From IMG/VR virus record IMGVR_UViG_2671180568_000004: DNA of 54,958 nucleotides; one strand, 5' to 3'. Within the stretch, counting starts at the first letter, position 1. The number at the start of each line of letters is the position of its first letter. The translations under genes and the position numbers were made by a program. Positions 1 through 54,958 of the stretch are shown here, one piece after another. The notes beneath the pieces were generated by a model. That model did no database searches and was not told where the DNA came from. It saw only the letters and a program-made list of their open reading frames with translations. Source of the DNA: a virus. Lineage: Duplodnaviria; Heunggongvirae; Uroviricota; Caudoviricetes.

Positions 1-171
1 TCAATAAATCCCATCATTGCGATCAACCTCATCCTTAACCATTGATGCGAGCAGTTCTTCCAGTTTCTGCGCTGACAGCTTTACCTGGTGATCTTCAGCA
101 TCTTCCCGGGCTATTGTGGTTCGCGCAGTGGCTGATTTTGCTGACATCACCACAGGGGGCAGACGGACCAT
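1..171 (-). CDS. hypothetical small protein (about 56 aa)
   Basis: ORF track 1..282 (-) ends with a stop codon at positions 1-3; most plausible start MVRLPP with GGAGG about 10 nt upstream; no recognisable domain. Confidence 0.3.
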   Translation of the reverse strand: MVRLPPVVMSAKSATARTTIAREDAEDHQVKLSAQKLEELLASMVKDEVDRNDGIY

Positions 172-240
172 TGAACCATGGCCTCCGGAACAAATAAGGG
201 CAAAAATAACAACCACTATCGAAAGCTCACAAACTAACCG

Positions 241-406
241 CAGCACGTTCCTGCATACGACGTGTCTGCGGCATAATCCCAATGATTACTCCCTGACAGG
301 ATTTGCAGGCCACTCAATATCAGGTACAGTTGATGTATCAACACGATTCAACAATACCCGATATTTATTCCATGCCTCCAGCAACGATCTTTCTTCCTCC
401 GTTGCG
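241..406. repeat. direct repeat copy A (tfa 3' end, about 165 bp), matches 1291..1455
   Basis: read directly: cagcacgttc...ggcataatcccaatgattactccctgacagg...ccactcaatatcagg...gttgatgtatcaacacg...ttcttcctccgttgc occurs at both loci, roughly 85-90% identical. Confidence 0.8.
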
Positions 407-555
407 ATTTCCAGATCTACAGCATCCTGCAGTGGCGCAATATACTCACTGAATTCCTGGATGTAGAACTGTGTGGTGACGGTCTTCCAGCCATTCGGCT
501 CCTGCTGTATCGAAGCATACCAGGCTATTTCAATATCGCTATGCTGCGGCAGCAT
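286..555 (-). CDS. tfa: tail fibre assembly protein-like (short, 89 aa, Tfa C-terminal domain)
   Basis: C-terminus [51 protein letters not shown] matches the conserved C-terminal region of lambda Tfa as recalled; ATG with AAGGGG RBS; N-terminal part unlike lambda Tfa. Confidence 0.7.
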
Positions 556-611
556 TTAACCCCTTGTAATTCATCGCCATAATTGATTTAATTCACAAAT
601 AAAACTATAAC

Positions 612-1280
612 ATGGTGAAATCAATGAAAAAAAACACAGATGATGGGGCTAAAATTTACACACCACTTACCCTAAAGCTTTATGACTGGTGGGTTTTGGG
701 AGTATCAAATCGGCTTGCATGGGGATGTCCTACAAAGGAACACCTTCTTCCACACTTTCTGGAACATGTAGGTAACAACCATCTGGATATTGGTGTTGGA
801 ACTGGGTTTTACCTTACTCACGTACCTGAGAGTAGTCTGATATCTTTAATGGATTTGAACGAAGCTAGCCTGAACGCGGCATCTACAAGGGCTGGGGAAT
901 CAAAAATTAAACATAAAATTAGCCATGATGTTTTTGAACCTTATCCCGCGGCGTTACATGGTCAATTTGATTCCATTTCCATGTTTTACCTTCTTCACTG
1001 CCTGCCTGGAAATATATCTACAAAAAGCTGTGTAATACGCAATGCGGCGCAGGCCTTAACTGACGATGGAACTCTATACGGAGCCACAATTCTTGGCGAT
1101 GGAGTTGTGCACAATAGCTTCGGTCAAAAACTGATGCGCATTTACAATCAGAAAGGCATCTTTTCAAACACAAAAGATTCCGAAGAAGGCTTAACACATA
1201 TACTCTCAGAGCATTTCGAGAATGTTAAAACCAAGGTTCAAGGTACTGTAGTAATGTTTTCCGCTTCAGGGAAAAAATAG
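612..1280 (+). CDS. class I SAM-dependent methyltransferase (not a DNA methyltransferase by motif)
   Basis: 222 aa; Rossmann motif I LDIGVGTGFY and acidic motif II MDLNE; no DPPY/NPPY or PCQ/ENV DNA-MTase motifs; AT-rich relative to flanks; opposite strand to tail genes. Confidence 0.7.
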   Translation: MVKSMKKNTDDGAKIYTPLTLKLYDWWVLGVSNRLAWGCPTKEHLLPHFLEHVGNNHLDIGVGTGFYLTHVPESSLISLMDLNEASLNAASTRAGESKIKHKISHDVFEPYPAALHGQFDSISMFYLLHCLPGNISTKSCVIRNAAQALTDDGTLYGATILGDGVVHNSFGQKLMRIYNQKGIFSNTKDSEEGLTHILSEHFENVKTKVQGTVVMFSASGKK

Positions 1281-1290
1281 CATCCAACCG

Positions 1291-1455
1291 CAGCACGTTC
1301 TTGCTTAAGACGTGCTGCGGCATAATCCCAATGATTACTCCCTGACAGGGTTCGTAGGCCACTCAATATCAGGTGCAGTTGATGTATCAACACGGTTCAG
1401 CAACACCCGATACTTCTTCCAGGCTTCCAGCAACGGAGTTTCTTCCTCCGTTGCA
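1291..1455. repeat. direct repeat copy B (tfa 3' end relic)
   Basis: second copy of the 241..406 sequence. Confidence 0.8.
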
Positions 1456-1470
1456 TATACAGCTCACCTT
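1335..1470 (-). pseudogene. tfa 3' remnant (encodes only the last ~45 codons of Tfa, no start)
   Basis: minus-strand translation gives [42 protein letters not shown] then stop; preceded in frame by the stop of the upstream ORF. Confidence 0.65.
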
Positions 1471-1473
1471 TTT

Positions 1474-1767
1474 TCACCCACGATTAACCAACAGCCAGAC
1501 CAGCAGACACGCCACCACCGGCACAGCAAAATCCATCAGGCTTGCCACATCCCACGCGCGCGGATCAAAACCGCCCCACCACGGCATATTCATTCGCTTG
1601 CCATGCCCGAACATTTCAATCCAGCGATATTCTGCCTGGGTGTGTTCACGCGCAATGAAGAACGTACAACCAGCTATCGCCCCGTAAGCCCAGTTCCCGG
1701 TAAAAAGACCAATCAGTAGCTGCGCAGCCACAGCACAAAGCGCATGAAGGAAAGGTGTTATATCCAT
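1474..1767 (-). CDS. hypothetical small membrane protein (97 aa, 2-3 predicted TM segments)
   Basis: ATG with AAGGAGG RBS directly downstream of the fibre gene; hydrophobic stretches ALCAVAAQLLIGLF and DFAVPVVACLLVWLLV. Confidence 0.5.
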   Translation of the reverse strand: MDITPFLHALCAVAAQLLIGLFTGNWAYGAIAGCTFFIAREHTQAEYRWIEMFGHGKRMNMPWWGGFDPRAWDVASLMDFAVPVVACLLVWLLVNRG

Positions 1768-1777
1768 TACTCCTCCT

Positions 1778-2482
1778 TTATCCGATATCGCTTCGGGAAA
1801 CGGATAACAACTTTAATTCTGACTCAAGTTCATCAACTCTTTCAGTCAGCTTCTGGATATGGTGAATCAGTGGAACAACCAGACGTTCGTACATTACACC
1901 TTCGGCAACAAGGCCATTGCTGGAAATAGCTTCCGGTGCATCATCTTCGTTAGCTGGTCGCCAGTGTACAAACTGAGGGGCAATTTCTCCTACTTCCTCG
2001 GCAATCAATCCGTAGAATCCCCAGTCACGCCTGTCATTTGCGCATTGTGACCTGTACCACACAGGGCGCATCCTGAAAATGAGATCGGCGTGCTCTGAAT
2101 CTATTGTCTCTACTGAATGTTTATAGCGGATAGACGATGTTGACCGCAGCACAGACGAAATTGCGGGGTCAGGATTAAGATAAAGGTTTGCCGCCGCTGT
2201 AGTCGTGCCCAATCCCCACAAATAAAACGCTTCACGGCCAGTCAACGGGTAAAAATCTCCACCATAACGACCGCTTTCCAGAGCGTTCACTTCCAGTTTG
2301 TTTTTCAGCTTATTATCAACTTCAGTTTTTGTGTATCTGGTGCTGATATCCTGCTTTGCACTGGTCATATCAGCCTGAAGCGTTGATACTTTTCCGTTAA
2401 TTGAGGAAATATCTTCCTTGGCTTTACTGACATCTCCCTTTAACGTGGTGATGTCTCCCGGAATTACTGTCGATGTAGCCAT
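1778..2482 (-). CDS. tail fibre-like protein with C-terminal peptidase S74 / intramolecular chaperone-like domain
   Basis: 234 aa; coiled-coil-like N-terminus; C-terminal WGFYGLIAEEVGEIAPQFV...GLVAEGVMYERLVVPLI resembles S74 chaperone domains of phage fibres (recollection). Confidence 0.6.
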   Translation of the reverse strand: MATSTVIPGDITTLKGDVSKAKEDISSINGKVSTLQADMTSAKQDISTRYTKTEVDNKLKNKLEVNALESGRYGGDFYPLTGREAFYLWGLGTTTAAANLYLNPDPAISSVLRSTSSIRYKHSVETIDSEHADLIFRMRPVWYRSQCANDRRDWGFYGLIAEEVGEIAPQFVHWRPANEDDAPEAISSNGLVAEGVMYERLVVPLIHHIQKLTERVDELESELKLLSVSRSDIG

Positions 2483-2491
2483 TTGTCTCCC

Positions 2492-2773
2492 TCACATCCA
2501 GCCACGAAGTTGATGTTCAACTACAACCGCGTATTCATCGAATATTGACGATTTTTTTGCATCATTAATGATGCGCACGTTTACAAAATATCCATCTTCC
2601 TTAACACATACCGGTTCGCCATCTTCAGTCAGTTCTCCGGTTTCTTTGTACACGTTACCTATCACGTCAATAAGAATATCATCCTGCATCGACTCGTCAT
2701 CATAATAGCCAATGCTATCCATAAAGGCCGAAAAGTCGGCCCTGTCTGCAAATTTGAGTGTTAAATCTTTCAT
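2492..2773 (-). CDS. hypothetical protein (93 aa) between the two fibre genes
   Basis: ORF track; acidic; no recognised domain. Confidence 0.45.
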   Translation of the reverse strand: MKDLTLKFADRADFSAFMDSIGYYDDESMQDDILIDVIGNVYKETGELTEDGEPVCVKEDGYFVNVRIINDAKKSSIFDEYAVVVEHQLRGWM

Positions 2774-5154
2774 TAGATTGACTCCCCCATCTGAGCATCA
2801 GTCAATGCCTTGTGCCATATTCTGAAATTCCTGACATGACCAAATAAATGACGCAACCCGGCTGTAGTCTGGCCTCCAATACGGATAATTGCGGAGTTCT
2901 GAATATAGGACCATGTGGCTTTCTTTTCGCTGGATATACGCCCGTTACTTACTGAGCACGTAGACTGATCTGACTTTACACGCATCCCCATAACCATTTT
3001 TTCAAGCGATGCGTTTTCGTTTACCCGTCTGTTAGCCAAACCTATATCACAATAAGGAAATCCGTCGTAATCTGTTGAACGACCGAAGCCAAGAATAATA
3101 GCCGCTCCGGTTTGATGACCGCCGGTATCAAAAACACGCGGTGCTGCATTTGGCGTTTTATACCAGTTCTTATGTACCTCACAAAGAACCGTAAAAGGAA
3201 GATTATAAAGATTATTCTTAATTGGAACTGTAACTATATCGCTTGCGCGGGTCGCCGCCGTCGCTCCTGATATAATAAAAGATGATACACAAGGCCCATC
3301 TTCTACTTGTGGGGTGGCCAGATAAATATAGTCACCAGATACGGTTGCCCCGCTCTGCTTAGGAGAATACTGTATCTGAGAGCCTATTTTTAACTCCCCA
3401 TCAATTGCCTGAATTGTTGCCTCTGCAAAAATCCATCCGGTAGCTTCGTCCTTTCTGACTCTCGCTGTAATTCTTGAGGCAGCACCGCCTGTCATATTAA
3501 TTTCAAGCGTTTGTGTATCAATATACGCATCACCAAGAAAAGTTGTTGCGCTACCGTCATATTTATCAAACCGGATACGCAACCTTACCTGCAGTTCTGT
3601 TTTAAAACGACATGAGGTTGTCACGTGTTTATTATCGCCTGAGACATCAACTGACTTTGTTGCAGCAATTGATGCCATATTAATGGCTGAGGTTTGCCCA
3701 ATCAGAGAATCGTTGCAGACAAACTTTCCATAGGTAAAACCAAAATTATCCGTCCCTGTTTCGGGCACATCCATATTTGACGATCGCCCCCAACTGGCAG
3801 GGCTTTCCGAATTGAGCATGTAGTTTGTTCTTTGCCCCTCAATAAGCAGGCCATCACGTTCAAATCGTGGCTCGTCAATGGCAGCCTCTGTCAGCACACC
3901 AGATTTGTTAATATAGGTTGCTTTCGATGCACGTTTAAACTTAACAATCTTGTCGCCAGGCATCGTTATTTCATCGTCACCAATAACAATTTTTTTATAT
4001 GATGGCGAAAAGCCCGTAATCATATCCAGCGAATCGTTAAATGGTATCCACACATCAGGCAGCGGCTGTAAGACATATTTATACGGCTCCGCAGCCTGGC
4101 TTGCGTACTCTCTGGCTGCATCTTCGCTTGCTTTAGCTGCCGTCTGGCTTGCTGCCGATGCTTTCGCTGAGTTCGCAGCCGCTGTTTCGCTCACCTTTGC
4201 GTTGGTTTCACTGGTTTTTGCTGCTTTTTGACTGTTAGCTGATGCAGTGGCAGAAGCAGCCGCCGCGCTTGCAGAACTGGCTGCGGCACTCTCGCTTTGG
4301 GCCGCTGCATCCTGACTGCTTTTCGCCGCAGTTTCACTGGCTTTGGCATTCGTTTCGCTGGTCTTCGCTGCCGCCTGGCTGGACTTTGCGTTAGTTTCAC
4401 TCGTCTTCGCAGCTTTCTGGCTGTTAGCCGCAGCAGTTGCTGATCCAGCTGCTGAAGTCGCAGAACCGGCTGCCGCGCTCTCGCTTTGGGCTGCTGCAAC
4501 CTGGCTGTTTTTTGCTGCAGTTTCACTGGCTTTAGCATTCGTTTCGCTGGTCTTCGCTGCCGTCTGGCTGGACTTTGCGTTGGTTTCGCTCGTCTTTGCG
4601 GCTGTCCCGCTATTTTTCGCGTTGGTTTCTGATTTTTTGGCTGCTGTCGCGGAGTTTGCCGATGCAGTCTTTGAGGTCGCTGCCGCCTGTGCGCTGTTAG
4701 CTGCATTCGTTTCTGAGGTTTTCGCCGCGTTCTTCGATGATGCCGCTGCAGTTTCGGATTTCTTTGCCGCCGCTGCGCTCTGAGAGGCGGCTTCAGCGTT
4801 GCGTGCCGCTTCTTCCACCATCTGCTCAAAGCGGCGCAGTGCCTCCGGTCGGACATCATCCTCCGTCATGGCACCGAGAAAATCATTCAGCGTACCTGGT
4901 CTGGAACCTTCATAGACGGTAATGGTCCCGGCATGTGAAGGCGGAAAACCTTCAACCAGCAGGGTGACGCTGTACTGACCATGCTCAACATCCATGCTGT
5001 AACGTCCGGCTTCATCCGGATTTTCAGAAGCCACCGTGTTCACCAGTACCGTGGTGCTGTTACGCTTTGCCTTCAGTTGAATAGTGCAGTTCTGTATTGG
5101 TTTTCCCGCACCATCTTTCAGCACACCTGAGATTTTTACTGCTGCCATATCCAC
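2773..5154 (-). CDS. stf: side tail fibre protein (Stf-like) with Ala/Ser/Thr-rich repeat region
   Basis: 793 aa; N-terminus AVKISGVLKDGAGKPIQNCTIQLKAKRNSTTV...GFPPSHAGTITVYEGSRPGTLNDFLGAMTEDD matches the lambda Stf N-terminal domain as recalled; true start may be the ATG two codons in (MAAVKISG). Confidence 0.85.
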   Translation of the reverse strand: MDMAAVKISGVLKDGAGKPIQNCTIQLKAKRNSTTVLVNTVASENPDEAGRYSMDVEHGQYSVTLLVEGFPPSHAGTITVYEGSRPGTLNDFLGAMTEDDVRPEALRRFEQMVEEAARNAEAASQSAAAAKKSETAAASSKNAAKTSETNAANSAQAAATSKTASANSATAAKKSETNAKNSGTAAKTSETNAKSSQTAAKTSETNAKASETAAKNSQVAAAQSESAAAGSATSAAGSATAAANSQKAAKTSETNAKSSQAAAKTSETNAKASETAAKSSQDAAAQSESAAASSASAAAASATASANSQKAAKTSETNAKVSETAAANSAKASAASQTAAKASEDAAREYASQAAEPYKYVLQPLPDVWIPFNDSLDMITGFSPSYKKIVIGDDEITMPGDKIVKFKRASKATYINKSGVLTEAAIDEPRFERDGLLIEGQRTNYMLNSESPASWGRSSNMDVPETGTDNFGFTYGKFVCNDSLIGQTSAINMASIAATKSVDVSGDNKHVTTSCRFKTELQVRLRIRFDKYDGSATTFLGDAYIDTQTLEINMTGGAASRITARVRKDEATGWIFAEATIQAIDGELKIGSQIQYSPKQSGATVSGDYIYLATPQVEDGPCVSSFIISGATAATRASDIVTVPIKNNLYNLPFTVLCEVHKNWYKTPNAAPRVFDTGGHQTGAAIILGFGRSTDYDGFPYCDIGLANRRVNENASLEKMVMGMRVKSDQSTCSVSNGRISSEKKATWSYIQNSAIIRIGGQTTAGLRHLFGHVRNFRIWHKALTDAQMGESI
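4130..4790. repeat. in-frame coding tandem repeats inside stf (KTSETNAK/SSQTAAK motifs)
   Basis: repeated gctggtcttcgctgcc...gcgtt.gtttc blocks; protein repeats AAKTSETNAKSSQ; the antisense ORFs here are artefacts of the repeat. Confidence 0.7.
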
Positions 5155-5156
5155 TC

Positions 5157-5186
5157 CACAAAAAAGCCCGCCTGAACCGGCGGGCT
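5157..5186 (-). terminator. rho-independent terminator downstream of lom
   Basis: hairpin GCCCGCC-TGAAC-GGCGGGC followed by a T-run on the minus strand. Confidence 0.6.
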
Positions 5187-5212
5187 GTCATAACACTGTG
5201 TTACCTGGCTAA

Positions 5213-5812
5213 TCAGAACTTATAACCGACACCCACGATGAAACCGTCAGTGCGCCAGTCGCCACTGCCGGAGCCTTCATAAGCAATATCAATGGCCACG
5301 GATTCGGTCGGGTTAAACTGCACGCCAGCTCCCCACGCCAGAGACGTGTTGCTGTGGCGATCGTCATCACTTCCGGTCAGCACATCGTGCGTTTTCCCCT
5401 TGTTGTCAGTTACGCGGAGATAATCCCCGGAGAACGTCGAAACACGGCTGTAAGCCACACCTGCCATCGCATAAGCACTGAACCATTCATTCACGCGTAC
5501 AGATGGCCCCGCCATCATGCTGAACCAGCGGTTACGCACTGAATCTTCATGCCAGCGGGTATCGCTGTAATGCGTTTTTTGCTCATCTTTGGCATTGGCA
5601 TAACTGAATGACGTCACCAGCCCCAGCGTGTCCGTAAATTCATAACGGTATTTCACGTTAATGCCCTTCAGGTCATCGTTGCCGGGCATATCAGTATGGG
5701 TCTGAAGATACCCGGCGCTTAGTGTGGACTGATGCTCTGCTGCGCTCGCTGGCGTACCAGCGGCGACCAGCCAGACTACTGTGGACAGAATAACAGCACA
5801 TAATTTACGCAT
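5213..5812 (-). CDS. lom: Lom/Ail-family outer membrane protein
   Basis: 199 aa; signal peptide, beta-barrel pattern ending GFIVGVGYKF; sits between J and stf as in lambda. Confidence 0.9.
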   Translation of the reverse strand: MRKLCAVILSTVVWLVAAGTPASAAEHQSTLSAGYLQTHTDMPGNDDLKGINVKYRYEFTDTLGLVTSFSYANAKDEQKTHYSDTRWHEDSVRNRWFSMMAGPSVRVNEWFSAYAMAGVAYSRVSTFSGDYLRVTDNKGKTHDVLTGSDDDRHSNTSLAWGAGVQFNPTESVAIDIAYEGSGSGDWRTDGFIVGVGYKF

Positions 5813-5833
5813 AATTACCTCTCGCTTTTCTGC

Positions 5834-5859
5834 AAAAAAAAGGCACCATTTCTGGTGCC
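5834..5859 (-). terminator. rho-independent terminator downstream of J
   Basis: hairpin GGCACCA-TTTC-TGGTGCC with an 8-nt T-run on the minus strand. Confidence 0.6.
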
Positions 5860-5878
5860 CGTATCTGGGTTATAAAAT

Positions 5879-8800
5879 TCAGCTAATCGTGATGCCTGCA
5901 GTGGCTTTCTTCATCACAACAACCAGCAAATCGCTGATACTTGCTGTGGGATACCAGCCATTTACCAGCCATGCTGACACCGAAAACTCCAGCGTCATGT
6001 GACCGTGACCGGCAGGCATATCAATAACGCCACTGTAAATCAGCGTATTATCCAGCGCGGTACGGTTATAAATTTCAGCACCGTTTTTCCGCACTATCAG
6101 ACGGCATGAGGAGTAAATATCAGTATGCTCTCTCTCATGCTTAGCGCCACTGAATGCCACAGCCGGAATAACAATTTGCCGGTCAAACGGCTGATCGTCA
6201 TAAACCCTGACGGTAATGGTCCCTGATGGCCACCGCTCCGGTGCCCGGGAGTCACGGGGGAAAGCTTTGCCCACTGTTTTAACGAGATCGCCTTCAATCT
6301 GGTTCGCGGACAGTTTTCCCAGAACCCGGCAGTTCTCGTTAATCGTGACGTTGTTGAGCGTCCCGGAGTTCGCATTCACGTTACCGCTGATATCGGCATT
6401 TTTCGCCGTCAGCCGCCCGTCCGGTGTCAGGGAAAATGCCGGAGGATTACCGCCGCTGGTAATGGTGGGGGCCGTCAGGCGCTTCAGGAACACGTCGTTC
6501 ATGAATATCTGGTTGCCCTGCGCCACAAACATCGGCGTTTCATTCCCGTTTGCCGGGTCAATAAACGCGATACGGTTAGCGGCAACCAGGAACTGGCTCA
6601 GTTTGCCTTCCTCCGTATCCTCCATGCTGAGGCCAAGCCCCGCGACATAATGTTTGCCGTCTTTGGTCTGCTCAATTTTGACGCCCCACATGGCATTCCA
6701 TTTATCGTTGGCGTCCTTCCACTCTTTCGAAAACTCCTCCAGTTTGCTGGCGTTATCTTCCGTCAGCTCAAAGTTTTCCAGCAGTTCCTTGCCGAGATGC
6801 GTTTTATTGATCAACCCTTTATAAAAATTCAGATAACCTTCCGCATCATCGCTCGCCCGACCAACGGCCTCCACAAATGCCGATTTACCAACGGTGTTCA
6901 CGCTGCGGATATAAAAGTAATAATCATAACCCGGCTTAATATTGCTACTGGCGGCTATCCAGTACAGCGCCGTACCAAGATAACGCGCGCTGGTTTCAAC
7001 CTGCCTGATATCCGCAATCCGCTTTTCCGAGAACCAGAACTCAAACTGTACCGTCGGGTCATAAACGGCAAGATGCGGCGTGGCGGTTATCTGAAAATAG
7101 CCCGGCGTCAGCTCAATCCGCGACGGTGCTGCCGGTGCGGCAATCCGGAAGGTGGTGGTGGCAGGTTCACCCTGCTGGCCATAGCTGTTTATCGCCCGCA
7201 CCGTCAGGGTGTATTCCCCGAGCGGCAGGCCGCTGAAACGGTGCTCCGTGTCTGCGGTGATGGCGGTGGTCACCAGTCTGGCATCCGTTCCCTTACCACT
7301 GGTCAGGCGCAGACTGAAGCGCACGCCCTTCACCACCCGCGGCGTGTCCCATTTAGCCTGCGCCAGATACTGGCCGTCAGCTGCGCTCACCTCCACCGTC
7401 AGGTGCTGTACTGCCGGTGGGATGACGCTGTTCAGGGAGCCTGACTGCGGCTCAAAGCGGGCACCGTTATCCACGATGGCTTCTTTTTCCGGTACGTGCT
7501 GCACCGCCGTGATGGCAAAGGTGCCGTCCGTGTTTTCCCGGATGGAGACACAGCGGAACAGGCGACGGCGCAGTGACGGCAGGGAGAGTCCCCACACCCC
7601 GTATGTCTCCACACCATCAGGCAGGGTACTGACCTGTATCCGGTCCGGCGCGGGGTGTTCGGTGATGTCCACACTCACTGGCTTACCGCTGCCGTTAATC
7701 AGGTTCACCGTGGCGGCACCGGTCTCCGGAAGTGTCACTTCACGGTCCAGCGTCAGGGTGCGGGTGGCAGCATCAATGGACAGGACACGTCCGCCGGTCA
7801 GGGTCCCGGCATAGTCGTTATCACAGATTTCAATGATGTCACCGGGTGTGTGCCGCAGCCCCTGAGACCCGAGCGTGAAATCCACCGTCTGCGTTTCCAG
7901 CAGTTCGGTCTTTATCACCCACAGTCCGGCACGGTGGGCCTGACCGCGGCTGGTACAGCCGAACGCGTCCATCTTCAGCAGGTTGCGTCCGTAGCGCAGT
8001 ATGGCTTCCGGGTCTTCCACCAGTTCCGTGGAGGTCTGCCAGCCGTTCTGCGGGTCGGTGTAATTCACCTCCACCGCCGTGTGCCGGTCCTTCAGGGCAC
8101 TGAAGCTGTAGCGGAATCCCACGCCGTTATCATCCACCACCACATCGCTGTTGGTGTACGGCCACACCACATCCGACGGGCGGTCCTGAACGAACGTCAG
8201 CGTCTGACCGTTCCATACCGGCATACAGCGCATCGCAGAGCAGAAATCACTGAGAACGTCCCACGCCTTACGCTGTTGTGCCAGGTACGCATTAAAGGTC
8301 ATCCGCGGCTCGGTCCCCCCGAAACCATCCGGGACCGTCTGATCGCAGTACTGCCCGATGGCATACAGCGCCCACTTGTCCACATCCGCCGCCTCCAGAC
8401 GTTTTCCCATGCCGTAGCGCGGGTGAGTCAGCATGTCCCACAGGCACCAGGCCGGGTTGTTGCTGTATGCCGGTTTCAGACTGCCGTCCCAGATACCACT
8501 GTACGTGCGTTTTTCCGGGTCATAGTTTGACGGCACCTGGATGATACGACCGCGGATATGGTAGTTCACCGTCATCTGCTGGCCGCCGAACTGCTCCGCA
8601 TCCACCTGCAGCCCCACAATGGCCGTGTTCGGGTAGCACTGTTTCACATCGATGATTTCGGTGTATGACGACCACAGCGTCTTATTCTGCAGCTGGTCCG
8701 TGGTGCTGTCCGCCGTCTCCCTGACCATCCGGATGTTAAAGGGCCGGGGAGGCAGATTATCCAGAATCACCGAGGCCAGGAACTGTGAGGTGGTCTTGCC

Positions 8801-9268
8801 GTTAATGGTGACGTCCTTTTCCGTCACCCAGCGGCCATTACGCTGTAACTGAATCAGAATCCGGACAGAGGAAGGATTACGGTCGCCCTTTGACGTGGTC
8901 TGCACCAGTGACTGCACCCCGAAGGTAACCCGCAGGCGGTCAATGTTCGCGGACGTAATGGTGCGCGTCACCGGTTTTGCCTTCGTCACTTCCACGCCCA
9001 GTCCGGTTTCAGCTCCGGAGGACTCAAAGCCTTCCGGTGGTGTCTGCTCCTGCTCCCCGGCGCGCCAGACCGCCGTCACACCGTGTATCACGGGATTGCC
9101 GTCCGTGTCCGTCAGTGGGGTTTTGTTCACCAGAATACTCTGCAGTCCCTTCACCGGACCTTCTATCGGTCCCTCACCAATCGCATCAATCACACTCATC
9201 ATCTGCGTGGATTTGAGATTATCCTTCGCCTCACGAGGCGTGTGTGCCTTACCGCCACCTTTTCCCAT
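5879..9268 (-). CDS. J: host specificity / tail tip protein J
   Basis: 1129 aa (lambda J is about 1130 aa); position after I and before lom; fibronectin-like central region. Confidence 0.9.
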
Positions 9269-9372
9269 ACAGCCTTCCCCTGAATAAATTAACCGCCACT
9301 TGCCATTCCGTACAGAAGTCGGATATCCTTCGCCCGAAAAGCATGAAACACATTTCTGCCATGCTAAAGAGA

Positions 9373-9408
9373 AACCCCGGTATCAGCAGATACCGGGGTT
9401 TTCTTTCA
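9373..9408. terminator. bidirectional hairpin terminator in the I-J intergenic region
   Basis: AACCCCGGTATC-AGCA-GATACCGGGGTT flanked by T-rich runs on both strands. Confidence 0.5.
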
Positions 9409-9507
9409 TGCCCACCGATAATCCTGTTGGTTAAAACCGGTAATGGCATAAAAATTCTGAATATCTTCACATTTTCACACACTGACTGTGGCGCTTATAA
9501 TTTCGCT

Positions 9508-9606
9508 GCGTTAGTGTTTTTTTGCCCGAGTAACAAAAACAACTCCTTAACATTGATCTTCATTTGTCTGTCCCCGCAGCTCCGCGATCACTGCGGGATT
9601 TTTTTA
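9508..9606 (+). ncRNA. candidate small transcript (sigma70-like promoter plus intrinsic terminator, no ORF)
   Basis: -35 TTCACA (9474..9479), 16-nt spacer, perfect -10 TATAAT (9496..9501); terminator CCCGCAG...CTGCGGG plus T7 at 9573..9606; CA-rich body; no ATG with RBS. Confidence 0.3.
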
Positions 9607-9610
9607 TGTT

Positions 9611-10291
9611 TTATCCCTGTCGCCCGATAACCACGACCGTTCCGCCCCCGCCTTCATCACGGGTGCTGATGTCCTGGGATATACGGCGGGAGCCAACCAG
9701 CATTTCCCCGTAAGGCACCGGCATCGGGTTCCCCTGGGCAATCATGTTATCCAGCGAGGAAAAGTACGTGTTCTGTCTGCCGTTATCCGTTGCGCGGTAA
9801 TCCGGTGTTTTTGCCTTCGGGGCCAGCATCTGGGCCACACCGCCCAGAATCATGCTGGCTCCAAGTGAAAACAGCATCGTGGTGGCAGAAAAACCACCGG
9901 CTGCCAGGGCTGAACCCCATAACGCCATTGATGCCCCGGCAGTGAAGAAAGAGCCCACGATGGCTGCCGCCCCCAGCACAATCTGCAGTCCACCCTTTCC
10001 GGCCCCGGCCAGTCGCGGCACAATATGGATGACCGTTCCCTCACCCAGCTGTTCGTGAAGACGGGCGTACACCGCCTCCGGTGCCGTGTCATAACCGGCA
10101 ATACGTATCTGGTACCAGCCTTCGTTCATCTGACGGCGAAAGCCCGGCACCTGTAACGACAGCGCCCGGATGGCTTCCGCTGCCGTGTTCACATACAGGC
10201 TGAGGCGGCGGCCAAATCGTTGTAAATCCCCGTGAAGGCAGATGCGTGCCAGTGGCGGTGACGCCAGACAGAATGCGTTCGTCGTTGCCAT
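9611..10291 (-). CDS. I: tail assembly protein I
   Basis: 226 aa; MATTNAFCLASPPLARICLHGDLQRFGRR...NTYFSSLDNM.AQGN resembles lambda I. Confidence 0.85.
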   Translation of the reverse strand: MATTNAFCLASPPLARICLHGDLQRFGRRLSLYVNTAAEAIRALSLQVPGFRRQMNEGWYQIRIAGYDTAPEAVYARLHEQLGEGTVIHIVPRLAGAGKGGLQIVLGAAAIVGSFFTAGASMALWGSALAAGGFSATTMLFSLGASMILGGVAQMLAPKAKTPDYRATDNGRQNTYFSSLDNMIAQGNPMPVPYGEMLVGSRRISQDISTRDEGGGGTVVVIGRQG

Positions 10292-10932
10292 TTTTCGGAA
10301 TACCTCTCCCGTTTACTCAGTTGTTCAGGCAGATGGTGAAGCAGCTCACCGTTGCCGCAGTAAATGGCGGCATGGTTCGGTACCGAAGCACCAAAGCAGC
10401 ACAGCAGAATATCGCCCGCCTGTGCAGAGGACAGGGGCACCCGGTAAAAGCCGGTGACCGCCATATTGTCCAGGTACAGGTTCTGGCCGTTGCGCCACCA
10501 GTCATCCTCGCGATGAAAATCCGGCATATCAATTCCCGCCAGATGGTATGCATCCCGGAACAGCGTGTAACAGTCCGTCACCCCGTGCTCAAAGCGCCGT
10601 CCTGTCAGATGTGGCACACAGCGGAATTTATGAATTTCCCCCCGGCAGACCAGCCACCAGGGTAGTGCGCTTTTTATCTGCAGCCGCCGGTCAGCCTCGC
10701 TCAGCCAGGGCAGCTCACCGGGATGACTGTGGACCAGTGCCACAATCTCCCCCTGCATCTCTGCCCGCAGCCAGTCTTCCGGTGCGATACGAAAATACGC
10801 CTCCGGCTCTGCGGAAATATTCACACAAGGGATATACCGCTCCCCCTCCGGCGTGCTTATCACGAAGCCGCACGACTCCGCAGGCGCACACCGCCGGGCA
10901 TGCGCCAGAATCGCTGATTCAGTCTGTGTCAT
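10189..10932 (-). CDS. K: tail tip assembly protein K (JAB/MPN plus NlpC/P60 domains)
   Basis: starts MTQTESAILAHARRCAPAESCGFV (ATG at 10930..10932); HSHPG...SEAD JAMM-like motif; C-terminal Cys/His NlpC-like region; overlaps I by 103 nt in another frame. Confidence 0.8.
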   Translation of the reverse strand: MTQTESAILAHARRCAPAESCGFVISTPEGERYIPCVNISAEPEAYFRIAPEDWLRAEMQGEIVALVHSHPGELPWLSEADRRLQIKSALPWWLVCRGEIHKFRCVPHLTGRRFEHGVTDCYTLFRDAYHLAGIDMPDFHREDDWWRNGQNLYLDNMAVTGFYRVPLSSAQAGDILLCCFGASVPNHAAIYCGNGELLHHLPEQLSKRERYSEKWQRRTHSVWRHRHWHASAFTGIYNDLAAASACM

Positions 10933-10942
10933 AAACCGGGAT

Positions 10943-11641
10943 TTACTGCGAAAGTTTATTAATGGAAAGGAAACCGCCAAAATTGCCGACATTCCTGCGC
11001 AGTTCACACCCGCGCATGCACTTGCTGCATCTGTCCTTACGGATATCCGTGGTGGGTTTATCGAACTCATCCGCCACAGCCCCGCCCGTGTAACCACACT
11101 CATCAGAGCGGTAGGTCCACATACAGGTGTTCGCCAGCATGATACGACCGGGAAACTGCGCTCCGTCCGTCTCGGTCGGTGTGGCCAGCACAAACGAGGC
11201 CGTCATGGCTGTCAGCTGCGACATCTGCTCCACCACCCAGCGGTCGCTCAGCTCCTGCTCCGGGTCCGCTTCCGGATTGCCCGCCACAAAATTCACCGCA
11301 TCCAGAAAACGGGCATACACCCGGCGGCGGACCACCGTGGCCCCCACCAGACTCTGCAGGTCTTCCGCCATCCCGGTGACAAGGCCGAACAGATTGGACA
11401 CCGTCAGCGACGGTCTGGCACTGCTGCCTTTCCCGTTCATTTCAAAGCCGCTGCCATCAATCGGGTACGCCTCATACTTACGCCCCTGCCAGGTGACCGG
11501 CTCCCCTTTTTCATTCAGCTCATTACAGAAAAAATACCGCTCACCGCCCTGTACCGTCAGGTCGATTTCCCAGAGTACCACCCGCGGTGACTGCTCTGAT
11601 TTAACCGACTCGTTCAGACTTTCTTCGTGAATATCCTGCAT
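10943..11641 (-). CDS. L: minor tail protein L
   Basis: 232 aa; ends NVGNFGGFLSINKLSQ as in lambda L. Confidence 0.9.
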   Translation of the reverse strand: MQDIHEESLNESVKSEQSPRVVLWEIDLTVQGGERYFFCNELNEKGEPVTWQGRKYEAYPIDGSGFEMNGKGSSARPSLTVSNLFGLVTGMAEDLQSLVGATVVRRRVYARFLDAVNFVAGNPEADPEQELSDRWVVEQMSQLTAMTASFVLATPTETDGAQFPGRIMLANTCMWTYRSDECGYTGGAVADEFDKPTTDIRKDRCSKCMRGCELRRNVGNFGGFLSINKLSQ

Positions 11642-11982
11642 CAGTTCACCACCTGCTCAATCGTACAACTGAAATCACTGTACCTGGCGTTATCTGTGAC
11701 GCTCCACTCCCGGCATACCACCCTCACCGTCCGGTTATGTTTCGGCGGTCGCCACAAAAAGGCACGGTAACCACCATGCCACGATAAAAACTCTTCCAGC
11801 CATCGCCGGGTCGCCTCATCCGTCACCCGGAACACCGCCTGAAACGTCTTCAGTCGGGCATTAAGTCCCGTCGGGCGGCGCTGTTCATAACCGTCACCAA
11901 ACCGTACCCTCGCCACCGACGGTTTCTCACTCACCTGCATCCCTTCACGCGGGACCAGATGCAGCGTTTTTATCTCAGCCAC
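11641..11982 (-). CDS. M: minor tail protein M
   Basis: 113 aa; VRFGDGYEQRRP...EFLSWHGGYRAFLW resembles lambda M. Confidence 0.85.
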   Translation of the reverse strand: MAEIKTLHLVPREGMQVSEKPSVARVRFGDGYEQRRPTGLNARLKTFQAVFRVTDEATRRWLEEFLSWHGGYRAFLWRPPKHNRTVRVVCREWSVTDNARYSDFSCTIEQVVN

Positions 11983-14900
11983 TCAGCATTCCTCCGTCAC
12001 GTCGCATGGACAGCATCACCGCCTGCACCCGCTGGTCAATCAGTTGCACAAGGCTGCCCGCAGCTTCCGGCCCTATCTGGCCATTAGTCCCGTCATTCTG
12101 AATGGCGATATGGTAGACCGGGGAATACACCAGACCTGCACTGCCGTTCATACTGCCCACCGCTCGCACACCCAGCGAGCCATCCGCCGCCCGGGTCAGG
12201 GGCATAATGGCTTCAGGACCGGCCTCCCCCATCAGTCCCGCCCCTTTTGCAAAGGCAAAGTACGTGGGCGTATCCACAATACTGTTGCTGTACGCACTCA
12301 GGTTTGCCGAGGTATACACCCCGCCTTTTGCATTGGCCACCGCACCGCCCAGCCAGCTACCAATACTGCCGATAAATCCTCCCGCTCCGGACATACTGTT
12401 TGCCGCCGTCTTGATCCCGTTGACAATCGCGGCATTCATAAGAACTTTTGATATTTCCTGCAGCACTGATGAGGCCCAGCTGCGCCATTCCACTTTATTT
12501 CCGTTCAGCATCTCCGTGATGTTATTCACCATCCCTGAGATACCCTCCGTCGCCAGCTGTGCTGCCTGTGAGGCGTAATCGGACGCATTATCCACCCAGT
12601 TACTGAATCCCTCCTGCAGCCCTTTCTGCCAGTCCGCACGCTGCACATCCGATTCGGCATAAAAGGCTTCCTGCTCTTTCAGACGTTCACTCAGATACTG
12701 CGCGTTCTGTGCCAGAGCCTGTCTGTAAAAATCCTCACTGATATCCCCGGTCTGATACTGAGACTGAAGGTCCGCATCCTTCTGGCGGAAACTGTCGCGG
12801 ATCTGCTGCAACTCCCGCATGCGTTCACGGAGCCGCTCTCCCTGCCCGTACCCCAGCAGTTCCGCTTCATTTGATGCACGCGCAGCCACATTATCATTCT
12901 TCAGGGTCTCTTCCCGGGACCGCAACTGCTCCCGGATTTTTTGCTGGTCAATCAGGGCCGCATTGCGCAGCAGTTCCTGCTTCTGCATCTCCGTCAGGGT
13001 TTTCAGTTCGCCCTGCGCAGTCTGGTATTTCAGCTTCGCCAGCTCTGTATTCTGCCCCGCAAGTGCCAATTGCTCTTTCTGCTGCTTCAGCAGCCGGGAA
13101 AAACTGTCTTCCGCTTTTTCCGTCTCTGATTTTCCACCCCGGGATTTGGGTTTATTCGCCTCGTTATTGCGCCAGGCTTCCAGGGCATTACTGATATAAC
13201 GTTGTCTCGCCTCCTGATACGGTTCACCCACAAAACCGAGGTCATCCGCCGCATACCCCAGTCGGACACGCTCTTTTTCTTCCCCTTTCAGTCTGGACAG
13301 GGCCAGCTCACGCTCTGTTTTTGTCAGGGCACTCTGCTGTTTATCATCCAGAGTGGCCTGTGGCAGCCGTAACGGCACATTCACCAGTCCCTGCCGCTGC
13401 TGAAGCAGTTCATTACCCAGCCCCAGCAGACGGTTGAATTCCGTATGCTGACCGTTCATAACCAGCATGGACTGGTACACCTTATTCTGCTCTGCCGCCT
13501 GCTGACGAATTAACGCCACACGACGGTCTTCCAGCCCGGCAAGCACATCCTGAATGGACTGCGCTTTTTCCTGCATCTGTGCCAGACGGGACTGCTCAAC
13601 GGCAAGCTGCTCTGTTGCCTGAGAAAGCCCTTCCGTCACGGTCTTCACCGATGTCAGATGGTTTATCATGAATCCGTCACCGGTTGTCCAGCCAGGGTTA
13701 GCCAGAACATACTGATATCCAGCGATTTTTTCCTGCAGGGATTTCACCCGGCTGGCCTGTTCATCAATCAGCCGGTTCTGCTCTGCCAGCGCCGCCCGTG
13801 TTCGTCCTTCATTATCTGAGGCTTCAGGCAAAGACATTGACGGCGTTTTATGCGCGATTTCATCTATCGTCAGTGCATACTGGCGCGCTGACTCCCTGGC
13901 CTGCTCCTGATTCTGGTACAGCGTATACCATGCTGCTGCCCCCAGCATCACCAGTCCGGGTACGCCACCAACCAGTCCCAACGCACCAGTCATCAGACGT
14001 GAGCCCACCGCCGTTGTACTGTTCAGCGCATTCTGGGCTGCGGTTCTGGCAGCAATATTTCTGTTCAGGCGTTCCTGTGTGGCCGCCAGACGGGCTTCTG
14101 CAGCAATCTGCATCTCCGTCCCGCGGGCTGCCGCCACAGCCTGCTGTGCACGGTACACGGCTGCCCTTGCCCGCGCCGTGGCAATCTGCGTCCCCCTGAG
14201 CTGTGCTTCCGCCAGTGCCACTTCATTACGTGCTGCCGTCACAAGTCCTGCCGTGGCAGACACCGCTCCGGAGGCCATATTGCCAAAGTACCGGGCAACC
14301 CCGACGGCAACCAGCGCCCCCGCGGCTGTTGCCACATTATCAATATTACCGGCAACACCGTTCAGCACGCCGGAGAGCGTTTTCGTCGCTCCGCTGGCTT
14401 CATTCGCGCCACCCACCCAGGCCATAAAGGCGTTTTCCACCTTTGTGATCCCGTCAGAGACCGTTTCCGGCATGGCGGCATATTCATCACGCAATACCCC
14501 CAGCTGGCTGATTAACGCAGGAACGACTTTATCCGCCGTCAGTTTGCCGTCGTCCGCCATCGCCTTAAGGTCTTTACGGGCCACGCCCATACCCGCAGCC
14601 AGTGCACGTACGATCCGGTCTCCGCTTTCATTGACCGAATTAAATTCCTCACCGCGTAACACACCCTGTGCCAGCGCCTGGCTGAACTGGGTGATCACCG
14701 AGCCCGCCTCTGCCGTACTGGCACCGGAGATTTTCAGCCCCGTGGAAATGGCCTCCGTCACCTTCAGCACATCATCAGCACTGTAACCATATTCACGCAT
14801 TGAGGCTGCCGAGCGGGCAAACAGGGCCGCATTATCTGAAAATGCCGTGCCCGTCCGCTGGCTGATATCCATCAGCACTTTCTGTGATGACGAAAATTCA

Positions 14901-15217
14901 TCGGATGACTGCGACGCCTGTTTCAGTCGGGCATTCACGGAACTCCATTCATCGGCCAGAGAAATCAGGTGTCCGGTGGCAAAGGCACCTGCAAATGCCC
15001 CCGCCGTTCCGGCAGCTGAAGCGCGGATTTCCGTCAACTGGCTGTTCAGCTCAGCCAGGGCGCGTCGCTGCTCCCGGGCGACTGCGGCAGCCTGACGCCC
15101 GCCATTCTGCAGGGTCCGGTAATATTCACTGCCCATGCGGGAAGCCCGCTGGATCTCCGACTGGAATGACTGCGAATTTGCCGAAATTTTGATAATCAGT
15201 TCACGTAACGTCGCCAT
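11975..15217 (-). CDS. H: tail tape measure protein
   Basis: 1080 aa; long coiled-coil; sits between G/GT and M. Confidence 0.9.
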   Translation of the reverse strand: MATLRELIIKISANSQSFQSEIQRASRMGSEYYRTLQNGGRQAAAVAREQRRALAELNSQLTEIRASAAGTAGAFAGAFATGHLISLADEWSSVNARLKQASQSSDEFSSSQKVLMDISQRTGTAFSDNAALFARSAASMREYGYSADDVLKVTEAISTGLKISGASTAEAGSVITQFSQALAQGVLRGEEFNSVNESGDRIVRALAAGMGVARKDLKAMADDGKLTADKVVPALISQLGVLRDEYAAMPETVSDGITKVENAFMAWVGGANEASGATKTLSGVLNGVAGNIDNVATAAGALVAVGVARYFGNMASGAVSATAGLVTAARNEVALAEAQLRGTQIATARARAAVYRAQQAVAAARGTEMQIAAEARLAATQERLNRNIAARTAAQNALNSTTAVGSRLMTGALGLVGGVPGLVMLGAAAWYTLYQNQEQARESARQYALTIDEIAHKTPSMSLPEASDNEGRTRAALAEQNRLIDEQASRVKSLQEKIAGYQYVLANPGWTTGDGFMINHLTSVKTVTEGLSQATEQLAVEQSRLAQMQEKAQSIQDVLAGLEDRRVALIRQQAAEQNKVYQSMLVMNGQHTEFNRLLGLGNELLQQRQGLVNVPLRLPQATLDDKQQSALTKTERELALSRLKGEEKERVRLGYAADDLGFVGEPYQEARQRYISNALEAWRNNEANKPKSRGGKSETEKAEDSFSRLLKQQKEQLALAGQNTELAKLKYQTAQGELKTLTEMQKQELLRNAALIDQQKIREQLRSREETLKNDNVAARASNEAELLGYGQGERLRERMRELQQIRDSFRQKDADLQSQYQTGDISEDFYRQALAQNAQYLSERLKEQEAFYAESDVQRADWQKGLQEGFSNWVDNASDYASQAAQLATEGISGMVNNITEMLNGNKVEWRSWASSVLQEISKVLMNAAIVNGIKTAANSMSGAGGFIGSIGSWLGGAVANAKGGVYTSANLSAYSNSIVDTPTYFAFAKGAGLMGEAGPEAIMPLTRAADGSLGVRAVGSMNGSAGLVYSPVYHIAIQNDGTNGQIGPEAAGSLVQLIDQRVQAVMLSMRRDGGMLSG

Positions 15218-15264
15218 TCACCTTTCTCCGGGCGTAAAAAAACCGCCTCAGCGGTTCTCATCAT

Positions 15265-15944
15265 TCATGACTGTGCTGCAAAGCTCAGCGCGTCTTCCAG
15301 CGCCGCAAACGGATCCACCTCCGGCTTATCCTCATCCTCGCCCCAGCAGAGCATGGCGTCCTTCAGTGCAACATTCATCCCCTGTGCCCCAAAAACCGCT
15401 TTCACGATCTGTGCATTACGGATATCCCCGCGCTCATCACCCAGCGGGGATACCCTGTCGAACTCCATCCACATCATCGCCTCGCTCACACTCAGGCTGT
15501 GCCGCAGTTCGGATAAGGTGCGCCCCAGACGGAGCGCAAGTCGCATCAGAAAGCGAATTTCCGGGCGGGCTACTTTTTTCTGGCCGACTCTGCATCAGCG
15601 ATCAGTTCCAGTGCCTGACGCAGCAACCGGGCATGTACCGGACCATAGACGGCCAGCACCTGCTCACGGTCGTCCGGAGCGAACACCCGCTGCAGATCCG
15701 TATCACACAGGACATCGCAGAACAGCGTCACATCCGCTTCCAGGTTACGGCGGGTTTTCGCCACCACCGACAGGGTATCGTCATCCTCTCCATCACCATT
15801 GAGCACTTCCTGCCACAGATACCAGGCCTCTGCCGAAGGCTCCCGCAGCACCACGCTGACATTACCCCATTCCGGCACCTTCACCGTTTTATGACGAAAC
15901 CCTGACAGTCTGGCCAGCGCCAGCGTTTTCAGATCCTTTTTCAT
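15265..15944 (-). CDS. GT: tail assembly chaperone G-T fusion made by programmed -1 frameshift
   Basis: G frame ends ...GCC AGA AAA AAG TAG; -1 slip at A_AAA_AAG continues in frame into ORF 15265..15546 (MRLALRLGRT...). Confidence 0.7.
15570..15944 (-). CDS. G: tail assembly chaperone G
   Basis: ATG (MKKDLKTL) with AAGGGGA RBS; lies between V and H. Confidence 0.75.
   Translation of the reverse strand: MKKDLKTLALARLSGFRHKTVKVPEWGNVSVVLREPSAEAWYLWQEVLNGDGEDDDTLSVVAKTRRNLEADVTLFCDVLCDTDLQRVFAPDDREQVLAVYGPVHARLLRQALELIADAESARKK
15573..15579 (-). promoter_or_regulatory. slippery heptamer A_AAA_AAG (programmed -1 frameshift site)
   Basis: read directly at the 3' end of G, immediately before its TAG. 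Confidence 0.7.
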
Positions 15945-15958
15945 GATGACCCATCCCC

Positions 15959-16675
15959 TTATCCGGCGGCTGCGCTCACTGTCACGGTGCATTCAACAGA
16001 CGTCACACTCTGTGCTTTCTCTGCCGAATCGGTCACCACGCAGGTATATTTCCCCGCATCAGCGGACTGCGCACCTGGCTTACTGAAGGTGTCTGTCGTC
16101 TGCCCGTCAACCGGCTGACCATCCTTCTTCCAGGCGTATTTATACGGCGGCGTTCCCCCGTTGGCACTGACTGACATTGTCAGCAGCGCACCTGTATTCA
16201 CGGTAAGTGTTTTATCCAGATTTTTCACAAACGCCAGCGGTACCACAAAGGACACCGGTTTGCCTTTCATACGCAGTGAAAACGTTGCTGCCACCACGCC
16301 GTTGGTACCGGATGACCAGGTGTGCTGACGCACTTCCGCCAGGAACTTAAAGCCCTTACCGGACGGAAACAGCACCTTAAACGCATACAACGCGTCATTG
16401 TCATAGGCATCACGCAGGGCGTTCTGGGCCTGATTCAGATAAAAATTACCCGACATGGAAATCTCAGACGACGCCCCCAGACCGTTGATGTTCTCCTGCT
16501 CGGTGGAGCAGAGCGTGGTCACATCAATATCCTGTTTCTGACCGGCGGTGAACTGGACTTCCTTGATGGTGCAATCCAGGCGCAGATATTCCGCCTTATC
16601 CATAGTTTCAGCAGTCGCCGGGGCAGATGAAATCATCACCTGCGTCAGCTGTGAGCGTTCATACAAAGCAGACAT
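15959..16675 (-). CDS. V: major tail protein with C-terminal Ig-like (Big_2-type) domain
   Basis: ATG at 16673..16675 (MSALYERSQ) with AGGAGG RBS; C-terminal GTPPYKYAWKKDG...GKYTCVVTD Ig-like motif. Confidence 0.85.
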   Translation of the reverse strand: MSALYERSQLTQVMISSAPATAETMDKAEYLRLDCTIKEVQFTAGQKQDIDVTTLCSTEQENINGLGASSEISMSGNFYLNQAQNALRDAYDNDALYAFKVLFPSGKGFKFLAEVRQHTWSSGTNGVVAATFSLRMKGKPVSFVVPLAFVKNLDKTLTVNTGALLTMSVSANGGTPPYKYAWKKDGQPVDGQTTDTFSKPGAQSADAGKYTCVVTDSAEKAQSVTSVECTVTVSAAAG

Positions 16676-16739
16676 TCTGCCTCCTGATAATAAAAAACCC
16701 GCACGCGGCGGGGTATGGTTTTGTAGAAAAAAGAAAAAG

Positions 16740-17084
16740 TCACACCGTGACCTGAAACTCCAGGGTTGCACGGTAACAGCGGTTTTCCGGAATATAGTCC
16801 TGCATTTCACTGACGGATCCCGGGGCCAGCAGCATTATGGCTTCACGGGCGTCCTGACGTATCTGACGCGCCTGCGTCACAGTCCCGGCATAAACGTCTA
16901 TCTGCACCGACACTGAGGACTCCGCCTGCCCGCCCATCACGTCCGCTGACACCGATGAAATCAGGCTGAAAACCACCCACGGAAGCGCCACCGACGGCCT
17001 GCCATCCAGCAGGGGGACCACATACGGGTACACCTGCCCGCCGGCAAGATGCGCCAGATGAGGATACAAATCCGCCTCCGTCAT
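16740..17084 (-). CDS. putative tail terminator / tail completion protein
   Basis: 114 aa; position between neck proteins and the major tail gene; family assignment uncertain. Confidence 0.45.
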   Translation of the reverse strand: MTEADLYPHLAHLAGGQVYPYVVPLLDGRPSVALPWVVFSLISSVSADVMGGQAESSVSVQIDVYAGTVTQARQIRQDAREAIMLLAPGSVSEMQDYIPENRCYRATLEFQVTV

Positions 17085-17527
17085 CGTCTCAGTACCTCAT
17101 CAATGGCCCGGTTCATCCGCGCAATCGCCACCTGAGCTGCCTGTTCACTGCGCACATCAAACGCCGGGCGCACAAACGGGTGCGGTGGCATATTCACAGT
17201 CCCCATTTCCACAAACCGCCAGTAGAAAGCATTGCGCGGGTTATCCGCCTTCATAGTGTTATCGCTGTTACCGGTGTCCGGATTAACACCACGGATATGG
17301 ACACCGGATTCCATCCCGCCATCGCGGGAGCGCCGGGAAAGGATCACCACATTGCGGCGCAGTTTTCCCCTGCGTACCGGTGCCCGTGACACCACTTCTT
17401 CTTTCAGCACATTCGCACCCGCACGGGTTGCCTCACGCAGCACCCGGTTATTTTCCGCACCACTCAGAAGCTGCAAATCGCGGCTGATGTCCTCCAGCCC
17501 CGAAAAATCCAGCAGGGTTTCGATCAT
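17081..17527 (-). CDS. HK97 gp10-family neck/tail component
   Basis: 148 aa; NAFYWRFVEMGT motif typical of the gp10 family (recollection). Confidence 0.6.
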   Translation of the reverse strand: MIETLLDFSGLEDISRDLQLLSGAENNRVLREATRAGANVLKEEVVSRAPVRRGKLRRNVVILSRRSRDGGMESGVHIRGVNPDTGNSDNTMKADNPRNAFYWRFVEMGTVNMPPHPFVRPAFDVRSEQAAQVAIARMNRAIDEVLRR

Positions 17528-17874
17528 TTTTCCCCTCCCAGCCGACAGAGAATTTCCAGACGCCCGCCGGTCGCATCCGGCACGGGCAGCCCGACAACGT
17601 TCAGGATCCGGTCACGCCATGGACCACTCAGCACATGAAGTCGTGACGCTGCCGTGATTTCCCGACCGGACTGACCGCGCACCCAGATGCGGATTTCCGC
17701 CTGCGCCATTTCCGCACCGGACTGCATCCGCTCCCGGCTGCTCCTGCCACGGATATCCGCATGAATTTTCCCGCATGACACCCATTCTTCCGTCATTTCT
17801 CCGGCAGCGTTACGGGTTAACACCGGATTCAGAACACTTATCATCTGTGTCAGACGACCTGCAGATATTGCCAT
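17524..17874 (-). CDS. head-tail adaptor / head closure protein
   Basis: 116 aa; position and size. Confidence 0.55.
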   Translation of the reverse strand: MAISAGRLTQMISVLNPVLTRNAAGEMTEEWVSCGKIHADIRGRSSRERMQSGAEMAQAEIRIWVRGQSGREITAASRLHVLSGPWRDRILNVVGLPVPDATGGRLEILCRLGGEK

Positions 17875-17883
17875 TCCCCCTCC

Positions 17884-18210
17884 TCATAACACCGTCGGAC
17901 AACGCAAATCGTAAATCAGCACGGAAACAGAAAACGGCAGCTCCCCCTGAAGCAGTTCTTCCCGCTCCGCAAGATCCGGATTCCGGTACAGCATCCCGGT
18001 CAGTCGCATGGCAGCCCCCTTCATCCGGGTTAATGCCTCGCCCGGGATCAGTTCACCGTCCTCACGGATCACTTTATCCCGGCTGCCCTGAATGTAGGCC
18101 AGCAGCACGGCGGTAGCCTGACAAACCTTGTCCATCAGCATGTCATCATCCGCGTCATGGTCGACACGCAGATGTGCCTTGATCTCTTCCAGTGTCAGTA
18201 ATGCCGTCAT
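17884..18210 (-). CDS. gp6-like head-tail connector
   Basis: 108 aa; immediately downstream of portal. Confidence 0.55.
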   Translation of the reverse strand: MTALLTLEEIKAHLRVDHDADDDMLMDKVCQATAVLLAYIQGSRDKVIREDGELIPGEALTRMKGAAMRLTGMLYRNPDLAEREELLQGELPFSVSVLIYDLRCPTVL

Positions 18211-27679: not shown

Positions 27680-28213
27680 TTATCTGTCGATTCCCCAGCA
27701 CGCCAGCGCGCTCTCCTGGTCACGACGGGATACCTGACCGTAACAGTTATTTGAGCGAATACGGCAGTCCCTGCCACCGTCCTTAATCCACCAGCGAATC
27801 GCCTCACACGCTCCCCTGCGATCACCTGCATTAATTCGTTTATAAAACGTCGACGGAAAACACTTACCGGGGCCAATGTTGTACGGACAGAATGACGCGA
27901 TCCCCGCTTTCTGGGGTTCACTCAATGGCACTCTGATGTTTTTCTCCACCCATGCCAGCGCCTTATCACGCTCAATGGCGTTAACCCGGTCGCATTTTTC
28001 CTTCGACAACTTCATGCCCGGAACGACAGGTTTGCCATCCACCAGGATGGCACCGCGGCAGATGGTCCAGATACCCGCGCCATCACGGTATGCCGTGGTG
28101 TGGTTACCTTCCTTTTCATCCAGAAACTGGTCGAGAATGTCAGGCGCAGGCGCACCAGCGGCAATCAGCGCCAGAACGGCAGCCGACAGGCCGTATCTGA
28201 TTTTTGCGTTCAT
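27680..28213 (-). CDS. R: SAR-type endolysin (T4-lysozyme-like)
   Basis: 177 aa; N-terminal signal-anchor-release-like segment MNAKIRYGLSAAVLALIAAGAPA; lysozyme catalytic region. Confidence 0.85.
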   Translation of the reverse strand: MNAKIRYGLSAAVLALIAAGAPAPDILDQFLDEKEGNHTTAYRDGAGIWTICRGAILVDGKPVVPGMKLSKEKCDRVNAIERDKALAWVEKNIRVPLSEPQKAGIASFCPYNIGPGKCFPSTFYKRINAGDRRGACEAIRWWIKDGGRDCRIRSNNCYGQVSRRDQESALACWGIDR

Positions 28214-28318
28214 GGATATTTATCAGGATTTATCGGTTTCTGAGCCCTGGATATGTTTATCAGTTCCAGCCTGTTGCCTCAGGCTGCTAACAGGTCAATA
28301 CAATCATGAGGATTATTT

Positions 28319-28591
28319 ATGGACAATAACACCATTTCTCTACAGGAGTTGCTCGACAGCATTTCCAGGCTTCGGGAAGACGTGAATACCCTTACCGTCG
28401 CCTTCTCATATCTGGCATTCTCAATTCCAAGGGAACAGATGCAATCAACGCTGGCATCAATCCAGTTTGAATCATGCAATCCCAAATGGTCTCAGGAACA
28501 ACAAGACTCTTTCAGGCGGCTTGCTGTATTACTGGATGAAAAATATGCTGGTAAAATTACCATTTCGGCGGACTCTTCAGAGAACCAGTAA
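28319..28591 (+). CDS. hypothetical protein (90 aa) on the opposite strand inside the lysis cassette
   Basis: ATG with GAGGA RBS; TACAAT -10-like element upstream; no recognised domain. Confidence 0.45.
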   Translation: MDNNTISLQELLDSISRLREDVNTLTVAFSYLAFSIPREQMQSTLASIQFESCNPKWSQEQQDSFRRLAVLLDEKYAGKITISADSSENQ

Positions 28592-28901
28592 TTATTCCCG
28601 GTAGTTTTCCTCTGTAGGTTATCAACACATCCTGCGCCTCTAAAATTACGGGGCGCTTTTCCGGCGACTGCTCATCCCCTTCACATAACCCGGCAGCAAC
28701 ATCCAGGAAGACCTGTCTGATGCTTCTTCTGGCTGCTGCCTCATAAAACTCCAGCGCGGCACCTTCAACACGGTCCAGCGAGATGTCCAGGTCAAAAATT
28801 TCACCGTCAAAGCGTTTTTTGTCCCGTAACGCTAAAGTTACCGTAACTTTATTCTCAAAATTGCGGATCCCTTTCACAATCAGTTCATAGTTTTGAGTCA
28901 T
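28557..28901 (-). CDS. YdfR-like protein directly downstream of holin
   Basis: 114 aa; ATG with GGGGAGAG RBS; start region overlaps holin stop; position matches ydfR in K-12 Qin. Confidence 0.5.
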   Translation of the reverse strand: MTQNYELIVKGIRNFENKVTVTLALRDKKRFDGEIFDLDISLDRVEGAALEFYEAAARRSIRQVFLDVAAGLCEGDEQSPEKRPVILEAQDVLITYRGKLPGIITGSLKSPPKW

Positions 28902-28905
28902 TGAA

Positions 28906-29121
28906 TTACTCTCCCCGTGCCGCCTTACGACGGTCCTCTCTGATTTTGAAATACAGGTTAGTCAGATATGTCAGCAGCCCAAACAGCAGACTCCCCAGCA
29001 CGCCTATTGCCGCCCACTGAGACGGGGAAACCCTGTCCAGCAACTGCAGGAACCAGTAGCCCGTTCCCACCGCTGACGTGGTGTATGACACACCTGTTGT
29101 GATTTTTTCCATCTGGTACAT
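28906..29121 (-). CDS. S: holin (dual-start motif MYQM)
   Basis: [73 protein letters not shown] segments plus charged C-terminus. Confidence 0.85.
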
Positions 29122-29271
29122 ACCCCGTCTCCCGTTATCCGGAAGCTGACAACAATAAAAAAAGCCACCAGTTAAGTACTGATGGCTCTGATAACTCATG
29201 CAGGCATCTCAGACGACCCACTGACACTACCGGTGAGTTTAACGATACCTTCCATTTGACTGGCTCACTTT

Positions 29272-32200
29272 TTATGATGATGCCGGTGCATTTATCTCCA
29301 GCACCAGGCTGCCGATATCGACGCCATACGCTGCATTTTTGGTAATATCCGTCAGCGTCAGCGCATTCAGCCCCAGTGTCAGACTGTCTTTTATGACCTG
29401 GAATGCCGGGCCAGCCACTCCATTCAGTTTCGGAGTAACCGTGGCACTGCCGGCGGTGAACACCAGCTCCAGCGTCTGCCAGTCGTTACTGTAATTCCCG
29501 AACTCGCCCAACTTTGTGTTTCCGGCTTTCTTGTGATGCATCAGATTCAGTTTGCCGTCTGTGGTCTGGGTGAAGAACGACATCAGGAACGGGTTACCAG
29601 TCCCGGTCATCGCCACGACGTCAGGTAACGCTACATCGGTATACAGATAAATTCCCAGACCGAACTGGTTGTTGGTCAGTGCGCCTGACAGTCGAAACTT
29701 ACAGCTCAGTCTGCCACCCCGTGTCAGCAGGGAGACTGCGTCATCCACCGGATGCATCAGGGACCAGGTTTTATTGCTCTGCTTGGTAACCTTAAACACA
29801 CCATCTTCCAGCGCAACACTGCCGCCGGTGATGGTCCAGCCCTGCGCAGCAGCCTCTCCGGCTGTCGGCAGCAGGGAGACTGTACGAACGGATGTGTCAC
29901 CATCAGACGGCCCCGATGGNNNNNNNNNNCGTCAGCGCATTCAGCCCCAGTGTCAGACTGTCTTTTATGACCTGGAATGCCGGGCCAGCCACTCCATTCA
30001 GTTTCGGAGTAACCGTGGCACTGCCGGCGGTGAACACCAGCTCCAGCGTCTGCCAGTCGTTACTGTAATTCCCGAACTCGCCCAACTTTGTGTTTCCGGC
30101 TTTCTTGTGATGCATCAGATTCAGTTTGCCGTCTGTGGTCTGGGTGAAGAACGACATCAGGAACGGGTTACCAGTCCCGGTCATCGCCACGACGTCAGGT
30201 AACGCTACATCGGTATACAGATAAATTCCCAGACCGAACTGGTTGTTGGTCAGTGCGCCTGACAGTCGAAACTTACAGCTCAGTCTGCCACCCCGTGTCA
30301 GCAGGGAGACTGCGTCATCCACCGGATGCATCAGGGACCAGGTTTTATTGCTCTGCTTGGTAACCTTAAACACACCATCTTCCAGCGCAACACTGCCGCC
30401 GGTGATGGTCCAGCCCTGCGCAGCAGCCTCTCCGGCTGTCGGCAGCAGGGAGACTGTACGAACGGATGTGTCACCATCAGACGGCCCCGATGGCGTGTCG
30501 CCGCCGGGTGAGGGTTTAATCTCCGGTGCGGTACCGCTGATGAAGGCGCTGGTTCGACCAACTGCGTTCAGAATAGCGGTTGCCAGGCGATCCGAAATAA
30601 TGCCCCTGCGCGCCCATGAACTGAAATGTGTCGGACGATTTGACGATACCCAATTACCATTACTACGGGATAGCGCGCCGTAATAACCTGCATCAGCAAT
30701 ATCCGGGTCTTCTGCCGGTAAGTTGGTGGGCGTGTTGTTGCCGTTACCGTCGGTCATGAACGGCACAAAGAAAACGTTGTCGCTCTCCCTGTTTTTGTAC
30801 GCGCCGTAGACGGAGTCATACTGTGTGCCGTATGTGTTTTTCCAGTAATACGTCGTGTCGCCACAAATCCACGGTACAACTGCAGCACTGCCGCCATGGC
30901 ACTGCGCGTTAAATCCGGAAAGGTCAGTACGGAACTGCTTCAGCATGGCCGTGAACAGGTCCGGTTGCTGTGCGTAGGTGGCAGCGCTCATGTCAAATTC
31001 GCCCTGCATCCAGCACACCGCCAGCAACACATTTTTCGGGTTCTTCTGTAATGCNNNNNNNNNNGAGGGTTTAATCTCCGGTGCGGTACCGCTGATGAAG
31101 GCGCTGGTTCGACCAACTGCGTTCAGAATAGCGGTTGCCAGGCGATCCGAAATAATGCCCCTGCGCGCCCATGAACTGAAATGTGTCGGACGATTTGACG
31201 ATACCCAATTACCATTACTACGGGATAGCGCGCCGTAATAACCTGCATCAGCAATATCCGGGTCTTCTGCCGGTAAGTTGGTGGGCGTGTTGTTGCCGTT
31301 ACCGTCGGTCATGAACGGCACAAAGAAAACGTTGTCGCTCTCCCTGTTTTTGTACGCGCCGTAGACGGAGTCATACTGTGTGCCGTATGTGTTTTTCCAG
31401 TAATACGTCGTGTCGCCACAAATCCACGGTACAACTGCAGCACTGCCGCCATGGCACTGCGCGTTAAATCCGGAAAGGTCAGTACGGAACTGCTTCAGCA
31501 TGGCCGTGAACAGGTCCGGTTGCTGTGCGTAGGTGGCAGCGCTCATGTCAAATTCGCCCTGCATCCAGCACACCGCCAGCAACACATTTTTCGGGTTCTT
31601 CTGTAATGCCGCTTTGGTGCGTGCGATCAGGTCCTGATATAACGGTTTACCCACACCCCAGCGTGCCGAATCCTGGCTGGCCCCCGTGTCCGCACTGAAT
31701 GTCCCCTCCGCGCCCTGGGTGAATGCCGAACCACCACGACAGCATGGTACCAGCAGGATCCCCGCGTTATTCGGGATATACGGAAGCAGTTTTTTGGCAA
31801 TATGTAAGCCCTGGCCGACACAGCCGTACTGCCCTTTGCTCAGGTCTGCCTTCGGATGATTCAGTGCGCTCATATCCTGAACATCATGCAGGCAGTGGTC
31901 TGCCGGAATGATGTCGTTAAATGCGCATGCTTTACCACCGGGAGTCACTGTGTTGCGACGGGCCAGTTGCTTAATGCGTGGGTGGGGCGCATCGTAAGAA
32001 TCCGGAAGCGGAAGCCCTTCACCGTAAGCCATGGCATTGGATTGCCCGGCCAGTACGATGACGTAGTACCACTCCGGCTCAGTTGCACCACTGACGACCA
32101 CATCACCTTCTGCTGCAATCGCCTGCATCAGGGTATAAGGGGTTATGGCCACCGGACTACCAAACGGCTGCCAGCCCTCTTTCATTTTATGTGTCAGCTT

Positions 32201-32272
32201 TTCCGCAAGATCTGACGGCGACGCCGCCCTGACAACATCATAGTGTTTAAATGCCATGGTTCTTTCCACCAT
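29272..32272 (-). CDS. prophage sialate O-acetylesterase-like protein (NanS-p-like); coordinates inflated by two scaffold duplications
   Basis: N-terminal MAFKHYDVVRAASPSDLAEKL...; esterase block VLAGQSNAMAYGEG; real length about 623 aa after collapsing the duplicated blocks; likely start ATG at 32257. Confidence 0.6.
29920..29929. other. N10 scaffold gap; 29356..29919 repeated verbatim at 29930..30493
   Basis: read directly. Confidence 0.9.
31055..31064. other. N10 scaffold gap; 30510..31054 repeated verbatim at 31065..31609
   Basis: read directly. Confidence 0.9.
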
Positions 32273-32517
32273 CTGAAAAATGATTCTTTAAAATACCTGA
32301 CATGTAATACAGAAAAAACACAAAACCATACCTTAAATAAAAACCTCATCATCAAGCAGATATGCATGGATAAACTACAAGACGAGATATAAACCACCCT
32401 GCATTTAAATAAACAATAAACAACATCAGAAAAATAATTCTGCTCTATGGTTTACAATCAAAAATATCATTTATACTTTTCAGAACATCACCAGCAAGGC
32501 ATAAACAAGGAAACTAA

Positions 32518-32853
32518 ATGAAGTGGATTGTGATTGATACAGTTATCCAGCCATCATGCGGAATATCTTTTTCAGTCATATGGAGTAAAATAAAATTAAT
32601 AATCTGGTATCAATCGGATGCTTTCTTACCTCCTGAAAGTATATTTACACTGACTCACACAGGCATCATGCTCAATAACAAAGTGCTACCTGTAACCATT
32701 TACAACGTAGTACCATTCAATAAAACATTATGGAATTTAATCAAAAACAGCCAGGAATGCCCTACAAATACAGATAACGTATTGAATGAATGCTTTAATA
32801 ACCGTTGCACTCTGCAAATATGTCCTTATGGGCTAAAACAACAAAGTCCATAA
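32518..32853 (+). CDS. hypothetical Cys-rich protein (111 aa) in an AT-rich island
   Basis: ATG with AAGGAAA RBS; candidate promoter TTTACA-15nt-TATACT about 50 nt upstream; opposite strand to the late operon; 7 Cys. Confidence 0.4.
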
Positions 32854-32888
32854 GCAGTTTACTCACATCTGACAAAATCAATATAAAC

Positions 32889-33069
32889 AGCCCCTCCGGA
32901 GAGGGGCTGGAGAGTGGCGCTATGTGCCATTGCATGGTGCCGGGTGCCTCCCGGTGAATTCAGTACCAGCACCTGAATCCGCGATTATCCCATATACCTA
33001 CTCGCTGATTACCCCTCCGCACAGGGGGATTCACCATGCGAAATTTTTTAACAAACTTCCCGCCGGCCA
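32889..33069. repeat. copy A of a ~180-bp element (hairpin AGCCCCTCCGGAGAGGGGCT plus conserved blocks)
   Basis: shares hairpin, GCATGGTGCC.GG.GCCTCCCGGT.AATTCAG, GGGGGATTCACCATGCGA and TTTTAACAAA...GCCAGACAAT.ATC with copy B. Confidence 0.7.
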
Positions 33070-33341
33070 GACAATAATCGCCAGCCTGAATTATGAGCAA
33101 CGTGGCATTTTACGGGAAAACTGTTTTCTGCAGTAAAAAGGCCCGCCGGAGCGAGCCTGGAAGGATAGCGGTCATGTGATGCCGGTTTCCCGGTAACTCA
33201 GCATCGGTATCTGAGTCAACGTTTTCTCTACTGGGTCATTTCCGATACGTTCCGCCTTCCGGCAGACTTTCATCACGTCAGAAAATATAGCACCCTGAGT
33301 AACAGGACAGTACTCAGAATTCAGGAAACTGTGACACATCC

Positions 33342-33539
33342 TGCACAGAAAAGCCCCTCCGGAGAGGGGCTGAAGTATAGCCTAATTTCTGTCTGTCGCA
33401 TGGTGCCAGGGGCCTCCCGGTAAATTCAGCCTGTCTACTGAATTTGCATGTTCTCTGGATCATACACTTTGCCAGATGCCCCGCCGCTGAGGGGGATTCA
33501 CCATGCGATGTAATTTTTAACAAATTCTCCGGCAGCCAG
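33342..33539. repeat. copy B of the same element, same orientation
   Basis: see copy A. Confidence 0.7.
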
Positions 33540-33739
33540 ACAATCATCAAGCTGTGGAATTGTGAGGTATTTAAAAATTTCAACGGGTAACTGATACCCT
33601 GCTAATCGCCTGATGCTTTCTTTTTCAGCAACGGGAAAGCAACAACCACACACCCGCCACCAAAACACCATCAGACAGCACCGACATTATCCGGCTGCTG
33701 AAGTCCACCATCACCACCAGAAACAACAGGAGTGCAACC

Positions 33740-33786
33740 ACAGCTGCTTAGAAGGCAATTGCTCTGTCCGGCTGAGCTAACAACGC
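33740..33786 (-). pseudogene. tRNA-Arg(UCU)-like 5' fragment (acceptor, D-arm and anticodon arm only)
   Basis: GCGTTGTTAGCTCAGCCGGACAGAGCAATTGCCTTCTAAGCAGCTG resembles argU up to the anticodon loop; no canonical T-arm or 3' acceptor strand. Confidence 0.35.
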
Positions 33787-33799
33787 ATGATGCAGATAA

Positions 33800-33876
33800 T
33801 GGACCGCCATCGGGGACTTGAACCCCGCGCAGCCAGCTTCGAAGGCTGGCGCTCTATCCCGATGAGCTAATGGCGG
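33800..33876 (-). tRNA. tRNA-Arg (anticodon UCG)
   Basis: cloverleaf by eye: acceptor CCGCCAT/ATGGCGG, D-arm TAGCTCATCGGGATAGAGC, anticodon loop CTTCGAA, T-arm GGGGTTCAAGTCCCC, CCA. Confidence 0.75.
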
Positions 33877-33883
33877 TATGTGA

Positions 33884-33959
33884 TGGTGGCCCTTGCTGGA
33901 TTTGAACCAGCGACCTGGCGATTATGAGTCGCTCGCTCTCACCACTGAGCTAAAGGGCC
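33884..33959 (-). tRNA. tRNA-Ile2/Met-type (anticodon CAU), ileX/ileZ-like
   Basis: GGCCCTTTAGCTCAGTGGTGAGAGCGAGCGACTCATAATCGCCAGGTCGCTGGTTCAAATCCAGCAAGGGCCACCA; near-identical in architecture to E. coli ileX as recalled. Confidence 0.85.
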
Positions 33960-34008
33960 GGGAGCAGAATAATAATGGTGCGTAATTAATTCTGCAATCT
34001 CATCCGTT

Positions 34009-35058
34009 TCAAACGATTAAATCCTGAACTTCCCTGACTGTCTGCTCAAAACGTCCGGTCTCCAGCTCAACACCAATCGCACGACGCCCCAGTGCCATCG
34101 CCGCTTTTACCGTTGAACCCGACCCCATGAAAAAATCCGCAACCAGATCACCAGGACGACTACTTGCGCTGATTATCTGCTGCAGCATTTCTGCCGGTTT
34201 TTCGCACGGATGTTTCCCTGGATAGTACTGCACTGGTTTATACGTCCACACATCGGTGTACGGCACCTGCACCGTCACACCGAAATACCGCCGCAAATTT
34301 TTATATTCACTCAGCAGTTCCATATACTGCCGGTTCAGCTCACTGTATGTGCTGACCAGCTGGTGGTGTGGCTTTTCCAGTTCCCCGCGCTGATGTTTCT
34401 CTTCTGCCACCCGGGCAAACAGCGACTGTAATTTCAGATAATCGCTTTCATTCGGCAACTGCCACTGACCGGCACTGAACCAGTGCGACACCATGTTTTT
34501 CTTTCCTGTGGCATCTGCAATCTGTTTTGCCGTTATCCCCAGGGCTGCGCGCGCATCACGAAAGTAAGAAATCAGCGGGGCCATCACATGCTGTTTCAGT
34601 GCACTGCCCTTCGCCGCATACCCGGCATCTTTCGGACGATACGGCCCCTGATAATGTTCCGCGAACAGAATGCGCTCTGTGGCGGGGAAATACGCCCGCA
34701 GGCTTTCCTTGTTGCATCCGTTCCAGCGTCCGGACGGCTTCGCCCAGATAATATGGTTCAGCACACTGAAGCGTTCACGCATCATGATTTCGATATCAGA
34801 TGCCAGGCGATGACCACAGAACAGGTAAAGACTTCCGGCAGGTTTCAGCACCCGCCAGAACTGCGCCAGACACTGGTCCAGCCACTTCAGGTAATCATCG
34901 TCGCCCTTCCACTGGTTATCCCAGCCCTCAGGCTTCACTTTAAAGTACGGCGGGTCCGTGACTATCAGGTCAACAGAATTTTCGGGTAACGACCGGATAA
35001 ATTCCAGGCAGTCGGCGTTGATTAACTCACAACTGGATATTTTTACAGTATTAAGCAT
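34009..35058 (-). CDS. DNA N6-adenine methyltransferase (Dam-like orphan)
   Basis: 349 aa; motif IV DPPY (VTDPPYF); C-terminal SAM-binding FFMGSGST. Confidence 0.85.
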   Translation of the reverse strand: MLNTVKISSCELINADCLEFIRSLPENSVDLIVTDPPYFKVKPEGWDNQWKGDDDYLKWLDQCLAQFWRVLKPAGSLYLFCGHRLASDIEIMMRERFSVLNHIIWAKPSGRWNGCNKESLRAYFPATERILFAEHYQGPYRPKDAGYAAKGSALKQHVMAPLISYFRDARAALGITAKQIADATGKKNMVSHWFSAGQWQLPNESDYLKLQSLFARVAEEKHQRGELEKPHHQLVSTYSELNRQYMELLSEYKNLRRYFGVTVQVPYTDVWTYKPVQYYPGKHPCEKPAEMLQQIISASSRPGDLVADFFMGSGSTVKAAMALGRRAIGVELETGRFEQTVREVQDLIV

Positions 35059-35194
35059 GGATCATTAAGCCTGTCTCTGATAGGCTCATTCTGCTTTTGC
35101 GCAAAGCAGTGGGCCTGAGGTTTGCTTGTGATCCGGACGCATGAGCAGATGGCTGGTGGGTGCCCCTAACACCCACCAGCCGCCCATTTACCAC

Positions 35195-35222
35195 AAATAA
35201 AAAAGCCTTCACTGCGGAAGGC
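35195..35222 (-). terminator. rho-independent terminator
   Basis: hairpin GCCTTC-CGCAGT-GAAGGC followed by TTTTTTATTT on the minus strand. Confidence 0.6.
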
Positions 35223-35406
35223 GTCTGTAACAACCGAACTGATAGTCTGCCAGACCCGCCATAACCAGCTGAGTCAGTATTAACTGGCAGCGTTCGCGTG
35301 AAAGGTAAGTATTCTGCGCTATCTCCCCGACTGTCGCCGGGTCGGTAACGCTTAATTCATTAAACACCACTCTGGCGGTTTCTGTCATATCCTGCTGTTT
35401 TAGCAT
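35209..35406 (-). CDS. hypothetical small protein (65 aa) immediately after tR'
   Basis: ATG with AGGAAAAG RBS; stop inside the terminator stem. Confidence 0.4.
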   Translation of the reverse strand: MLKQQDMTETARVVFNELSVTDPATVGEIAQNTYLSRERCQLILTQLVMAGLADYQFGCYRRLPQ

Positions 35407-35525
35407 GTCTTTTCCTTTTCCGGTTAACGTGACACACCAATAACTCTTGTCGAAAAAGCCAGCAAGCTGAAAGACAGGTATTCACCGCCACCAGCGCGTT
35501 TACTGTACTGACGCGATTTCAGTCA

Positions 35526-35625
35526 TAAAAAACCCGCCAGGCGGCGGGGTGTAAAAAATCTTCTAACGTCAGGCATAAAACGCCCATCGTTAGAGCAAAT
35601 TTACCACAGATTCGGGAAAAATCAA
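35526..35625 (-). promoter_or_regulatory. late promoter pR'-like element and tR' terminator downstream of Q
   Basis: -35 TTGATT, 16-nt spacer, -10 TAAATT just after the Q stop; then hairpin CCCCGCCGCCTGGCGGG plus T6. Confidence 0.6.
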
Positions 35626-35630
35626 CAACA

Positions 35631-36452
35631 CTATCGCGTTACCCTCTTTAACTGCCGCTCCGCCCATGCCTCTTCAATGTCAAACCGAACCACCAACGTA
35701 TCGTAAAAGCGTTTCACTGATTTTTTCCACGTATCAAGCGTGATAGCACTCGTCACTTTGCGTATGGCATTAAATGCCTCCGTTGATGGTAGTCTTTCAC
35801 AGCCACGACCACCACAACGCTGGCAGTCTCTGATAACAGGCATACCACGTTTTACCGACTCTTCACGATGAATGGCGACACCACGCCCACGGCAATCCTT
35901 ACAGGCGGTGGAAACCTCACCCTTTCCGCCACACTCCGGACAGGCAACTTTTACCACCTCCCTGACTTTTTTCCATTCTTCCCAGTAAGACGGATACACA
36001 CCTTTCGTACACTTTGCCCATACCGGCGGCTTACCATCCGGATACTGGACCTTGTTTGTAAAAACCTCGCTTTCAATAAATTTTTTTCCGTGACAGCAGG
36101 AGCACTGTTTTTTGCTCGCCGCGCTACGGGCATAATCTTCAAACGCATACGAAGCCATAATACGCATCACTGCCGGTTTTATTTCTGCCGGGAGTTTTCT
36201 TAACGCCGCCACGCGATCACACCGACTGAGTGCATATTCTGTCAGCAATTCTGTTGCCCGCTCTCTGTCATTCATACTAATGCCCATTTTCCCAAGGAAC
36301 GCAGAAAACCCCATCTCAGCCCGATTCTGTGTCATGCCCTGCGCGGCCATCACATCAGTGATACTCAGCGCATCTTTCGACGTTGAGGCCGATGCATCAG
36401 TCAGGCCGGGGGATTTTGGGGAGTAGTATTTCGGTAAATCTTCCAGTTTCAT
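35631..36452 (-). CDS. Q: late antiterminator Q (Cys-rich, zinc-binding type)
   Basis: 273 aa; multiple CxxC pairs; sits between rusA and the pR'/tR' element. Confidence 0.75.
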   Translation of the reverse strand: MKLEDLPKYYSPKSPGLTDASASTSKDALSITDVMAAQGMTQNRAEMGFSAFLGKMGISMNDRERATELLTEYALSRCDRVAALRKLPAEIKPAVMRIMASYAFEDYARSAASKKQCSCCHGKKFIESEVFTNKVQYPDGKPPVWAKCTKGVYPSYWEEWKKVREVVKVACPECGGKGEVSTACKDCRGRGVAIHREESVKRGMPVIRDCQRCGGRGCERLPSTEAFNAIRKVTSAITLDTWKKSVKRFYDTLVVRFDIEEAWAERQLKRVTR

Positions 36453-36829
36453 TTTTTGACCTGCTCTTCATGCATTATGGGGTAAATCTTCACCCCCATA
36501 CGTCCACCAGATACTGGCTGACCACGAACGATATTGATTTCATCAAACTGCTCATCGTCCATTAACACTCCCGCATGCGTCAGCGCATCCAGCGGTGCTT
36601 TCAGGATATTGTCCAGGTCGCGACGACGCTTATCCGGTGGCTCTGCAATCACCTTTATCGCCAGCCTTCCGGACAGGCTTAATTTCAGCCGCTGCTGGCG
36701 AACAATAAGCGCCACAGCCCGGCGATAACGCTTTCCCTCCTCCGAGATAAAATATGTGCTGCCACGGCGTCGCCAGTAAGTGTTCACCGTTGGCGGGTAA
36801 GGCAAAACAAATTCTATGCGTTCAGTCAT
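36449..36829 (-). CDS. rusA: Holliday junction resolvase RusA
   Basis: 126 aa; MTERIEFVLPYPPTVNTYWRRRG...DLDNILKAPLDALTHAGVLMDDEQ. Confidence 0.9.
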   Translation of the reverse strand: MTERIEFVLPYPPTVNTYWRRRGSTYFISEEGKRYRRAVALIVRQQRLKLSLSGRLAIKVIAEPPDKRRRDLDNILKAPLDALTHAGVLMDDEQFDEINIVRGQPVSGGRMGVKIYPIMHEEQVKK

Positions 36830-37885
36830 TTATGCTTTCCACTTCAGAACACCCGAATTTCTCGCGTGCATTAAAAAACGAATCAGCAACAACAGCTGGC
36901 TGCCGTGTTTTTCTTCAAAATCTTTTACCCCGGCGTGTAGTTCGCTATGGCATTTACGGCACAGCGGAATAACAAACAAATCATCAGCCTTTGTTCCCAT
37001 CCCTCCCAGTCCATGACCAATGATGTGATGCGGATCATCTGCCTGATTGCCACACGTCATGCATTTCTGCGTTTTTACCCAACGCGTGTATACAGGCATC
37101 TCTTCCCGTTGTGATTTCTGGCGCTGGAGATACTGAGCCGGTGACTCCGGATCAACGGCAATGCTGACCACCGTCTTTTCCTGTGGCGGGTTTTGCTGGT
37201 GAGCGTGAGGCAGCGGCGCAAGATTTTTTGTGCGCTGCTTCAGTATGCTGGTGGCGGTCTGCTCTCCCGGTACGATGTCGCTTTCACGGTACATTGAGCG
37301 GATTTTTTCCGCACGCAACCCCAGCGAACGACGTAATACCGCTTCCGGTAGCGCGTCCGCCACCTGATTGCGGACCGCCCACCAGGATAATTCAGCCAGC
37401 GATAATTCCCGTTCCTGCGAGCCATTCATTGCATGGCGTATGACGTCAATCATCCATGCAGACAGGTTTTGGTGAGCAAGTTGCCCGAGTGATTCGGAGG
37501 TCTGGTCGCGCAGTTGGTTGTCGCAGTGCCAGCACAACACCATTGCGCCGGTACCATAACGGTGAATGACGGTTTCACTGTGGTGATAATCGCCGTGTGG
37601 CCACTGGCAGGATTTAACATGGCGCAGTAACCAGTCAGACAATGCGCCAGCGCCACCAGCAGCACGAATCACTCGTTCGTCGCTGAAAAATGGCAGTAAT
37701 GATTTATCCTCCGCCAGCGGCTGGCGAACGGCAGGAACGACCCCGGACGGCAGATTACGCATGCTTTTCGGTTCCGGCTCCACCAGTACCCGGGTATTGT
37801 GGAATACCGGCATGGATTCACGGCCCGGCTTAACGATCACCAGCCCGAGTTCCGGTACCAGAACAGGTCGAAGTAATACCCGCAC
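36830..37885 (-). CDS. DUF968-like nin-region protein with C-terminal HNH-like Cys/His motif
   Basis: 351 aa; GTG start with GGAGGT RBS; CMTCGNQADDPHHI...CRKCHSELH. Confidence 0.65.
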   Translation of the reverse strand: MRVLLRPVLVPELGLVIVKPGRESMPVFHNTRVLVEPEPKSMRNLPSGVVPAVRQPLAEDKSLLPFFSDERVIRAAGGAGALSDWLLRHVKSCQWPHGDYHHSETVIHRYGTGAMVLCWHCDNQLRDQTSESLGQLAHQNLSAWMIDVIRHAMNGSQERELSLAELSWWAVRNQVADALPEAVLRRSLGLRAEKIRSMYRESDIVPGEQTATSILKQRTKNLAPLPHAHQQNPPQEKTVVSIAVDPESPAQYLQRQKSQREEMPVYTRWVKTQKCMTCGNQADDPHHIIGHGLGGMGTKADDLFVIPLCRKCHSELHAGVKDFEEKHGSQLLLLIRFLMHARNSGVLKWKA

Positions 37886-37886
37886 G

Positions 37887-38159
37887 TTACCTCCAGATGC
37901 GTTGCTGGAATGTGCGGGACGGACGCGGTGGGCGTTCAGAGTAAGGAAGCCTGACGGAGATTATCCAGTGACGATAATCGAGGCTGAGGGCTTTCTTAAT
38001 CTCGTATCCGCGTCTGCGGTAGTTATGAATTAGCCATTCGGCCTGTTCTTCAGTACATGGTGGGTGTTGGTACCAGTCGGTTTTAAATGCGTGTGAACGC
38101 CGCCCATGCCGGATGGCAAGGTCGGTATCAGAATTGTGAAATTTGGTTTTGTGCGCCAT
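37887..38159 (-). CDS. hypothetical nin-region protein (90 aa)
   Basis: ORF track; family uncertain. Confidence 0.45.
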   Translation of the reverse strand: MAHKTKFHNSDTDLAIRHGRRSHAFKTDWYQHPPCTEEQAEWLIHNYRRRGYEIKKALSLDYRHWIISVRLPYSERPPRPSRTFQQRIWR

Positions 38160-38229
38160 CTGTTTTCTCTGCTGGCGCAGCAGGTGTCAGGTGTTCAGGC
38201 TGACGTGCGAATTGTAAACCAGAATGCCA

Positions 38230-38258
38230 GAAAAAAACAAAACCCGCCGAAGCGGGTT
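38230..38258 (-). terminator. rho-independent terminator downstream of hok
   Basis: hairpin AACCCGC-TTCG-GCGGGTT followed by TTTTGTTTTTTT on the minus strand. Confidence 0.6.
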
Positions 38259-38326
38259 AAGTGCGGGTGCGTTGAGGATGCCTGACACATCAGAGGTGGC
38301 GAGGGATTTCTCCCCCGCCCGGTCTC

Positions 38327-38482
38327 TTACTCCTCAGGTTCGTAAGCTGTGAAGACAGCGACCTCCGTCTGGCCGGTTCGGATTCGTACCTCGCAGAGGT
38401 CTTTCCTCGTTACCAGTGCCGTCACTATGACGGTTAAACAGATGACGATCAGGGCGATTAGCATCGCCTTTTGCTGCTTCAT
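38327..38482 (-). CDS. hok: Hok/Gef-family type I toxin (51 aa)
   Basis: MKQQKAMLIALIVICLTVIVTALVTRKDLCEVRIRTGQTEVAVFTAYEPEE; in-frame upstream extension to 38539 may be a mok-like frame. Confidence 0.85.
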   Translation of the reverse strand: MKQQKAMLIALIVICLTVIVTALVTRKDLCEVRIRTGQTEVAVFTAYEPEE

Positions 38483-38773
38483 AGCCTGCTTCTCCTTGCC
38501 TTTCGGCACGTAAGAGGCTAACCTACGTGTGTAGAGCATAGATATGGCCTCAGATTAATGTTAAGCGTCTTGCCGGACGCGTAATGTTAACTGGGGCTTT
38601 TCTCTATCTGCCTTTTGGTGTTCATGCCTGAGACAGATAGCCTCAAGCACCCGCTGCAATTCTACTTAACTCTCCTTTTCCCGCAAACCGTTTTTATCCC
38701 CAGCGGCAAATCGAATACACCACCAGCGCCACCGCCATCGCAATTCCTACCGTTGTTAATGCTTCAGGCCAGC

Positions 38774-39676
38774 TCATTGATTCACCTCCTGCGGCGGTTC
38801 TGGTAGCGGCATCCAGTGTGACGGTTTCCACGACGCACCAGGAATTATCCACCCATCATTAGCGTCAGGATGCCCGGGGATGTAAGTAGCCCATTTCATT
38901 CGCCAGTCACCTTTCCTGTCAAACTCCACGGCAACAAGAACGGCTGTTTTGGTATTCGGCATTCGCTCACTACAGCTTATCCAACCATCCGGAGTTGCCG
39001 GAGAGTTGCCCGATAGTGCATTCTGCTCCAGTGATGCTTTTACAAACCACGCTGCCTGAACTATAACGCCATGAATCCAGCGCAAATCAGCATCGCGATC
39101 TTTCTTTTTCATCTTTTCGCCACTTAAGGCCTTGCTTATGTGGCTGCGTACCAGGTCTTCATGTAATTCCTTCGCCTCCTCAATGGTGAAACCACCAGGC
39201 AGAAGAGCCGGAGTTACCGGAGAGCTGGTTGACGCTTCCGGGATTTCCCGAAAATTATTGGTTGACGAATTCTTGCTTTCCCGAAAGTTTCCGGACTGAA
39301 GCATGGCGGTGCGGCAGGAGTTCCATATTTCGGCAGCAATATCGCGCTCGCTATCGGTTAATTTGTACGTGGAAACATAGCCAGAGAGCATTTCTACGTT
39401 TTCCGGAGTTGCTTCTTCCGGCACTACCGGCGCTGGCGGGGCGATGCGTCCAAGCAACTTATTTACCTCTTTCGCCATCGCGTCATATTTATCTAAATGG
39501 CGATTAGCTTCTAAGCAGACTCGGCGCATCTGATCTGAGTTAACTCGTTTAACTGGATCTGCTTCCAGCGATGCCAGCGCAATCCGTGCCAGTTCCATTT
39601 GTTCACCACGGGTAAGCCCGTTTTCAAGCGGATTTTTAATGAACAATTCAATACGTTCTTTGGTAATAGTGGTCAT
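38774..39676 (-). CDS. DUF551-like domain protein
   Basis: 300 aa; C-terminal WISCSERMPNTKTAVLVAVEF...WKPSHWMPLPEPP. Confidence 0.55.
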   Translation of the reverse strand: MTTITKERIELFIKNPLENGLTRGEQMELARIALASLEADPVKRVNSDQMRRVCLEANRHLDKYDAMAKEVNKLLGRIAPPAPVVPEEATPENVEMLSGYVSTYKLTDSERDIAAEIWNSCRTAMLQSGNFRESKNSSTNNFREIPEASTSSPVTPALLPGGFTIEEAKELHEDLVRSHISKALSGEKMKKKDRDADLRWIHGVIVQAAWFVKASLEQNALSGNSPATPDGWISCSERMPNTKTAVLVAVEFDRKGDWRMKWATYIPGHPDANDGWIIPGASWKPSHWMPLPEPPQEVNQ

Positions 39677-39686
39677 GTGTTACTCC

Positions 39687-39950
39687 TTAACCCGCAGTGC
39701 TTTCAACTGATGAGGGGAACAAAATCTTTTCATCAAACCCTGCATTCATATCATGAACAGCAACACACCAATCCATCGACGAACGATTATCAAGAGCCTC
39801 CATGATTTCATCCATGCGGCGCAGGTCATACAGGTAAATGCTTTTATCGCCAATGGTGTAAAAACCAATTTTTTTCGGTGATGGACAGCGATCAAGAACG
39901 TCCTGTAATTCGCTCAACCATGCTTGTTCTTTTTTTGTCAAAGTTGCCAT
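39687..39950 (-). CDS. hypothetical nin-region protein (87 aa)
   Basis: ATG with AAGGAGAG RBS embedded in a conserved junction sequence. Confidence 0.5.
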   Translation of the reverse strand: MATLTKKEQAWLSELQDVLDRCPSPKKIGFYTIGDKSIYLYDLRRMDEIMEALDNRSSMDWCVAVHDMNAGFDEKILFPSSVESTAG

Positions 39951-39951
39951 A

Positions 39952-40443
39952 TCACTCTCCTTTGATGCGAATGCCAGTGGTACTCATTCTCCTGATTTCC
40001 CAGAGCACACGAGGAACACCACCGTTTCCGACCGGATCGCGTTTACTCCGCAGGGCGACGCTTGATTCCGCCCAGCTTTTTCTTGGAGGAAGCTCTTTCA
40101 CACGAACAAAACCAGCTGCGCGGAGAGATGCTCCTGATTCATCTGCCTGGGTGTACGTAATACAACGTTGATAACCCATAGCCTTTGCTGCCCGCCAGAC
40201 AGCACCATAAAGCGCGCTGTTAGCGTTGCGTTCTCCTGTGGTACATGTGCGATTTACTTCAAGCGTTAATCCATCGTCCAAATGTCGTGCAACAGGTCTA
40301 CCGGCTGTCGCCACACCTATCAATTCTCCGGCATCATTTCTCAGACCAATGCTGAATTTATGCCCCACCGGGGGTTTATTGTGTCGGTGATGTCTGGATA
40401 TAAACGCCTTCGCAACACGAAGAGTAACCGGTGAAATTTGCAT
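39952..40443 (-). CDS. hypothetical protein with GNAT-like sequence pattern (163 aa)
   Basis: ATG (MQISPV) with AAGGAG RBS; ...GVATAGRPVARHLDDGLTLEVNR...YTQADESGASLRAAGF suggests an acetyltransferase-like fold (weak). Confidence 0.45.
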   Translation of the reverse strand: MQISPVTLRVAKAFISRHHRHNKPPVGHKFSIGLRNDAGELIGVATAGRPVARHLDDGLTLEVNRTCTTGERNANSALYGAVWRAAKAMGYQRCITYTQADESGASLRAAGFVRVKELPPRKSWAESSVALRSKRDPVGNGGVPRVLWEIRRMSTTGIRIKGE

Positions 40444-40445
40444 TC

Positions 40446-40805
40446 TCACTCTCCTTTGATGCCAATGTTTACAGACTGGCAAGCCTCTTTGAGCACCCAG
40501 TCAACAGCGTCTTTCCATGCTCCGGTTTCGACTGGCGGATTCTCACGCTTTACCTGTTCATAGAAACGCACTGCTTTAATCAATCCTTCTGGTGTCAGTG
40601 GCACAGGCGGGGCAGTGAATAACACCTGAATTTCATAGTTCGGTCCGTCGTTGCAATCCTCTTTTGTCGGTACATATTTCCAGTCACCAACCCACTGCTT
40701 CCCCTGAAAGTCTGTAACGCCTTTTTTCACGTAGCGATATCGCCATGCCACTGGTTTTGCCTGCCCTGCCTTTTCATGCCCTTCCTGATAATTAATCTCG
40801 CTCAT
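40446..40805 (-). CDS. hypothetical nin-region protein (119 aa)
   Basis: ORF track; ends IGIKGE at the junction sequence. Confidence 0.5.
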   Translation of the reverse strand: MSEINYQEGHEKAGQAKPVAWRYRYVKKGVTDFQGKQWVGDWKYVPTKEDCNDGPNYEIQVLFTAPPVPLTPEGLIKAVRFYEQVKRENPPVETGAWKDAVDWVLKEACQSVNIGIKGE

Positions 40806-40970
40806 TCATCGCCCCACTCATCACAATATGCTTCGACCGGTGTTTTCCCTGCTTCATAATCATCACGCCATGCTTCAGCATCAGCGGCACTTCCACCGCG
40901 TAACTCTGCATAATCCATTAACAGTTCATGCCATTCTTCAAAACTGGCGTTATATTTAGTTGAACCAAAA

Positions 40971-41153
40971 TCAGCCATTTTGTTCTTCCTCTTCGTCTTT
41001 TATTTCGTGGTATGAGTAATTGCAGTAGTTAAAGAAAATATCTTTAGCTTCATCCTGTATTTCATCTGGTGTTGCATCATCATCCACTTCGAATTCATCC
41101 TCGAAATCTCCACCGGCTATTCCCGTTTCAATAATTATTTTGAATTTTCGCAT
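40971..41153 (-). CDS. hypothetical small acidic protein (60 aa)
   Basis: ORF track; a further 57-aa ORF (about 40803..40977, MADFGSTKYNASFEEW...) lies just downstream. Confidence 0.35.
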   Translation of the reverse strand: MRKFKIIIETGIAGGDFEDEFEVDDDATPDEIQDEAKDIFFNYCNYSYHEIKDEEEEQNG

Positions 41154-41281
41154 TTCACTACCGCCCTTTCGGACGGCCTCCTGATGTTCTGAGGGTGCAG
41201 GAATCCCTCCGGTTAAGGATTTAATAAAAATCGTTTCTGATTTAAATCTTCAGTATTTAGTTGTTAGTCGGTTTATAGCCT

Positions 41282-41593
41282 TTATGCTTCGGCCTTATTT
41301 CTCAGCCATACACAAACCGGGCCATCTTCGGTGTCATGTATTGAACCAATAAACCATCCATTGTCCTCTGGTCGTTCCGGTTCCCATGCAGAAATATCAG
41401 CATCACACGCATCAAGGTCAGCACATCCTTCATCTCTGAAGCAGAGGACGTATTGAAGATTATTTTCCTCCATCCAGGCGTTAAACTCTTCCGTTGAAAT
41501 ATATTCCCGACCGTCACAGAATTTTTCATATTCAGGATGCGTCCAGTAGCCATATTCATCACGTACTACTGGTATTTCTTTAATTTCATTCAT
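41282..41593 (-). CDS. hypothetical protein (103 aa)
   Basis: ORF track. Confidence 0.45.
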   Translation of the reverse strand: MNEIKEIPVVRDEYGYWTHPEYEKFCDGREYISTEEFNAWMEENNLQYVLCFRDEGCADLDACDADISAWEPERPEDNGWFIGSIHDTEDGPVCVWLRNKAEA

Positions 41594-41840
41594 TTCTGTT
41601 CTCCCACGTTTTCAGACTTTCACCACAGAACGGACAAAATGAAACCCGAACTGGTAATTTAGAAAATTCACCGGAACGCAACATCACAAAATCAGGACCG
41701 CGAGTTAAACTCTCATTCCAGATTTTGTATATCAGCAGACCTTTTCGCATCGTGTATTCAGCATCACGCTCAAGGGACTTTGCCAGTGCTGCACATGGTT
41801 CTATCTTGTTGCCATTAACCTGGCATTTTGATTCACTCAC
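41586..41840 (-). CDS. hypothetical zinc-ribbon-like protein (84 aa)
   Basis: GTG start with GGAGG RBS; CxxC...FCPFCGE. Confidence 0.45.
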   Translation of the reverse strand: MSESKCQVNGNKIEPCAALAKSLERDAEYTMRKGLLIYKIWNESLTRGPDFVMLRSGEFSKLPVRVSFCPFCGESLKTWENRNE

Positions 41841-42102
41841 CGCACCACCTCCTCAAAATTCCCCTGATAAAACGTAAGCGTACAGCCTGAACCGTCTGGT
41901 CAGAATCTGACGAATTAGACAAAGTGGTGTCCACCAAATAAGTAGTGGGAACCAAAGTGTCAGATATGCAGAAAAATGTGACTCCCGGCAGGCGAAAAGG
42001 CTGCCCTAATTATCCTCCCGAATTTAAACAGCAGCTCGTTGCTGCCTCCTGTGAACCCGGGATATCCATCTCAAAACTTGCTCTTGAAAATGGCATTAAC
42101 GC

Positions 42103-42112
42103 NNNNNNNNNN
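42103..42112. other. N10 scaffold gap; 41874..42102 repeated verbatim at 42113..42341 (restart exactly at the IS end)
   Basis: read directly. Confidence 0.9.
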
Positions 42113-42183
42113 GTAAGCGTACAGCCTGAACCGTCTGGTCAGAATCTGACGAATTAGACAAAGTGGTGTCCACCAAATAAGTA

Positions 42184-42585
42184 GTGGGAACCAAAGTGTC
42201 AGATATGCAGAAAAATGTGACTCCCGGCAGGCGAAAAGGCTGCCCTAATTATCCTCCCGAATTTAAACAGCAGCTCGTTGCTGCCTCCTGTGAACCCGGG
42301 ATATCCATCTCAAAACTTGCTCTTGAAAATGGCATTAACGCCAATCTGTTGTTCAAATGGCGACAACAATGGCGCGAGGGAAAGCTGCTATTACCTTCTT
42401 CAGAGAGCCCCCAGCTACTTCCTGTGACTCTCGATGCAACTGCCGAACAGCCAGAATCGCTCGCAGAGGACCCGGAAACCCTCAGTATCAGCTGTGAGGT
42501 AACGTTCCGGCACGGGACGCTCCGCTTCAATGGCAATGTCAGCGAAAAGCTCCTGACTCTGCTGATACAGGAACTGAAGCGATGA
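42184..42585 (+). CDS. IS66-family accessory protein (first ORF)
   Basis: 133 aa; HTH-like N-terminus; a partial duplicate lies at 41945..42102 before the gap. Confidence 0.8.
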   Translation: MGTKVSDMQKNVTPGRRKGCPNYPPEFKQQLVAASCEPGISISKLALENGINANLLFKWRQQWREGKLLLPSSESPQLLPVTLDATAEQPESLAEDPETLSISCEVTFRHGTLRFNGNVSEKLLTLLIQELKR

Positions 42586-42929
42586 TCCCGTTACCTTCCG
42601 GGACCAAAATTTGGCTGGTTGCCGGTATCACCGATATGAGAAATGGCTTCAACGGCCTGGCTGCGAAAGTACAGACGGCGCTGAAAGACGATCCCATGTC
42701 CGGCCATGTTTTCATTTTCCGGGGCCGCAGCGGCAGTCAGGTTAAACTGCTGTGGTCCACCGGTGACGGGCTGTGCCTCCTGACCAAACGGCTGGAGCGT
42801 GGGCGCTTCGCCTGGCCGTCAGCCCGTGATGGCAAAGTGTTCCTTACGCAGGCGCAGCTGGCGATGCTGCTGGAAGGTATCGACTGGCGACAGCCCAAGC
42901 GGCTGCTGACCTCCCTGACCATGCTGTAA
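42582..42929 (+). CDS. IS66-family TnpB-like protein (second ORF)
   Basis: 115 aa; overlaps the first ORF by 4 nt. Confidence 0.8.
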   Translation: MIPLPSGTKIWLVAGITDMRNGFNGLAAKVQTALKDDPMSGHVFIFRGRSGSQVKLLWSTGDGLCLLTKRLERGRFAWPSARDGKVFLTQAQLAMLLEGIDWRQPKRLLTSLTML

Positions 42930-42978
42930 ATCTCTTTATCCTGGTTGTCACAGAATAAGCCCGGTAAAATACGGGCTT

Positions 42979-43841
42979 ATGAACGACATCTCTTCTGACG
43001 ACATCTTCCTGCTGAAACAGCGCCTGGCCGAACAGGAAGCGCTGATCCACGCCCTGCAGGAAAAGCTGAGCAACCGGGAGCGCGAAATAGACCATCTGCA
43101 GGCGCAGCTGGATAAACTCCGCCGGATGAACTTCGGCAGTCGTTCCGAAAAAGTCTCCCGCCGTATCGCACAAATGGAAGCCGATCTGAACCGGCTTCAG
43201 AAAGAGAGCGATACGCTGACTGGTAGGGTGTATGACCCGGCAGTACAGCGTCCGTTGCGTCAGACCCGCACCCGTAAGCCGTTCCCTGAATCACTACCCC
43301 GTGACGAAAAGCGACTGTTGCCTGCGGCGCCGTGCTGCCCGAACTGCGGCGGTTCACTGAGCTATCTGGGCGAGGATACCGCCGAACAGCTGGAGTTGAT
43401 GCGTAGCGCCTTCCGGGTTATCCGGACGGTACGGGAAAAACATGCCTGTACTCAGTGCGATGCCATCGTGCAGGCACCTGCACCTTCGCGGCCCATCGAG
43501 CGGGGTATCGCCGGACCGGGGCTGCTGGCCCGCGTGCTGACCTCGAAGTATGCAGAGCACACCCCGCTGTATCGCCAGTCAGAAATATACGGCCGGCAAG
43601 GTGTGGAGCTGAGCCGTTCACTGCTGTCGGGCTGGGTGGATGCATGCTGCCGGCTGCTGTCTCCGCTGGAAGAGGCGCTTCATGGCTATGTCATGACTGA
43701 CGGCAAACTCCATGCCGATGATACCCCGGTCCAGGTACTGCTGCCGGGTAATAAGAAGACGAAGACCGGGCGGTTGTGGGCGTATGTTCGTGATGACCGC
43801 AATGCCGGGTCAGCGTTGGCACCTGCAGTGTGGTTCGCTTA
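42979..43841 (+). CDS. IS66-family transposase, 5' part (continues at 45633 in this scaffold)
   Basis: zinc-finger CCPNCGG...CTQCD and coiled-coil N-terminus; sequence 43738..43841 reappears at 45633..45736. Confidence 0.75.
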
Positions 43842-43879
43842 GGGGTCTGACGCTCAGTGGAACGAAAACTCACGTTAAG
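43842..43879. repeat. Tn3-family 38-bp terminal inverted repeat
   Basis: GGGGTCTGACGCTCAGTGGAACGAAAACTCACGTTAAG read directly. Confidence 0.85.
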
Positions 43880-45177
43880 CAACGTTTTCTGCCTCTGACG
43901 CCTCTTTTAATGGTCTCAGATGTCCTTTGGTCACCAGTTCTGCCAGCGTGAAGGAATAATGGCCGAGCATATTGATATGTCCGTGGCAAAGCGGGGAGAG
44001 GCGTGCGATATCTTCATCATTCAGTGTTTCACCCTGCGCCCGGAGATGATCCAGGGCTGCCTGCATATAAATAGTGTTCCATAACACGACGGCGTTAGTG
44101 ACCAGCCCCAGTGTGCCCAGTTGATCTTCCTGACCGTCGGTATATCGTTTTCTTATCTCACCTTTTTGACCGTGACAGATGGCTCTGGCAACGGCATGGC
44201 GACTTTCTCCCCGATTAAGCTGGGTCAGAATGCGCCGGCGGTAATCTTCATCATCAATATAATTAAGCAGATACAGCGTTTTGTTGATGCGCCCCACTTC
44301 AATGATTGCCTGAGTCAGTCCGGAAGGACGTTCACTTTTCAGCAATGAACGGACCAGCACTGAAACCTGTACTTTGCCCAGCTTCAGGGAGCCAGCGGTC
44401 CGGATCATTTCGTCCCACTGAAGGACTATTTTTCGGGGATCTGATTGCCCTCTGGCAATATCATTCAGCACGCCATAGTCGGCATCATGGTCCATTCGCC
44501 AGAAAACCGAAGCACCGGCATCAGCCAGGCGTGGAGAAAACTGGTATCCCAGCAGCCAGAAAAGGCCAAAGACAAGTTCGCTGGCACCTGCTGTATCGGT
44601 CATAATTTCGGTTGGATTCAGCCCGGTCTCCTGTTCCAGAAGACCTTCCAGCACAAAGATAGAGTCCCTCAGCGTCCCCGGTATAACGATGCCATGAAAG
44701 CCGGAATACTGATCGGACACAAAGTTGTACCAGGTGATCCCTCTGTTATTACCAAAGTATTTGCGGTTCGGTCCGGCATTGATTGTTCTGACTGGCGTAA
44801 CAAAGCGCATTCCATCTGCAGATGCCACTTCTCCTCCACCCCATATCTGTGCCAGTGGCAGCGTTGCCTGAAAATCAACCAGTCTGGCATTAGCGCTGGT
44901 GATAGTTTCAGCCCGCAGATAGTTCGCTTTTGTCCAGTTCAGCCGGTGTCGGGTCAGTGCAGGAACATTTGATCTGATCAGTGGTTCCAGACCGATATTG
45001 CAGGCTTCAGCCATCAGCACGGCGCTGATGCTGACGGGCAGATCATCAACTCTGGCACTGGCTTCACTAGCATGGAAAAACTCATCAGCAAATCCGGTAT
45101 GGGCGTTAATTTCGAGCAGCAACTCCGTTAAATCCACCGGAGGGAGTAGATCACTGATCATTTTGCTCAGTCGTTTC
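43875..45177 (-). pseudogene. tnpA: Tn3-family transposase, C-terminal ~435 aa only (5'-truncated by IS26)
   Basis: stop lies within the IR as in Tn3; 5' end abuts the IS26 end. Confidence 0.8.
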
Positions 45178-45622
45178 GGCACTGTTGCAAATAGTCGGTG
45201 GTGATAAACTTATCATCCCCTTTTGCTGATGGAGCTGCACATGAACCCATTCAAAGGCCGGCATTTTCAGCGTGACATCATTCTGTGGGCCGTACGCTGG
45301 TACTGCAAATACGGCATCAGTTACCGTGAGCTGCAGGAGATGCTGGCTGAACGCGGAGTGAATGTCGATCACTCCACGATTTACCGCTGGGTTCAGCGTT
45401 ATGCGCCTGAAATGGAAAAACGGCTGCGCTGGTACTGGCGTAACCCTTCCGATCTTTGCCCGTGGCACATGGATGAAACCTACGTGAAGGTCAATGGCCG
45501 CTGGGCGTATCTGTACCGGGCCGTCGACAGCCGGGGCCGCACTGTCGATTTTTATCTCTCCTCCCGTCGTAACAGCAAAGCTGCATACCGGTTTCTGGGT
45601 AAAATCCTCAACAACGTGAAGA
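45178..45622 (+). mobile_element. IS26 left end and partial transposase (cut off by N10)
   Basis: IR GGCACTGTTGCAAA at 45178; MNPFKGRHFQRDIILWAVRWYCKYGISYRELQEM... matches IS26 transposase. Confidence 0.85.
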
Positions 45623-45632
45623 NNNNNNNNNN
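45623..45632. other. N10 scaffold gap; sequence after the gap restarts at the equivalent of 43738
   Basis: read directly. Confidence 0.9.
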
Positions 45633-46412
45633 CTGCTGCCGGGTAATAAGAAGACGAAGACCGGGCGGTTGTGGGCGTATGTTCGTGATGACCGCAATGC
45701 CGGGTCAGCGTTGGCACCTGCAGTGTGGTTCGCTTACAGCCCGGACAGGAAAGGCATCCATCCGCAGACTCATCTTGCTTGCTTCAGCGGTGTGCTGCAA
45801 GCGGATGCGTACGCCGGGTTCAACGAGCTGTATCGCAATGGTCGGATAACGGAAGCTGCCTGCTGGGCTCATGCCCGCCGAAAGATCCACGATGTGCACG
45901 TCCGCATCCCGTCAGCACTGACGGAAGAAGCCCTGGAGCAGATCGGTCAGTTGTACGCCATAGAGGCGGATATAAGGGGAATGCCGGCAGAGCAGCGGCT
46001 TGCTGAACGTCAGCGAAAAACGAAACCGCTGTTGAAATCCCTGGAAAGCTGGTTGCGTAAAAAGATGAAGACCCTGTCGCGACACTCAGAGTTGGCGAAG
46101 GCGTTCGCGTACGCACTTAACCAGTGGCCGGCACTGACGTACTATGCGAACGATGGCTGGGTGGAAATCGACAACAACATCGCTGAAAATGCCCTGCGAG
46201 CGGTCAGTCTGGGTCGTAAAAACTTCCTGTTCTTCGGCTCTGACCATGGTGGTGAGCGGGGAGCGCTACTGTACAGCCTGATCGGGACGTGCAAACTGAA
46301 TGACGTGGATCCAGAAAGCTACCTTCGCCATGTGCTTGGCGTCATAGCAGACTGGCCGGTCAACCGGGTCAGCGAACTGCTTCCGTGGCGCATAGCACTG
46401 CCAGCTGAATAA
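45633..46412 (+). CDS. IS66-family transposase, 3' part (DDE region)
   Basis: continuation of the 42979 frame once the overlap is collapsed. Confidence 0.75.
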
Positions 46413-46449
46413 CACATCCCCGTCAATACGGCCCTCGCTGTACGCTTAC

Positions 46450-46843
46450 GATAAAACGCCAGTACACGCTGCATAGCTTCACTCTTCCGGCACTCGCGAC
46501 AGATTATGTTTAGGCGCCTGTCGTAGCGACGTATTTCTCCGTCAGGTAATGACCAGATAAGGTCCGGATCAACCGCAGATGGTTTCTTCAGCTTTGCCCT
46601 TGAGAGCTTTTTACGGGCATTTTGCCAGTCCTTACGCGCCTGTTCAGACGGGAATAACCCGTAACCAGAGTTGTATACATCGCCACTGGCAACCAGCTCT
46701 CTGGCCAGAACGCTCATCAGATATCTTGTTGCCCCAGTTTTAGTTTCCAGTTGTCGTAACGTCTCGCGCCCACTCTGGCGTACGAGTTCAACAACCTGCC
46801 CTTTAATTTTTTCCCGCTCTTCTTGTGTAAAAACTTTTGCCAC
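46450..46843 (-). pseudogene. phage gene with its last 9 codons replaced by IS66 insertion (native 131 of ~140 aa retained)
   Basis: frame runs into the IS at 46449; removing IS plus one TSD restores ...VLAFYQGNFEEVVR then stop. Confidence 0.6.
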
Positions 46844-46883
46844 AAGCCCTCCTGAAAATTACCTCATGACCAGAAATTAACAC

Positions 46884-47861
46884 TTACCCCCTGAAGCCCG
46901 GCGGAATTTCAGTGTCCGGTTCAGAAATGTGATTCACGCAACGCTGCGCAGGCGAACGCCCCAGGCGGATAACCAGTTCATCCCATTTTTCCCGGAGTTT
47001 TGCCGGACTCATGATGTTTTTTACCCAGAACGAATCCCGCTGGAGACGCCCAAACATTTCACAAATTTGTCTGTGAGTTCTGCCATCCAGCATCCGCATT
47101 GTGCGAACGTCATTGGCCCATGCTGTCCAGTTGGGTTCTTTCGGTCTAGTGATCTCGCCATCATAGCTGGCCGCCTGCTCGTAAAGACTCACGATTCGTC
47201 CCCAGATCCACTGTGCGCACACCAAATCTTCCTGACTTCCCCACTGGCGTTTTTTCGCACTGAACACAACCGCGTCAGGGTGTCGGGTTAAAAAATCCTG
47301 TTCAGCCGTCTGCGGGTCCGGTTGCGAAGCGTCCGGACAAGAAGATCTTTTATCTGACGGATCAGGTTTTAATACTGACGGATCGGGGTCAATCATCGGC
47401 CCCCTAATCGGCAGTTTTTTATCAACAGTTGATCCATCAAAATTTGACGGGTCAACCGTTGAGGGGTCAATATTTGACGGGTCAACTGTTAACGGGTCAT
47501 TTTTTGCCGGGCTAATTTTTCTTTTCGGTTTATATGACTCACGCGCCGCCGCCGCAGCTGCTTCGAGTTTTTCCACATTAAGCCGATAGATATTGCTTAC
47601 ATTACGCCCACCGACCTTACGCTCTTCCTTCGTCAGCCAGCCCTCTTTCGCCAGTTCTGCAATAGCCGATTTCACTGTGGATTCACTTCTTGCACCGATC
47701 TGACGCCGGATAGTTTCAATGGCAGGCCATGACACGCCCTCGTCATTGCTGTAGTCTGCAAGACGGGCCATAACCGCCACCCTGGATAAGATCATGCCGG
47801 TGAAGGCGCACCCTTCCCAGACAAGACCATGAAGCTTGCTGCTCATAAAACCCCCGAACAC
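46884..47861 (-). CDS. replication initiator (O-like) containing the origin iterons
   Basis: 325 aa; HTH-like N-terminus; internal peptide repeats TVDPSNIDPSTVDPSNFDGSTVD encoded by DNA iterons; track start may be a non-ATG codon. Confidence 0.65.
   Translation of the reverse strand: MFGGFMSSKLHGLVWEGCAFTGMILSRVAVMARLADYSNDEGVSWPAIETIRRQIGARSESTVKSAIAELAKEGWLTKEERKVGGRNVSNIYRLNVEKLEAAAAAARESYKPKRKISPAKNDPLTVDPSNIDPSTVDPSNFDGSTVDKKLPIRGPMIDPDPSVLKPDPSDKRSSCPDASQPDPQTAEQDFLTRHPDAVVFSAKKRQWGSQEDLVCAQWIWGRIVSLYEQAASYDGEITRPKEPNWTAWANDVRTMRMLDGRTHRQICEMFGRLQRDSFWVKNIMSPAKLREKWDELVIRLGRSPAQRCVNHISEPDTEIPPGFRG
47429..47501. promoter_or_regulatory. origin-like iterons (4-5 copies of TTGACGGGTCAAC-like 13-mer at 15-bp spacing)
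   Basis: ttgatccatcaa 47429; ttgacgggtcaac 47444; ttgaggggtcaat 47459; ttgacgggtcaac 47474; ttaacgggtcatt 47489. Confidence 0.65.
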
Positions 47862-47868
47862 CGTGCTT

Positions 47869-48294
47869 TTAGTGCATCACCACAGCATTCCCTGCCGGGC
47901 CGCCGCGATTCATCTGGTCATACAAAACAACCGCTGACGCAACAAAATCATCGACATCCTTCACCAGCCGATCCCGCCGTTCGACGATCTCACGGTAATA
48001 TTCAGAACTGTGGCTGCGCATACGGGCCACCAGCAAAGGCGGCATCGCCTTTTCGATCGCCGGTAACAGAGCCTGCATTTTTTCAACAGCATCAGGGGTG
48101 TCTTTATCCAGCCAACGGAAAATTTTCTGGGTATTACGGGCCAGGGCTTCCGGATGGCTGTCGTCATACAGTTCCGGGAACGTCATTCCCAGCTCGAAAT
48201 ACGCTTTGGTAATTTTCGCAGCCGGCACTTTTTCGCCGTCCGGATGCGCCCAGACATTCATCGCCATGCGGATGTGTTCATGCTTGATTTTCAT
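47869..48294 (-). CDS. YdaT-like early regulator (cII position)
   Basis: 141 aa; follows the Cro-like gene. Confidence 0.55.
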   Translation of the reverse strand: MKIKHEHIRMAMNVWAHPDGEKVPAAKITKAYFELGMTFPELYDDSHPEALARNTQKIFRWLDKDTPDAVEKMQALLPAIEKAMPPLLVARMRSHSSEYYREIVERRDRLVKDVDDFVASAVVLYDQMNRGGPAGNAVVMH

Positions 48295-48559
48295 GAATCA
48301 AGCTCCTAGAAAGTGGTTGTGTTAACGTTTTGGTATCTTCCAGCTCGGGCCAAATATTCATCCAATCAAAAGGCCTTAGTTGCTGACGTGTAACTTCACC
48401 ATTACTGGCTCGCTCAATAAGGACACATAACGATGCCCCTAACACTTGACCTTTACTCAATGCCTTTCTTAGATAACCGATGCTGGTACCACACTCGCAT
48501 GCAAACATACGCTGTTCATCTGACGAAAGAGAATTGAGAAATATTCTTAATTCTTCCAT
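48278..48559 (-). CDS. Cro-like HTH repressor (YdaS-like)
   Basis: 93 aa; ATG with AAGGAG RBS; HTH around QRMFACECGTSIGYLRKALSKGQV; divergent from the CI-like gene. Confidence 0.6.
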   Translation of the reverse strand: MEELRIFLNSLSSDEQRMFACECGTSIGYLRKALSKGQVLGASLCVLIERASNGEVTRQQLRPFDWMNIWPELEDTKTLTQPLSRSLIHENQA

Positions 48560-48586
48560 AGCTACTCCTTAGTAAACACAGCAAAG

Positions 48587-48631
48587 AATACCCACAGGTA
48601 AACAAAAGTCAATACCCACAGGTTGTTTACC
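48587..48631. promoter_or_regulatory. operator region: two 13-bp direct repeats AATACCCACAGGT plus inverted repeat GGTAAACAA/TTGTTTACC
   Basis: repeats at 48587..48599 and 48611..48623 between the divergent repressor genes. Confidence 0.6.
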
Positions 48632-48659
48632 TTGCGGTAATCGCATCTATTATTTACCT

Positions 48660-49079
48660 ATGGACAAATATGAATTTAGACGACAGCAACTCATCAAAAT
48701 TCGTGATGAGAAATGCGATGGTAAAGCGGTTAACGTGGCCAGAAAGATCGGGCGCGAGCCTTCTTATGTATCAAGAATGTTGTACCCAGAGGGGAAAAAG
48801 GGAAAAAAACGGATCGCTGATGATATGGTGGAGATTATCGAAGAGTCCTTTGGGTTACCCCGGGGATGGATGGATGGTATCGTTTCATCATCAACGAACA
48901 CAGCCTCCAGTTATGAAACAAGGGTTCTAACGCCACGACAACGTATTTTTTTAGATCTCTTAGACGAACTGCCAGAAAGTGAAGCGGATAAATTATTAAA
49001 AACTCTTGAAGAGAAAAAACAGTATTACAATATGATCTACGAAGAAATCCGTAAAAAGAAAGCACAAAACGCATCATAG
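48660..49079 (+). CDS. CI-like prophage repressor (HTH only, no LexA-type peptidase domain)
   Basis: 139 aa; HTH around VNVARKIGREPSYVSRML; no Ser/Lys peptidase motifs. Confidence 0.55.
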   Translation: MDKYEFRRQQLIKIRDEKCDGKAVNVARKIGREPSYVSRMLYPEGKKGKKRIADDMVEIIEESFGLPRGWMDGIVSSSTNTASSYETRVLTPRQRIFLDLLDELPESEADKLLKTLEEKKQYYNMIYEEIRKKKAQNAS

Positions 49080-49344
49080 CTCACCAAACAACTAGTCACC
49101 AGTTAAGACACCGCAAAAATTTACCCATGGGTATTTACTTTTTAAATACCTATGGGTATCCTTCTTTTCATACCAACCCACCCCGCCCCACAGAATGCAG
49201 GGCAATACTTCGAGTTACCAGGCAGTGGTCAGGGGTTAAGTAGCCAGCCCGAGGCGTAAGAACATGACGGCAGGGTTCAACTTTAATAACTATGCAGCAG
49301 GTTTTTGTTCCGCTCCCCCGGCGTTAAGGGGAAATGAGGTCAGC

Positions 49345-49497
49345 ATGGATACTATCGATCTTGGCAACAGCGAATCTCTGGTATGTGGTGTGTTCCCAAA
49401 CCAGGACGGTACGTTCACCGCGATGACGTATACCAAAAGCAAAACGTTTAAAACCGCAGCTGGCGCGCGTCGCTGGTTAGCCAGAAACACTGACTGA
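49345..49497 (+). CDS. small left-operon protein (50 aa)
   Basis: ATG MDTIDLG with GAGGT RBS; stop overlaps next start (TGATG). Confidence 0.45.
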   Translation: MDTIDLGNSESLVCGVFPNQDGTFTAMTYTKSKTFKTAAGARRWLARNTD

Positions 49498-49847
49498 TGA
49501 GGTTGACGATGGAATTTAAAGATTTACCTCCTTCAATCCAGGAGATTGCAGCACACACACTTCGTCATCGTCTGAACGAACTTGAATTGGAATCGGTAAC
49601 AAAAAAAGACACTGATAATATGGCTCGTAATGTGCGCGATGCGTTTACTGGGCTGTTTTCAGATACAGCTTTAAATATCCATGGCACAGAGGATACAGCA
49701 AAACAATTTGCAGAAAAAGAAGTGGAAGATCCCAGTTCAAAGAGCCAGAAACAGCCAAACAACCATGAAATTAACGAACTGCTTCTGGCAACAGGCTTCA
49801 TAAATATTAACGAATATGAACGCCGTAAAAAAATGTTATCTGATTAA
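49497..49847 (+). CDS. hypothetical left-operon protein (116 aa)
   Basis: ATG coupled to the upstream stop. Confidence 0.45.
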   Translation: MRLTMEFKDLPPSIQEIAAHTLRHRLNELELESVTKKDTDNMARNVRDAFTGLFSDTALNIHGTEDTAKQFAEKEVEDPSSKSQKQPNNHEINELLLATGFININEYERRKKMLSD

Positions 49848-50030
49848 TCCATCAAGATATCTTTTTAGCATCAGCGTTTCTACGTTATTAAAACCATCAG
49901 ATTTTAACATAGCTTCGATTCGCTGATTTAAATTGCCAACTAACTGTTGATACTGAGTAGATGGAAGCATGTGTACCAGCTCCTTGAGAACACAATAACA
50001 TGCACCAAGTTTTAACTCCTGCTCTGACAT
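49836..50030 (-). CDS. hypothetical small protein (64 aa), convergent with the left operon
   Basis: ATG MSEQELKLG with GGAGGA RBS 5 nt upstream. Confidence 0.5.
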   Translation of the reverse strand: MSEQELKLGACYCVLKELVHMLPSTQYQQLVGNLNQRIEAMLKSDGFNNVETLMLKRYLDGLIR

Positions 50031-50369
50031 TTTATCCTCCATTGAGGTTACTGGTTGAGAATGGAGACCTCTCGTGACAGCGTGTGGTCGTGCGCCGGAC
50101 ACGGATAAGAATCCGGCACTGACAGTTTACTGAAAGGATATTTCCCTGAAAAGTCAGACCATAACGCGAAAGCGCACGGCGAGGTAGCTGGTTCATAGAT
50201 AGCCTGTCGTTAAATTTTCGTCGACCGTGCGCTTCCGGTTGTGGCAATCCGCGAAATGGCGCGGCGGTAAGTATGGCGGGGTTATTCCTTCCCCCGTTGA
50301 GGACACCGGGTTGTCAGGTTGACCATACGCTTAAGTGACAACCCCGCTGCAACGCCCTCTGTTATCAAT

Positions 50370-50427
50370 TTTCTGGTGACGTTTGGCGGTATCAGTTTTA
50401 CTCCGTGACTGCTCTGCCGCCCTTTTT
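50370..50427 (+). ncRNA. dicF: DicF small RNA (ftsZ-targeting), with intrinsic terminator
   Basis: TTTCTGGTGACGTTTGGCGGTATCAGTTTTACTCCGTGACTGCTCUGCCGCCC plus T-run matches E. coli DicF as recalled; about 170 nt upstream of dicB as in Qin. Confidence 0.85.
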
Positions 50428-50596
50428 AAAGTGAATTTTGTGATGTGGTGAATGCGGCTGAGCGCACGCGGAACAGTTAAAACCAAAAACAGTGTTATGG
50501 GTGGATTCTCTGTATCCGGCGTTAATTGTTAACTGGTTAACGTCACCTGGAGGCACCAGGCACCGCATCACAAAATTCATTGTTGAGGACGCGATA

Positions 50597-50785
50597 ATGG
50601 AAACGTTATTACCAAACGTTAATACGTCTGAAGGTTGTTTTGAAATTGGTGTCACTATCAGTAACCCTGTATTTACTGAAGATGCCATTAACAAGAGAAA
50701 ACACGAACGGGAGCTATTAAATAAAATATGCATTCTTTCAATGCTGGCCCGTTTACGTCCGATACAAAAAGGATGCTGGCAATGA
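50597..50785 (+). CDS. dicB: cell division inhibitor DicB
   Basis: METLLPNVNTSEGCFEIGVTISNPVFTEDAINKRKHERELLNKICILSMLARLRPIQKGCWQ; ATG with GAGGA RBS. Confidence 0.85.
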   Translation: METLLPNVNTSEGCFEIGVTISNPVFTEDAINKRKHERELLNKICILSMLARLRPIQKGCWQ

Positions 50786-50973
50786 ATACAGCATTTGCAC
50801 TTGTTCTGACAGTTTTTCTTGTTTCCGGAGAGCCAGTTGATATTGCAGTCAGTGTTCACAGGACAATGCAGGAGTGTGTGACTGCAGCAACCGAACAGAA
50901 AATTCCCGGTAACTGTTACCCGGTCGATAAAGTTATTCACCAGGATAATAACGAAATCCCGGCAGGTCTTTAA
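50782..50973 (+). CDS. ydfD: YdfD-like small lysis-associated protein
   Basis: MNTAFALVLTVFLVSGEPVDIAVSVHRTMQEC...; ATGA overlap with the dicB stop. Confidence 0.75.
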   Translation: MNTAFALVLTVFLVSGEPVDIAVSVHRTMQECVTAATEQKIPGNCYPVDKVIHQDNNEIPAGL

Positions 50974-51065
50974 AACAGTTCCGTAATAAATATCCGGTTT
51001 CATTCTTATATGCCAGCAATGGCAGGGATTTGTTCACCCTTAAATCTGTAATGAGGTAAAACAAA

Positions 51066-53537
51066 ATGAGTAAAGTCTTTATTTGCGCCGCCATTCCGGA
51101 CGAACAGGCAATAAAGGAAGAAGGTGCCGTCGCTGTAGCCACTGCCATTGAAGCCGGTGATGAACGTCGCGCCCGCGCAAAATTTCACTGGCAATTCCTG
51201 GAGCATTATCCGGCTGCTCAGGACTGCGCTTATAAATTTCTTGTCTGCGAGGATAAACCCGGTATACCCCGCCCTGCCCTCGATTCCTGGGATGCTGAAT
51301 ATATGCAGGAAAACCGCTGGGATGAGGAGTCTGCTTCCTTTGTCCCGGTTGAGACTGAATCCGATCCGATGAACGTCACTTTTGACAAGCTGGCCCCTGA
51401 AGTACAGAACGCTGTCATGGTTAAGTTCGACACATGTGAAAACATCACCGTTGATATGGTGATTAGCGCACAGGAATTGTTGCAGGAAGACATGGCAACA
51501 TTCGACGGACATATCGTTGAAGCGTTGATGAAAATGCCAGAAGTTAACGCCATGTATCCGGAGCTTAAGCTGCATGCCATCGGGTGGGTTAAGCATAAAT
51601 GTAAGCCTGGTGCCAAATGGCCCGAAATTCAGGCAGAGATGCGCATCTGGAAAAAACGTCGCGAAGGTGAACGCAAGGAAACCGGAAAATACACGTCTGT
51701 TGTTGATCTCGCCCGCGCCAGAACCAATCAACAGCACAGTGAAAATTCAACAGGAAAAATCAGCCCGGTCATTGCTGCCATTCATCGCGAATACAAGCAG
51801 ACATGGAAAACACTGGATGACGAACTGGCCTACGCTCTCTGGCTTGGTGATGTGGATGCCGGAAACATTGACGGCAGCATCCATCGCTGGGCAAAAAATG
51901 AAGTTATCGACAACGACCGCGAAGACTGGAAGCGTATCTCGGCATCAATGCGCAAACAGCCTGATGCCCTTCGCTACGACCGCCAGACTATTTTTGGCCT
52001 TGTCCGTGAACGTCCGATCGACATTCACAAAGACCCTGTGGCACTGAACAAATACATTACTGAATACCTGACTACAAAGGGCGTGTTTGAAGATGAAGGA
52101 AGAAATCAGAGCGCAACTGATACTCTCTCGTCGCCAGTACCAGAAACTGATGCAGTGGAAACGGCAATTCCGGGCAACGAAAAAACCGAATGCAAAGTGG
52201 AAGTCGAACCATCTGTAGAGCGTGAGGGGCCGTTCTACTTCCTCTTCACCGACAAGGATGGCGAAAAATACGGTCGCGCAAACAAACTTTCTGGTCTGGA
52301 AAAAGCACTAGCCTTGGGAGCTACGGAAATCACAAAAGAGGAATACTTCGCACGTAAAAACGGCACGTACTCAGGTTCACAACAAAATACTGGTGCATCT
52401 GACACGACCGCACAACCAGAGCCGGTAAAAGTTACCGCTGACGAAGTAAACAAAATTATGCAGGCAGCCAATATCAGCCAGCCTGACGCCGATAAGTTGC
52501 TTGCTGCCTCTCGCGGAGAATTTGTTGCAGGGATTAGCGACCCGAATGATCCGAAATGGGTAAAGGGGATTGAAACCCGCGATTCTGTAAACCAGAACCA
52601 GCAAGAATCGGAACAGAACGACCAGAAAGCGGAACAAAACAGCCCAAATACGCAACAAAACGAGCCAGAAACGAAACAACCTGAGCCAGTAGCGCAACAG
52701 GAACCGGAAAAAGTCTGCACCGCCTGCGGTCAAAGCGGTGGCGGCAACTGCCCTGATTGTGGCGCGGTGATGGGTGACGCAACATACCAGGAAACATTCG
52801 ATGAAGAGAATCAGGTTGAAGTTCAGGAAAATGATCCGAAGGAAATGGAAGGCGCTGAACATCCACACAAGGAGAATGCTGGTAGCACTCAGGATCACGC
52901 CAGCGATAGTGAAACTGGCGAGACGGCAGATCCCTTAATTACGATGAACGGTCATTACGTTATCACATCCACCAGCAGGACGTGTGACCATCTAATGATC
53001 GACCTTGAAACCATGGGAAAAAATCCTGATGCCCCGATTATCTCAATAGGTGCAATATTTTTCGATCCGCAAACCGGAGATATGGGACCGGAATTTAGTA
53101 AGACTATCGATCTGGAAACTGCTGGCGGAGTCATTGATCGTGACGTCATTAAAAGGTGGCTGAAGCAATCACGTGAAGCGCAGTCTGCCATTATGACCGA
53201 TGAAATCCCGTTAGATGATGCACTGTTACAATTGCGGGAATTTATCGACGAAAACTCCGGTGAATTTTTTGTTCAGGTCTGGGGAAATGGAGCCAACTTC
53301 GACAACACGATTTTGCGCCGTTCATACGAACGGCAGGGGATCCCCTGCCCGTGGCGTTACTACAACGATCGCGATGTACGCACAATCGTTGAGCTGGGGA
53401 AAGCCATAGACTTCGATGCCAGAACGGCTATTCCATTCGAAGGTGAGCGCCATAATGCACTTGATGACGCCCGTTACCAGGCAAAATACGTTTCAGTTAT
53501 CTGGCAAAAACTGATCCCGAATCAGGCTGATTTTTAA
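51066..53537 (+). CDS. RecE-like N-terminal/linker region fused to a C-terminal DnaQ-like (DEDDh) 3'-5' exonuclease domain
   Basis: 823 aa; central DADKLLAASRGEFVAGISDPNDPKWVKGIETRDSVNQNQ...CTACGQSGGGNCPDCGAVMGDATYQETF resembles Rac RecE; C-terminus has MIDLETMG, VWGNGANFDNTIL and HNALDDARYQA instead of the RecE nuclease domain. Confidence 0.7.
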   Translation: MSKVFICAAIPDEQAIKEEGAVAVATAIEAGDERRARAKFHWQFLEHYPAAQDCAYKFLVCEDKPGIPRPALDSWDAEYMQENRWDEESASFVPVETESDPMNVTFDKLAPEVQNAVMVKFDTCENITVDMVISAQELLQEDMATFDGHIVEALMKMPEVNAMYPELKLHAIGWVKHKCKPGAKWPEIQAEMRIWKKRREGERKETGKYTSVVDLARARTNQQHSENSTGKISPVIAAIHREYKQTWKTLDDELAYALWLGDVDAGNIDGSIHRWAKNEVIDNDREDWKRISASMRKQPDALRYDRQTIFGLVRERPIDIHKDPVALNKYITEYLTTKGVFEDEGRNQSATDTLSSPVPETDAVETAIPGNEKTECKVEVEPSVEREGPFYFLFTDKDGEKYGRANKLSGLEKALALGATEITKEEYFARKNGTYSGSQQNTGASDTTAQPEPVKVTADEVNKIMQAANISQPDADKLLAASRGEFVAGISDPNDPKWVKGIETRDSVNQNQQESEQNDQKAEQNSPNTQQNEPETKQPEPVAQQEPEKVCTACGQSGGGNCPDCGAVMGDATYQETFDEENQVEVQENDPKEMEGAEHPHKENAGSTQDHASDSETGETADPLITMNGHYVITSTSRTCDHLMIDLETMGKNPDAPIISIGAIFFDPQTGDMGPEFSKTIDLETAGGVIDRDVIKRWLKQSREAQSAIMTDEIPLDDALLQLREFIDENSGEFFVQVWGNGANFDNTILRRSYERQGIPCPWRYYNDRDVRTIVELGKAIDFDARTAIPFEGERHNALDDARYQAKYVSVIWQKLIPNQADF

Positions 53538-53601
53538 TGTTCAACCCCGGTCGTTGCCCACCAGCTATAGTGGCGGCGACCATGATTAGCGAACGACGCT
53601 C

Positions 53602-53850
53602 ATGGCAAGACTTATTCTGCTCACTGAGTGGGCAAAAGAGGAATTCAGTGAACCGGTCCCAACTCCGAGTACGTTAAGTAAATACGCTAAAGCCGGAATG
53701 ATATTTCCTCTCCCCAAAAAAGTTGGAAGACGCTGGCGAGTGGATCCGCAAGCTCGCTTTGTCGGAATGGTAAACAAGCCGGAGGTGATCGCCACAGATC
53801 ACCCTGCTTTGAAGAGGATACTGGAAGATGGCGCGCCCGCGAAAATATAA
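53602..53850 (+). CDS. xis: excisionase
   Basis: 82 aa; immediately upstream of and overlapping int. Confidence 0.65.
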   Translation: MARLILLTEWAKEEFSEPVPTPSTLSKYAKAGMIFPLPKKVGRRWRVDPQARFVGMVNKPEVIATDHPALKRILEDGAPAKI

Positions 53851-54958
53851 AACCAATGTTCCGGGATTATCTCCGTATTTTGACAAAAGAAATAACAAAG
53901 TTTACTGGCGTTACAGGCATCCCATAACAGGCAAAAATCACGGTCTCGGCAGTATTGACCAGAAACTGGCAGAAACTATTGCAGCAGAAGCGAACAGCCG
54001 TATTGCCCGGCAGCAAATGGAACAAATGCTCAGTCTGCAGGAGAAAATTATTAGTGATACCGGCGGTTCATCAACCGTTACCATTTTTCTGAATAATTAC
54101 AGAAAAATTCAACAGGAAAGATATGAAAACGGCGAGATCAAACTCAACACGCTGAAACAGAAAGCGGCCCCTCTCAGGGTATTTGATGAACGTTTTGGCA
54201 CCAGACCGTTAGATGCCATAACCGTAAAAGATGTGGTATCAGTACTGGAAGAGTACAAGGCCAGAGGACATAACAGAATGGGACAAATTTTCAGGAAGGT
54301 ACTGATCGATGTTTTCCGGGAAGCTCAGCAAACGGGCGATGTCCCGCCAGGCTTTAACCCTGCAGAATCGGCAAAAAAACCGCAGGTGCGGATATCAAGA
54401 CAGCGACTGACTTTTGATGAGTGGATGATGATTTATAACGCAGCGGAAAAGGATGGTTACTTTTTACAGCGCGGTATGCTGCTGGCACTGATGACAGGCC
54501 AGCGCCTTTCAGATATTTGCAAAATGCAATTTTCGGATATCCGGGATGGTTATCTTCATGTCGAACAGCAAAAAACAGGAACCCGGATTGCCATCCCTCT
54601 GGCTCTGCGTTGCGATAAATTAAATCTCACCCTGGATGATGTGGTGTCATCCTGCCGCGATTGCGTTCTTAGTCCGTGGCTATTGCACCACCATCACGCG
54701 AAAGGGACAGCTAAGCGCGGCGGGATGGTTAAGCCAGCAACATTAACCGTTGCATTTAAAAAAGCCCGGGATTCTGTGGATTACAACTGGCGTGCTAATG
54801 GCACCCCACCCTCTTTCCATGAGCAGAGATCTTTATCAGAGCGATTGTTCAGAGAGCAGGGGGTTGATACCAAAATTTTGCTGGGCCATTCGAATCAAAA
54901 AATGACCGATATTTACAACGACGCACGCGGTAAGGAATGGAAAAAACTGGTCATTTGA
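53828..54958 (+). CDS. int: tyrosine-type site-specific integrase
   Basis: 376 aa; catalytic-domain pattern R...HxxR...Y near the C-terminus; stop at the last three bases of the window. Confidence 0.9.
   Translation: MARPRKYKTNVPGLSPYFDKRNNKVYWRYRHPITGKNHGLGSIDQKLAETIAAEANSRIARQQMEQMLSLQEKIISDTGGSSTVTIFLNNYRKIQQERYENGEIKLNTLKQKAAPLRVFDERFGTRPLDAITVKDVVSVLEEYKARGHNRMGQIFRKVLIDVFREAQQTGDVPPGFNPAESAKKPQVRISRQRLTFDEWMMIYNAAEKDGYFLQRGMLLALMTGQRLSDICKMQFSDIRDGYLHVEQQKTGTRIAIPLALRCDKLNLTLDDVVSSCRDCVLSPWLLHHHHAKGTAKRGGMVKPATLTVAFKKARDSVDYNWRANGTPPSFHEQRSLSERLFREQGVDTKILLGHSNQKMTDIYNDARGKEWKKLVI

What the first reader, a model, noticed from the sequence alone, without database searches (positions are those of the whole stretch)
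241..1470. Methyltransferase moron bracketed by direct repeats of the tfa 3' end
A 222-aa class I SAM-dependent methyltransferase (no DNA-MTase motifs) lies on the opposite strand to the tail genes, in AT-rich DNA, between two ~165-bp direct repeats that are both tfa 3' ends. One repeat is part of a short intact Tfa-like gene; the other is an untranslatable relic. This suggests acquisition by recombination between tfa genes of two phages; the substrate is unknown.
Basis: partly seen in the sequence, partly recalled or inferred. Interest (0 to 1): 0.6.

Follow-up and report, generated by a model that had tools for sequence, protein, structure and literature searches.

The report
Intact ybcY prophage methyltransferase cassette
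This is the intact form of ybcY, a long-annotated methyltransferase cargo gene of E. coli lambda-like prophages that sits between two leftover ends of tail-fibre chaperone genes; the layout is real but common, and what the enzyme methylates is still unknown.

Summary
A 222-codon ORF (612-1280, +; the real start is probably ATG 624, giving 218 aa) encodes a class I SAM-dependent methyltransferase in 41% GC DNA. It is bracketed by direct repeats 236-405 and 1286-1454 (152/170 identical), each a tfa 3' end plus its terminator-like hairpin.

It is not new. It is the intact allele of E. coli K-12 ybcY (b0562), and the layout matches DLP12 tfaD-ybcY-tfaX. The gene occurs in 3832 of 5426 complete E. 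coli genomes and in 15 phage records, and is phrog_2132 (unknown function).

The window is a lambdoid prophage at ompW, with the cassette at its tail-fibre end. The "short intact Tfa-like gene" is a chimera: 37 cassette-linked codons fused to the Tfa C-terminus. Breakpoints fall inside both repeats. A prophage at the same ompW site lacks ybcY and carries one hybrid relic (copy A on the left, copy B on the right), so the repeats have recombined.

The fold resembles small-molecule and lipid methyltransferases, with no DNA-methyltransferase motifs. More distant homologues (50-68% identity) are stand-alone chromosomal genes across Gammaproteobacteria. The substrate is unresolved. Interest is low.

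The parts
1..189 (-). Relic of a DUF4376 (tail-fibre chaperone-like) gene. It is the last recognisable prophage sequence before the ompW remnant, which lies just outside the window.
   Evidence: PGAP pseudogene at L001 7920-8189, with an internal stop and missing N-terminus. The OmpW fragment is at L001 7572-7697.
214..235 (.). Native flank downstream of the tfa terminator hairpin. It is shared with ybcY-less prophages.
   Evidence: Window 214-271 matches L020 1654-1710. Window 214-405 matches L104 3001-3191.
236..405 (-). Direct repeat copy A: the tfa 3' end (coding 286-405) plus 50 bp of 3' UTR. Homology to full-length tfa genes continues to 451.
238..271 (.). Hairpin of copy A (degenerate, with one bulge).
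   Evidence: RNA fold: -17.9 kcal/mol on the + strand (z -3.5) and -24.1 on the - strand. Weak terminator-like hit on the - strand at 255-239.
286..555 (-). 89-aa TfaX-like ORF, a chimera. Codons 1-37 (445-555) travel with the methyltransferase. The rest is the C-terminal third of a Tfa.
   Evidence: Caudo_TAP positions 75-130 of 131 only. phrog_2341 end to end, and residues 3-37 match phrog_3893. The first 37 aa are 76% identical to an ORF beside the Citrobacter homologue, which then continues with a non-Tfa sequence. PGAP calls it a pseudogene.
452..1285 (+). Unique cassette DNA between the tfa-derived repeats (834 bp): the 5' stub of a divergent small gene, the promoter region and ybcY.
   Evidence: Limits of tfa homology. 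L104 homology to the window begins at 1281, one base after the ybcY stop codon.
583..611 (+). Sigma-70-type promoter TTGATT-17-TATAAC for ybcY.
   Evidence: Read directly from the sequence. The identical hexamers are assigned to K-12 ybcY in a genomic SELEX study of RpoD holoenzyme binding, which also flags H-NS at the spacer (PMC3946193). Both hexamers are kept in seven of the eight other E. coli-type alleles printed and in Citrobacter; L023 and L025 read TATAAT.
612..1280 (+). ybcY, a class I SAM-dependent methyltransferase. The ORF runs from 612 (222 aa); the probable start is ATG 624 (218 aa), preceded by GGTGA.
   Evidence: It is 98.6% identical over 216 aa to K-12 ybcY. PhiR26_1 annotates its copy as YbcY.
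1288..1320 (.). Hairpin of copy B, 8 nt after the ybcY stop codon and between convergent ybcY and tfa. Likely a shared or bidirectional terminator. On the - strand a T-run follows about 10 nt later.
   Evidence: RNA fold: -23.0 kcal/mol on the + strand (z -4.9) and -28.5 on the - strand (z -5.0), with 0 of 200 shuffles folding as well.
1286..1454 (-). Direct repeat copy B: a relic of the upstream, once full-length tfa (the tfaD equivalent). It keeps 39 sense codons plus the stop codon (1335-1454), then the 3' UTR.
   Evidence: PGAP pseudogene at L001 9335-9454.
1455..1767 (-). Start of the swapped-in tail-fibre module. The junction is at 1454/1455, and the 97-aa membrane ORF is at 1474-1767 (phrog_1443, unknown function).
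   Evidence: The junction is shared with ev243 and with ybcY-less prophages L019, L020, L103 and L104. PHROG match.

Best explanation
The region is the ybcY cassette, a common cargo ('moron') module of E. coli lambdoid prophages. Here it lies at the tail-fibre end of a prophage integrated at ompW.

Shown:
- ybcY is an autonomous transcription unit, antisense to the late tail operon. It has its own conserved sigma-70-type promoter, and it shares the tfa terminator hairpin, which starts 8 nt after its stop codon.
- It encodes a complete 218-aa class I SAM-dependent methyltransferase that is under purifying selection.
- The gene belongs to a family of stand-alone genes across Gammaproteobacteria. 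All tfa-flanked copies among the loci examined are at least 90% identical to the window protein.
- The unique cassette is 834 bp. It sits between a tfa 3' end (full-length in DLP12 and PhiR26_1) and a second, roughly 10% diverged copy of the last 216 bp of tfa plus UTR.
- In this window a later tail-fibre module swap cut the first tfa down to 169 bp.
- The two direct repeats act as portable homology arms. Breakpoints with other prophages fall inside them, and a prophage at the same ompW site has the hybrid single copy expected from recombination between them.

Inferred:
- The cassette arose from an illegitimate join between two phages: a small gene upstream of ybcY in one phage and the middle of tfa in another.
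- The enzyme methylates a small molecule or lipid in the lysogen (O-, N- or S-methylation) rather than DNA, RNA caps or the tail fibre.
- Expression is damped by H-NS.
For: Identity and layout:
- K-12 DLP12 has tfaD, ybcY (pseudogene, opposite strand), tfaX, appY and ompT in that order.
- The window aligns to K-12 over 309-1454 at 96.9% and to PhiR26_1 over 331-1454 at 99.3%.
- PhiR26_1 labels its copy YbcY.
- phrog_2132 matches 218 of 218 positions, E 3.9e-157.

Prevalence:
- 3832 of 5426 complete E. coli genomes, 4877 places, all at least 95% nucleotide identity.
- 15 phage records.
- The junctions occur in at least 3074 and at least 2630 genomes.

Moron features:
- Promoter TTGATT-17-TATAAC at 583-611, equal to the K-12 ybcY promoter in an RpoD SELEX study that also flags H-NS (PMC3946193). 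It is conserved across alleles.
- Hairpin at 1288-1320, z about -4.9.
- GC 41.2% against 52.4% for the window.
- ybcY-less comparators with the same flanks: L103, L104 and L020.

Enzyme:
- Pfam Methyltransf_12, _23, _25 and _11 all above their cut-offs.
- AlphaFold2 model with mean pLDDT 89.9.
- dN/dS is 0.10-0.21 against Citrobacter, Salmonella and Enterobacter homologues.

Origin:
- Homologues at 50-68% identity are stand-alone chromosomal genes with no neighbour conserved across genera.
- None of the 76 fetched loci whose copy is 79% identical or less has a tfa fragment within the fetched flanks. tfa fragments flank only copies at least 90% identical.

Recombination:
- The single relic in L103 is A-type from the DUF4376 relic through the hairpin and B-type from about position 312 onward. 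The crossover lies in a stretch identical between the copies.
Against: - No substrate or phenotype is known. Of 11 papers that contain the string 'ybcY', none addresses its function, and a K-12 ybcY deletion made no difference in the one assay found.
- With the TTGATT-17-TATAAC promoter the transcript would start near 618, leaving almost no leader before ATG 624. The promoter actually used is therefore uncertain. The consensus scan instead reported TTAACC-16-CATAAT at 556-583.
- L103 is only about 96% identical to the window in the flanks, so it is not a recent derivative. The hybrid relic cannot tell loss from gain.
- No deletion product was found for the ev243/PhiR26-type flanks: 0 of 5426 genomes.
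- ybcY is a pseudogene in K-12, through a 2-nt loss at the start codon and A8 tract. It is therefore dispensable in the laboratory.
Confidence: 0.8

Rival explanations
1. YbcY is a nucleic-acid modification enzyme. On this reading it is a phage DNA or RNA methyltransferase that protects phage DNA from restriction or acts in epigenetic control.
For: It is a phage-borne SAM-dependent methyltransferase. A few RNA-modifying enzymes appear far down the structure lists: CmoA, Trm9, METTL6 and cap methyltransferases.
Against: - It has no DPPY/NPPY or PCQ/ENV motifs and no target-recognition domain in its 218 aa.
- No DNA methyltransferase appears among the top PDB neighbours.
- There is no PADLOC hit above noise.
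- Among the homologues at 50-68% identity, no conserved neighbour of any kind (so no restriction partner) recurs across genera.
- The near-identical PCN033 prophage already has a separate DNA-methyltransferase gene near Q.
Confidence: 0.05
2. YbcY is an envelope or receptor-modifying lysogenic-conversion enzyme, for example a phospholipid head-group N-methyltransferase like PmtA. It would change susceptibility to phages or antimicrobials, which would fit its position next to the tail-fibre genes.
For: - The best Foldseek PDB hit is the bacterial phosphatidylethanolamine N-methyltransferase 8ys9 (E 1e-11, TM 0.61-0.66), followed by phosphoethanolamine methyltransferases.
- There is a faint NCBIfam PmtA hit.
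- The N-terminal helices are Trp-rich and invariant.
- The b-region next to tail genes often carries envelope cargo such as lom, ompT and bor.
Against: - The NCBIfam PmtA score is 15.7 bits against a cut-off of 390.
- E. coli is not known to make methylated phosphatidylethanolamine or phosphatidylcholine, even though 71% of genomes carry ybcY (own knowledge).
- Position next to tail genes reflects where morons accumulate and is not evidence of functional linkage.
Confidence: 0.12
3. The cassette is decaying junk. On this reading ybcY and both tfa fragments are relics with no current function, kept only by hitch-hiking on successful prophages.
For: - Both tfa pieces and the DUF4376 piece are relics.
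- ybcY is a pseudogene in K-12.
- The region is flagged as H-NS bound.
- No phenotype has been reported.
Against: - The full-length ORF is kept in a cluster of 6589 member sequences (P0002) and in isolated, viable phages.
- dN/dS is about 0.1-0.2.
- 60 columns are invariant across 36 homologues, including the SAM motifs.
- The promoter is conserved in Citrobacter as well.
Confidence: 0.1
4. The repeats come from a local tandem duplication or a transposition-type insertion with target duplication, or they are the remains of a Gin/Pin-type invertible tail-fibre segment. On any of these readings they would not come from recombination between two phages.
For: - Direct repeats flanking an insert resemble a target duplication.
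- Phage Kati has a DNA invertase between ybcY and tfa.
Against: - The repeats are 170-216 bp long and about 10% diverged, which is far too long and too different for a target-site duplication.
- There is no transposase and there are no terminal inverted repeats. No inverted repeats at all were found in 1-4000.
- The copies are direct, and no invertase is annotated in the near-identical PCN033 prophage.
- The left repeat is fused in frame to an unrelated 37-codon stub that travels with ybcY in Citrobacter. This points to an illegitimate join between two different molecules.
Confidence: 0.05

Closest known systems
E. coli K-12 DLP12 cryptic prophage segment tfaD (b0561) - ybcY (b0562) - tfaX (b0563)
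   Same: Same gene: 98.6% amino-acid identity over 216 residues. Same orientation, same promoter hexamers and same tfa-fragment flanks. DNA is 96.9% identical over window 309-1454.
   Different: K-12 ybcY is a pseudogene (a 2-nt loss removes the start codon and shifts the frame), and tfaD is full-length. Here ybcY is intact and the tfaD equivalent is cut to 169 bp by a tail-fibre module swap. The far side here is a DUF4376 relic and the ompW attachment end, not appY-ompT.
ybcY cassette in isolated temperate coliphages (ev243, 2G7b, PhiR26_1, PhiR29, Kati, Turner); phrog_2132
   Same: 98-100% protein identity and the same tfaX-type fragment on the promoter side. ev243 even shares the 1454/1455 junction with the 97-aa gene.
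   Different: Those phages continue with an alpha/beta hydrolase, ompT and int beyond tfaX, and their tfaX has a different 3' end (breakpoint at window 331). Kati has an invertase and other small ORFs between ybcY and tfa.
Lambdoid-phage 'morons' in the sense of Hendrix and Juhala (for example lambda lom and bor, HK97 gene 15)
   Same: An extra transcription unit with its own promoter and terminator and deviant base composition. It sits between genes that are adjacent in related phages.
   Different: Classic morons are usually described without flanking homology. Here the moron is bracketed by diverged copies of the neighbouring gene's 3' end, which gives it homology arms.
Small-molecule and lipid class I methyltransferases with solved structures (M. 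mazei MM_2633, BelI, DhpI, Coq5, UbiG, PmtA 8ys9, JHAMT, PfPMT)
   Different: Only 11-21% identity, with no family-level sequence match. The NCBIfam equivalog scores are far below their cut-offs. The invariant 'LYDWWVL..SN..AW.C' N-terminal motif is specific to the YbcY family.

Membership tests
YbcY family (phrog_2132; K-12 b0562) | End-to-end match to the family profile, and near-identity to K-12 ybcY | tested here: met
   phrog_2132 matches 1-218 of 218, E 3.9e-157. 98.6% identity over 216 aa to the K-12 locus.
YbcY family (phrog_2132; K-12 b0562) | Synteny: convergent with an upstream tfa and divergent from a tfaX-type fragment | tested here: met
   The junctions are shared by at least 3074 and at least 2630 genomes.
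Class I (Rossmann-fold) SAM-dependent methyltransferase | Motif I GxGxG, an acidic residue after strand 2, and a Pfam methyltransferase domain above the gathering score | tested here: met
   'LDIGVGTG' with invariant D81 and H105-D106. Methyltransf_12 scores 37.5 bits against a cut-off of 30.
Class I (Rossmann-fold) SAM-dependent methyltransferase | Seven-stranded alpha/beta fold | tested here: met
Class I (Rossmann-fold) SAM-dependent methyltransferase | SAM binding and methyl transfer demonstrated | not testable with these tools
   Needs biochemistry.
DNA methyltransferases (N6A/N4C or C5) | Catalytic (D/N/S)PP(Y/F/W) or PCQ...ENV motifs and a target-recognition domain | tested here: not met
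   No such motif in the 222-aa translation or among the conserved columns. No DNA methyltransferase among the top structural neighbours.
Phospholipid N-methyltransferase PmtA | NCBIfam equivalog NF045882 at or above its cut-off of 390 bits | tested here: not met
   15.7 bits, E 0.0098. The resemblance is at fold level only.
Moron (autonomous cargo unit in a lambdoid phage) | Own promoter and terminator | tested here: met
   TTGATT-17-TATAAC at 583-611, which equals the K-12 ybcY RpoD-SELEX promoter. Hairpin at 1288-1320, z -4.9. In vivo use was not tested.
Moron (autonomous cargo unit in a lambdoid phage) | Absent from related phages in which the flanking sequences are contiguous, and deviant base composition | tested here: met
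   L103 (same ompW site) and L104 lack it and have contiguous flanks. GC is 41.2% against 52.4%.
Moron (autonomous cargo unit in a lambdoid phage) | Expressed from the repressed prophage | not testable with these tools
   The only evidence is in vitro RNA polymerase binding in K-12 (PMC3946193).
Tail fibre assembly protein Tfa (Pfam Caudo_TAP PF02413), for the 89-aa ORF 286-555 | Coverage of the whole domain, including the N-terminal two thirds | tested here: not met
   Only profile positions 75-130 of 131 are matched. Residues 1-37 are unrelated to TfaD or lambda-type Tfa.
Invertible tail-fibre segment (Gin/Cin/Pin type) | Inverted repeats flanking alternative fibre/tfa genes, with an adjacent invertase | tested here: not met
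   Zero inverted repeats in 1-4000. The repeats are direct, and no invertase is annotated in the near-identical PCN033 prophage.
Anti-phage defence system component | Match to a PADLOC model | tested here: not met
   Only a 12.8-bit, E 0.0096 partial hit to mad2.

The most novel reading that the evidence does not exclude
YbcY is a true lysogenic-conversion enzyme with a specific small-molecule or envelope-lipid substrate, such as a host metabolite, a toxin or a phospholipid head group. On this reading its methylation benefits the lysogen, which would explain why an intact, promoter-equipped copy sits in about 70% of E. coli genomes. The diverged tfa-end repeats would be what lets it move between, and drop out of, otherwise unrelated tail-fibre loci.
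Probability: 0.2. Interest if true: 0.5.

Novelty: already known. Interest (0 to 1): 0.18.

Why it matters
The finding matters little as a discovery. The gene (ybcY) and its tfaD/tfaX flanks are annotated in the current K-12 record, and the gene is annotated in thousands of genomes.

Two points are still useful:
- ybcY is one of the commonest prophage cargo genes in E. coli, present in 71% of closed genomes, and its substrate is still unknown. It is a cheap target for enzymology and metabolomics.
- The locus is a clean, checkable example of how a conserved 3' gene end serves as a homology arm for moving or losing cargo between mosaic phages. It offers a matched pair of prophages, with and without the cassette, at the same chromosomal site.

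Tried and rejected
- **PDB sequence searches.** Both the single-sequence and the profile search gave only weak hits to JHAMT and UbiG. No family could be assigned.
- **Gene neighbourhood.** I clustered the ORFs around 80 homologous loci. Conserved neighbours appear only within Pseudomonas and reflect plain synteny. There is no cross-genus partner, so no pathway clue.
- **PADLOC.** Nothing above noise.
- **Literature on ybcY and tfaX.** No functional data.
- **Synthetic 'deletion product' query with ev243/PhiR26-type flanks.** 0 of 5426 genomes matched.
- **Same test with the window's own flanks.** The tool at first joined the two pieces across the cassette. Listing 60 rows separated the true single-piece, ybcY-less hits.
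- **PGAP 'DinI fragment' upstream of ybcY in L021.** The + strand translation of the equivalent window stretch shows no convincing DinI similarity. The Pfam test failed on stop codons and I did not pursue it.
- **Mapping PCN033 annotation onto the whole window.** Abandoned, because the window differs from that assembly by duplications and indels beyond about 29.9 kb.
- **Rejected readings.** Transposon target duplication, invertible segment, DNA methyltransferase, and host housekeeping gene from adjacent chromosome. On the last point, the ompW remnant lies beyond the DUF4376 relic, outside the window.
Full report
**1. What is in the sequence**

The stretch 1-3000 was read and its ORFs listed. 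On the + strand, ORF 612-1280 encodes 222 aa with the motif 'LDIGVGTG'. On the - strand the order is:
- a side tail fibre gene (2773-5154, phage_tail_N domain);
- ORFs of 93, 234 (Peptidase_S74 chaperone domain) and 97 aa;
- a gap;
- beyond the methyltransferase, an 89-aa ORF at 286-555.

The repeat finder reports direct repeats 266-405/1315-1454 and 236-264/1286-1314 at 90% identity, offset by one base. Realigned, they form one repeat of 170/169 nt with 152 identical positions and one indel. There is no third copy in the window.

The methyltransferase ORF is 41.2% GC, against 52.4% for the window.

**2. Where the window comes from**

Window 1-2500 is 100% identical to E. coli PCN033. In that genome the region is the tail-fibre end of a lambdoid prophage inserted in ompW beside yciEFG and trp. 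Reading outward along the prophage (on the - strand unless marked), the order is gpJ, lom, stf, the three small ORFs, a tfa pseudogene fragment, the methyltransferase (+ strand), a second tfa pseudogene fragment, a DUF4376 pseudogene, and then an OmpW fragment.

The rest of the window is the remainder of the prophage up to the integrase. The methyltransferase is therefore phage cargo and not adjacent host sequence.

**3. It is ybcY**

A tblastn search of phage records found 15 Escherichia phages with 98-100% identical proteins. PhiR26_1 annotates its copy as 'putative uncharacterized protein YbcY', in the order stf, tfa (585 nt), ybcY, tfa (306 nt), hydrolase, ompT.

The K-12 record shows the same layout in cryptic prophage DLP12: tfaD (564 nt), ybcY (pseudogene, opposite strand), tfaX (186 nt), appY, ompT. 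The window aligns to K-12 over 309-1454 at 96.9%. Its protein is 98.6% identical to the K-12 reading frame over 216 residues.

K-12's lesion is a 2-nt loss at the ATG and A8 tract. It removes the start codon and shifts the frame.

In PHROGs the protein is phrog_2132, matched end to end and of unknown function.

A megablast search with the gene alone finds it in 3832 of 5426 complete E. coli genomes (4877 places, up to 4 per genome), all at 95% nucleotide identity or better. The ybcY-to-tfa junction occurs in at least 3074 genomes and the tfaX-to-ybcY junction in at least 2630. The finding is therefore a very common, already named arrangement.

**4. Anatomy of the cassette**

- **Repeat unit.** Each repeat holds about 120 bp of tfa coding sequence plus about 50 bp of 3' UTR. 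The UTR contains a hairpin: 238-271 in copy A and 1288-1320 in copy B. Folding energies are -18 to -28.5 kcal/mol and z-scores -2.6 to -5.0.
- **Copy B.** It keeps 39 in-frame tfa codons (…[32 protein letters not shown]), preceded by a stop codon.
- **Copy A.** Its homology to full-length tfa genes runs to 451, or 216 bp.
- **The 89-aa ORF is a chimera.**
  - Residues from about 38 onward are the Tfa C-terminus (Caudo_TAP positions 75-130 of 131).
  - Residues 1-37 do not align with TfaD or lambda-type Tfa but match phrog_3893.
  - Those first 37 residues are 76% identical to the start of an ORF beside the 90%-identical methyltransferase of Citrobacter freundii. That ORF then continues with a non-Tfa sequence.
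  - The whole chimera is a recurrent family, phrog_2341.
- **Unique cassette.** It spans 452-1285, or 834 bp. On the right, a ybcY-less prophage (L104) is 99.4% identical to the window from 1281 onward, one base after the ybcY stop codon. ybcY therefore abuts the tfa terminator hairpin.
- **Promoter.**
  - TTGATT-17-TATAAC lies at 583-611 (read).
  - It is the sequence assigned to K-12 ybcY in a genomic SELEX map of RpoD holoenzyme sites. That map also flags H-NS at this spacer (PMC3946193).
  - Both hexamers are kept in seven of the eight other E. coli-type alleles printed and in Citrobacter; L023 and L025 read TATAAT.
- **Start codon.** All 35 aligned homologues start at the position of M5, and GGTGA precedes ATG 624. 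The product is therefore most likely 218 aa.

**5. History written in the flanks**

- **Breakpoints inside both repeats.**
  - On the left, homology with K-12 and Kati begins at 309, and with PhiR26_1 and ev243 at 331.
  - On the right, homology with K-12 and PhiR26_1 ends at 1454 and with Kati at 1320.
  - ev243 runs on through the 97-aa gene to 1778.
- **The 1454/1455 junction is a separate event.** It joins the tfa relic to the 97-aa gene, and it also exists in prophages without ybcY (L019, L020, L103, L104). The truncation of the upstream tfa is thus a tail-fibre module swap, independent of the methyltransferase.
- **Test for ybcY-less sites.** I built the sequence expected if the two repeats recombined (window 1-405 joined to 1455-1860) and searched it. 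Single-piece, ybcY-less matches exist.
- **L103 (strains ECL27977 and ECL27829).** The prophage sits at the same ompW site with the same DUF4376 relic. It has one tfa relic and no ybcY. That relic follows copy A from the DUF4376 side through the hairpin, and copy B from about position 312 to the 97-aa gene. The switch lies in a stretch identical between the copies.
- **What L103 shows.** This is the signature of a crossover between the two repeats. The flanks are only about 96% identical to the window, so the direction (loss or gain) and the date cannot be told.
- **Negative result.** The equivalent test with ev243/PhiR26-type flanks found nothing.
- **Most economical origin (inference).**
  - The roughly 10% divergence between the copies fits two different tfa alleles.
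  - The in-frame fusion to a foreign 37-codon stub fits a join between different molecules.
  - I therefore infer an illegitimate join between a phage carrying tfa-hairpin-ybcY-(small gene) and the middle of another phage's tfa, followed by spread through homologous exchange in the tfa ends.

**6. What the enzyme is**

- **Sequence.**
  - The protein passes the Pfam gathering scores for generic methyltransferase domains.
  - NCBIfam gives only sub-threshold hits to CpaM, RquA and PmtA.
  - PDB sequence and profile searches reach only JHAMT and UbiG, with a best E of 5e-6.
- **What is absent.** No DNA-methyltransferase motif or neighbour appears, and PADLOC finds nothing.
- **Family.** It has 2296 detectable members in the protein collection and 527 matching stretches in the species-representative genome collection, spanning Enterobacterales, Pasteurellaceae, Pseudomonas, Xanthomonadales and Oxalobacteraceae at 50% identity or more.
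- **Context of homologues.**
  - At 50-68% identity the genes are stand-alone, and no neighbour is conserved across genera.
  - tfa fragments flank only the copies that are at least 90% identical to the window protein.
  - The 90% Citrobacter copy keeps only the 37-codon stub and no Tfa-derived part. It lies beside a DinI-family gene and a CdiI-type immunity gene.
- **Selection.** dN/dS against Citrobacter, Salmonella and Enterobacter homologues is 0.10-0.21.
- **Conserved residues.** Sixty columns are invariant, including an N-terminal 'LYDWWVL..SN..AW.C' helix and 'YLLHCLPG' after motif IV.
- **Conclusion.** The best-supported reading is a functional enzyme acting on a small molecule or lipid, captured by a phage from an enterobacterial chromosome. 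The substrate remains unknown.

**7. Literature**

Eleven papers contain the string 'ybcY' (several as unrelated abbreviations). None addresses its function. One reports that a K-12 ybcY mutant made no difference to Hha toxicity. Another uses ybcY only as a landmark next to ompT in uropathogenic strains. tfaX appears as one of many weak hits in an over-expression screen for kanamycin survival.

**8. Verdict**

Its recombination idea is partly borne out, and there is now a matched comparator lacking the insert.

The feature itself is the known ybcY cassette of DLP12-type and other lambdoid prophages. It is ordinary in kind (a moron in the mosaic tail-fibre/b-region) and extremely common. What remains open is the substrate of YbcY.

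Interest is low (0.18). Novelty: already known.

Noticed in passing
window 1474-1767 (-) and 2492-2773 (-): Two small conserved ORFs lie inside the tail-fibre module: a 97-aa predicted membrane protein (phrog_1443) and a 93-aa protein (phrog_1361). Both have unknown function. The module 1460-2780 occurs at 80% coverage or better in 723 complete E. coli genomes.
   Followed up: partly
L020 (NZ_CP024257.1) 1654-3495, compared with window 214-271 and 1348-1454: In a prophage at the lambda attachment site (bioA/ybhB), a convergent diguanylate cyclase gene lies immediately downstream of the tfa relic, where ybcY lies in the window. A 58-bp copy of the tfa-downstream hairpin element lies on its far side. 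In L104 a convergent DinI-like gene follows the tfa relic and its hairpin. The position is a general cargo slot.
   Followed up: partly
window 624-640: The probable ybcY start codon is followed directly by an A8 tract (ATGAAAAAAAAC). The K-12 pseudogene differs by a 2-nt loss exactly here. This may be a slippage-prone on/off site. I did not survey it across genomes.
   Followed up: no
window 1225-1362 (-): PGAP annotates a 45-aa 'hypothetical protein' (WP_001309429.1) that overlaps the 3' end of ybcY, the hairpin and the tfa relic. It is most likely a spurious call.
   Followed up: no
window 1281-1295, compared with L009 6664-6680 and L104 3018-3035: The sequence just after the ybcY stop codon (TAGCATCCAACCGCAG) resembles two others. 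One is the Citrobacter ybcY downstream flank (TAGCATCCAGACCGCAT). The other is the native tfa-downstream flank in a ybcY-less prophage (CCATCCAACCGCAG). This may be microhomology at the original right-hand junction.
   Followed up: no
window 32879-33067, 33343-33536, 33803-33959, 38477-38652, 50371-50422: Rfam gathering-level hits elsewhere in the prophage: two STnc100 sRNA copies, two tRNAs, sok antitoxin RNA and DicF.
   Followed up: no
window 18661-19266: When the window is aligned to PCN033, this stretch also gives off-diagonal matches at offsets of 162 and 324 bp (88-91% identity). That indicates internal tandem repeats with a 162-bp period. By position in PCN033 they fall within the annotated portal protein gene.
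   Followed up: no
window ~29930-31054, 42100-45630 (against PCN033): The window is not identical to the PCN033 assembly beyond about 29.9 kb. Overlapping alignment blocks indicate an extra copy of about 0.5 kb near 29.9-31.1 kb. Window 43842-45632 has no match in the PCN033 stretch compared. The PCN033 annotation shows an ISEc8 (IS66 family) element inside the replication region, a separate DNA methyltransferase near Q, and IraM, hokD and dicB. The prophage may be defective.
   Followed up: no
L019 (NZ_CP084683.1, BL21(RP)) 1-8320: In this assembly the tail-fibre module with its tfa relic lies between tRNA genes, a cat gene and an IS1 fragment, next to rRNA. It looks like an integrated or mis-assembled plasmid region.
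   Followed up: no

Follow-up and report, generated by a model that had tools for sequence, protein, structure and literature searches.

A promoter-terminator unit between the phage tail genes I and J corresponds by sequence to the Hfq-dependent prophage sRNA PasB

The spacer between the tail genes I and J in a 54,958-nt stretch of tailed-phage DNA (IMG/VR record IMGVR_UViG_2671180568_000004; the whole stretch is referred to as the window) contains a promoter-terminator unit that is directed against the tail operon. Judged by its sequence, the unit is the known Hfq-dependent prophage sRNA PasB (pathogenicity-associated sRNA B), which was described in EPEC E2348/69 by Pearl Mizrahi et al. 2021 (PMC8550237) and the distribution of which was studied by Zhu, Shabalina and Storz 2026 (bioRxiv 10.64898/2026.05.13.724894). 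It is in that sense a real RNA gene that was already known. A preliminary description of the region had proposed a free-standing sRNA gene running against the tail operon, and the correspondence with a validated sRNA bears this out; a genuine gene for an sRNA can be recognised from the raw sequence. The unit is very probably a copy of pasB that forms a self-contained RNA gene and functions as an Hfq-dependent sRNA that base-pairs in trans.

Location, identity and anatomy of the unit

The names of the two flanking genes follow the annotation of phage ASU11, which is 100% identical to the window over the I-J region. The tail operon around the unit lies on the minus strand and the spacer measures 342 bp (9269-9610), compared to 60 bp in lambda (15445-15504). 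The spacer had been singled out as unusual on the basis of the sequence; all elements that had been named within it were found in place (Table 1).

The pasB gene of E2348/69 is located in prophage PP6 (NC_011601.1, minus strand, 1466343..1466261, 83 nt; Table S6 of PMC8550237), and positions 9523-9605 of the window are identical to it at 82 of the 83 bases. The exception is A9549, which replaces a C at PasB position 27; according to Zhu et al., this position separates PasB from PasB-2 (bioRxiv 10.64898/2026.05.13.724894). Over the longer interval from the -35 hexamer through the U-run the window and E2348/69 likewise differ at one base. The reverse complement of the published northern probe for PasB (AATCCCGCAGTGATCGCGGAGCT; Table S6, PMC8550237) has one exact match in the window (9578-9600, plus strand) and none in shuffled sequences. 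The surroundings agree as well. PasB was described as lying inside an operon that encodes structural proteins of the phage (Zhu et al., bioRxiv 10.64898/2026.05.13.724894), and in E2348/69 pasB is found between a tail assembly protein gene (ending at 1466255) and gpJ (starting at 1466496), antisense to both. The window unit lies within the phage structural operon too, between I and J and on the opposite strand. The two copies thus share sequence, probe site, place, orientation, promoter and terminator, but apart from the base at position 27 they differ in the remainder of the spacer, which in E2348/69 measures 240 bp and is unrelated to that of the window in the J-proximal half and the hairpin therein. 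The Rfam scan that had been suggested gave no family for the unit in release 15 (8500-10500 at E<=1; whole window at the gathering threshold).

Table 1. Features of the I-J region (positions in the window)
Feature	Position	Strand	Basis
J	5879..9268	-	ORF list; name by ASU11 annotation (host specificity protein J)
J-proximal spacer half, 'long-spacer' lineage only	9269..9445	.	coverage in phage records and E. coli genomes
Terminator-like bidirectional hairpin, between PasB promoter and J start	9366..9406	.	stem 9371-9383 / 9388-9400
Near-invariant block upstream of promoter	9448..9476	+	alignments of alleles A-D
Sigma-70 promoter TTCACA-16-TATAAT	9474..9501	+	11/12 consensus match
Predicted primary transcript from sigma-70 promoter, 98 nt	9508..9605	+	-10 ends at 9501
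PasB as annotated in E2348/69, 83 nt	9523..9605	+	identity to NC_011601.1 1466343..1466261 (minus)
(ARN)4 tract AAC-AAA-AAC-AAC ('CA-rich stretch' of the preliminary description)	9532..9543	+	sequence
Single-stranded element AACAACUCC, conserved (every allele has AAyUCC)	9538..9546	+	alignments, duplex prediction
Candidate seed UUUGUCUGUC, just 5' of terminator stem	9563..9572	+	complementarity to main RIL-seq partner
Intrinsic terminator CCCGCAG, 11-nt loop, CTGCGGG, U7	9573..9605	+	folding, consensus scan
I	9611..10291	-	ORF list; name by ASU11 annotation (tail tip assembly protein I)

The near-consensus promoter that had been reported to point against the tail operon was recovered by a consensus scan, with the -35 hexamer TTCACA at 9474-9479, a 16-nt gap and the -10 hexamer TATAAT at 9496-9501; within 2 kb the scan returned three promoter-like sites against 1.2 expected. 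The -10 is retained in all alleles of the unit (see the next section) as TATAAT, AATAAT, TATCAT or GATAAT. The gap differs among the alleles, as does the -35 of alleles C and D. The block upstream of the promoter reads AATAAAAwTTCTGAAwnTCTTCACATTTyC and is followed directly by variable sequence. It includes a CRP-like core, TCTGA-ATATCT-TCACA (9456-9471), of which the half-sites are conserved in all alleles and the N6 is variable. Two such cores were found in the 55-kb window, where 1.84 are expected, so that the match alone is not significant; moreover, its centre (9463.5) lies at -44.5 if transcription starts at 9508 and at -59.5 to -60.5 if it starts at 9523/9524, neither of which is a canonical distance. 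The PasB promoter may possibly be under the control of CRP, which would fit the higher expression of PasB in LB than in glucose medium.

The predicted start at 9508 lies 15 nt upstream of the 5' end based on RNA-seq (9523), and in the RIL-seq rows considered the read starts of E2348/69 reach only 1466344, equivalent to 9522 in the window. Either PasB would be processed, or the TATAAT promoter would not be the one used. The sequence between the two 5' ends, GCGTTA followed by a U-run (9508-9523; consensus GCrTTA), is conserved in all alleles. In several alleles GCGUUA, at the 5' side, is able to pair with bases further downstream, which mildly favours the longer primary transcript; alternatively, TAnnnT at 9512-9517, which is conserved, could serve as a second -10.

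The body was said to be devoid of a start codon and indeed contains no ATG. An A-rich tract of the ARN type is found at the position of the former 'CA-rich stretch' in every allele, with a sequence that differs between them, and ARN motifs have been reported in AgvB and AsxR (PMC4104026). Since the tract is kept although its sequence changes, it is better read as a candidate distal-face binding site for Hfq than as a seed. The unit thereby combines an (ARN)n tract with a U-tailed Rho-independent terminator, as expected of an Hfq class II-like sRNA. The candidate seed segment between the two (9563-9572) is allele-specific.

The strong intrinsic terminator of the preliminary description is present as well, with a stem of 7 bp (9573-9579 / 9591-9597), the 11-nt loop, a U7 at 9599-9605 and a folding energy of -12.6 kcal/mol; a consensus scan places a terminator-like site near 9581-9597. 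Five bases separate the end of the U-run from the stop codon of I (9611-9613, minus strand). The 3' arm of the terminator and the U-run are invariant in all relatives. RNAalifold recovered no structure common to the alleles except the terminator, the stem of which is invariant and hence shows no covariation.

The J-proximal half of the spacer is covered by 13 of the 147 phage records in which the unit recurs, versus 1445 of 5426 E. coli genomes. In E2348/69 and the Stx phages it is replaced by about 75 unrelated bases, which results in the 240-bp spacer. The second, bidirectional hairpin that had been reported upstream of the promoter lies in this half. Its arms (AAACCCCGGTATC-AGCA-GATACCGGGGTTT) are preceded by an A-tract and followed by a T-tract, and it folds on both strands (-26.0 kcal/mol on the plus and -27.1 kcal/mol on the minus strand), being much stronger than the PasB terminator. 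An Rfam near-match, SSRC34_2 (27 bits versus a threshold of 48), covers just this hairpin (9371-9400). At the equivalent place the short-spacer relatives have, on the tail-operon strand, a hairpin of unrelated sequence, ACAGGCAyCC..GGrTGCCTGT with TTGTTTTTG after it. A hairpin between the PasB promoter and J is thus found in both types of spacer, in unrelated sequences.

Alleles of the unit and the EcOnc RNAs of E. coli O157

The segment from the upstream block to the terminator (~9445-9610) recurs in 147 phage records, for most of them at 74-82% identity, and the majority of these records are Stx1a-, Stx2a- and Stx2c-converting phages. With a window-type query the unit was matched in 1612 of 5426 complete E. 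coli genomes. Such a recurrence indicates that the unit is more than a product of chance. The preliminary description had considered that the spacer could be a degenerate remnant; the promoter is conserved in distant relatives, which argues against this. A scan for the conserved block in one genome per species yielded E. albertii and two contaminant contigs only, and says little beyond 'Escherichia only'. Among the matches listed for the 1612 genomes, RefSeq leaves pasB unannotated, and it has no family in Rfam release 15.

The promoter gap and the RNA body could, on the basis of the alignments, be divided into at least four alleles, in which the promoter and the terminator are conserved and the body varies. 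Allele A is the one of the window, E2348/69 and ASU11; allele B is found in VR50, PhiR5_1 and some of the Stx2c phages, allele C in Stx1_499, 1717 and YYZ-2008, and allele D in CP-1639 and Sakai. The parts that are invariant or nearly so are the upstream block, the -10 (xATxAT), GCrTTA with the U-run, AAyTCC, AATCTTC, and CTGCGGG with the T-run. The window-type query returned 870 records that are at least 99% identical and 647 at 90-95% identity; two fetched records of the latter group carry allele B within the same long spacer. In complete E. coli genomes, the query with allele C matched 574 genomes (median of 3 copies) and that with allele D 551 genomes (median of 2 copies).

Between S1-CAM-02-A (allele A) and VR50 (allele B), the ~200 nt on the left side differ at only 2 positions and the 86 nt on the right side are the same. 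The remaining differences are packed in ~67 nt that begin at about +12 of the transcript and extend to the terminator's 5' arm. The pattern is that of a sharply local replacement of the pairing region.

Allele D connects the family to RNAs described in EHEC. EcOnc22 (Sp15), EcOnc23 (Sp14) and EcOnc24 (Sp11) were listed as mutual homologues (Tree et al. 2014, PMC4104026, Table S2), and EcOnc22 was detected as an RNA of ~85 nt on a northern blot and found to be destabilised without Hfq (PMC4104026). Placed on NC_002695.2, each of the three coordinates lies within the I-J spacer of its prophage (Sp15, Sp14 or Sp11), and the strand is the one that does not carry the tail genes. The published coordinates are offset from those in NC_002695.2 by approximately +128 to +146 bp, a value calibrated at AgvB1 only (peak at 1941783-1941835, Rfam match at 1941920-1941981). 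With this offset between versions, on which their placement depends, the Hfq-CRAC peaks of EcOnc22-24 land on the body of the PasB-like sRNA. The three Sakai copies are identical to each other, carry allele D and can be aligned with the window: the upstream block, the -10, AAyUCC, AATCTTC and the terminator all correspond. Like PasB, EcOnc22-24 are Hfq-bound, ~85 nt in size, located in I-J spacers and antisense to the tail genes; unlike the window copy, they have the body of allele D, at ~74% identity over the unit. On these coordinates, the copies of O157 Sakai correspond to EcOnc22/23/24. As far as we have seen, this link was made by neither of the Pas papers (PMC8550237, Zhu et al.): Table S6 of PMC8550237 has no entry for an EHEC homologue of PasB, and 'EcOnc' is nowhere mentioned in the preprint by Zhu et al. 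(bioRxiv 10.64898/2026.05.13.724894).

Partners and mode of action of PasB

Expression, size, Hfq dependence and in vivo partners are taken from the literature and pertain to the E2348/69 copy only, which is 82/83 identical to the window. RIL-seq in EPEC E2348/69 brought PasB to light, and a northern blot validated it; the RNA is ~80 nt in size, strongly Hfq-dependent and a partner of many mRNAs (PMC8550237). In an hfq deletion its level drops (log2FC of -6.8 and -2.4), and it is commoner in static LB (the 'non-activating' condition) than in DMEM ('activating') (PMC8550237). The partners discussed below rest on the activating-condition rows of PasB and the opening blocks of both RIL-seq sheets. 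In total PasB has 37 RIL-seq interactions, and it is nearly always RNA2 of the chimera, the position of an sRNA (PMC8550237). Under activating conditions the partners in these rows are bfpB (62 chimeras), ler (54), perB (36) and bfpI (33), followed by ftsZ (22), galE (21), the pasA.E2348C_0689 intergenic RNA (19) and rplX (11) (PMC8550237). Under non-activating conditions, where PasB totals 1820 chimeras, the opening block lists 774 chimeras in three libraries with the same pasA.E2348C_0689 intergenic RNA, another 24 in the reverse order and 54 with its PP5 counterpart (PMC8550237).

The partner RNA that is dominant in these rows maps to NC_011601 743482-743611 (plus strand), between the genes of the SASA esterase and the class II holin of prophage PP2. 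A plus-strand terminator follows it closely, and part of it lies opposite pasA; the annotation of phage 434 shows the same esterase-holin arrangement. By duplex prediction, a 24-nt site in this leader, 5'-UGACAGACAGUGACGGAUGUUGUC-3' (743509-743532), faces both PasB elements. The predicted pairing comprises 20 bp (8+4+3+5), in PP2 as well as in PP5, and falls inside the read windows of the RIL-seq rows considered, the PP5 copy of the site (at 1290919) being inside the second of these. The longest helix is formed by GACAGACA of the partner, which is perfectly complementary over 8 bp to UGUCUGUC of PasB, just 5' of the terminator; the other predicted pairs are GUGA with UCAC, GGA with UCC and GUUGU with ACAAC. 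On the partner side, GGAUGUUGU is the predicted counterpart of the PasB element AACUCC. The energy of the duplex, -22.8 kcal/mol, is reached by 4.4% of shuffles and is thus weakly significant. The pairing of PasB with the holin leader is suggestive mainly because the predicted site coincides with the chimeras. RNAduplex gives very large interior loops on long targets, so that comparisons between alleles by this route are uninformative.

Zhu et al. also put the proposed seed of PasB just upstream of the terminator (bioRxiv 10.64898/2026.05.13.724894). The assignment of the seed rests on one dominant partner; we infer the seed, as we do the direction of regulation. The own esterase-holin spacer of the window (~29116-29270, minus strand) is short and does not contain the partner site for PasB. 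The pairing, if functional, would act between prophages.

Taken together, pasB would be transcribed in the lysogen against a silent tail operon, from its own promoter to its own terminator, which would give a transcript of ~83-98 nt with a hairpin, a U7 tail and an (ARN)4 tract. The U7-tailed hairpin and the tract together would account for the strong dependence on Hfq. Its most likely pairing surface is the single-stranded stretch that separates the ARN tract from the terminator (AACAACUCC ... UUUGUCUGUC).

The four-allele family at the I-J spacer, the link to EcOnc22/23/24 and the holin-leader partner are the new leads here. They could be joined in a wider scheme, in which PasB (EPEC) and EcOnc22-24 (EHEC) are alleles of one widespread family of I-J-spacer sRNAs, with a fixed promoter, Hfq tract and terminator around an exchangeable pairing cassette of ~67 nt, and in which allele A is specialised to the holin leader of co-resident lambdoid prophages, possibly under cAMP-CRP. 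As a whole we consider this scheme tentative and rather unlikely. If true, one prophage would be connected through an RNA to the lysis cassette of other prophages. The swapped pairing region, the EcOnc22-24 link and the holin-gene partner each bear on the mutual influence of co-resident prophages in pathogenic E. coli.

Other roles can be imagined for the unit. The preliminary description supposed that the CA-rich stretch pairs with a GU-rich host sRNA, which would make PasB a sponge (anti-sRNA) of GcvB or another such RNA, in analogy with AgvB. Prophage anti-sRNAs exist (PMC4104026) and GUAACAAAAACAAC can be drawn paired with GcvB's R1 region at -18.9 kcal/mol, the best duplex for the single-stranded part of PasB, but ~17% of dinucleotide shuffles equal or beat this duplex; the target prediction that had been recommended thus came out no better than shuffled sequence. 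PasB does not contain CACAACA, the consensus of R1 targets. The CA-rich stretch itself differs in sequence between the alleles, and folding of the 98-nt form predicts that it pairs with the 5' U-run. The activating-condition rows of PasB do not name GcvB as a partner, and a gcvB::pasB pair was not found in the opening block of either RIL-seq sheet, which holds the sRNA-sRNA pairs and lists sroC::gcvB. With duplex, consensus and the RIL-seq rows considered all against it, pairing to a GcvB-type RNA is not supported, and a sponge function is very unlikely. On the question of whether the unit is a described prophage anti-sRNA, the answer is divided: it is a described prophage sRNA, whereas a sponge role of the AgvB/AsxR/GcvB kind is unsupported.

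The main role could also be one in cis. PasB is by construction fully complementary to the mRNA of the late tail operon, and the RNA or its transcription could act on that mRNA at the I-J junction, lowering the expression of J or causing cleavage. In line with this, the position of the gene is shared by all alleles, with the terminator directly next to the stop codon of I, and a hairpin that resembles a terminator is always present on the tail-operon strand between the PasB promoter and J. RIL-seq is not known to report chimeras between overlapping loci, and the published data would, given this limit, be compatible with a cis role. However, PasB is abundant and Hfq-bound in uninduced lysogens, in which the late operon is silent, and has many partners in trans in the rows considered. 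Furthermore, its body varies sharply among alleles with identical flanks, from which a purely cis-acting antisense RNA would gain nothing. An antisense action in cis is on these grounds an improbable main function. Nor does the spacer look coding, although gp9c of ASU11, a 66-aa 'hypothetical protein', is annotated over 9249-9449 (minus strand) and ORFs of 22 and 28 aa run antisense to PasB, the shorter of which opens with an ATG at 9563 (minus strand; MKIN...) preceded by GGGGA. The ASU11 frame (66-77 aa) crosses the hairpin of -27 kcal/mol and reaches into the beginning of J. Allele B (CGAAGATT) has lost the start codon of the small ORF, and the alleles do not share their reading frames. Four ORFs of the spacer, including the ASU11 frame and the 28-aa ORF antisense to PasB and leaving aside the one of 22 codons, had no significant match in PHROG or Pfam, with one sub-threshold chance match, and RefSeq (PGAP) has no CDS here among the matches listed, nor at the E. 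coli loci examined. That the spacer encodes a small protein is extremely unlikely.

Known elements of phage genomes resemble the unit to a varying degree. Short antisense RNAs that end in a terminator and are directed against a phage operon are known from lambda (OOP) and P22 (Sar), where they act on the overlapping mRNA. PasB is alike in form, but has many trans partners on Hfq, whereas OOP and Sar act in cis. AgvB and AsxR are, like the unit, short, Hfq-dependent and prophage-encoded, with their own promoter and terminator, ARN-type motifs, and a conserved 3' part next to a variable pairing part. Identity of the unit with either of them was rejected, as they are located at the PR' moron site downstream of Q and not in the I-J spacer (PMC4104026). 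They also lack similarity to the unit in sequence or covariance model: RF02702 and RF02703 of Rfam have no match over 8500-10500 at E<=1 and none over the window at the gathering threshold, while the AgvB model, used as a positive control, finds AgvB in Sakai at 96.5 bits. In addition, AgvB and AsxR mimic the target site of an sRNA and bind that sRNA, a behaviour not recognised for the window unit. Esr41, also considered as an identity, was rejected because it is encoded in SpLE1. In its organisation the unit is an insert that separates two conserved phage genes and brings a promoter and a terminator of its own. It shares these properties, and expression from a repressed prophage, with the phage morons (Juhala et al. 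2000, as cited in PMC4104026), the 60 bp of lambda at this place illustrating the extra DNA; in contrast to a moron, its payload is an RNA instead of a protein and is oriented against the surrounding operon.

The main partner of PasB and other seed matches

The main partner of PasB is an abundant Hfq-bound RNA derived from the esterase-holin spacer (positions 2683-2871 of the E2348/69 PP2 locus, L013; NC_011601 743482-743670, plus strand), for which no name was found in the accessible part of the PasB literature. It runs to a terminator that is annotated on the plus strand, upstream of the pinholin gene, and it overlaps the pasA promoter, which lies on the opposite strand. The corresponding region in phage 434 is found at 1501-1730 of its comparison locus (L019).

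The nine bases at 9565-9573 of the candidate PasB seed are identical to UGUCUGUCC of E2348/69 GcvB (L020, 46-251), located in a 3' single-stranded region (context: ACCCUGUCUGUCCAUAG). The rough chance of such a shared 9-mer is ~0.03. If the match is real, its shared sequence would make PasB a mimic of a GcvB seed rather than a GcvB sponge.

The complement of the PasB seed, GACAGACA, is also present in the RNA of the second of two tandem STnc100 copies (plus-strand TGTCTGTC at 33390), an 8-mer of this kind being expected by chance once per strand. The STnc100 family was related to PasD by Zhu, Shabalina and Storz (2026, bioRxiv 10.64898/2026.05.13.724894). Rfam matches in the window include a sok antitoxin RNA, DicF and two tRNA genes, and this single prophage window therefore contains at least five RNA genes beyond PasB.

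Additional RNA genes and the annotated gp9c reading frame
Feature	Window position	Strand	Score	Source	Other position
STnc100, tandem copy 1	32879-33067	-	132 bits
STnc100, tandem copy 2	33343-33536	-	138 bits
tRNA genes (n=2)	33803-33959	-		Rfam
sok antitoxin RNA	38477-38652	-	117 bits	Rfam
DicF	50371-50422	+	77 bits	Rfam
gp9c, hypothetical protein, 66 aa	9249-9449	-		annotation in phage ASU11 (ON416862.2)	L001 (phage ASU11) 1481-1681

Hairpins and gp9c in the I-J spacer

The long (window 9366-9406) and short (L012, 1600-1670) I-J spacers each have a hairpin that separates the PasB promoter from J. The two hairpins hold equivalent positions but are unrelated in sequence, and on the tail-operon strand a U-rich tract comes after each of them. 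They look like analogous terminators within the late operon. The annotated gp9c covers the J-proximal half of the spacer, overlaps the J start and crosses a hairpin of -27 kcal/mol. A PHROG and Pfam search with gp9c gave no match, and its annotation is probably an over-call.

PasB-like units in other assemblies

Sequences similar to this region were found in two short contigs from unrelated assemblies, of Streptomyces flavalbus (L028, NZ_JBHTEB010000006.1, 3408 bp; 97% identity to window 7326-10739) and Parendozoicomonas haliclonae (L026, 460 bp; 81% identity to window 9445-9888), both almost certainly E. coli prophage contamination. E. coli 1504D004 (L018, NZ_CP149565.1, 608-962) has an intact PasB-like unit and an intact gene I, and an IS66-family element, adjoining a truncated pseudogene, takes the place of J; this decayed prophage still keeps its PasB-like sRNA gene.

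Follow-up and report, generated by a model that had tools for sequence, protein, structure and literature searches.

An optional opposite-strand gene between ydfR and the endolysin gene of lambdoid lysis cassettes is a candidate moron

Why does a lambdoid lysis cassette carry a gene that points the wrong way? The window analysed here is a lambdoid prophage stretch of 54,958 nt (IMGVR_UViG_2671180568_000004) whose late genes all lie on the minus strand. Between ydfR and the endolysin gene sits ORF90, a 90-aa frame on the plus strand. The initial annotation offered two explanations for it, a role in lysis timing, or a moron or lysogeny-expressed cargo. A moron, in the established phage literature, is an extra gene in a phage genome. 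The features on which the question turns are these:

26543-27037, minus strand: Rz spanin gene (PF03245, E 2e-49)
26632-26817: Rz1, nested in Rz
27680-28213, minus strand: R21-like endolysin gene (Phage_lysozyme, 177 aa; PF00959, E 1e-23)
28214-28257: 44-nt left junction element adjoining the endolysin ATG, with three TTTATC(A/G)G copies
28299-28304, plus strand: TACAAT, a candidate -10-like element whose A2 and T6 are kept in the E. coli alleles
28308-28312, plus strand: Shine-Dalgarno sequence GAGGA, 6 nt before the ORF90 ATG
28319-28591, plus strand: ORF90, 90 aa, ATG start, PHROG 2411 family
28557-28591, both strands: 35-nt convergent 3' overlap of ORF90 and ydfR
28557-28901, minus strand: ydfR (DUF1327, 114 aa, C-terminal end ITGSLKSPPKW; PF07041, E 7e-43)
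28906-29121, minus strand: S21-type class II holin gene, 71 aa (PF04971, E 9e-33)
29189..29161, minus strand, in the direction of the late transcript: tR'-like terminator found by terminator scan

The surrounding genes form a cassette of the S21/R21 pinholin-SAR endolysin type, with a class II holin, a SAR-like lysozyme and Rz/Rz1. The endolysin N-terminus, MNAKIRYGLSAAVLALIAAGAPAP, contains a hydrophobic, SAR-like segment, from which we infer SAR behaviour. YdfR scores 145 bits against PF07041, where the gathering cut-off is 25, and thus belongs to DUF1327. The layout first described for this locus agrees with the coordinates: holin gene and ydfR are contiguous, 4 nt apart, and ydfR is separated from the endolysin gene by 343 bp (28214-28556), which hold the convergent 90-aa frame with its GAGGA and its overlap with ydfR. 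For its last 11 codons and its stop, ORF90 uses the antisense of the ydfR 3' end, DNA that relatives lacking ORF90 have as well.

On these comparisons, ORF90 is a genuine protein-coding gene under purifying selection. It is intact in all 93 homologous loci located by tblastn across phage records, IMG/VR contigs, GTDB genomes and metagenome assemblies, so the prospect raised at the outset, that relatives might carry the same spacer with a broken frame, did not materialize. These loci hold 16 alleles distinct at the DNA level, encoding 83–90 aa at 58–100% amino acid identity, and not a single indel separates them in codons 1–79. In this part, which does not overlap ydfR, pairwise dN/dS is 0.10–0.40. 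Pooled over six E. coli-type alleles, pN/pS in the ORF90 frame is 0.28 with no stops; the other frames give 0.9–1.9 or contain stops in most or all homologues. The codon-aligned antisense frame mirrors the low ratio, yet is stopped in seven of eight sequences. ORF90 aligns to phrog_2411 along its whole length (residues 1–90 on profile positions 1–90 of 90, E 9.3e-59), and PGAP calls it a CDS (RefSeq WP_000369851.1, hypothetical protein). E. coli Ecol_316 (CP018957) has an identical copy of the locus (BE963_RS20445). The case for a real gene rests jointly on the intact copies, the low dN/dS, the single stop-free frame, the full-length family match and the PGAP call.

That the frame is instead non-functional, for example a relic of an ancestral ydfR extension or an annotation artefact, has next to no probability in our estimate. 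Such a reading can point to the missing known domain, to the absence of a detected promoter or terminator, and to a handful of protein-database copies that are frameshifted or truncated (P0062, P0038, P0041). It sits badly with selection on the frame while the remaining frames are closed, with a length held at 83–90 aa and an indel-free run of 79 codons, with profile-detectable relatives at 25–40% identity in several genera, and with a confident helical structure model (mean pLDDT 81). The name 'ybl58' was considered as a possible pointer to a distant homologue and dropped, P0062 being merely a frameshifted copy; the name is also attached to one member of the P0063 subfamily, and our literature search on it found nothing.

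Relative to phages without it, ORF90 forms a compact insertion. In phage vB_EcoS-640R1, whose YdfR is 94% identical to that of the window, the ydfR stop lies 63 nt from the endolysin start, and pairwise alignment resolves the difference into a clean 273-bp indel at about 28284-28556, with breakpoints uncertain by a few bases. This bears out the description of ORF90 as an extra opposite-strand gene in the lysis cassette. The inserted DNA comprises a 35-nt leader, including TACAAT and GAGGA, and ORF90 codons 1–79. Its G+C content is 0.43, against 0.47 for ydfR, 0.52 for the window, 0.54 for the holin gene S and 0.55 for the endolysin gene R.

The insertion site is a slot with defined edges that other phages fill with other genes. 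On the right, the junction falls directly after the YdfR codons for ITGSLKxPP, beyond which phages diverge: YdfR ends KW-stop where ORF90 is present and ESQP-stop where the slot is empty. On the left, alignment finds the 44-nt element by the endolysin ATG in all slot variants. Phage phiSTEC1575-Stx2k keeps it too, though its next gene is a different holin and its endolysin an M15 peptidase. The element may mark a recombination boundary or serve the downstream lysis gene as a translational or regulatory signal. In Stx2 phage 86 the slot holds a 155-residue YdfR extension and the opposite-strand gp06 (104 aa, phrog_1853); in PhiR5_1 it holds a 99-residue extension and an opposite-strand 86-aa ORF (phrog_2572). 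Both resemble ORF90 in their position between ydfR and R, orientation, approximate size and both junctions. They differ in that YdfR runs on for about 100–155 residues past the PP, whereas the ORF90 cassette adds two codons. Homology of ORF90 to these other slot ORFs was considered and rejected, as they fall into different PHROGs and hhalign detects no relationship to gp06 or the PhiR5_1 ORF (probability <1%). Because unrelated opposite-strand ORFs occupy the same place between conserved flanks, the ydfR-endolysin slot is, as judged from these alignments, a moron hot spot with conserved junctions.

The same boundary is visible in YdfR itself. A core of about 112 aa that closes with ITGSLKxPP is common to YdfR proteins, which then diverge completely (28557-28901 in the window; L004 2067-2873; L005 1934-2569). 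In the long variants, of 211 and 268 aa, the core is fused in frame to unrelated C-terminal extensions brought in with the slot cassette.

The spacer between the endolysin and Rz genes (27038-27679, 645 bp, G+C 0.46) carries three tiny minus-strand hypothetical ORFs in RefSeq and, on the late-transcript strand, a strong terminator-like hairpin at 27589..27557 with a 15-bp stem and a T-run about 90 nt past the R stop; in other relatives this interval holds ant or parDE, or is empty. The window also contains four 10-N gaps (29920-29929, 31055-31064, 42103-42112 and 45623-45632). The first two fall within a SASA/NanS-p-type esterase gene (29272-32272, minus strand) and are flanked by exact duplications of 564 bp and 545 bp. 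The gene thereby appears about 3 kb long with internal repeats, the intact gene in CP018957 measuring 1,857 bp. These repeats are a scaffolding artefact rather than biology.

Within E. coli ORF90 is common; among phage records it is rare. Only three of 370 phage records with the same cassette type carry it (vB_EcoS-783R2, Chlobot and phiSTEC1575-Stx2k). Among 5,426 complete E. coli genomes, about 1,117 contain the ORF90 region, counted as present when at least 80% of 28214-28600 was found, and 4,304 contain ydfR-like sequence; ydfR places in the complete genomes number roughly 8,300. Wherever it occurs in the complete E. coli genomes, its annotation is "hypothetical protein". Close relatives come only from Escherichia, Shigella and Citrobacter.

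ORF90 is also loosely tied to its neighbours. The same ORF90 allele lies beside a YdfR allele only 67% identical (L010, L054), and in three loci (L090-92) the DUF1327 domain has been lost and an untranslatable C-terminal ydfR remnant is left next to an intact ORF90. In phiSTEC1575-Stx2k and in Citrobacter it accompanies different downstream lysis genes. By these comparisons, ORF90 is independent of any particular YdfR or lysis gene set. Toxin-antitoxin pairs adjoin the lysis genes in some related prophages, hicA/hicB in Citrobacter (L008 5087-5770) and parD/parE, between the endolysin gene and a pRha-family gene, in L090-92 (L090 1589-2123). One IMG/VR contig (L044 4242-5707) has two lysis cassettes one after the other: first a complete S-YdfR-R-Rz set, then a truncated YdfR remnant with ORF90, R and Rz. 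This order points to recombination of two prophages or to a chimeric assembly.

How might the gene be expressed? The Q-antiterminated late transcript cannot express ORF90 because the gene lies on the opposite strand, and ORF90 would therefore need transcription of its own. Ribosome-binding sites are evident: GAGGA, AAGGA or CAGGC in E. coli alleles and AAGGA both in Citrobacter (L008) and on a short metagenome contig (L089). The TACAAT noted earlier as -10-like is indeed present at the position described upstream of ORF90. A sigma-70 consensus scan of the upstream region found no promoter and did not report TACAAT; the best -35-like hexamer, TTGCCT at 28274-28279, is spaced 19 nt from it, and a transcript starting about 7 nt past TACAAT would begin within GAGGA. 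Nested inverted repeats at 28267-28293 (CAGCCTG/CAGGCTG and CCTGTT/AACAGG) overlap the -35-like region, with partial conservation across alleles. A LexA box in the same place (CTGT...ACAG at 28271-28293) was considered and discarded, its spacing, judged by eye, being 15 nt where 8 would be expected.

Transcription from ORF90 towards ydfR and the holin gene could in principle act at the RNA level, damping leaky or early lysis expression by antisense pairing or interference. The geometry offers some encouragement. The two genes overlap at their 3' ends, and past 28591 we found no convincing intrinsic terminator on the plus strand, only weak stems in the stretch from the ORF90 stop to the holin gene (one of 5 bp at 29080-29094, and a GCGCC/GGCGC hairpin near 28635-28665). 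The terminator scan found none on the minus strand within the insertion either, which leaves R and Rz within reach of late transcription. Several results run the other way: selection acts on the ORF90 protein sequence, homologues occupy sites that have no lysis genes, most such cassettes work without the insertion, and the promoter scan was negative. On both strands, predicted RNA structure is no better than in shuffled controls (z -0.4 and -0.3), with no match in Rfam. We regard an RNA-level role as very unlikely.

Nothing in the protein sequence points to a direct action on lysis. ORF90 encodes a product of 10.3 kDa with pI 4.5 and GRAVY -0.45; helices are predicted at residues 8–35, 38–52 and 59–77, followed by a disordered tail at 80–90. 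Two AlphaFold2 models have mean pLDDT of 72 and 81, with values below 50 in the C-terminal tail (residues 80–90 in one, 83–90 in the other). The product is thus predicted to be a small, acidic, soluble three-helix protein. It contains no membrane or signal segment and no long hydrophobic stretch. Sequence profiles of Pfam, NCBIfam and PDB gave no match, and neither did the lysis families of PHROG and Pfam; ORF90, YdfR and the other slot ORFs hit no PADLOC-DB defence family at E up to 0.1. Lysis regulators, such as antiholins and inhibitors of holin or endolysin, are recognized by co-expression with the lysis genes and by targeting to membrane or periplasm or derivation from a holin; ORF90 is on the opposite strand and soluble. 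Our literature search found nothing on ORF90, its accession, PHROG 2411, or morons within lambdoid lysis cassettes.

Relatives of ORF90 extend well beyond lysis cassettes. Within PHROG 2411 ORF90 is a full-length member that shows no differences from the family, for which the sources give the names 'hypothetical protein' and 'Ybl58' and for which Pfam and NCBIfam have no model. The PHROG profile also matches relatives in Atlantibacter, in Klebsiella and on a metagenome contig (P0074). A profile search of 1.8 billion representatives returned 21 proteins, including full-length relatives at 25–40% identity, and the Sodalis and dinI-X-bssS chromosomal copies joined the family through such profile hits. 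The distant relatives share the pattern ELLxxIxxLRxxVNxLxxAFxYLxF...E. They lie in the following places:

L097, L098: Atlantibacter prophages, between tail genes M and L
L104: Klebsiella prophage, upstream of the terminase genes
L102, L103: short metagenome contigs (P0074), convergent with an 85-aa ORF
L106: abundant E. coli subfamily, in a genomic island beside an AIDA-type autotransporter gene and an IS remnant
L099: Sodalis ligni, chromosome
L100 (2638-3730), L101, L107: chromosomal relative of 91–92 aa in the order rne-pyrC-dinI-X-bssS-solA, on enterobacterial-type contigs

Scans of IMG/VR for further loci of these distant relatives found none. The chromosomal copy X has the same orientation as dinI and bssS, and SOS or biofilm co-regulation is possible there. 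Because relatives at 25–40% identity sit among tail genes, in a genomic island and at dinI-X-bssS, these contexts argue against a lysis-specific role, and the ORF90 family appears unlikely to be dedicated to lysis. The proposal that ORF90 sets lysis timing finds no support: homologues occur outside cassettes, most cassettes lack the gene, the protein has no membrane or signal segment, and the RNA folds ordinarily.

The family's neighbourhoods invite an analogy with a different class of proteins. IraP, IraM and AriR-type proteins are small enterobacterial helical connectors and anti-adaptors. ORF90 would resemble them in being about 90 aa long, acidic and all-helical, and its family, like theirs, is found both in prophages and on chromosomes near stress or biofilm genes (dinI, bssS). 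Sequence and fold searches matched it to none of these proteins, and we do not claim membership.

A different clue comes from the gene on the other side of the overlap. Four times, in settings that are otherwise unrelated, a gene converging on and overlapping an ORF90-type gene ends in the same short, ITGSLKxPP-like motif:

E. coli YdfR C-terminus: ITYRGKLPGIITGSLKSPPKW
Citrobacter 238-aa partner C-terminus: KIEGKIRNEKITGSLRVPMKL
Atlantibacter 71-aa partner ORF C-terminus (between tail genes M and L): FSIKGNIFSDQIFGDLKKPPSY
Klebsiella 62-aa partner ORF C-terminus (upstream of the terminase genes): VIKGGQLRYKRLTGDILIPLES

In our searches the Citrobacter protein matches nothing in Pfam, DUF1327 included, and the Atlantibacter ORF matches nothing in PHROG or Pfam and retrieves only close relatives. 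This recurrence raises the idea that ORF90 and the converging gene travel as a mobile two-gene module, one that has changed its place within phage late operons and in which ORF90 binds or counteracts a protein ending in I-x-G-...-ITGSLKxPP, YdfR in E. coli. When the 903 ORFs of the loci are searched with an HMM of the YdfR C-terminus, the partners take ranks 1, 2, 4 and 5, each match being weak by itself (E 0.03–3). The loci that have lost DUF1327 (L090-92) still keep the motif-coding remnant beside ORF90, and an interaction of YdfR with RNase E has been reported (PMC13232886). Much of the distribution tells against a module. YdfR proteins with the motif are common where ORF90 is absent; some ORF90 relatives have no partner (L099, L100, L106), and one has a partner that lacks the motif (L102). 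The ORF90 allele is uncoupled from the allele of the YdfR N-terminal domain, and in L090-92 the partner is untranslatable while ORF90 is still intact. The similarity of the partner ends is also partly forced, because the overlap DNA is shared. The case for a functional pairing of ORF90 with YdfR is only suggestive; a two-gene module we consider unlikely.

Published work on YdfR allows a more specific version. The Qin YdfR of E. coli K-12 is reported to bind the catalytic N-terminal half of RNase E and to co-purify with RNA, which makes RNA binding by the protein possible (2026; PMC13232886). In the same work, growth arrest on induction was reported only for yegJ, and the effect of ydfR on the transcriptome was limited (PMC13232886). 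In an old mobile module of this kind, the three-helix ORF90 protein would bind and gate the I-x-G-x(5-7)-ITGSLKxPP end of a coiled-coil or DUF1327 partner, and, expressed in the lysogen as an antagonist, would silence a late RNA-decay effector until induction. We hold this elaboration to be decidedly improbable. Convergent type I toxin-antitoxin modules of prophages also consist of two genes overlapping at their 3' ends. They differ from the present pair in that the ORF90 and YdfR proteins are both soluble and conserved, that YdfR is no small hydrophobic toxin, and that the partner of ORF90 is often absent.

The reading we prefer, by a modest measure of confidence, is that ORF90 is a moron or cargo gene occupying a slot for recombination in the lambdoid late operon. 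The moron or lysogeny-expressed cargo first proposed is the explanation that the insertion anatomy fits best. Two hallmarks of morons are present: ORF90 stands between genes that are adjacent, 63 nt apart, in vB_EcoS-640R1, and the insert's base composition is distinct from that of its surroundings. Against this reading, the scans found neither a consensus promoter nor a clear terminator belonging to ORF90, the other classical hallmarks; downstream, the ORF90 3' end lies within ydfR. The convergent partner with its recurrent C-terminal motif suggests a tie between ORF90 and its neighbour that a moron interpretation leaves out.

Known lambdoid morons provide a measure of how ordinary such a gene would be. 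The bor and lom genes of lambda are morons near late or lysis genes, and Bor is an outer-membrane lipoprotein. The window itself has a second opposite-strand moron in the same late region, the anti-adapter gene iraM (32518-32853, plus strand), identical to the annotated copy in CP018957. Like bor, lom and iraM, ORF90 is an optional small gene on the opposite strand between conserved neighbours, with lower G+C than its surroundings. Unlike them, it has no recognizable promoter or terminator of its own, lies between ydfR and R rather than after Rz, and overlaps its neighbour at the 3' end; its product, soluble and helical, also differs from Bor. Opposite-strand morons are familiar from lambdoid late regions, and the ORF90 family is already catalogued.

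As a moron, ORF90 would have arrived as a compact 273-bp cassette, consisting of a leader, a Shine-Dalgarno sequence and 79 codons, dropped into the late-operon slot between the 44-nt element by the endolysin start and the ITGSLKxPP end of ydfR. From there the frame would read on for 11 codons into ydfR antisense until it meets a stop. The gene would be transcribed independently, most likely in the lysogen. Its protein would probably bind another protein and, as a small modulator, influence the physiology of host or phage, taking no part in the action of holin, endolysin or spanin. Its place in the lysis cassette may simply reflect where lambdoid genomes tolerate and exchange cargo.

These results delimit precisely a slot for cargo in P21/Stx-type lysis cassettes, its junctions being conserved at both sides. 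With ORF90 in about one complete E. coli genome in five, finding its function would give an annotation to a very common gene of prophages. If the partner motif is real, it would give a first functional handle on YdfR/DUF1327, a very widespread protein of lysis cassettes for which a link to RNase E was recently reported. The reach of the family into chromosomal dinI-bssS loci points to host physiology rather than lysis.

What the first reader, a model, noticed from the sequence alone, without database searches (positions are those of the whole stretch)
29356..31609. Esterase gene inflated by two verbatim duplications at N10 runs
After each N10 run the sequence restarts 545-564 bp upstream of the gap. 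Collapsing the overlaps yields a single uninterrupted ~623-aa esterase ORF. As annotated the gene looks disrupted or fused when it probably is not. Multi-copy esterase genes in prophages are a plausible cause of contig breaks.
Basis: seen in the sequence. Interest (0 to 1): 0.45.

Follow-up and report, generated by a model that had tools for sequence, protein, structure and literature searches.

The report
Assembly-join artefact in prophage esterase gene
The two "duplications" are not biology: three overlapping draft-assembly contigs were glued end to end with 10-N spacers, inflating an ordinary, already well-known prophage sialic-acid esterase gene (NanS-p type) from 1.9 kb to 3.0 kb.

Summary
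N10 runs lie at 29920-29929 and 31055-31064. After each, the sequence restarts 564 bp and 545 bp upstream with zero mismatches. Removing the overlaps gives one open 623-aa ORF (618 aa from the start codon that the RefSeq annotation uses). The window is 100% identical over 20.7 kb and 8.8 kb to the finished E. coli PCN033 chromosome, where the same 3101-bp stretch occupies only 1972 bp and holds a single 618-aa gene. Neither hypothetical duplication junction occurs in 5,426 complete E. coli genomes. The collapsed continuity occurs in 546 of them. The cause is visible: PCN033 carries a second, 97.65%-identical esterase gene in a P2-like prophage, and all four contig ends abut bases where the two copies differ. 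The other two N10 runs in the window behave likewise at an ISEc8 element, and one join drags in a misplaced plasmid contig. The gene is a typical NanS-p-type 9-O-acetyl-sialate esterase (DUF1737 + NanS-like SGNH esterase + lectin-like C-terminal domain) just upstream of the phage lysis cassette. This is an artefact of low interest, useful only as an annotation warning.

The parts
29272..32272 (-). As-written span of the nanS-p-type esterase gene, including both artefactual inserts. The true gene is 1872 bp from ATG 32272, or 1857 bp from ATG 32257.
29356..29919 (.). Overlap 1, left copy: the last 564 bp of contig A. It encodes residues 404-591 (618-aa numbering) of the C-terminal lectin-like domain.
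   Evidence: It equals the exact-identity block L001 20157-20720 shared by the two PCN033 paralogues.
29920..29929 (.). N10 spacer 1, the contig A / contig B join.
29930..30493 (.). Overlap 1, right copy: the first 564 bp of contig B. Redundant; remove it when collapsing.
30494..30509 (.). The only 16 bases present solely in bridging contig B (residues 398-403, linker). The haplotype is a mosaic: lambdoid-copy allele at its first base and P2-copy allele (T) at its last base.
30510..31054 (.). Overlap 2, left copy: the last 545 bp of contig B. It encodes residues 217-398, the C-terminal half of the esterase domain.
31055..31064 (.). N10 spacer 2, the contig B / contig C join.
31065..31609 (.). 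Overlap 2, right copy: the first 545 bp of contig C. Redundant; remove it when collapsing.
32108..32251 (-). DUF1737 N-terminal domain (residues 3-50).
   Evidence: Pfam PF08410, E=2.3e-15; coordinates
30566..32083 (-). NanS-like SGNH/SASA esterase domain (residues 59-379). The raw coordinates span artefactual insert 2. The GQSN serine motif starts at residue 71 and the RPTHF histidine motif at residue 356.
   Evidence: 3PT5 match, E=7.9e-125; Pfam SASA
29287..29865 (-). C-terminal lectin-like domain (DUF6645; residues 422-614).
   Evidence: 6YP6 NanS-p C-terminal domain, E=3.9e-30; Pfam PF20350
28906..29199 (-). P21-type holin S, immediately downstream of the esterase gene. The annotated CDS in PCN033 corresponds to 28906-29121.
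   Evidence: Pfam PF04971, E=2.3e-32
27680..28213 (-). Phage lysozyme R of the lysis cassette.
   Evidence: Pfam PF00959
41874..42341 (.). Third join of the same kind: 41874-42102 equals 42113-42341 (229 bp, exact) around N10 42103-42112, at the left end of ISEc8.
42113..45622 (.). Contig D is plasmid-derived (truncated ISEc8, Tn3-family transposase fragment, start of IS26) and is misplaced inside the chromosomal prophage. It is followed by N10 45623-45632. 43738-43841 is repeated at 45633-45736.

Best explanation
The window is a pseudo-scaffold in which draft-assembly contigs were put in order and joined with fixed 10-N spacers without trimming their overlapping ends. Inside the esterase gene three contigs meet. 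Contig A ends at 29919, contig B is 29930-31054, and contig C starts at 31065. The genome carries a second, nearly identical esterase gene in another prophage. The assembler extended each contig through the shared sequence and stopped at the first base where the two copies differ. Neighbouring contigs therefore each contain the whole shared block (564 bp and 545 bp), and end-to-end concatenation writes those blocks twice. The real gene is a single 1.86-1.87 kb nanS-p-type gene. Its parts are an N-terminal DUF1737 domain (reported as a capsid-binding domain in phage phi24B), a NanS-like SGNH esterase domain that removes the 9-O-acetyl group from sialic acid, and a C-terminal lectin-like carbohydrate-binding domain. 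The gene sits in a lambdoid prophage late region directly upstream of the holin-lysozyme lysis cassette. Shown here: the overlaps, the collinearity with finished genomes, the coincidence of contig ends with paralogue differences, and the domain homologies. Inferred: which assembler or scaffolder behaved this way, and the enzyme activity of this particular allele.
For: The overlaps at the N10 runs are exact. The window is 100.000% identical to the finished E. coli PCN033 chromosome over 9200-29919 and 45633-54434. All extra length lies at the N10 joins. The 3101-bp query spans 1972 bp (3101 - 574 - 555) in every listed complete genome. The collapsed gene differs from PCN033 at 2 of 1972 bases. 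PCN033 annotates one 618-aa CDS there. A 50-nt probe across duplication junction 1 finds nothing in 5,426 complete genomes. A 54-nt probe across junction 2 gives only 29-nt half matches, and none spans the junction. The collapsed-continuity control is found full length in 546 genomes. The second paralogue in a P2-like prophage of PCN033 aligns without gaps over 1660 bp at 97.65%. The differences between the copies fall at L001 positions 20156, 20721, 20736 and 21282. Contig B spans 20157-21281, contig A ends at 20720 and contig C starts at 20737, so 4 of 4 contig ends abut a discriminating base. With 39 differing positions in 1660 bp, the chance expectation is about (39/1660)^4, roughly 3e-7 (my calculation). 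The other two N10 joins also lie at a repeat (ISEc8), and one brings in a contig that is 99.94% identical over all 3510 bp to plasmid p3PCN033. The protein cluster holds many 'partial' members of 442-591 aa, so this gene often ends contigs in drafts. Family identity rests, with literature in PMC10462455 and bioRxiv 10.64898/2026.04.10.717836.
Against: No reads from this particular assembly were available, so the single-copy state is shown in a near-identical finished genome and in thousands of other genomes, not in this isolate itself. The window is not base-for-base the finished PCN033 sequence. It has A at 30672 = 31227 (L344) where both PCN033 copies have T, and the L344 protein is absent from a collection of about 15 billion proteins. 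Contigs B and C both run through one PCN033 paralogue difference (L001 20958) without stopping, so a simple 'stop at the first disagreement' rule needs that site to be monomorphic in this strain, or tolerated by the assembler. The start of the last contig (45633 = L001 33171) does not abut any chromosome-versus-plasmid ISEc8 difference that I could identify.
Confidence: 0.97

Rival explanations
1. The duplications are genuine. The strain carries two real tandem duplications (about 0.55 kb each) inside the esterase gene, and the N10 runs merely mark places the assembler could not resolve.
For: Only the face value of the sequence supports this: the second insert (555 bp including the Ns) happens to keep the reading frame.
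Against: Each N run sits exactly at the repeat junction, and the copies are 100% identical. The junctions are absent from 5,426 complete genomes, while the collapsed continuity is common. A finished genome that is 100% identical in the flanks has one copy. The contig ends coincide with paralogue differences. The first insert would frameshift the gene. The same pattern occurs at an unrelated IS element in the window.
Confidence: 0.01
2. The middle contig B belongs to the other paralogue (the P2-like prophage copy) and was misplaced here by homology, as plasmid contig D was. In that case the collapsed gene would be a chimera of two loci rather than a faithful reconstruction.
For: B is bounded on both sides by paralogue differences, so it is the shared-repeat contig. 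It carries the P2-copy allele T at L001 20736. A misplaced homologous contig is proven elsewhere in the window.
Against: B carries the lambdoid-copy alleles at 20721 and 20958. It has 2 mismatches to copy 1 and 3 to copy 2. Only 16 bases of the collapsed gene come from B alone, and the single foreign allele is synonymous. So even if B is a merged consensus of both copies, the collapsed protein is unaffected.
Confidence: 0.3
3. The N10 runs are database masking of real sequence rather than contig joins.
For: Some collections mask short stretches with N (stated in the tool description).
Against: Masking replaces bases and cannot create 545-564 bp exact re-starts. Alignment to PCN033 shows no sequence missing at the Ns, only sequence written twice.
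Confidence: 0.005

Closest known systems
NanS-p, the prophage-encoded sialate 9-O-acetylesterase of lambdoid and Stx phages (933W L0105; phi24B vb_24B_21 / gp84)
   Same: It has the same three-domain architecture: DUF1737, a NanS-like SASA/SGNH esterase and a lectin-like C-terminal domain. It occupies the same position directly upstream of the P21-type holin S and downstream of the Q antiterminator and phage tRNAs. It is multi-copy within a genome: median 2 and up to 13 places per genome. Its block IV motif RPTH is the variant reported for the Stx2a prophage 86 allele.
   Different: No stx genes lie upstream; an iraM-like gene occupies that slot. The protein is shorter (618 aa, against the 636-657 aa reported for Stx-phage alleles outside Stx2a phages and 645 aa for the commonest Stx2a-phage allele). 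Its C-terminal domain is a divergent variant. Of the four aromatic residues proposed to bind carbohydrate in phi24B (Y510, Y515, Y540, F611), the aligned residues here are F, Y, F and L (read from the alignment). The host phage is a long-tailed lambda/HK97-like prophage, not a phi24B-type podovirus.
Chromosomal NanS (YjhS) of E. coli, PDB 3PT5
   Same: The esterase domain aligns over 321 residues with E=7.9e-125, including the GQSN serine motif and the H-F-S-S histidine motif.
   Different: NanS lacks both the DUF1737 N-terminal domain and the lectin-like C-terminal domain, and it is not phage-borne.
Reference-ordered draft pseudo-molecules with fixed-length N spacers (a generic assembly artefact)
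   Same: The spacers are a fixed N10. The suffix of each left contig equals the prefix of the right contig. Breaks lie at dispersed repeats (prophage paralogues and IS elements). A homologous contig from another replicon is misplaced.
   Different: Nothing differs in kind. The unusual neatness is that contig ends stop exactly one base short of each paralogue difference.

Membership tests
Contig-join artefact (overlapping contig ends concatenated with an N spacer) | A fixed-length N run sits exactly at the repeat junction. | tested here: met
   There are four runs, each of exactly 10 N. Three are flanked by exact suffix/prefix overlaps of 564, 545 and 229 bp.
Contig-join artefact (overlapping contig ends concatenated with an N spacer) | A finished genome of the same or a near-identical strain is collinear with the collapsed version, not the as-written one. 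| tested here: met
   The PCN033 chromosome is 100% identical in the flanks, and 3101 bp maps onto 1972 bp.
Contig-join artefact (overlapping contig ends concatenated with an N spacer) | Contig ends coincide with the boundaries of dispersed repeats in the genome. | tested here: met
   4 of 4 contig ends in the gene abut bases that distinguish the lambdoid and P2-like prophage paralogues. The other joins lie at ISEc8 and IS26.
Contig-join artefact (overlapping contig ends concatenated with an N spacer) | No reads span the apparent duplication junctions in this isolate. | not testable with these tools
   No read data were available. As a proxy, the junctions are absent from 5,426 complete genomes, with a positive control.
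Genuine tandem duplication | A continuous junction sequence (end of the unit followed by the start of the unit) exists in real DNA. | tested here: not met
   Junction probes gave no hit or only half-probe hits in the complete genomes. In the window itself the junction is only ever bridged by Ns.
NanS-p prophage sialate O-acetylesterase | N-terminal DUF1737 domain. | tested here: met
   PF08410, E=2.3e-15, residues 3-50.
NanS-p prophage sialate O-acetylesterase | Central NanS-like SASA/SGNH esterase domain with the block I serine (GQSN) and the block IV histidine (RxxH). | tested here: met
   3PT5, E=7.9e-125. GQSN starts at residue 71 and RPTHF at residue 356, and both align to the corresponding NanS motifs. 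The block description comes from PMC10462455. The assignment of this Ser and His as the catalytic pair is from my own recollection of the NanS structure paper and was not checked here.
NanS-p prophage sialate O-acetylesterase | C-terminal lectin-like jelly-roll domain homologous to the phi24B NanS-p C-terminal domain. | tested here: met
   6YP6, E=3.9e-30 over residues 422-614; Pfam DUF6645.
NanS-p prophage sialate O-acetylesterase | The four aromatic residues of the proposed carbohydrate-binding site are conserved. | tested here: inconclusive
   The aligned residues are F, Y, F and L, against Y510, Y515, Y540 and F611. Three of four stay aromatic (read from the alignment; residue list).
NanS-p prophage sialate O-acetylesterase | Location in the late region of a lambdoid prophage, between Q/tRNAs and the holin S gene. 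| tested here: met
   A P21-type holin, DUF1327 and lysozyme lie directly downstream. The antiterminator, tRNA genes and iraM lie upstream.
NanS-p prophage sialate O-acetylesterase | Deacetylates 5-N-acetyl-9-O-acetyl neuraminic acid. | not testable with these tools
   This needs an enzyme assay. It is inferred from about 70% identity to the NanS catalytic domain (my estimate from the alignment).

The most novel reading that the evidence does not exclude
The bridging haplotype (C at 30494, T at 30509) and the private L344 codon could be real rather than consensus or draft errors. That would imply a short gene-conversion tract between the lambdoid and the P2-like prophage esterase paralogues in this isolate. 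More generally, the two paralogues share about 99% identical esterase and lectin modules but only 33% identical DUF1737 modules. This would fit recent exchange of the enzymatic cassette between unrelated phage types while each keeps its own capsid-anchoring N-terminus.
Probability: 0.15. Interest if true: 0.2.

Novelty: not a real feature. Interest (0 to 1): 0.06.

Why it matters
It matters only as quality control. Taken at face value, the window would yield a false 789-aa 'fused' esterase plus a 175-aa fragment, or a pseudogene call. It would also give a prophage about 3.3 kb too long. Worse, it places a Tn3/IS26-bearing plasmid fragment apparently inside a prophage, which could be misread as a phage carrying plasmid or resistance-associated mobile DNA. 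Any scan of such pseudo-scaffolds should collapse exact suffix/prefix overlaps at fixed-length N runs before calling genes or repeats. The underlying gene is an ordinary member of the well-studied NanS-p family.

Tried and rejected
(1) I scanned viral contigs for the as-written N10 join to identify the source record and found no match. (2) I scanned genome contigs (species representatives) for the mosaic bridge sequence and found no match, so neither the source nor an independent occurrence turned up. (4) An exact look-up of the collapsed L344 protein showed it is not in the collection, whereas the Q344 form is on 188 contigs. The private substitution therefore could not be validated. (5) My first design of the junction-1 probe (27+27 nt) was rejected because the true sequence shares 3 bases beyond the junction on one side and 1 on the other, which would have allowed a 28-mer seed in normal genomes. 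I used a 24+26 nt probe instead. (6) I fetched the PCN033 prophage region at 2.71 Mb to look for the second copy, and it holds no esterase gene. The copy is in the P2-like prophage at 1.0 Mb. (7) I considered database masking as the origin of the Ns and rejected it. I did not run structure prediction, large protein searches or a metagenome scan, because the question was settled without them.

Full report
OBSERVATION. The window contains four runs of exactly ten N: 29920-29929, 31055-31064, 42103-42112 and 45623-45632. For the two runs in the finding, the sequence after the gap is an exact restart of sequence before it. 29356-29919 equals 29930-30493 (564 bp, 0 mismatches), and 30510-31054 equals 31065-31609 (545 bp, 0 mismatches) (visible directly). 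The piece between the two N runs (29930-31054, 1125 bp) therefore has only 16 bases of its own, 30494-30509. As written, the minus strand gives a 789-aa ORF containing X runs (29903..32272) and a separate 175-aa ORF (29272..29799). The second insert (10 N + 545 = 555 bp) keeps the frame, while the first (574 bp) shifts it. Removing 29920-30493 and 31055-31609 gives a single open frame of 623 aa from ATG 32272, or 618 aa from ATG 32257, ending at 29272. That is 1872 bp instead of 3001 bp.

WHAT THE GENE IS. The collapsed protein has three domains. DUF1737 covers residues 3-50 (E=2.3e-15), the SASA carbohydrate-esterase domain matches with E=5e-13, and DUF6645 covers residues 468-578 (E=2.1e-19). 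Against solved structures, residues 59-379 match E. coli NanS/YjhS, the 9-O-acetyl-N-acetylneuraminic acid esterase (3PT5, E=7.9e-125). The GQSN serine motif (from residue 71) and the R-x-x-H-F-S-S histidine motif (RPTHF from residue 356) are both aligned. Residues 422-614 match the crystallised C-terminal domain of phage phi24B NanS-p (6YP6, E=3.9e-30). Directly downstream on the same strand lie a P21-type holin S (28906-29199), a DUF1327/YdfR protein (28557-28901) and a phage lysozyme (27680-28213). Upstream lie an iraM-like gene (32518-32853, + strand), two tRNA genes (33800-33959), a DNA methyltransferase and the late antiterminator. This is the canonical nanS-p slot of lambdoid phages. 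The literature describes NanS-p as DUF1737 + catalytic SASA + a variable, lectin-like C-terminal region, present in Stx and non-Stx prophages, with the SGNH block motifs shared with NanS. The block IV variant RPTH seen here is reported there for one Stx2a prophage allele (PMC10462455). A 2026 preprint reports that in phi24B the DUF1737 domain of this esterase is a capsid-decoration domain (bioRxiv 10.64898/2026.04.10.717836). The gene is thus an ordinary member of a known family, and no stx genes are present.

WHAT THE DUPLICATIONS ARE. A megablast of window 29200-32300 (3101 bp) against 5,426 complete E. coli genomes gave matches at 99.6-99.9% identity. In these, the query is covered in three overlapping pieces and the record span is 1972 bp in all 15 listed rows. 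3101 - 574 - 555 = 1972. The best record, the finished chromosome of porcine ExPEC strain PCN033 (CP006632), annotates one 618-aa CDS there (WP_047938340.1) within a lambdoid prophage. Aligning the whole window to that locus shows 100.000% identity over window 9200-29919 (20,720 bp) and 45633-54434 (8,802 bp), and one mismatch in 31065-42102 (11,038 bp). Every extra base in the window lies at an N10 join. The collapsed gene region differs from PCN033 at 2 of 1972 positions.

DIRECT TEST OF A REAL TANDEM DUPLICATION. I built short probes across each hypothetical junction with the Ns removed. Each half was shorter than the 28-base megablast seed, so only DNA that truly contains the junction can be found. 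The junction-1 probe had to be trimmed to 24+26 nt, because the true sequence by chance shares a few bases beyond the junction. Junction 1 gave no match in any complete genome. Junction 2 gave 108 records, all matching only 29 nt of one half, and none covered 80% or more of the probe. The control probe across the collapsed continuity was found full length in 546 genomes. The PCN033 paper states that its genome was finished from 454/Newbler contigs with PCR-based gap closure (PMC4578781). The many other genomes at complete-genome level give the same 1972-bp span.

WHY THE CONTIGS BROKE HERE. The prophage list in the PCN033 supplement led to a second esterase gene in a P2-like prophage (L002 18834-20714, 626 aa, between the lysis genes and the tail genes). 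It aligns without gaps to the lambdoid copy over 1660 bp at 97.65%. Around the finding, the positions that differ between the two copies are L001 20156, 20721, 20736, 20958 and 21282, and the exact-identity block 20157-20720 is 564 bp long. In the same coordinates, contig A ends at 20720, contig B spans 20157-21281 and contig C starts at 20737. Overlap 1 is thus exactly the 564-bp block shared by the paralogues. Overlap 2 is bounded by the differences at 20736 and 21282. All four contig ends stop one base short of a paralogue difference. With 39 differing positions in 1660 bp, the chance of four such coincidences is about 3e-7 (my calculation). The most economical mechanism is an assembler that extends each contig until the reads disagree, followed by ordering of contigs and concatenation with N10 without trimming overlaps. 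Which programs were used is not recoverable from the sequence. Two further results support it: homologous places per genome have a median of 2 and reach 13, and the protein's 90% cluster contains many members labelled 'partial' (442-591 aa).

THE ARTEFACT IS SYSTEMATIC. The third N10 run (42103-42112) has a 229-bp exact overlap at the left end of an ISEc8 (IS66-family) element. The piece after it, contig D (42113-45622), matches the chromosomal ISEc8 for only 1729 bp with 6 mismatches and then diverges. Its tail encodes a Tn3-family transposase fragment. All 3510 bp of contig D match plasmid p3PCN033 at 99.94% (truncated ISEc8, Tn3 fragment, IS26), and it ends 445 bp into IS26. A plasmid contig has therefore been placed inside the chromosomal prophage by IS homology. 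This identifies the window as a homology-ordered pseudo-scaffold and is independent support for the artefact reading.

RESIDUAL DETAILS. The 16-base bridge carries the lambdoid-copy allele at its first base and the P2-copy allele (T, 30509) at its last. This combination occurs in none of the 546 genomes that hold the region and not in the species-representative genome collection. The change is synonymous. The window also has A at 30672 = 31227 where both PCN033 copies have T, giving L344 instead of Q344. The L344 protein is absent from a collection of about 15 billion proteins, while the Q344 form is on 188 contigs. These are most simply consensus or draft errors, or private SNPs. A real gene-conversion tract cannot be excluded without reads. 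Contigs B and C both pass the PCN033 paralogue difference at L001 20958 without breaking. The start of the last contig (45633 = L001 33171) does not abut a chromosome-versus-plasmid difference. I leave both unexplained.

COMPARISON AND VERDICT. The gene meets every sequence-testable defining feature of NanS-p: three domains, catalytic motifs and genomic slot. Enzyme activity cannot be tested here, and three of the four proposed sugar-binding aromatic positions remain aromatic. The 'duplications' meet every testable criterion of a contig-join artefact and fail the one criterion of a real tandem duplication. The feature is not real biology and interest is low (0.06). Its value is as a warning for annotation of N-spaced pseudo-scaffolds.

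Noticed in passing
window 41874-42341 (N10 at 42103-42112): A third join of the same kind. 41874-42102 is repeated exactly at 42113-42341 (229 bp), at the left end of an ISEc8 (IS66-family) element inserted in the prophage early region.
   Followed up: yes
window 42113-45622 (then N10 45623-45632; 43738-43841 = 45633-45736): This 3510-bp contig is 99.94% identical over its full length to plasmid p3PCN033 (truncated ISEc8, Tn3-family transposase fragment, first 445 bp of IS26). It matches the chromosomal locus for only 1729 bp. It is a plasmid contig misplaced inside the prophage, so about 1.8 kb of the window does not belong here. The true chromosomal ISEc8 interior (L001 31775-33170) is represented only by its plasmid paralogue, with 6 SNPs.
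   Followed up: yes
window 30494-30509, and 30672 = 31227: The bridge 16-mer mixes alleles of the two esterase paralogues (C...T), a combination found in none of 5,426 complete genomes. The A at 30672 = 31227 gives L344, and that protein is absent from about 15 billion public proteins. These are likely consensus or draft errors, but real gene conversion or private SNPs are not excluded.
   Followed up: partly
L002 18834-20714 (PCN033 P2-like prophage) versus window 29272-32257: A second nanS-p-type gene sits in a P2-like (myovirus) prophage between the Rz1-like lysis gene and the tail genes. Its linker and lectin-like domain are 100% identical, and its esterase domain 97.5% identical, to the lambdoid copy. 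Its DUF1737 region is only 33% identical. Given the recent report that DUF1737 anchors the esterase to the phi24B capsid, this looks like exchange of the enzymatic cassette between unrelated phages, with each keeping its own N-terminal module.
   Followed up: partly
window 32518-32853 (+) and 33800-33959 (-): Where Stx phages carry stxAB (between the phage tRNAs and nanS-p), this prophage has an iraM-like anti-adapter gene on the opposite strand. It gave no Pfam hit and is named from the PCN033 annotation. The two tRNAs are Arg(tcg) and a CAT-anticodon tRNA. ARAGORN calls the second one Met, while the RefSeq annotation calls it Ile.
   Followed up: partly
window 18673-19266: A tandem repeat with a 162-bp period (54 codons), 3.3 copies at 95% (up to about 3.7 copies at lower identity), lies inside the long CDS annotated as portal protein in PCN033 (L001 9008-11593). 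It is present identically in the finished genome, so it is real and not an assembly artefact.
   Followed up: no
window 45633 (= L001 33171): The last contig starts 104 bp before the point where the plasmid and chromosomal ISEc8 copies diverge, and it does not abut any chromosome-versus-plasmid SNP. This contig end is not explained by the 'stop at the first paralogue difference' rule. Further ISEc8 copies in the genome may account for it.
   Followed up: no
protein cluster of the esterase: The 90%-identity cluster (1558 members) contains many entries labelled 'partial' (442-591 aa). This gene is a recurrent contig-end in E. coli draft assemblies generally.
   Followed up: no

Follow-up and report, generated by a model that had tools for sequence, protein, structure and literature searches.

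An iraL-type anti-adaptor gene, STnc100-family units and a deletion-truncated tRNA in the tRNA-to-esterase interval of an stx-negative lambdoid prophage

The interval between the tRNA genes and the esterase gene in the viral DNA analysed here (the window, a stretch of 54,958 nucleotides) is, with a probability that we put at about 0.9, the place where an stx-negative lambdoid prophage carries its variable ("moron") cargo, and the entire content of the interval is of known kinds. Because that content consists of iraL, three STnc100-family copies and a tRNA truncated by a deletion, the region is ordinary and already annotated; both the lysogenic-conversion gene and the mosaic region that houses it are already known. 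Many complete E. coli genomes contain the exact 1527 bp (100% identity), and the segment is covered to at least 80% in 1006 of 5426 genomes; the identical segment carries PGAP annotation, in hundreds of complete genomes.

An earlier note on this DNA had described an uncharacterised cargo in a late region of Stx-phage architecture. Every feature that it listed is present, subject to four corrections, and the Stx-phage-like architecture of the late region is supported. The cargo, by contrast, is not uncharacterised: its ORF corresponds to IraL (99% identical to the studied protein) and its structured elements to sRNAs of the STnc100/PasD family. Two findings had been named as telling against the note's view, namely a segment that is common in stx-negative prophages, with its ORF silent, and a tRNA that folds intact; the segment is indeed common and annotated in such prophages, yet the tRNA is truly truncated and the ORF has experimentally demonstrated expression in CFT073. 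The features of the region are collected in Table 1.

Table 1. Features in and around the tRNA-to-esterase interval, with positions in the window.
Feature	Position	Strand	Basis
SASA-family sialate O-acetylesterase (NanS-p type), downstream border	29903..32257	-	annotation of identical segment
AT-rich iraL cassette	32258..32878		composition: GC 0.33 vs 0.52 for window
iraL promoter and 5' UTR (putative)	32451..32517	+	TTTACA 32451-32456, 15 nt, TATACT 32472-32477, 7 nt, +1 at 32485
iraL CDS, 111-aa RssB anti-adaptor (by sequence identity), IraM/IraL/RssC family	32518..32853	+	CFT073 identity; NCBIfam NF007393; PGAP
STnc100 sRNA gene unit C	32879..33067	-	RF02076 132.5 bits, E 6.4e-30; palindromic terminator 32888-32909
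Diverged STnc100-like unit B	33132..33307	-	RF02076 30 bits, E 0.0011; terminator 33139-33158
STnc100 sRNA gene unit A	33343..33536	-	Rfam RF02076 138 bits, E 2.5e-31; intrinsic terminator 33352-33371
DUF3927 small-membrane-protein ORF, 3' part	33625..33744	-	FAH alignment; tblastn matches in two frames; translations; annotation
argO remnant, first (5') 42 nt of tRNA-Arg(UCU)	33745..33786	-	alignments to 933W, CFT073, FAH
tRNA-Arg(UCG), argN-type, intact	33800..33876	-	ARAGORN; Rfam 58.4 bits
tRNA, anticodon CAU, ileZ-type tRNA-Ile2	33884..33959	-	ARAGORN (labelled Met); Rfam tRNA 72.5 bits

The ORF of the AT-rich cassette corresponds to IraL

The AT-rich cassette extends from STnc100 unit C to the esterase start codon, which comparison with the annotated identical segment places at 32257 and not at 32272. 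In alignments to strain FAH and to phage 933W, the stretch without homology is exactly the one from the STnc100 terminator to the esterase ATG, and a homologous cassette is present in phage 1717. The position of the cassette is that of the AsxR/AgvB-type spacer in 933W and FAH, in both of which AsxR/AgvB-type Rfam matches lie between STnc100 and the esterase; a search of window positions 31000-37000 with Rfam RF02703 and RF02702 (AsxR/AgvB) gave no match at E values up to 1. The esterase gene itself is inflated in the window by two N10 linkers with duplicated flanks, visible as N runs and exact duplications.

As the earlier note had described, the cassette holds a Cys-rich 111-aa ORF on the plus strand, opposite to the late genes and with a promoter-like element of its own. 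By sequence identity, this ORF is IraL of the uropathogenic E. coli CFT073 type: the two share 110 of 111 amino acids and 334 of 336 nucleotides (99.4%). The HMM search that had been proposed for it returns NCBIfam family NF007393 at 162.4 bits against a cutoff of 121, with residues 1-110 matching profile positions 1-113 of 114; the name given to the ORF by PGAP is "anti-adapter protein IraM". Identity to K-12 IraM is 63% over 107 aa, ungapped, and residues 1-78, which align without gaps to crystallised IraM(1-78) (PDB 8TWD, E 2.5e-32), are predicted to adopt a PmrD-like beta-barrel fold. The RssB-contact residues C14, F18, W30, I61 and Y62 of IraM are kept and four others are changed (T13S, L75I, H63N, I64V), these contacts being defined for IraM, whereas IraL binds RssB differently. 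Four of the five cysteines fall within the last 31 residues.

No Pfam match was obtained for the 111-aa ORF or for five further small ORFs of the interval, and NCBIfam matched, among the small ORFs of the interval, only the 111-aa ORF. ORFs of 70, 55, 89, 57 and 55 aa were set aside as spurious because they overlap sRNA units or the DUF3927 remnant, as was a partial "hypothetical protein" of PGAP (32924-33049) that sits over STnc100 unit C. Rfam matches to P26 and YrlA, and one to "Plastid-ycf2" antisense to a tRNA, lie below threshold and were dismissed.

Inspection of the sequence upstream of iraL locates the 5'-RACE sequence ACATCACCAGCAAGGCATAAACAAGGAAAC of the CFT073 study (PMC4045071) at 32485. 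The -35 and -10 hexamers were read from the sequence by eye; a consensus promoter scan missed them because their spacer is 15 nt, and its four hits are no more than expected by chance (3.6). Over the 133 nt upstream of the ATG, 130 positions (97.7%) are identical to CFT073, above the level of at least 96% used to assign IraL, and of the three differences, one affects the base that directly follows the -35 hexamer and another position -2. A point mutation in the -35 element exists in some strains (PMC4045071).

IraL acts as an anti-adaptor of RssB and makes RpoS more stable in log phase (Hryckowian et al., mBio 2014, PMC4045071). In CFT073, expression of iraL has been shown experimentally, its deletion halves the half-life of RpoS in log phase, IraL co-purifies with RssB, and two-hybrid assays identify the RssB N-terminal domain as the contact (PMC4045071). 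By homology, iraL in this prophage would likewise be expressed, a sigma-70 promoter of its own driving transcription on the opposite strand to the late operon, an arrangement that would allow expression from a repressed prophage. Its product, judged from the 99%-identical CFT073 protein, would bind the adaptor RssB and block delivery of RpoS to ClpXP, stabilising RpoS and raising its level during growth.

Three tandem STnc100-type units lie on the late strand

The earlier note had counted two copies of a structured element of about 180 bp. The element is real, matching Rfam STnc100 far above chance, but its copies number three, arranged in tandem on the late strand and each closed by an intrinsic terminator found in a terminator scan. 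Units A and C (138 and 132.5 bits) exceed the RF02076 gathering score of 47 bits; unit B, at 30 bits, falls below it and is no member by the Rfam criterion. Like a family member, unit B keeps its helices through compensatory changes and has a terminator of its own: a consensus fold of nine sequences contains 11 compensated pairs, and unit B contributes a pair changed on both sides in several of the helices. Unit B is 87% identical to the equivalent unit in FAH, has an extended -10-like element, TGCTATATT, upstream, and folds as a single sequence only marginally better than shuffles (z = -1.87). Unit C, with a fold z of -3.0, is 95% identical to the single CFT073 copy; its terminator lies 35 nt past the iraL stop codon, so that the two are convergent.

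These units probably represent three tandem sRNA genes of the STnc100/PasD family, their terminators being seen in the sequence and promoter-like elements of their own being inferred, and from their homologues we would expect all three to be expressed. In uninduced EPEC, the structural homologues PasD1 and PasD2 occur in abundance as Hfq-dependent sRNAs, verified on Northern blots and with targets identified by RIL-seq, and STnc100 RNA has been found by RT-qPCR in STEC vesicles; the homology of PasD and STnc100 and their Hfq dependence have been reported (bioRxiv 10.64898/2026.05.13.724894; PMC8550237). Homologues of the units are, in other words, abundant Hfq-bound sRNAs. Possibly, the diverged unit B is a separate sRNA that has targets of its own.

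A single deletion joins argO to DUF3927

ARAGORN and Rfam call just two tRNAs, and none at 33745-33786. The CAU tRNA (33884-33959) is identical to ileZ of 933W and is a tRNA-Ile according to PGAP, for the identical segment, and to the 933W record. The 3'-truncated tRNA-Arg(UCU) remnant described in the earlier note is real: the sequence matches 933W, CFT073 and FAH through the anticodon loop (position 42), after which identity stops abruptly. With only nucleotides 1-42 present, a complete cloverleaf with acceptor stem and T arm is absent, and the argO remnant is a dead tRNA.

Every local BLAST alignment breaks at 33745, and alignment to FAH, the one undeleted relative against which the deletion is defined, shows a single clean gap of 654 columns running from argO nucleotide 42 to the start of DUF3927. 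The junction thus falls at 33744/33745, the argO remnant forming the left edge of the deletion, and the 654 bp lost relative to FAH comprise the 3' part of argO, a terB-like gene and the start of the DUF3927 ORF. Beyond the junction, DUF3927 sequence continues at 95% identity. A complete DUF3927 ORF (about 43-54 aa) is absent; the deletion has removed its 5' end and a 1-nt gap shifts the frame of what remains, which is therefore a pseudogene. PGAP still annotates a 28-aa piece of it (33625-33711). Both remnants, the cut tRNA-Arg(UCU) and the shortened, frameshifted DUF3927 ORF, are the two ends of one 654-bp deletion.

Alternative interpretations

With argO and DUF3927 already degraded beside it, and with three promoter and UTR differences from CFT073, iraL might itself be a silent or decaying passenger that has no effect on the host. 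We regard this as highly unlikely: the ORF is intact, with one amino-acid change in 111, the -10, -35 and TSS sequences are all present, and many unrelated complete genomes share this allele with 100% conservation. The STnc100-like units, for their part, could be cis elements of the late transcript instead of independent sRNA genes, serving as terminators or processing sites that silence the lysis genes until Q-modified polymerase reads through. Three strong intrinsic late-strand terminators do stand between pR' with the tRNAs and the esterase, holin and endolysin genes, the position of STnc100 immediately 3' of stxB or DUF3927 is conserved, and the promoters of the units are inferred ones. 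Set against this are the abundance and Hfq dependence of the PasD1 and PasD2 homologues in uninduced EPEC, the STnc100 RNA of STEC vesicles, and a conserved multi-helix structure upstream of the terminator that would be superfluous for termination. An exclusively cis-acting role consequently strikes us as improbable, and the two roles are compatible in any case.

A third question is whether stx has been present. The observation that the space between the tRNAs and the esterase contains no stx-sized ORF holds, and stxA and stxB, the genes that define a Stx-converting prophage, are absent from the window, where tblastn for stx2A and stx2B found no remnant (best E values 1.8 and 0.075, over 16-18 aa). 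A former Stx phage might have lost stxAB by the same deletion that cut argO, since that deletion starts inside argO, the immediate upstream neighbour of stxA in 933W, and the rest of the late region is Stx-phage-like. The undeleted relative FAH, however, holds terB-DUF3927 at this place and not stx; past the junction the sequence is that of the DUF3927 ORF (95% identity); and the 654-bp gap relative to FAH is too small for stxAB (about 1.24 kb) plus a terB-like gene. On the FAH alignment and the tblastn result, we rejected a scar of stx loss, to which we assign hardly any probability.

Discussion

Our preferred reading, a variable cargo region of an stx-negative prophage, accords in part with the proposal that cargo had been replaced here at a recombination hotspot. 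The region is mosaic and recombination-prone, the tRNA-to-esterase interval differing among 933W, phage 1717, CFT073, FAH, phi296 and the window; replacement of stx by iraL, on the other hand, is not what these maps indicate. In 933W, stx2AB sits between argO and STnc100, and in 1717, stx2cAB, STnc100 and an IraM-family gene are co-resident, so that iraL occupies a separate sub-slot.

Six loci examined by hand, namely the window and the maps of 933W, 1717, FAH, CFT073 and phi296, suggest that the region consists of two independent variable sub-slots. Between argO and the last STnc100, the first would accept stxAB, terB-DUF3927 with extra STnc100 units, DUF3927 alone, or nothing; in 933W and 1717, stxB is followed directly by STnc100. 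The second, from the last STnc100 to the esterase, would hold an AsxR/AgvB-type anti-sRNA, iraL or an IraM-like gene, its cargo always on the opposite strand. A bolder proposal, which we advance tentatively and consider doubtful, is that the STnc100-esterase gap is a dedicated opposite-strand sub-slot of lambdoid prophages that always holds a lysogen-active regulator of host global regulation, either an anti-sRNA (AsxR/AgvB, sponging core sRNAs) or else an anti-adaptor of RssB, be it iraL or the IraM-type gene of Stx2c phages. If this were true, Stx2c phages would bring their own RpoS stabiliser along with the toxin.

As a discovery the region matters little: characterisation of iraL dates from 2014, Rfam lists the sRNA family, and annotation of the segment exists. 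What changes is the map, on which iraL-type anti-adaptors and stx are neighbours in adjacent variable sub-slots and not alternatives. Some Stx2c and Stx2a phages hold a candidate IraM-family gene right behind the toxin genes, and if that gene is active, carriage of a toxin phage would be tied to stress and acid resistance that depend on RpoS, a modest and testable hypothesis.

Among known loci, the promoter and TSS region of the CFT073 IraL locus (PMC4045071) is conserved with the window. The potB prophage of CFT073 has iraL in the same place and orientation: in both, the gene follows the tRNA cluster and an STnc100 copy, precedes the esterase gene and runs opposite to the late genes. In CFT073, argO is intact, the DUF3927 ORF is full, STnc100 is present once and the esterase is truncated; in the window, argO is cut, DUF3927 is a remnant, the STnc100 units number three and the esterase is, assembly artefacts aside, full-length.

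K-12 IraM (b1160; structure 8TWD with RssB, PMC10844676) belongs to the same family, NF007393, with five conserved cysteines and most RssB-contact residues conserved, but is a different paralogue from IraL. Mg2+ starvation induces IraM, which contacts the two domains of RssB, whereas IraL acts in unstressed log phase and contacts the N-terminal domain only (PMC4045071). The iraM gene adjoins e14, without flanking homology to the window; a search of its flanks for vestiges of the slot found homology confined to the coding sequence, and no STnc100. Gp43 of Stx2c phage 1717 (with relatives in 2851, Stx2a_WGPS and others) is 75% identical as a protein and lies in this same sub-slot with the same orientation, and homology of the 1717-type locus to the window is contiguous from the esterase through the IraM-family gene into STnc100. 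Unlike iraL of the window, gp43 is co-resident with stx2cAB, the toxin genes, STnc100 and the IraM-family gene standing together in the same order and orientation. By a criterion of at least 95% identity, the gp43-type gene counts as neither iraL nor iraM but as a third sequence type, and no experimental study of it was found in the literature searched.

PasD1/PasD2 (EcOnc13) and STnc100 share with units A and C their helices, terminator and position upstream of a sialate esterase, while the window differs in its three tandem units and in the divergence of unit B. PasD2 aligns in the 5' helices, but the 3' half of PasD, which carries the proposed seed UGUGAG, differs and the seed is missing from the window units; an assignment to PasD instead of STnc100 was therefore rejected. 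The stx locus of 933W is, finally, laid out as in the window, from ileZ-argN-argO through cargo, STnc100 and an opposite-strand element to the nanS-p esterase, holin and endolysin, but where 933W carries stx2AB and AsxR, the window carries a DUF3927 remnant with two extra STnc100 units, and iraL.

iraL occupies the AT-rich block next to the esterase

The late genes of the prophage lie on the minus strand of the window, with 1.5 kb, free of N runs, separating the second tRNA from the esterase. An earlier note had read this interval as uncharacterised cargo standing in for stx. The AT-rich block that it described is borne out by a GC fraction of 0.29-0.36 between ~32250 and 32880 (0.33 for 32258-32878 vs 0.52 for the window), and the 111-aa ORF within it indeed lies on the plus strand, opposite to the late genes. 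Pfam holds no model for this ORF; NCBIfam model NF007393 ("anti-adapter protein IraM") matches it end to end with 162.4 bits (curated cutoff 121), and RefSeq names the identical gene anti-adapter protein IraM. The only relative with a solved structure, IraM(1-78) in complex with RssB (8TWD), aligns to the 111-aa protein without gaps (E 2.5e-32), and full-length K-12 IraM is 63% identical to it. The potB prophage of uropathogenic E. coli CFT073 has a 111-aa gene in the same place and likewise opposite to the late genes, with the tRNA cluster and one STnc100 copy before it and the esterase gene, reduced to a remnant in CFT073, behind it. It matches the window ORF at 110/111 aa and 334/336 nt and is the published iraL (PMC4045071); judged by sequence, the window ORF is a member of IraL by its describers' own criteria.

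When iraL is deleted in CFT073, RpoS levels fall and the log-phase half-life of RpoS drops by half. IraL co-purifies with RssB, and two-hybrid assays place the contact in the RssB N-terminal domain; for this near-identical protein, both RssB binding and RpoS stabilisation have been shown (PMC4045071). The gene is often found in UPEC and Shigella and less often in EHEC/STEC (PMC4045071). By analogy, IraL would be expected to act in the same way in the window's strain.

The promoter-like element that had been assigned to the ORF coincides with a promoter mapped experimentally in the near-identical CFT073 allele: the published 5'-RACE sequence (PMC4045071) is located at window 32485, with TATACT (32472-32477) and TTTACA (32451-32456) upstream. 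Over the 133 nt before the iraL ATG the window is 97.7% identical to CFT073, the three differences falling at 32457 (A vs T in CFT073, immediately 3' of TTTACA), 32483 (position -2; A vs G) and 32515 (position +31; T vs C). For JJ1886 iraL2, a -35 variant has been described whose effect is not known (PMC4045071). Intact and with its promoter, iraL is convergent with unit C, the nearest of three STnc100-type elements. Within 32853-32909, the two converge on one palindromic hairpin (GCCCCTCTCCGGAGGGGC). Because this terminator palindrome of unit C has a T run on the minus strand only, and none on the plus strand, iraL transcripts might read antisense into unit C. A partial "hypothetical protein" called by PGAP at 32924-33049 (+) overlaps this sRNA gene.

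Features of the late region, DUF3927-STnc100/PasD pairs and further RNA genes
Feature	Coordinates	Strand	Basis
Q antiterminator	35631-36452	-	
DNA methyltransferase	34009-35058	-	
Two tRNAs	33884-33959; 33800-33876	-	tRNA finders
argO remnant, first 42 nt of tRNA-Arg(UCU)	33745-33786	-	
Unit A	33343-33536	-	Rfam RF02076, 138 bits
Unit B	33132-33307	-	Rfam RF02076, 30 bits (weak; gathering score 47)
Unit C	32879-33067	-	Rfam RF02076, 132.5 bits
SASA-family sialate esterase ORF	29903-32272	-	
Holin and endolysin, further downstream		-	
DUF3927 pair, window	33625-33744 + unit A		
DUF3927 pair, CFT073 potB prophage (L003)	13053-13439		
DUF3927 pair, strain FAH (L009)	2275-2710		
DUF3927 pair, E2348/69 (L010)	1459-1829		
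sok antitoxin RNA of hok/sok module	38477-38652	-	Rfam, 117 bits
DicF	50371-50422	+	Rfam, 76.7 bits

The interval is unaffected by assembly artefacts

The window is a scaffolded draft with four N10 linkers (29920-29929, 31055-31064, 42103-42112 and 45623-45632). Before each of the first three, the sequence found after the linker is present as an exact duplicate (564, 545 and 229 nt), indicating that overlapping contigs were concatenated; at the fourth, the post-gap sequence has a 104-nt copy ~1.9 kb upstream, which stops short of the gap. These duplicated contig ends artificially lengthen the esterase ORF (789 aa vs 618 aa in an identical complete genome). They also produce false direct repeats in the window. 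The 1.5-kb interval is untouched by linker artefacts, and many complete E. coli chromosomes carry it at 100% identity. Elsewhere in the window lie sok and DicF, a pair also present in the CFT073 potB prophage.

Three STnc100-type units lie beside a deletion junction

The repeated structured element of the earlier note is borne out by repeat finding, although it comprises three STnc100-type units rather than two, the third being a weak Rfam match. Units A and C are RF02076 members; unit B, by score, is not. All three finish in a G+C-rich hairpin and T run on the minus strand, and a scan found 9 terminator-like sites vs 1.6 expected. A consensus structure from nine aligned sequences, including copies from 933W, phage 1717, phi296, PhiR5_2 and mEp460, contains 35 pairs; in 11 of them both bases have changed and pairing is kept. 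Unit B contributes several of these compensated pairs, indicating that it keeps the architecture even though it shares only ~55% identity with units A and C. Strain FAH, a relative without the deletion described below, has a counterpart of unit B in the same position (87% identical). Unit C is closer to the FAH unit A' (81%) than to C' (67.5%; window 32879-33536 vs L009 1788-2480), which indicates recombination among tandem units, with the outer units shuffled between prophages.

The distance from stx2B to the downstream STnc100 is 75 nt in Stx2 phages, and STnc100 RNA has been detected in STEC vesicles (PMC12370729). A 2026 preprint relates STnc100 to PasD1/PasD2, abundant Hfq-dependent sRNAs encoded just upstream of the sialate esterase in EPEC prophages, PasD having been shown to bind Hfq (bioRxiv 10.64898/2026.05.13.724894). 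PasD2 of E2348/69 shares its 5' helices with the window units and differs in its 3' half. In this alignment, the mapped 5' end of PasD2 falls at "GCATGGTG" of the STnc100 units, so that the Rfam model may have promoter sequence in its first ~30 positions. The putative promoter regions, on the minus strand, are TTGTCT-N18-TAAAAA for units A and C (33537-33575, 33068-33105) and an extended -10-like TGCTATATT for unit B (33308-33340). On the plus strand, a promoter-like TTAACA-N16-GACAAT occurs antisense to the 5' ends of units C and A (33048-33075, 33517-33544); such promoter-like matches are, in total, no more numerous in the region than expected by chance. Directly 5' of an STnc100/PasD unit, CFT073, FAH and E2348/69 (PasD2) each have a small, hydrophobic DUF3927 ORF, of which the window retains a remnant.

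The third tRNA is truncated, as previously noted: the tRNA finders call two only, and the argO remnant equals the 933W sequence apart from one polymorphism, with identity stopping past the anticodon loop. FAH, found by a junction-region search, loses homology exactly at 33744. Its order is intact argO with terminator, a terB-like gene, a 54-aa DUF3927 ORF, three STnc100-type units, an AsxR/AgvB-type element (anti-sRNA) and the esterase. In the pairwise alignment the window has a single clean gap of 654 columns, spanning argO nt 43 to about codon 8 of DUF3927, the rest of which is also frameshifted. This deletion allele is common, with 422 of 5426 complete genomes covering at least 80% of a junction-spanning 221-nt probe. 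No sequence in the interval qualifies as argO, DUF3927, stx or AsxR/AgvB.

Two sub-slots and comparison with Stx phages

In the repressed prophage, iraL would be expressed as a lysogenic-conversion gene that raises RpoS. The STnc100 units would be transcribed in the lysogen from their own promoters and, after induction, would be read through by Q-modified polymerase; loss of argO would have no consequence beyond that of a rare-codon tRNA.

The interval lacks an stx-sized ORF, as claimed earlier, and tblastn with Stx2A and Stx2B found nothing across the whole window. The earlier reading is partly borne out: the region is variable cargo, but neither uncharacterised, iraL and the STnc100 family being documented, nor a replacement of stx. 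On the sequence alignments, what the window has at the stx-equivalent position (argO to the last STnc100) is the DUF3927 remnant with two additional STnc100 units; iraL belongs to a second sub-slot, which extends from the last STnc100 to the ATG of the esterase. Phage 1717 (Stx2c) has three tRNAs, stx2cAB, STnc100, an opposite-strand IraM-family gene (L008 4501-4824; product 75% identical to window IraL) and the esterase, and its nucleotide homology with the window is unbroken from esterase through this gene to STnc100. An IraM-family gene and stx can therefore coexist, which argues against iraL having replaced the toxin genes.

By tblastn, this IraM-type gene occurs in 41 Stx2c and Stx2a phage records, and iraL itself in four, all non-Stx. 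In Stx phages the gene follows stx2B and STnc100 directly and, under a 95% identity rule, counts as neither iraL nor iraM; among Stx2a phages, only some carry it. The literature searched yielded no experimental study of this gene, and a full-text search combining IraM with prophage and Shiga toxin gave no paper with a title or abstract on it. The interval's whole content has been described or annotated before; possibly under-described are the IraM-type gene carried by Stx2c phages and the arrangement in two sub-slots. 933W carries, in order, ileZ-argN-argO, stx2AB, STnc100 (208 bits), AsxR on the opposite strand and esterase, and there, as in FAH, an AsxR/AgvB-type spacer fills the second sub-slot where the window has iraL.

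Follow-up and report, generated by a model that had tools for sequence, protein, structure and literature searches.

A putative tandem array of three STnc100-related small RNA genes in the late region of a lambdoid prophage

Organization of the locus

The window analysed here is the whole viral DNA stretch of 54,958 nucleotides. On its minus strand it carries, in this order, RusA, the Q antiterminator, an N6/N4 methylase, tRNA(CAT), tRNA-Arg, a DUF3927 gene and three related repeat units designated B, C and A. Copy A is followed by a convergent IraM-like gene on the plus strand and then by a SASA esterase. The Q antiterminator, the N6/N4 methylase, DUF3927 and the SASA esterase were recognized by Pfam matches. 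Judged from its sequence, the locus belongs to the late genes of a lambdoid prophage, and the repeats occupy the position at which Stx phages carry stx.

The tRNA genes (anticodons CAT and TCG, 33800-33959, minus strand) immediately precede the array, an arrangement shared with Stx phages; at an identical locus RefSeq lists the CAT tRNA as tRNA-Ile and leaves tRNA-Arg without annotation. The convergent gene is an open reading frame of 111 amino acids (32518-32853, plus strand) whose product is a homolog of the IraM anti-adaptor (NCBIfam NF007393, 162 bits, cutoff 121), and RefSeq gives the name IraM to the identical protein. IraM inhibits RssB and thereby stabilises RpoS. Its gene sits where many homologous loci have a convergent anti-sRNA of the AgvB/AsxR type. 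Elsewhere in the window Rfam models matched the sok antitoxin RNA (38477-38652, minus strand, 117 bits; the matching RefSeq locus carries an annotated hokD) and DicF (50371-50422, plus strand, 76.7 bits), both of which are typical cargo of lambdoid/Qin-type prophages.

The window contains four runs of exactly 10 N (29920-29929, 31055-31064, 42103-42112 and 45623-45632) and therefore consists of contigs joined into a scaffold. Near the first two of these runs part of the SASA-esterase gene occurs twice, with open reading frames that recur at an offset of 555 nt (e.g. 30516..30653 and 31071..31208); the duplication seems to be an artefact of assembly and not a biological feature. The sRNA array lies within one unbroken piece, 31065-42102.

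Identification of the repeats as STnc100-family units

An earlier note, made from the letters of the sequence, had described two diverged copies of an element of ~180 bp in the same orientation. Both are present as direct repeats of ~190 bp each, found by the repeat search and by the Rfam scan, and they share four co-linear blocks of 83-93% identity:

32886 and 33349: block D1, AACAGCCCCTCCGGAGAGGGGCTGGAG, direct repeat A/B, 93% identity
32932 and 33398: block D3, GCATGGTGCC..AATTCAG, direct repeat A/B, 91% identity
33012 and 33479: block D4, ..GGGGGATTCACCATGCGA, direct repeat A/B, 90% identity
33045 and 33514: block D2, direct repeat A/B, 83% identity

The hairpin block D1 has a further match of 74% at 33136-33162. 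The whole window was scanned with the Rfam covariance models at the gathering threshold (47 bits for RF02076), and the interval 32500-34100 then permissively (E<=1), which gave the following units:

32879..33067, minus strand: copy A, STnc100-family sRNA gene (RF02076, 132.5 bits, E 1.7e-30, model positions 1-206; cmscan)
33343..33536, minus strand: copy B, STnc100-family sRNA gene (RF02076, 138 bits, E 6.6e-32, model positions 1-206; cmscan)
33132..33307, minus strand: copy C, strongly diverged third member (RF02076, 30 bits, E 2.9e-4, model positions 1-206; permissive cmscan)

Copies A and B are members of Rfam family RF02076 (STnc100). Their resemblance is far above chance, since one covariance model recognizes both with E values of ~1e-29 to 1e-32. 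The Rfam/Infernal scan had been suggested in the earlier note, and the two full-length matches well above threshold place the element in a known family that the note had not recognized; it had also overlooked copy C between the two. Copy C, whose 30 bits fall short of the gathering score (47), is a relative of RF02076 and not a formal member. Promoter included, each unit measures ~190 bp; the RNA predicted from it has a length of about 160-165 nt.

Strand and terminators

The functional strand of the three units is minus. Each of them ends, on this strand, in a GC-rich hairpin followed by a T-tract, and the terminator scan found T-tracts 3′ of all three hairpins on the minus strand only:

32888..32909, minus strand: terminator of copy A (CAGCCCCTCTCCGGAGGGGCTG, then GTTTATATT), terminator scan, 9 pairs, 7 of them GC
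33352..33371, minus strand: terminator of copy B (AGCCCCTCTCCGGAGGGGCT, then TTTTCTGTG), terminator scan and Rfam consensus structure
33139..33158, minus strand: terminator of copy C (AGGCTCGCTCCGGCGGGCCT, then TTTTTACTG), terminator scan

The first of these is the perfect hairpin that had been placed at the start of each copy. The hairpin is real, but it is a Rho-independent terminator at the 3′ end; no strand had been assigned, and the 3′ terminator was thus taken for the beginning of the element. The U-tail of copy A is poor (GUUUAUAUU).

Folding energy does not separate the strands, as the plus-strand folds (-68.2 kcal/mol for A and -66.8 kcal/mol for B) are nearly as stable as those of the minus strand (-69.6 and -68.1 kcal/mol). 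The assignment is based on the T-tracts, the G.U pairs, the promoter block and the published transcripts of homologs. G.U pairs are frequent among the homologs, e.g. in 41 of 46 sequences at alignment columns 147/172, and the plus strand would have A/C mismatches at such positions.

Secondary structure and covariation

The complementary arms GCATGGTG and CACCATGC, pointed out earlier as reverse complements about 80 nt apart, do pair, at a spacing of 92-93 nt. In the Rfam consensus structure they form the closing helix P1 of a multi-branched RNA, with GCAUGGUG and CACCAUGC as the RNA arms:

33032..33039, minus strand: 5′ arm of P1 in copy A, RNA GCAUGGUG, pairs with 32932-32939, RNA CACCAUGC (Rfam structure line, minimum free energy fold)
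33499..33506, minus strand: 5′ arm of P1 in copy B, pairs with 33398-33405 (Rfam structure, minimum free energy fold)

The minimum free energy (MFE) structure of 32880-33041 (minus strand, copy A) is the family fold (z = -3.0), and so is that of copy B (z = -3.25, with none of 200 shuffled sequences equally stable).

Homologs were collected by a two-block pattern scan of viral contigs, which gave 120 loci, and nhmmer found 157 copies therein. The alignment comprised 46 non-redundant representatives (<97% similarity); the search pattern fixed 21 scaffold bases, which inflates the scaffold conservation in this set. RNAalifold, when run on the untrimmed alignment, chose another register for the closing helix, and the Rfam-type structure was therefore tested explicitly. 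It consisted of P1, P2, P4, P5 and the terminator; the outermost Rfam pairs, with model positions 14-16, were left out as they probably belong to the promoter.

The proposed pairs form in 93.2% of cells, compared with 37-51% for slid partners, and 13 pairs are altered on both sides; none of 500 shuffles reached any of these measures. Double changes occur at five of the eight pairs of P4 and at seven of the eight pairs of the terminator helix. P2 and P5 hardly vary, so that covariation gives no test there. P1 is paired in 96.7% of cells and shows one double change from G-C to A-U and several G.U wobbles. The compensatory changes sought by the covariation analysis were thus found, and four more come from P1 when the lineages are compared (see below). 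A curated Rfam match, covariation and single-sequence folds agree with the earlier suggestion of a structured RNA with a closed domain. A kissing interaction between the loops of P2 (GUGC) and P5 (GCAC) was also considered and rejected as lacking covariation support, since many homologs have GAGC or CAGC in P2 while the loop of P5 is unchanged.

The third copy

Copy C, detected by nhmmer with E 1.6e-5, keeps helices P2, P4 and P5 and the terminator. Its remaining elements are located as follows:

33271-33278 and 33174-33181, minus strand: arms of P1 in copy C
33284-33292, minus strand: -10-like sequence TGCTATATT of copy C

P1 is nearly invariant in the set of 46 homologs, and it is the C-type lineage that settles its pairing. 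In comparison with A and B four of the eight P1 pairs of this lineage differ, all of them by double changes, and 97.5% of cells are paired; in loci L131 and L140 the helix reads AUGUGAUG/CAUCACAU. The copy C of the window itself has one C/A mismatch in P1, and P1 is missing from its MFE structure (-53.3 kcal/mol, vs -48.5 kcal/mol with P1 enforced). A C-type copy was found in 673 of the 5426 complete E. coli genomes (~12%), and RefSeq annotates no RNA there.

Putative promoters and modular conservation

Upstream of the P1 arms of copies A and B, sequences resembling sigma-70 promoters can be recognized:

33045..33074, minus strand: putative sigma-70 promoter of copy A, -35 TTGTCT at 33074-33069, 18-nt spacer, extended -10 TGtTAAAAA at 33053-33045
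33514..33543, minus strand: putative promoter of copy B, -35 TTGTCT at 33543-33538, 18-nt spacer, extended -10 TGtTAAAAA at 33522-33514

The motifs TTGnnT and TTTGTTAAAA, at 18-nt spacing, are nearly invariant in the 46 homologs. The 5′ end of the homolog PasD2 has been estimated by RNA-seq at position 741157 of NC_011601 (Pearl Mizrahi 2021, Table S6); in our alignment it is the G of GCAUGG, 7 nt past the aligned TAAAAA. From this 5′ end of one homolog and the conserved upstream block we infer the promoters and start sites of A and B, and read the beginning of the Rfam model as promoter: the first ~28 positions of RF02076 would be promoter sequence, and the RNAs would begin at the P1 arm. The predicted transcript of copy A runs from ~33039-33041 down to ~32880 and that of copy B from ~33506-33510 down to ~33345.

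A consensus promoter scan returned no minus-strand promoter in the repeats. On the plus strand it showed TTAACA-16-GACAAT (9/12) at 33048-33075 and 33517-33544, which overlaps the AT-rich block of the putative minus-strand promoter. Such plus-strand sites are no commoner than in shuffled sequences; they might give rise to an antisense or divergent RNA, or simply reflect the AT-rich block.

Conservation along the unit is strongly uneven. Mean pairwise identity in the 46 homologs is 93% for the P1/P2 arm and 94% for the P5/P1 arm, both partly inflated by the search pattern, 42% for the internal insert and 31% for the linker between P1 and the terminator, which falls into 16 unrelated types. Indels are many in the internal region and the linker. 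The linkers of the two family members are unrelated to each other:

32910..32931, minus strand: linker of copy A, RNA AAUGGCACAUAGCGCCACUCUC, between the 3′ arm of P1 and the terminator; candidate seed region
33372..33397, minus strand: linker of copy B, RNA GACAGACAGAAAUUAGGCUAUACUUC; candidate seed region

The proposed seed of PasD maps to the equivalent linker. Together with the hypervariability of this segment on a conserved scaffold, it makes the linker a candidate for the part of the RNA that probably carries the seed.

Relation to known sRNAs

Of the sRNA families annotated in enterobacteria, STnc100 is one of the most abundant. In EDL933, 11 STnc100 copies are transcribed and one of them (STnc100_4) has been verified by Northern blotting (PMC5331693). 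EcOnc27/sRNA103, an sRNA that binds Hfq, overlaps the copy located downstream of stx2B (PMC12711010; PMC7873438). STnc100 has also been found in outer-membrane vesicles, and the qPCR primers published for it match copy A exactly (PMC12370729). The literature on STnc100 itself contains no validated direct target.

Copies A and B share with STnc100/EcOnc27 (sRNA103) the same helices, the terminator and the slot between the late promoter region and the SASA-esterase/lysis genes. Nucleotides 3-111 of copy A, i.e. the scaffold, are 99% identical to the copy of Stx2-converting phages, whereas the linker of the latter is unrelated to those of A and B. The loci differ in that stx is present in the Stx phage and absent here, where three copies stand in tandem, and in the convergent partner, which is an AgvB/AsxR-type anti-sRNA there and the IraM-like gene here.

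PasD1 and PasD2 of EPEC E2348/69 (EHEC homolog EcOnc13) share with the copies described here the synteny, the promoter block, the GCAUGGUGAAUCC start, P4 and the general architecture. They are sub-threshold STnc100 matches (41 bits for PasD2 and 38 bits for PasD1), and structural homology of PasD and STnc100 has been reported (bioRxiv 10.64898/2026.05.13.724894). In EPEC prophages PasD occupies the same slot (Q .. DUF3927, sRNA, esterase/holin), and the array likewise lies downstream of Q and the DUF3927 gene and upstream of esterase/holin. Both PasD RNAs have been verified by Northern blotting and have RIL-seq targets, and the blots corroborate their Hfq-dependent stability according to the authors; support for the PasD1 seed is weak, the printed MEME E-values not being significant (PMC8550237). 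PasD differs in its own P5/P1 3′ region, in a longer linker with the proposed UUGUGAG seed and in the terminator. By alignment this seed is absent from all three copies of the array, whose linker and terminator are unrelated to those of PasD. In some homologs (L152, L210, L144, L146 and L156) the scaffold is that of a typical STnc100, but the linker is long and the terminator (CGGCTGCGCATGGCGCGGCCTTTTTTTT) is of the PasD type; these are apparent recombinants joining the two families.

The AgvB/AsxR anti-sRNAs, the "dyad" partners in EHEC prophages, come from the same lambdoid prophage region, but they are RNAs of ~60 nt encoded on the opposite strand and belong to different families (RF02702, RF02703). 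Neither model matched the window at the gathering score, nor the interval 32500-34100 at E<=1, whereas AgvB was detected beside STnc100 in phage 75/02, which served as a positive control. In this Stx phage STnc100 lies directly downstream of stxB, and an AgvB-type gene is convergent with it and abuts its terminator (cf. PMC7873438). Many homologous loci have, after the STnc100 terminator (alignment columns ~290-340), AAAAAAA and a second GC-rich hairpin (GCCCGCGC..GCGCGGGC), which in phage 75/02 (L245, 3666-3725, minus strand) is the end of the convergent AgvB-family RNA (56.6 bits); it represents the published sRNA "dyad" and does not occur in this window.

RNAs of the StxS/lambda 6S type are likewise encoded in the prophage late region and end at an intrinsic terminator through which Q-modified polymerase would continue; they begin at PR′ directly downstream of Q. 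The copies described here lie instead >2 kb downstream of Q, past the methylase and two tRNAs, and have promoter-like blocks of their own. StxS is mentioned in PMC7873438. As for IpeX, the sRNA of DLP12 in MG1655, cmscan at the gathering score gave no RF02076 match in the annotated DLP12 region.

Proposed function of the array

We interpret the region as a tandem array of three paralogous prophage-borne sRNA genes of the STnc100 family, placed on the minus strand in the orientation of the late genes and encoding Hfq-associated trans-acting RNAs; we assign this reading a probability of roughly 0.85. Each unit would comprise its own sigma-70-type promoter (-35 TTGTCT, extended -10 TGtTAAAAA), a conserved scaffold of ~125 nt that starts from GCAUGGUG and whose pairing with CACCAUGC would close a multi-branched domain (P2, variable insert, P4, P5), and a single-stranded, hypervariable linker (17-39 nt) that leads into a GC-rich Rho-independent terminator. 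Each RNA would most likely act as a base-pairing sRNA, in which stability and chaperone binding may come from the scaffold together with the U-tailed terminator, and the seed from the linker. With three unrelated linkers the copies may have different targets. Hfq dependence of these particular copies is suggested by their published relatives. The three terminators sit in the path of the late transcript and would therefore probably have a further effect, shielding the esterase and lysis genes downstream as long as there is no Q antitermination.

In a rival reading the elements act mainly in cis, as three stacked intrinsic terminators or insulators of the late operon. They would keep the genes for the esterase and for lysis silent in the lysogen, only Q-modified polymerase would pass them, and the RNAs would be by-products. 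It would account for three good late-strand terminators that separate Q and the tRNAs from those genes, in a slot conserved in other lambdoid prophages. A hairpin and a T-tract are, however, enough to terminate transcription, yet the 125-nt upstream scaffold is conserved, covaries and carries a promoter-like block, and members of the family, according to the literature on other copies, accumulate as discrete Hfq-bound RNAs. We consider a mainly cis-acting element unlikely. Cis and trans roles are compatible; the regulatory site that had been named among the early candidates is at most a secondary role, given by the three terminators in the path of the late transcript.

The distribution of the repeats bears on whether they could be a miniature mobile or repetitive palindromic element spread by transposition. 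A 701-nt query (32860-33560) matched 2862 of 5426 complete E. coli genomes, in up to 12 places per genome, and the element does contain a palindrome. The copies, however, are flanked by no terminal inverted repeats or target-site duplications, as a MITE- or REP-type element would be, and the sole inverted repeat is that of one terminator against another. They always occupy the same syntenic late-region slot of lambdoid prophages in the orientation of the late genes, so that copy number tracks the number of prophages plus local tandem duplication, and the same B-C-A triple recurs at 13 other loci in the viral contigs. Spread by transposition is thus highly improbable. The survey covered E. coli genomes and viral contigs; a 14-base pattern scan of genome contigs gave chance matches only, in unrelated phyla.

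Conserved small protein-coding genes are hardly credible here: open reading frames of 46-89 amino acids do lie over each copy and a RefSeq pseudogene ("hypothetical protein") spans part of copy A, but the longest frames are on opposite strands (32924..33136, plus strand, in A; 33314..33583, minus strand, in B), as had been noticed from the start, the homologs are rich in indels, and substitutions compensate helices. RefSeq annotates no RNA at the array.

Conclusions

The array is genuine and belongs to an already known family, for which location in prophages, multiplicity and the relation to PasD have been published; what is added here is small, namely the promoter content of the Rfam model, the modular pattern of the linker and a cryptic third paralog. 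An invariant scaffold with an interchangeable linker suggests where the seed lies, and a very diverged but structurally intact paralog of the C type slips past current annotation. As a tentative extension, to which we give somewhat less than even odds as a whole, the STnc100/PasD superfamily may be a modular sRNA chassis in which promoter, 125-nt scaffold and terminator flank a seed cassette exchanged by recombination between prophages, the B-C-A array being a three-seed cassette in the stx slot. If so, the C type would be a functional third subfamily, overlooked by Rfam and RefSeq and present in ~12% of complete E. coli genomes. These observations could be of use in work on the rewiring of host regulation by prophage sRNAs, in commensal as well as pathogenic E. 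coli.
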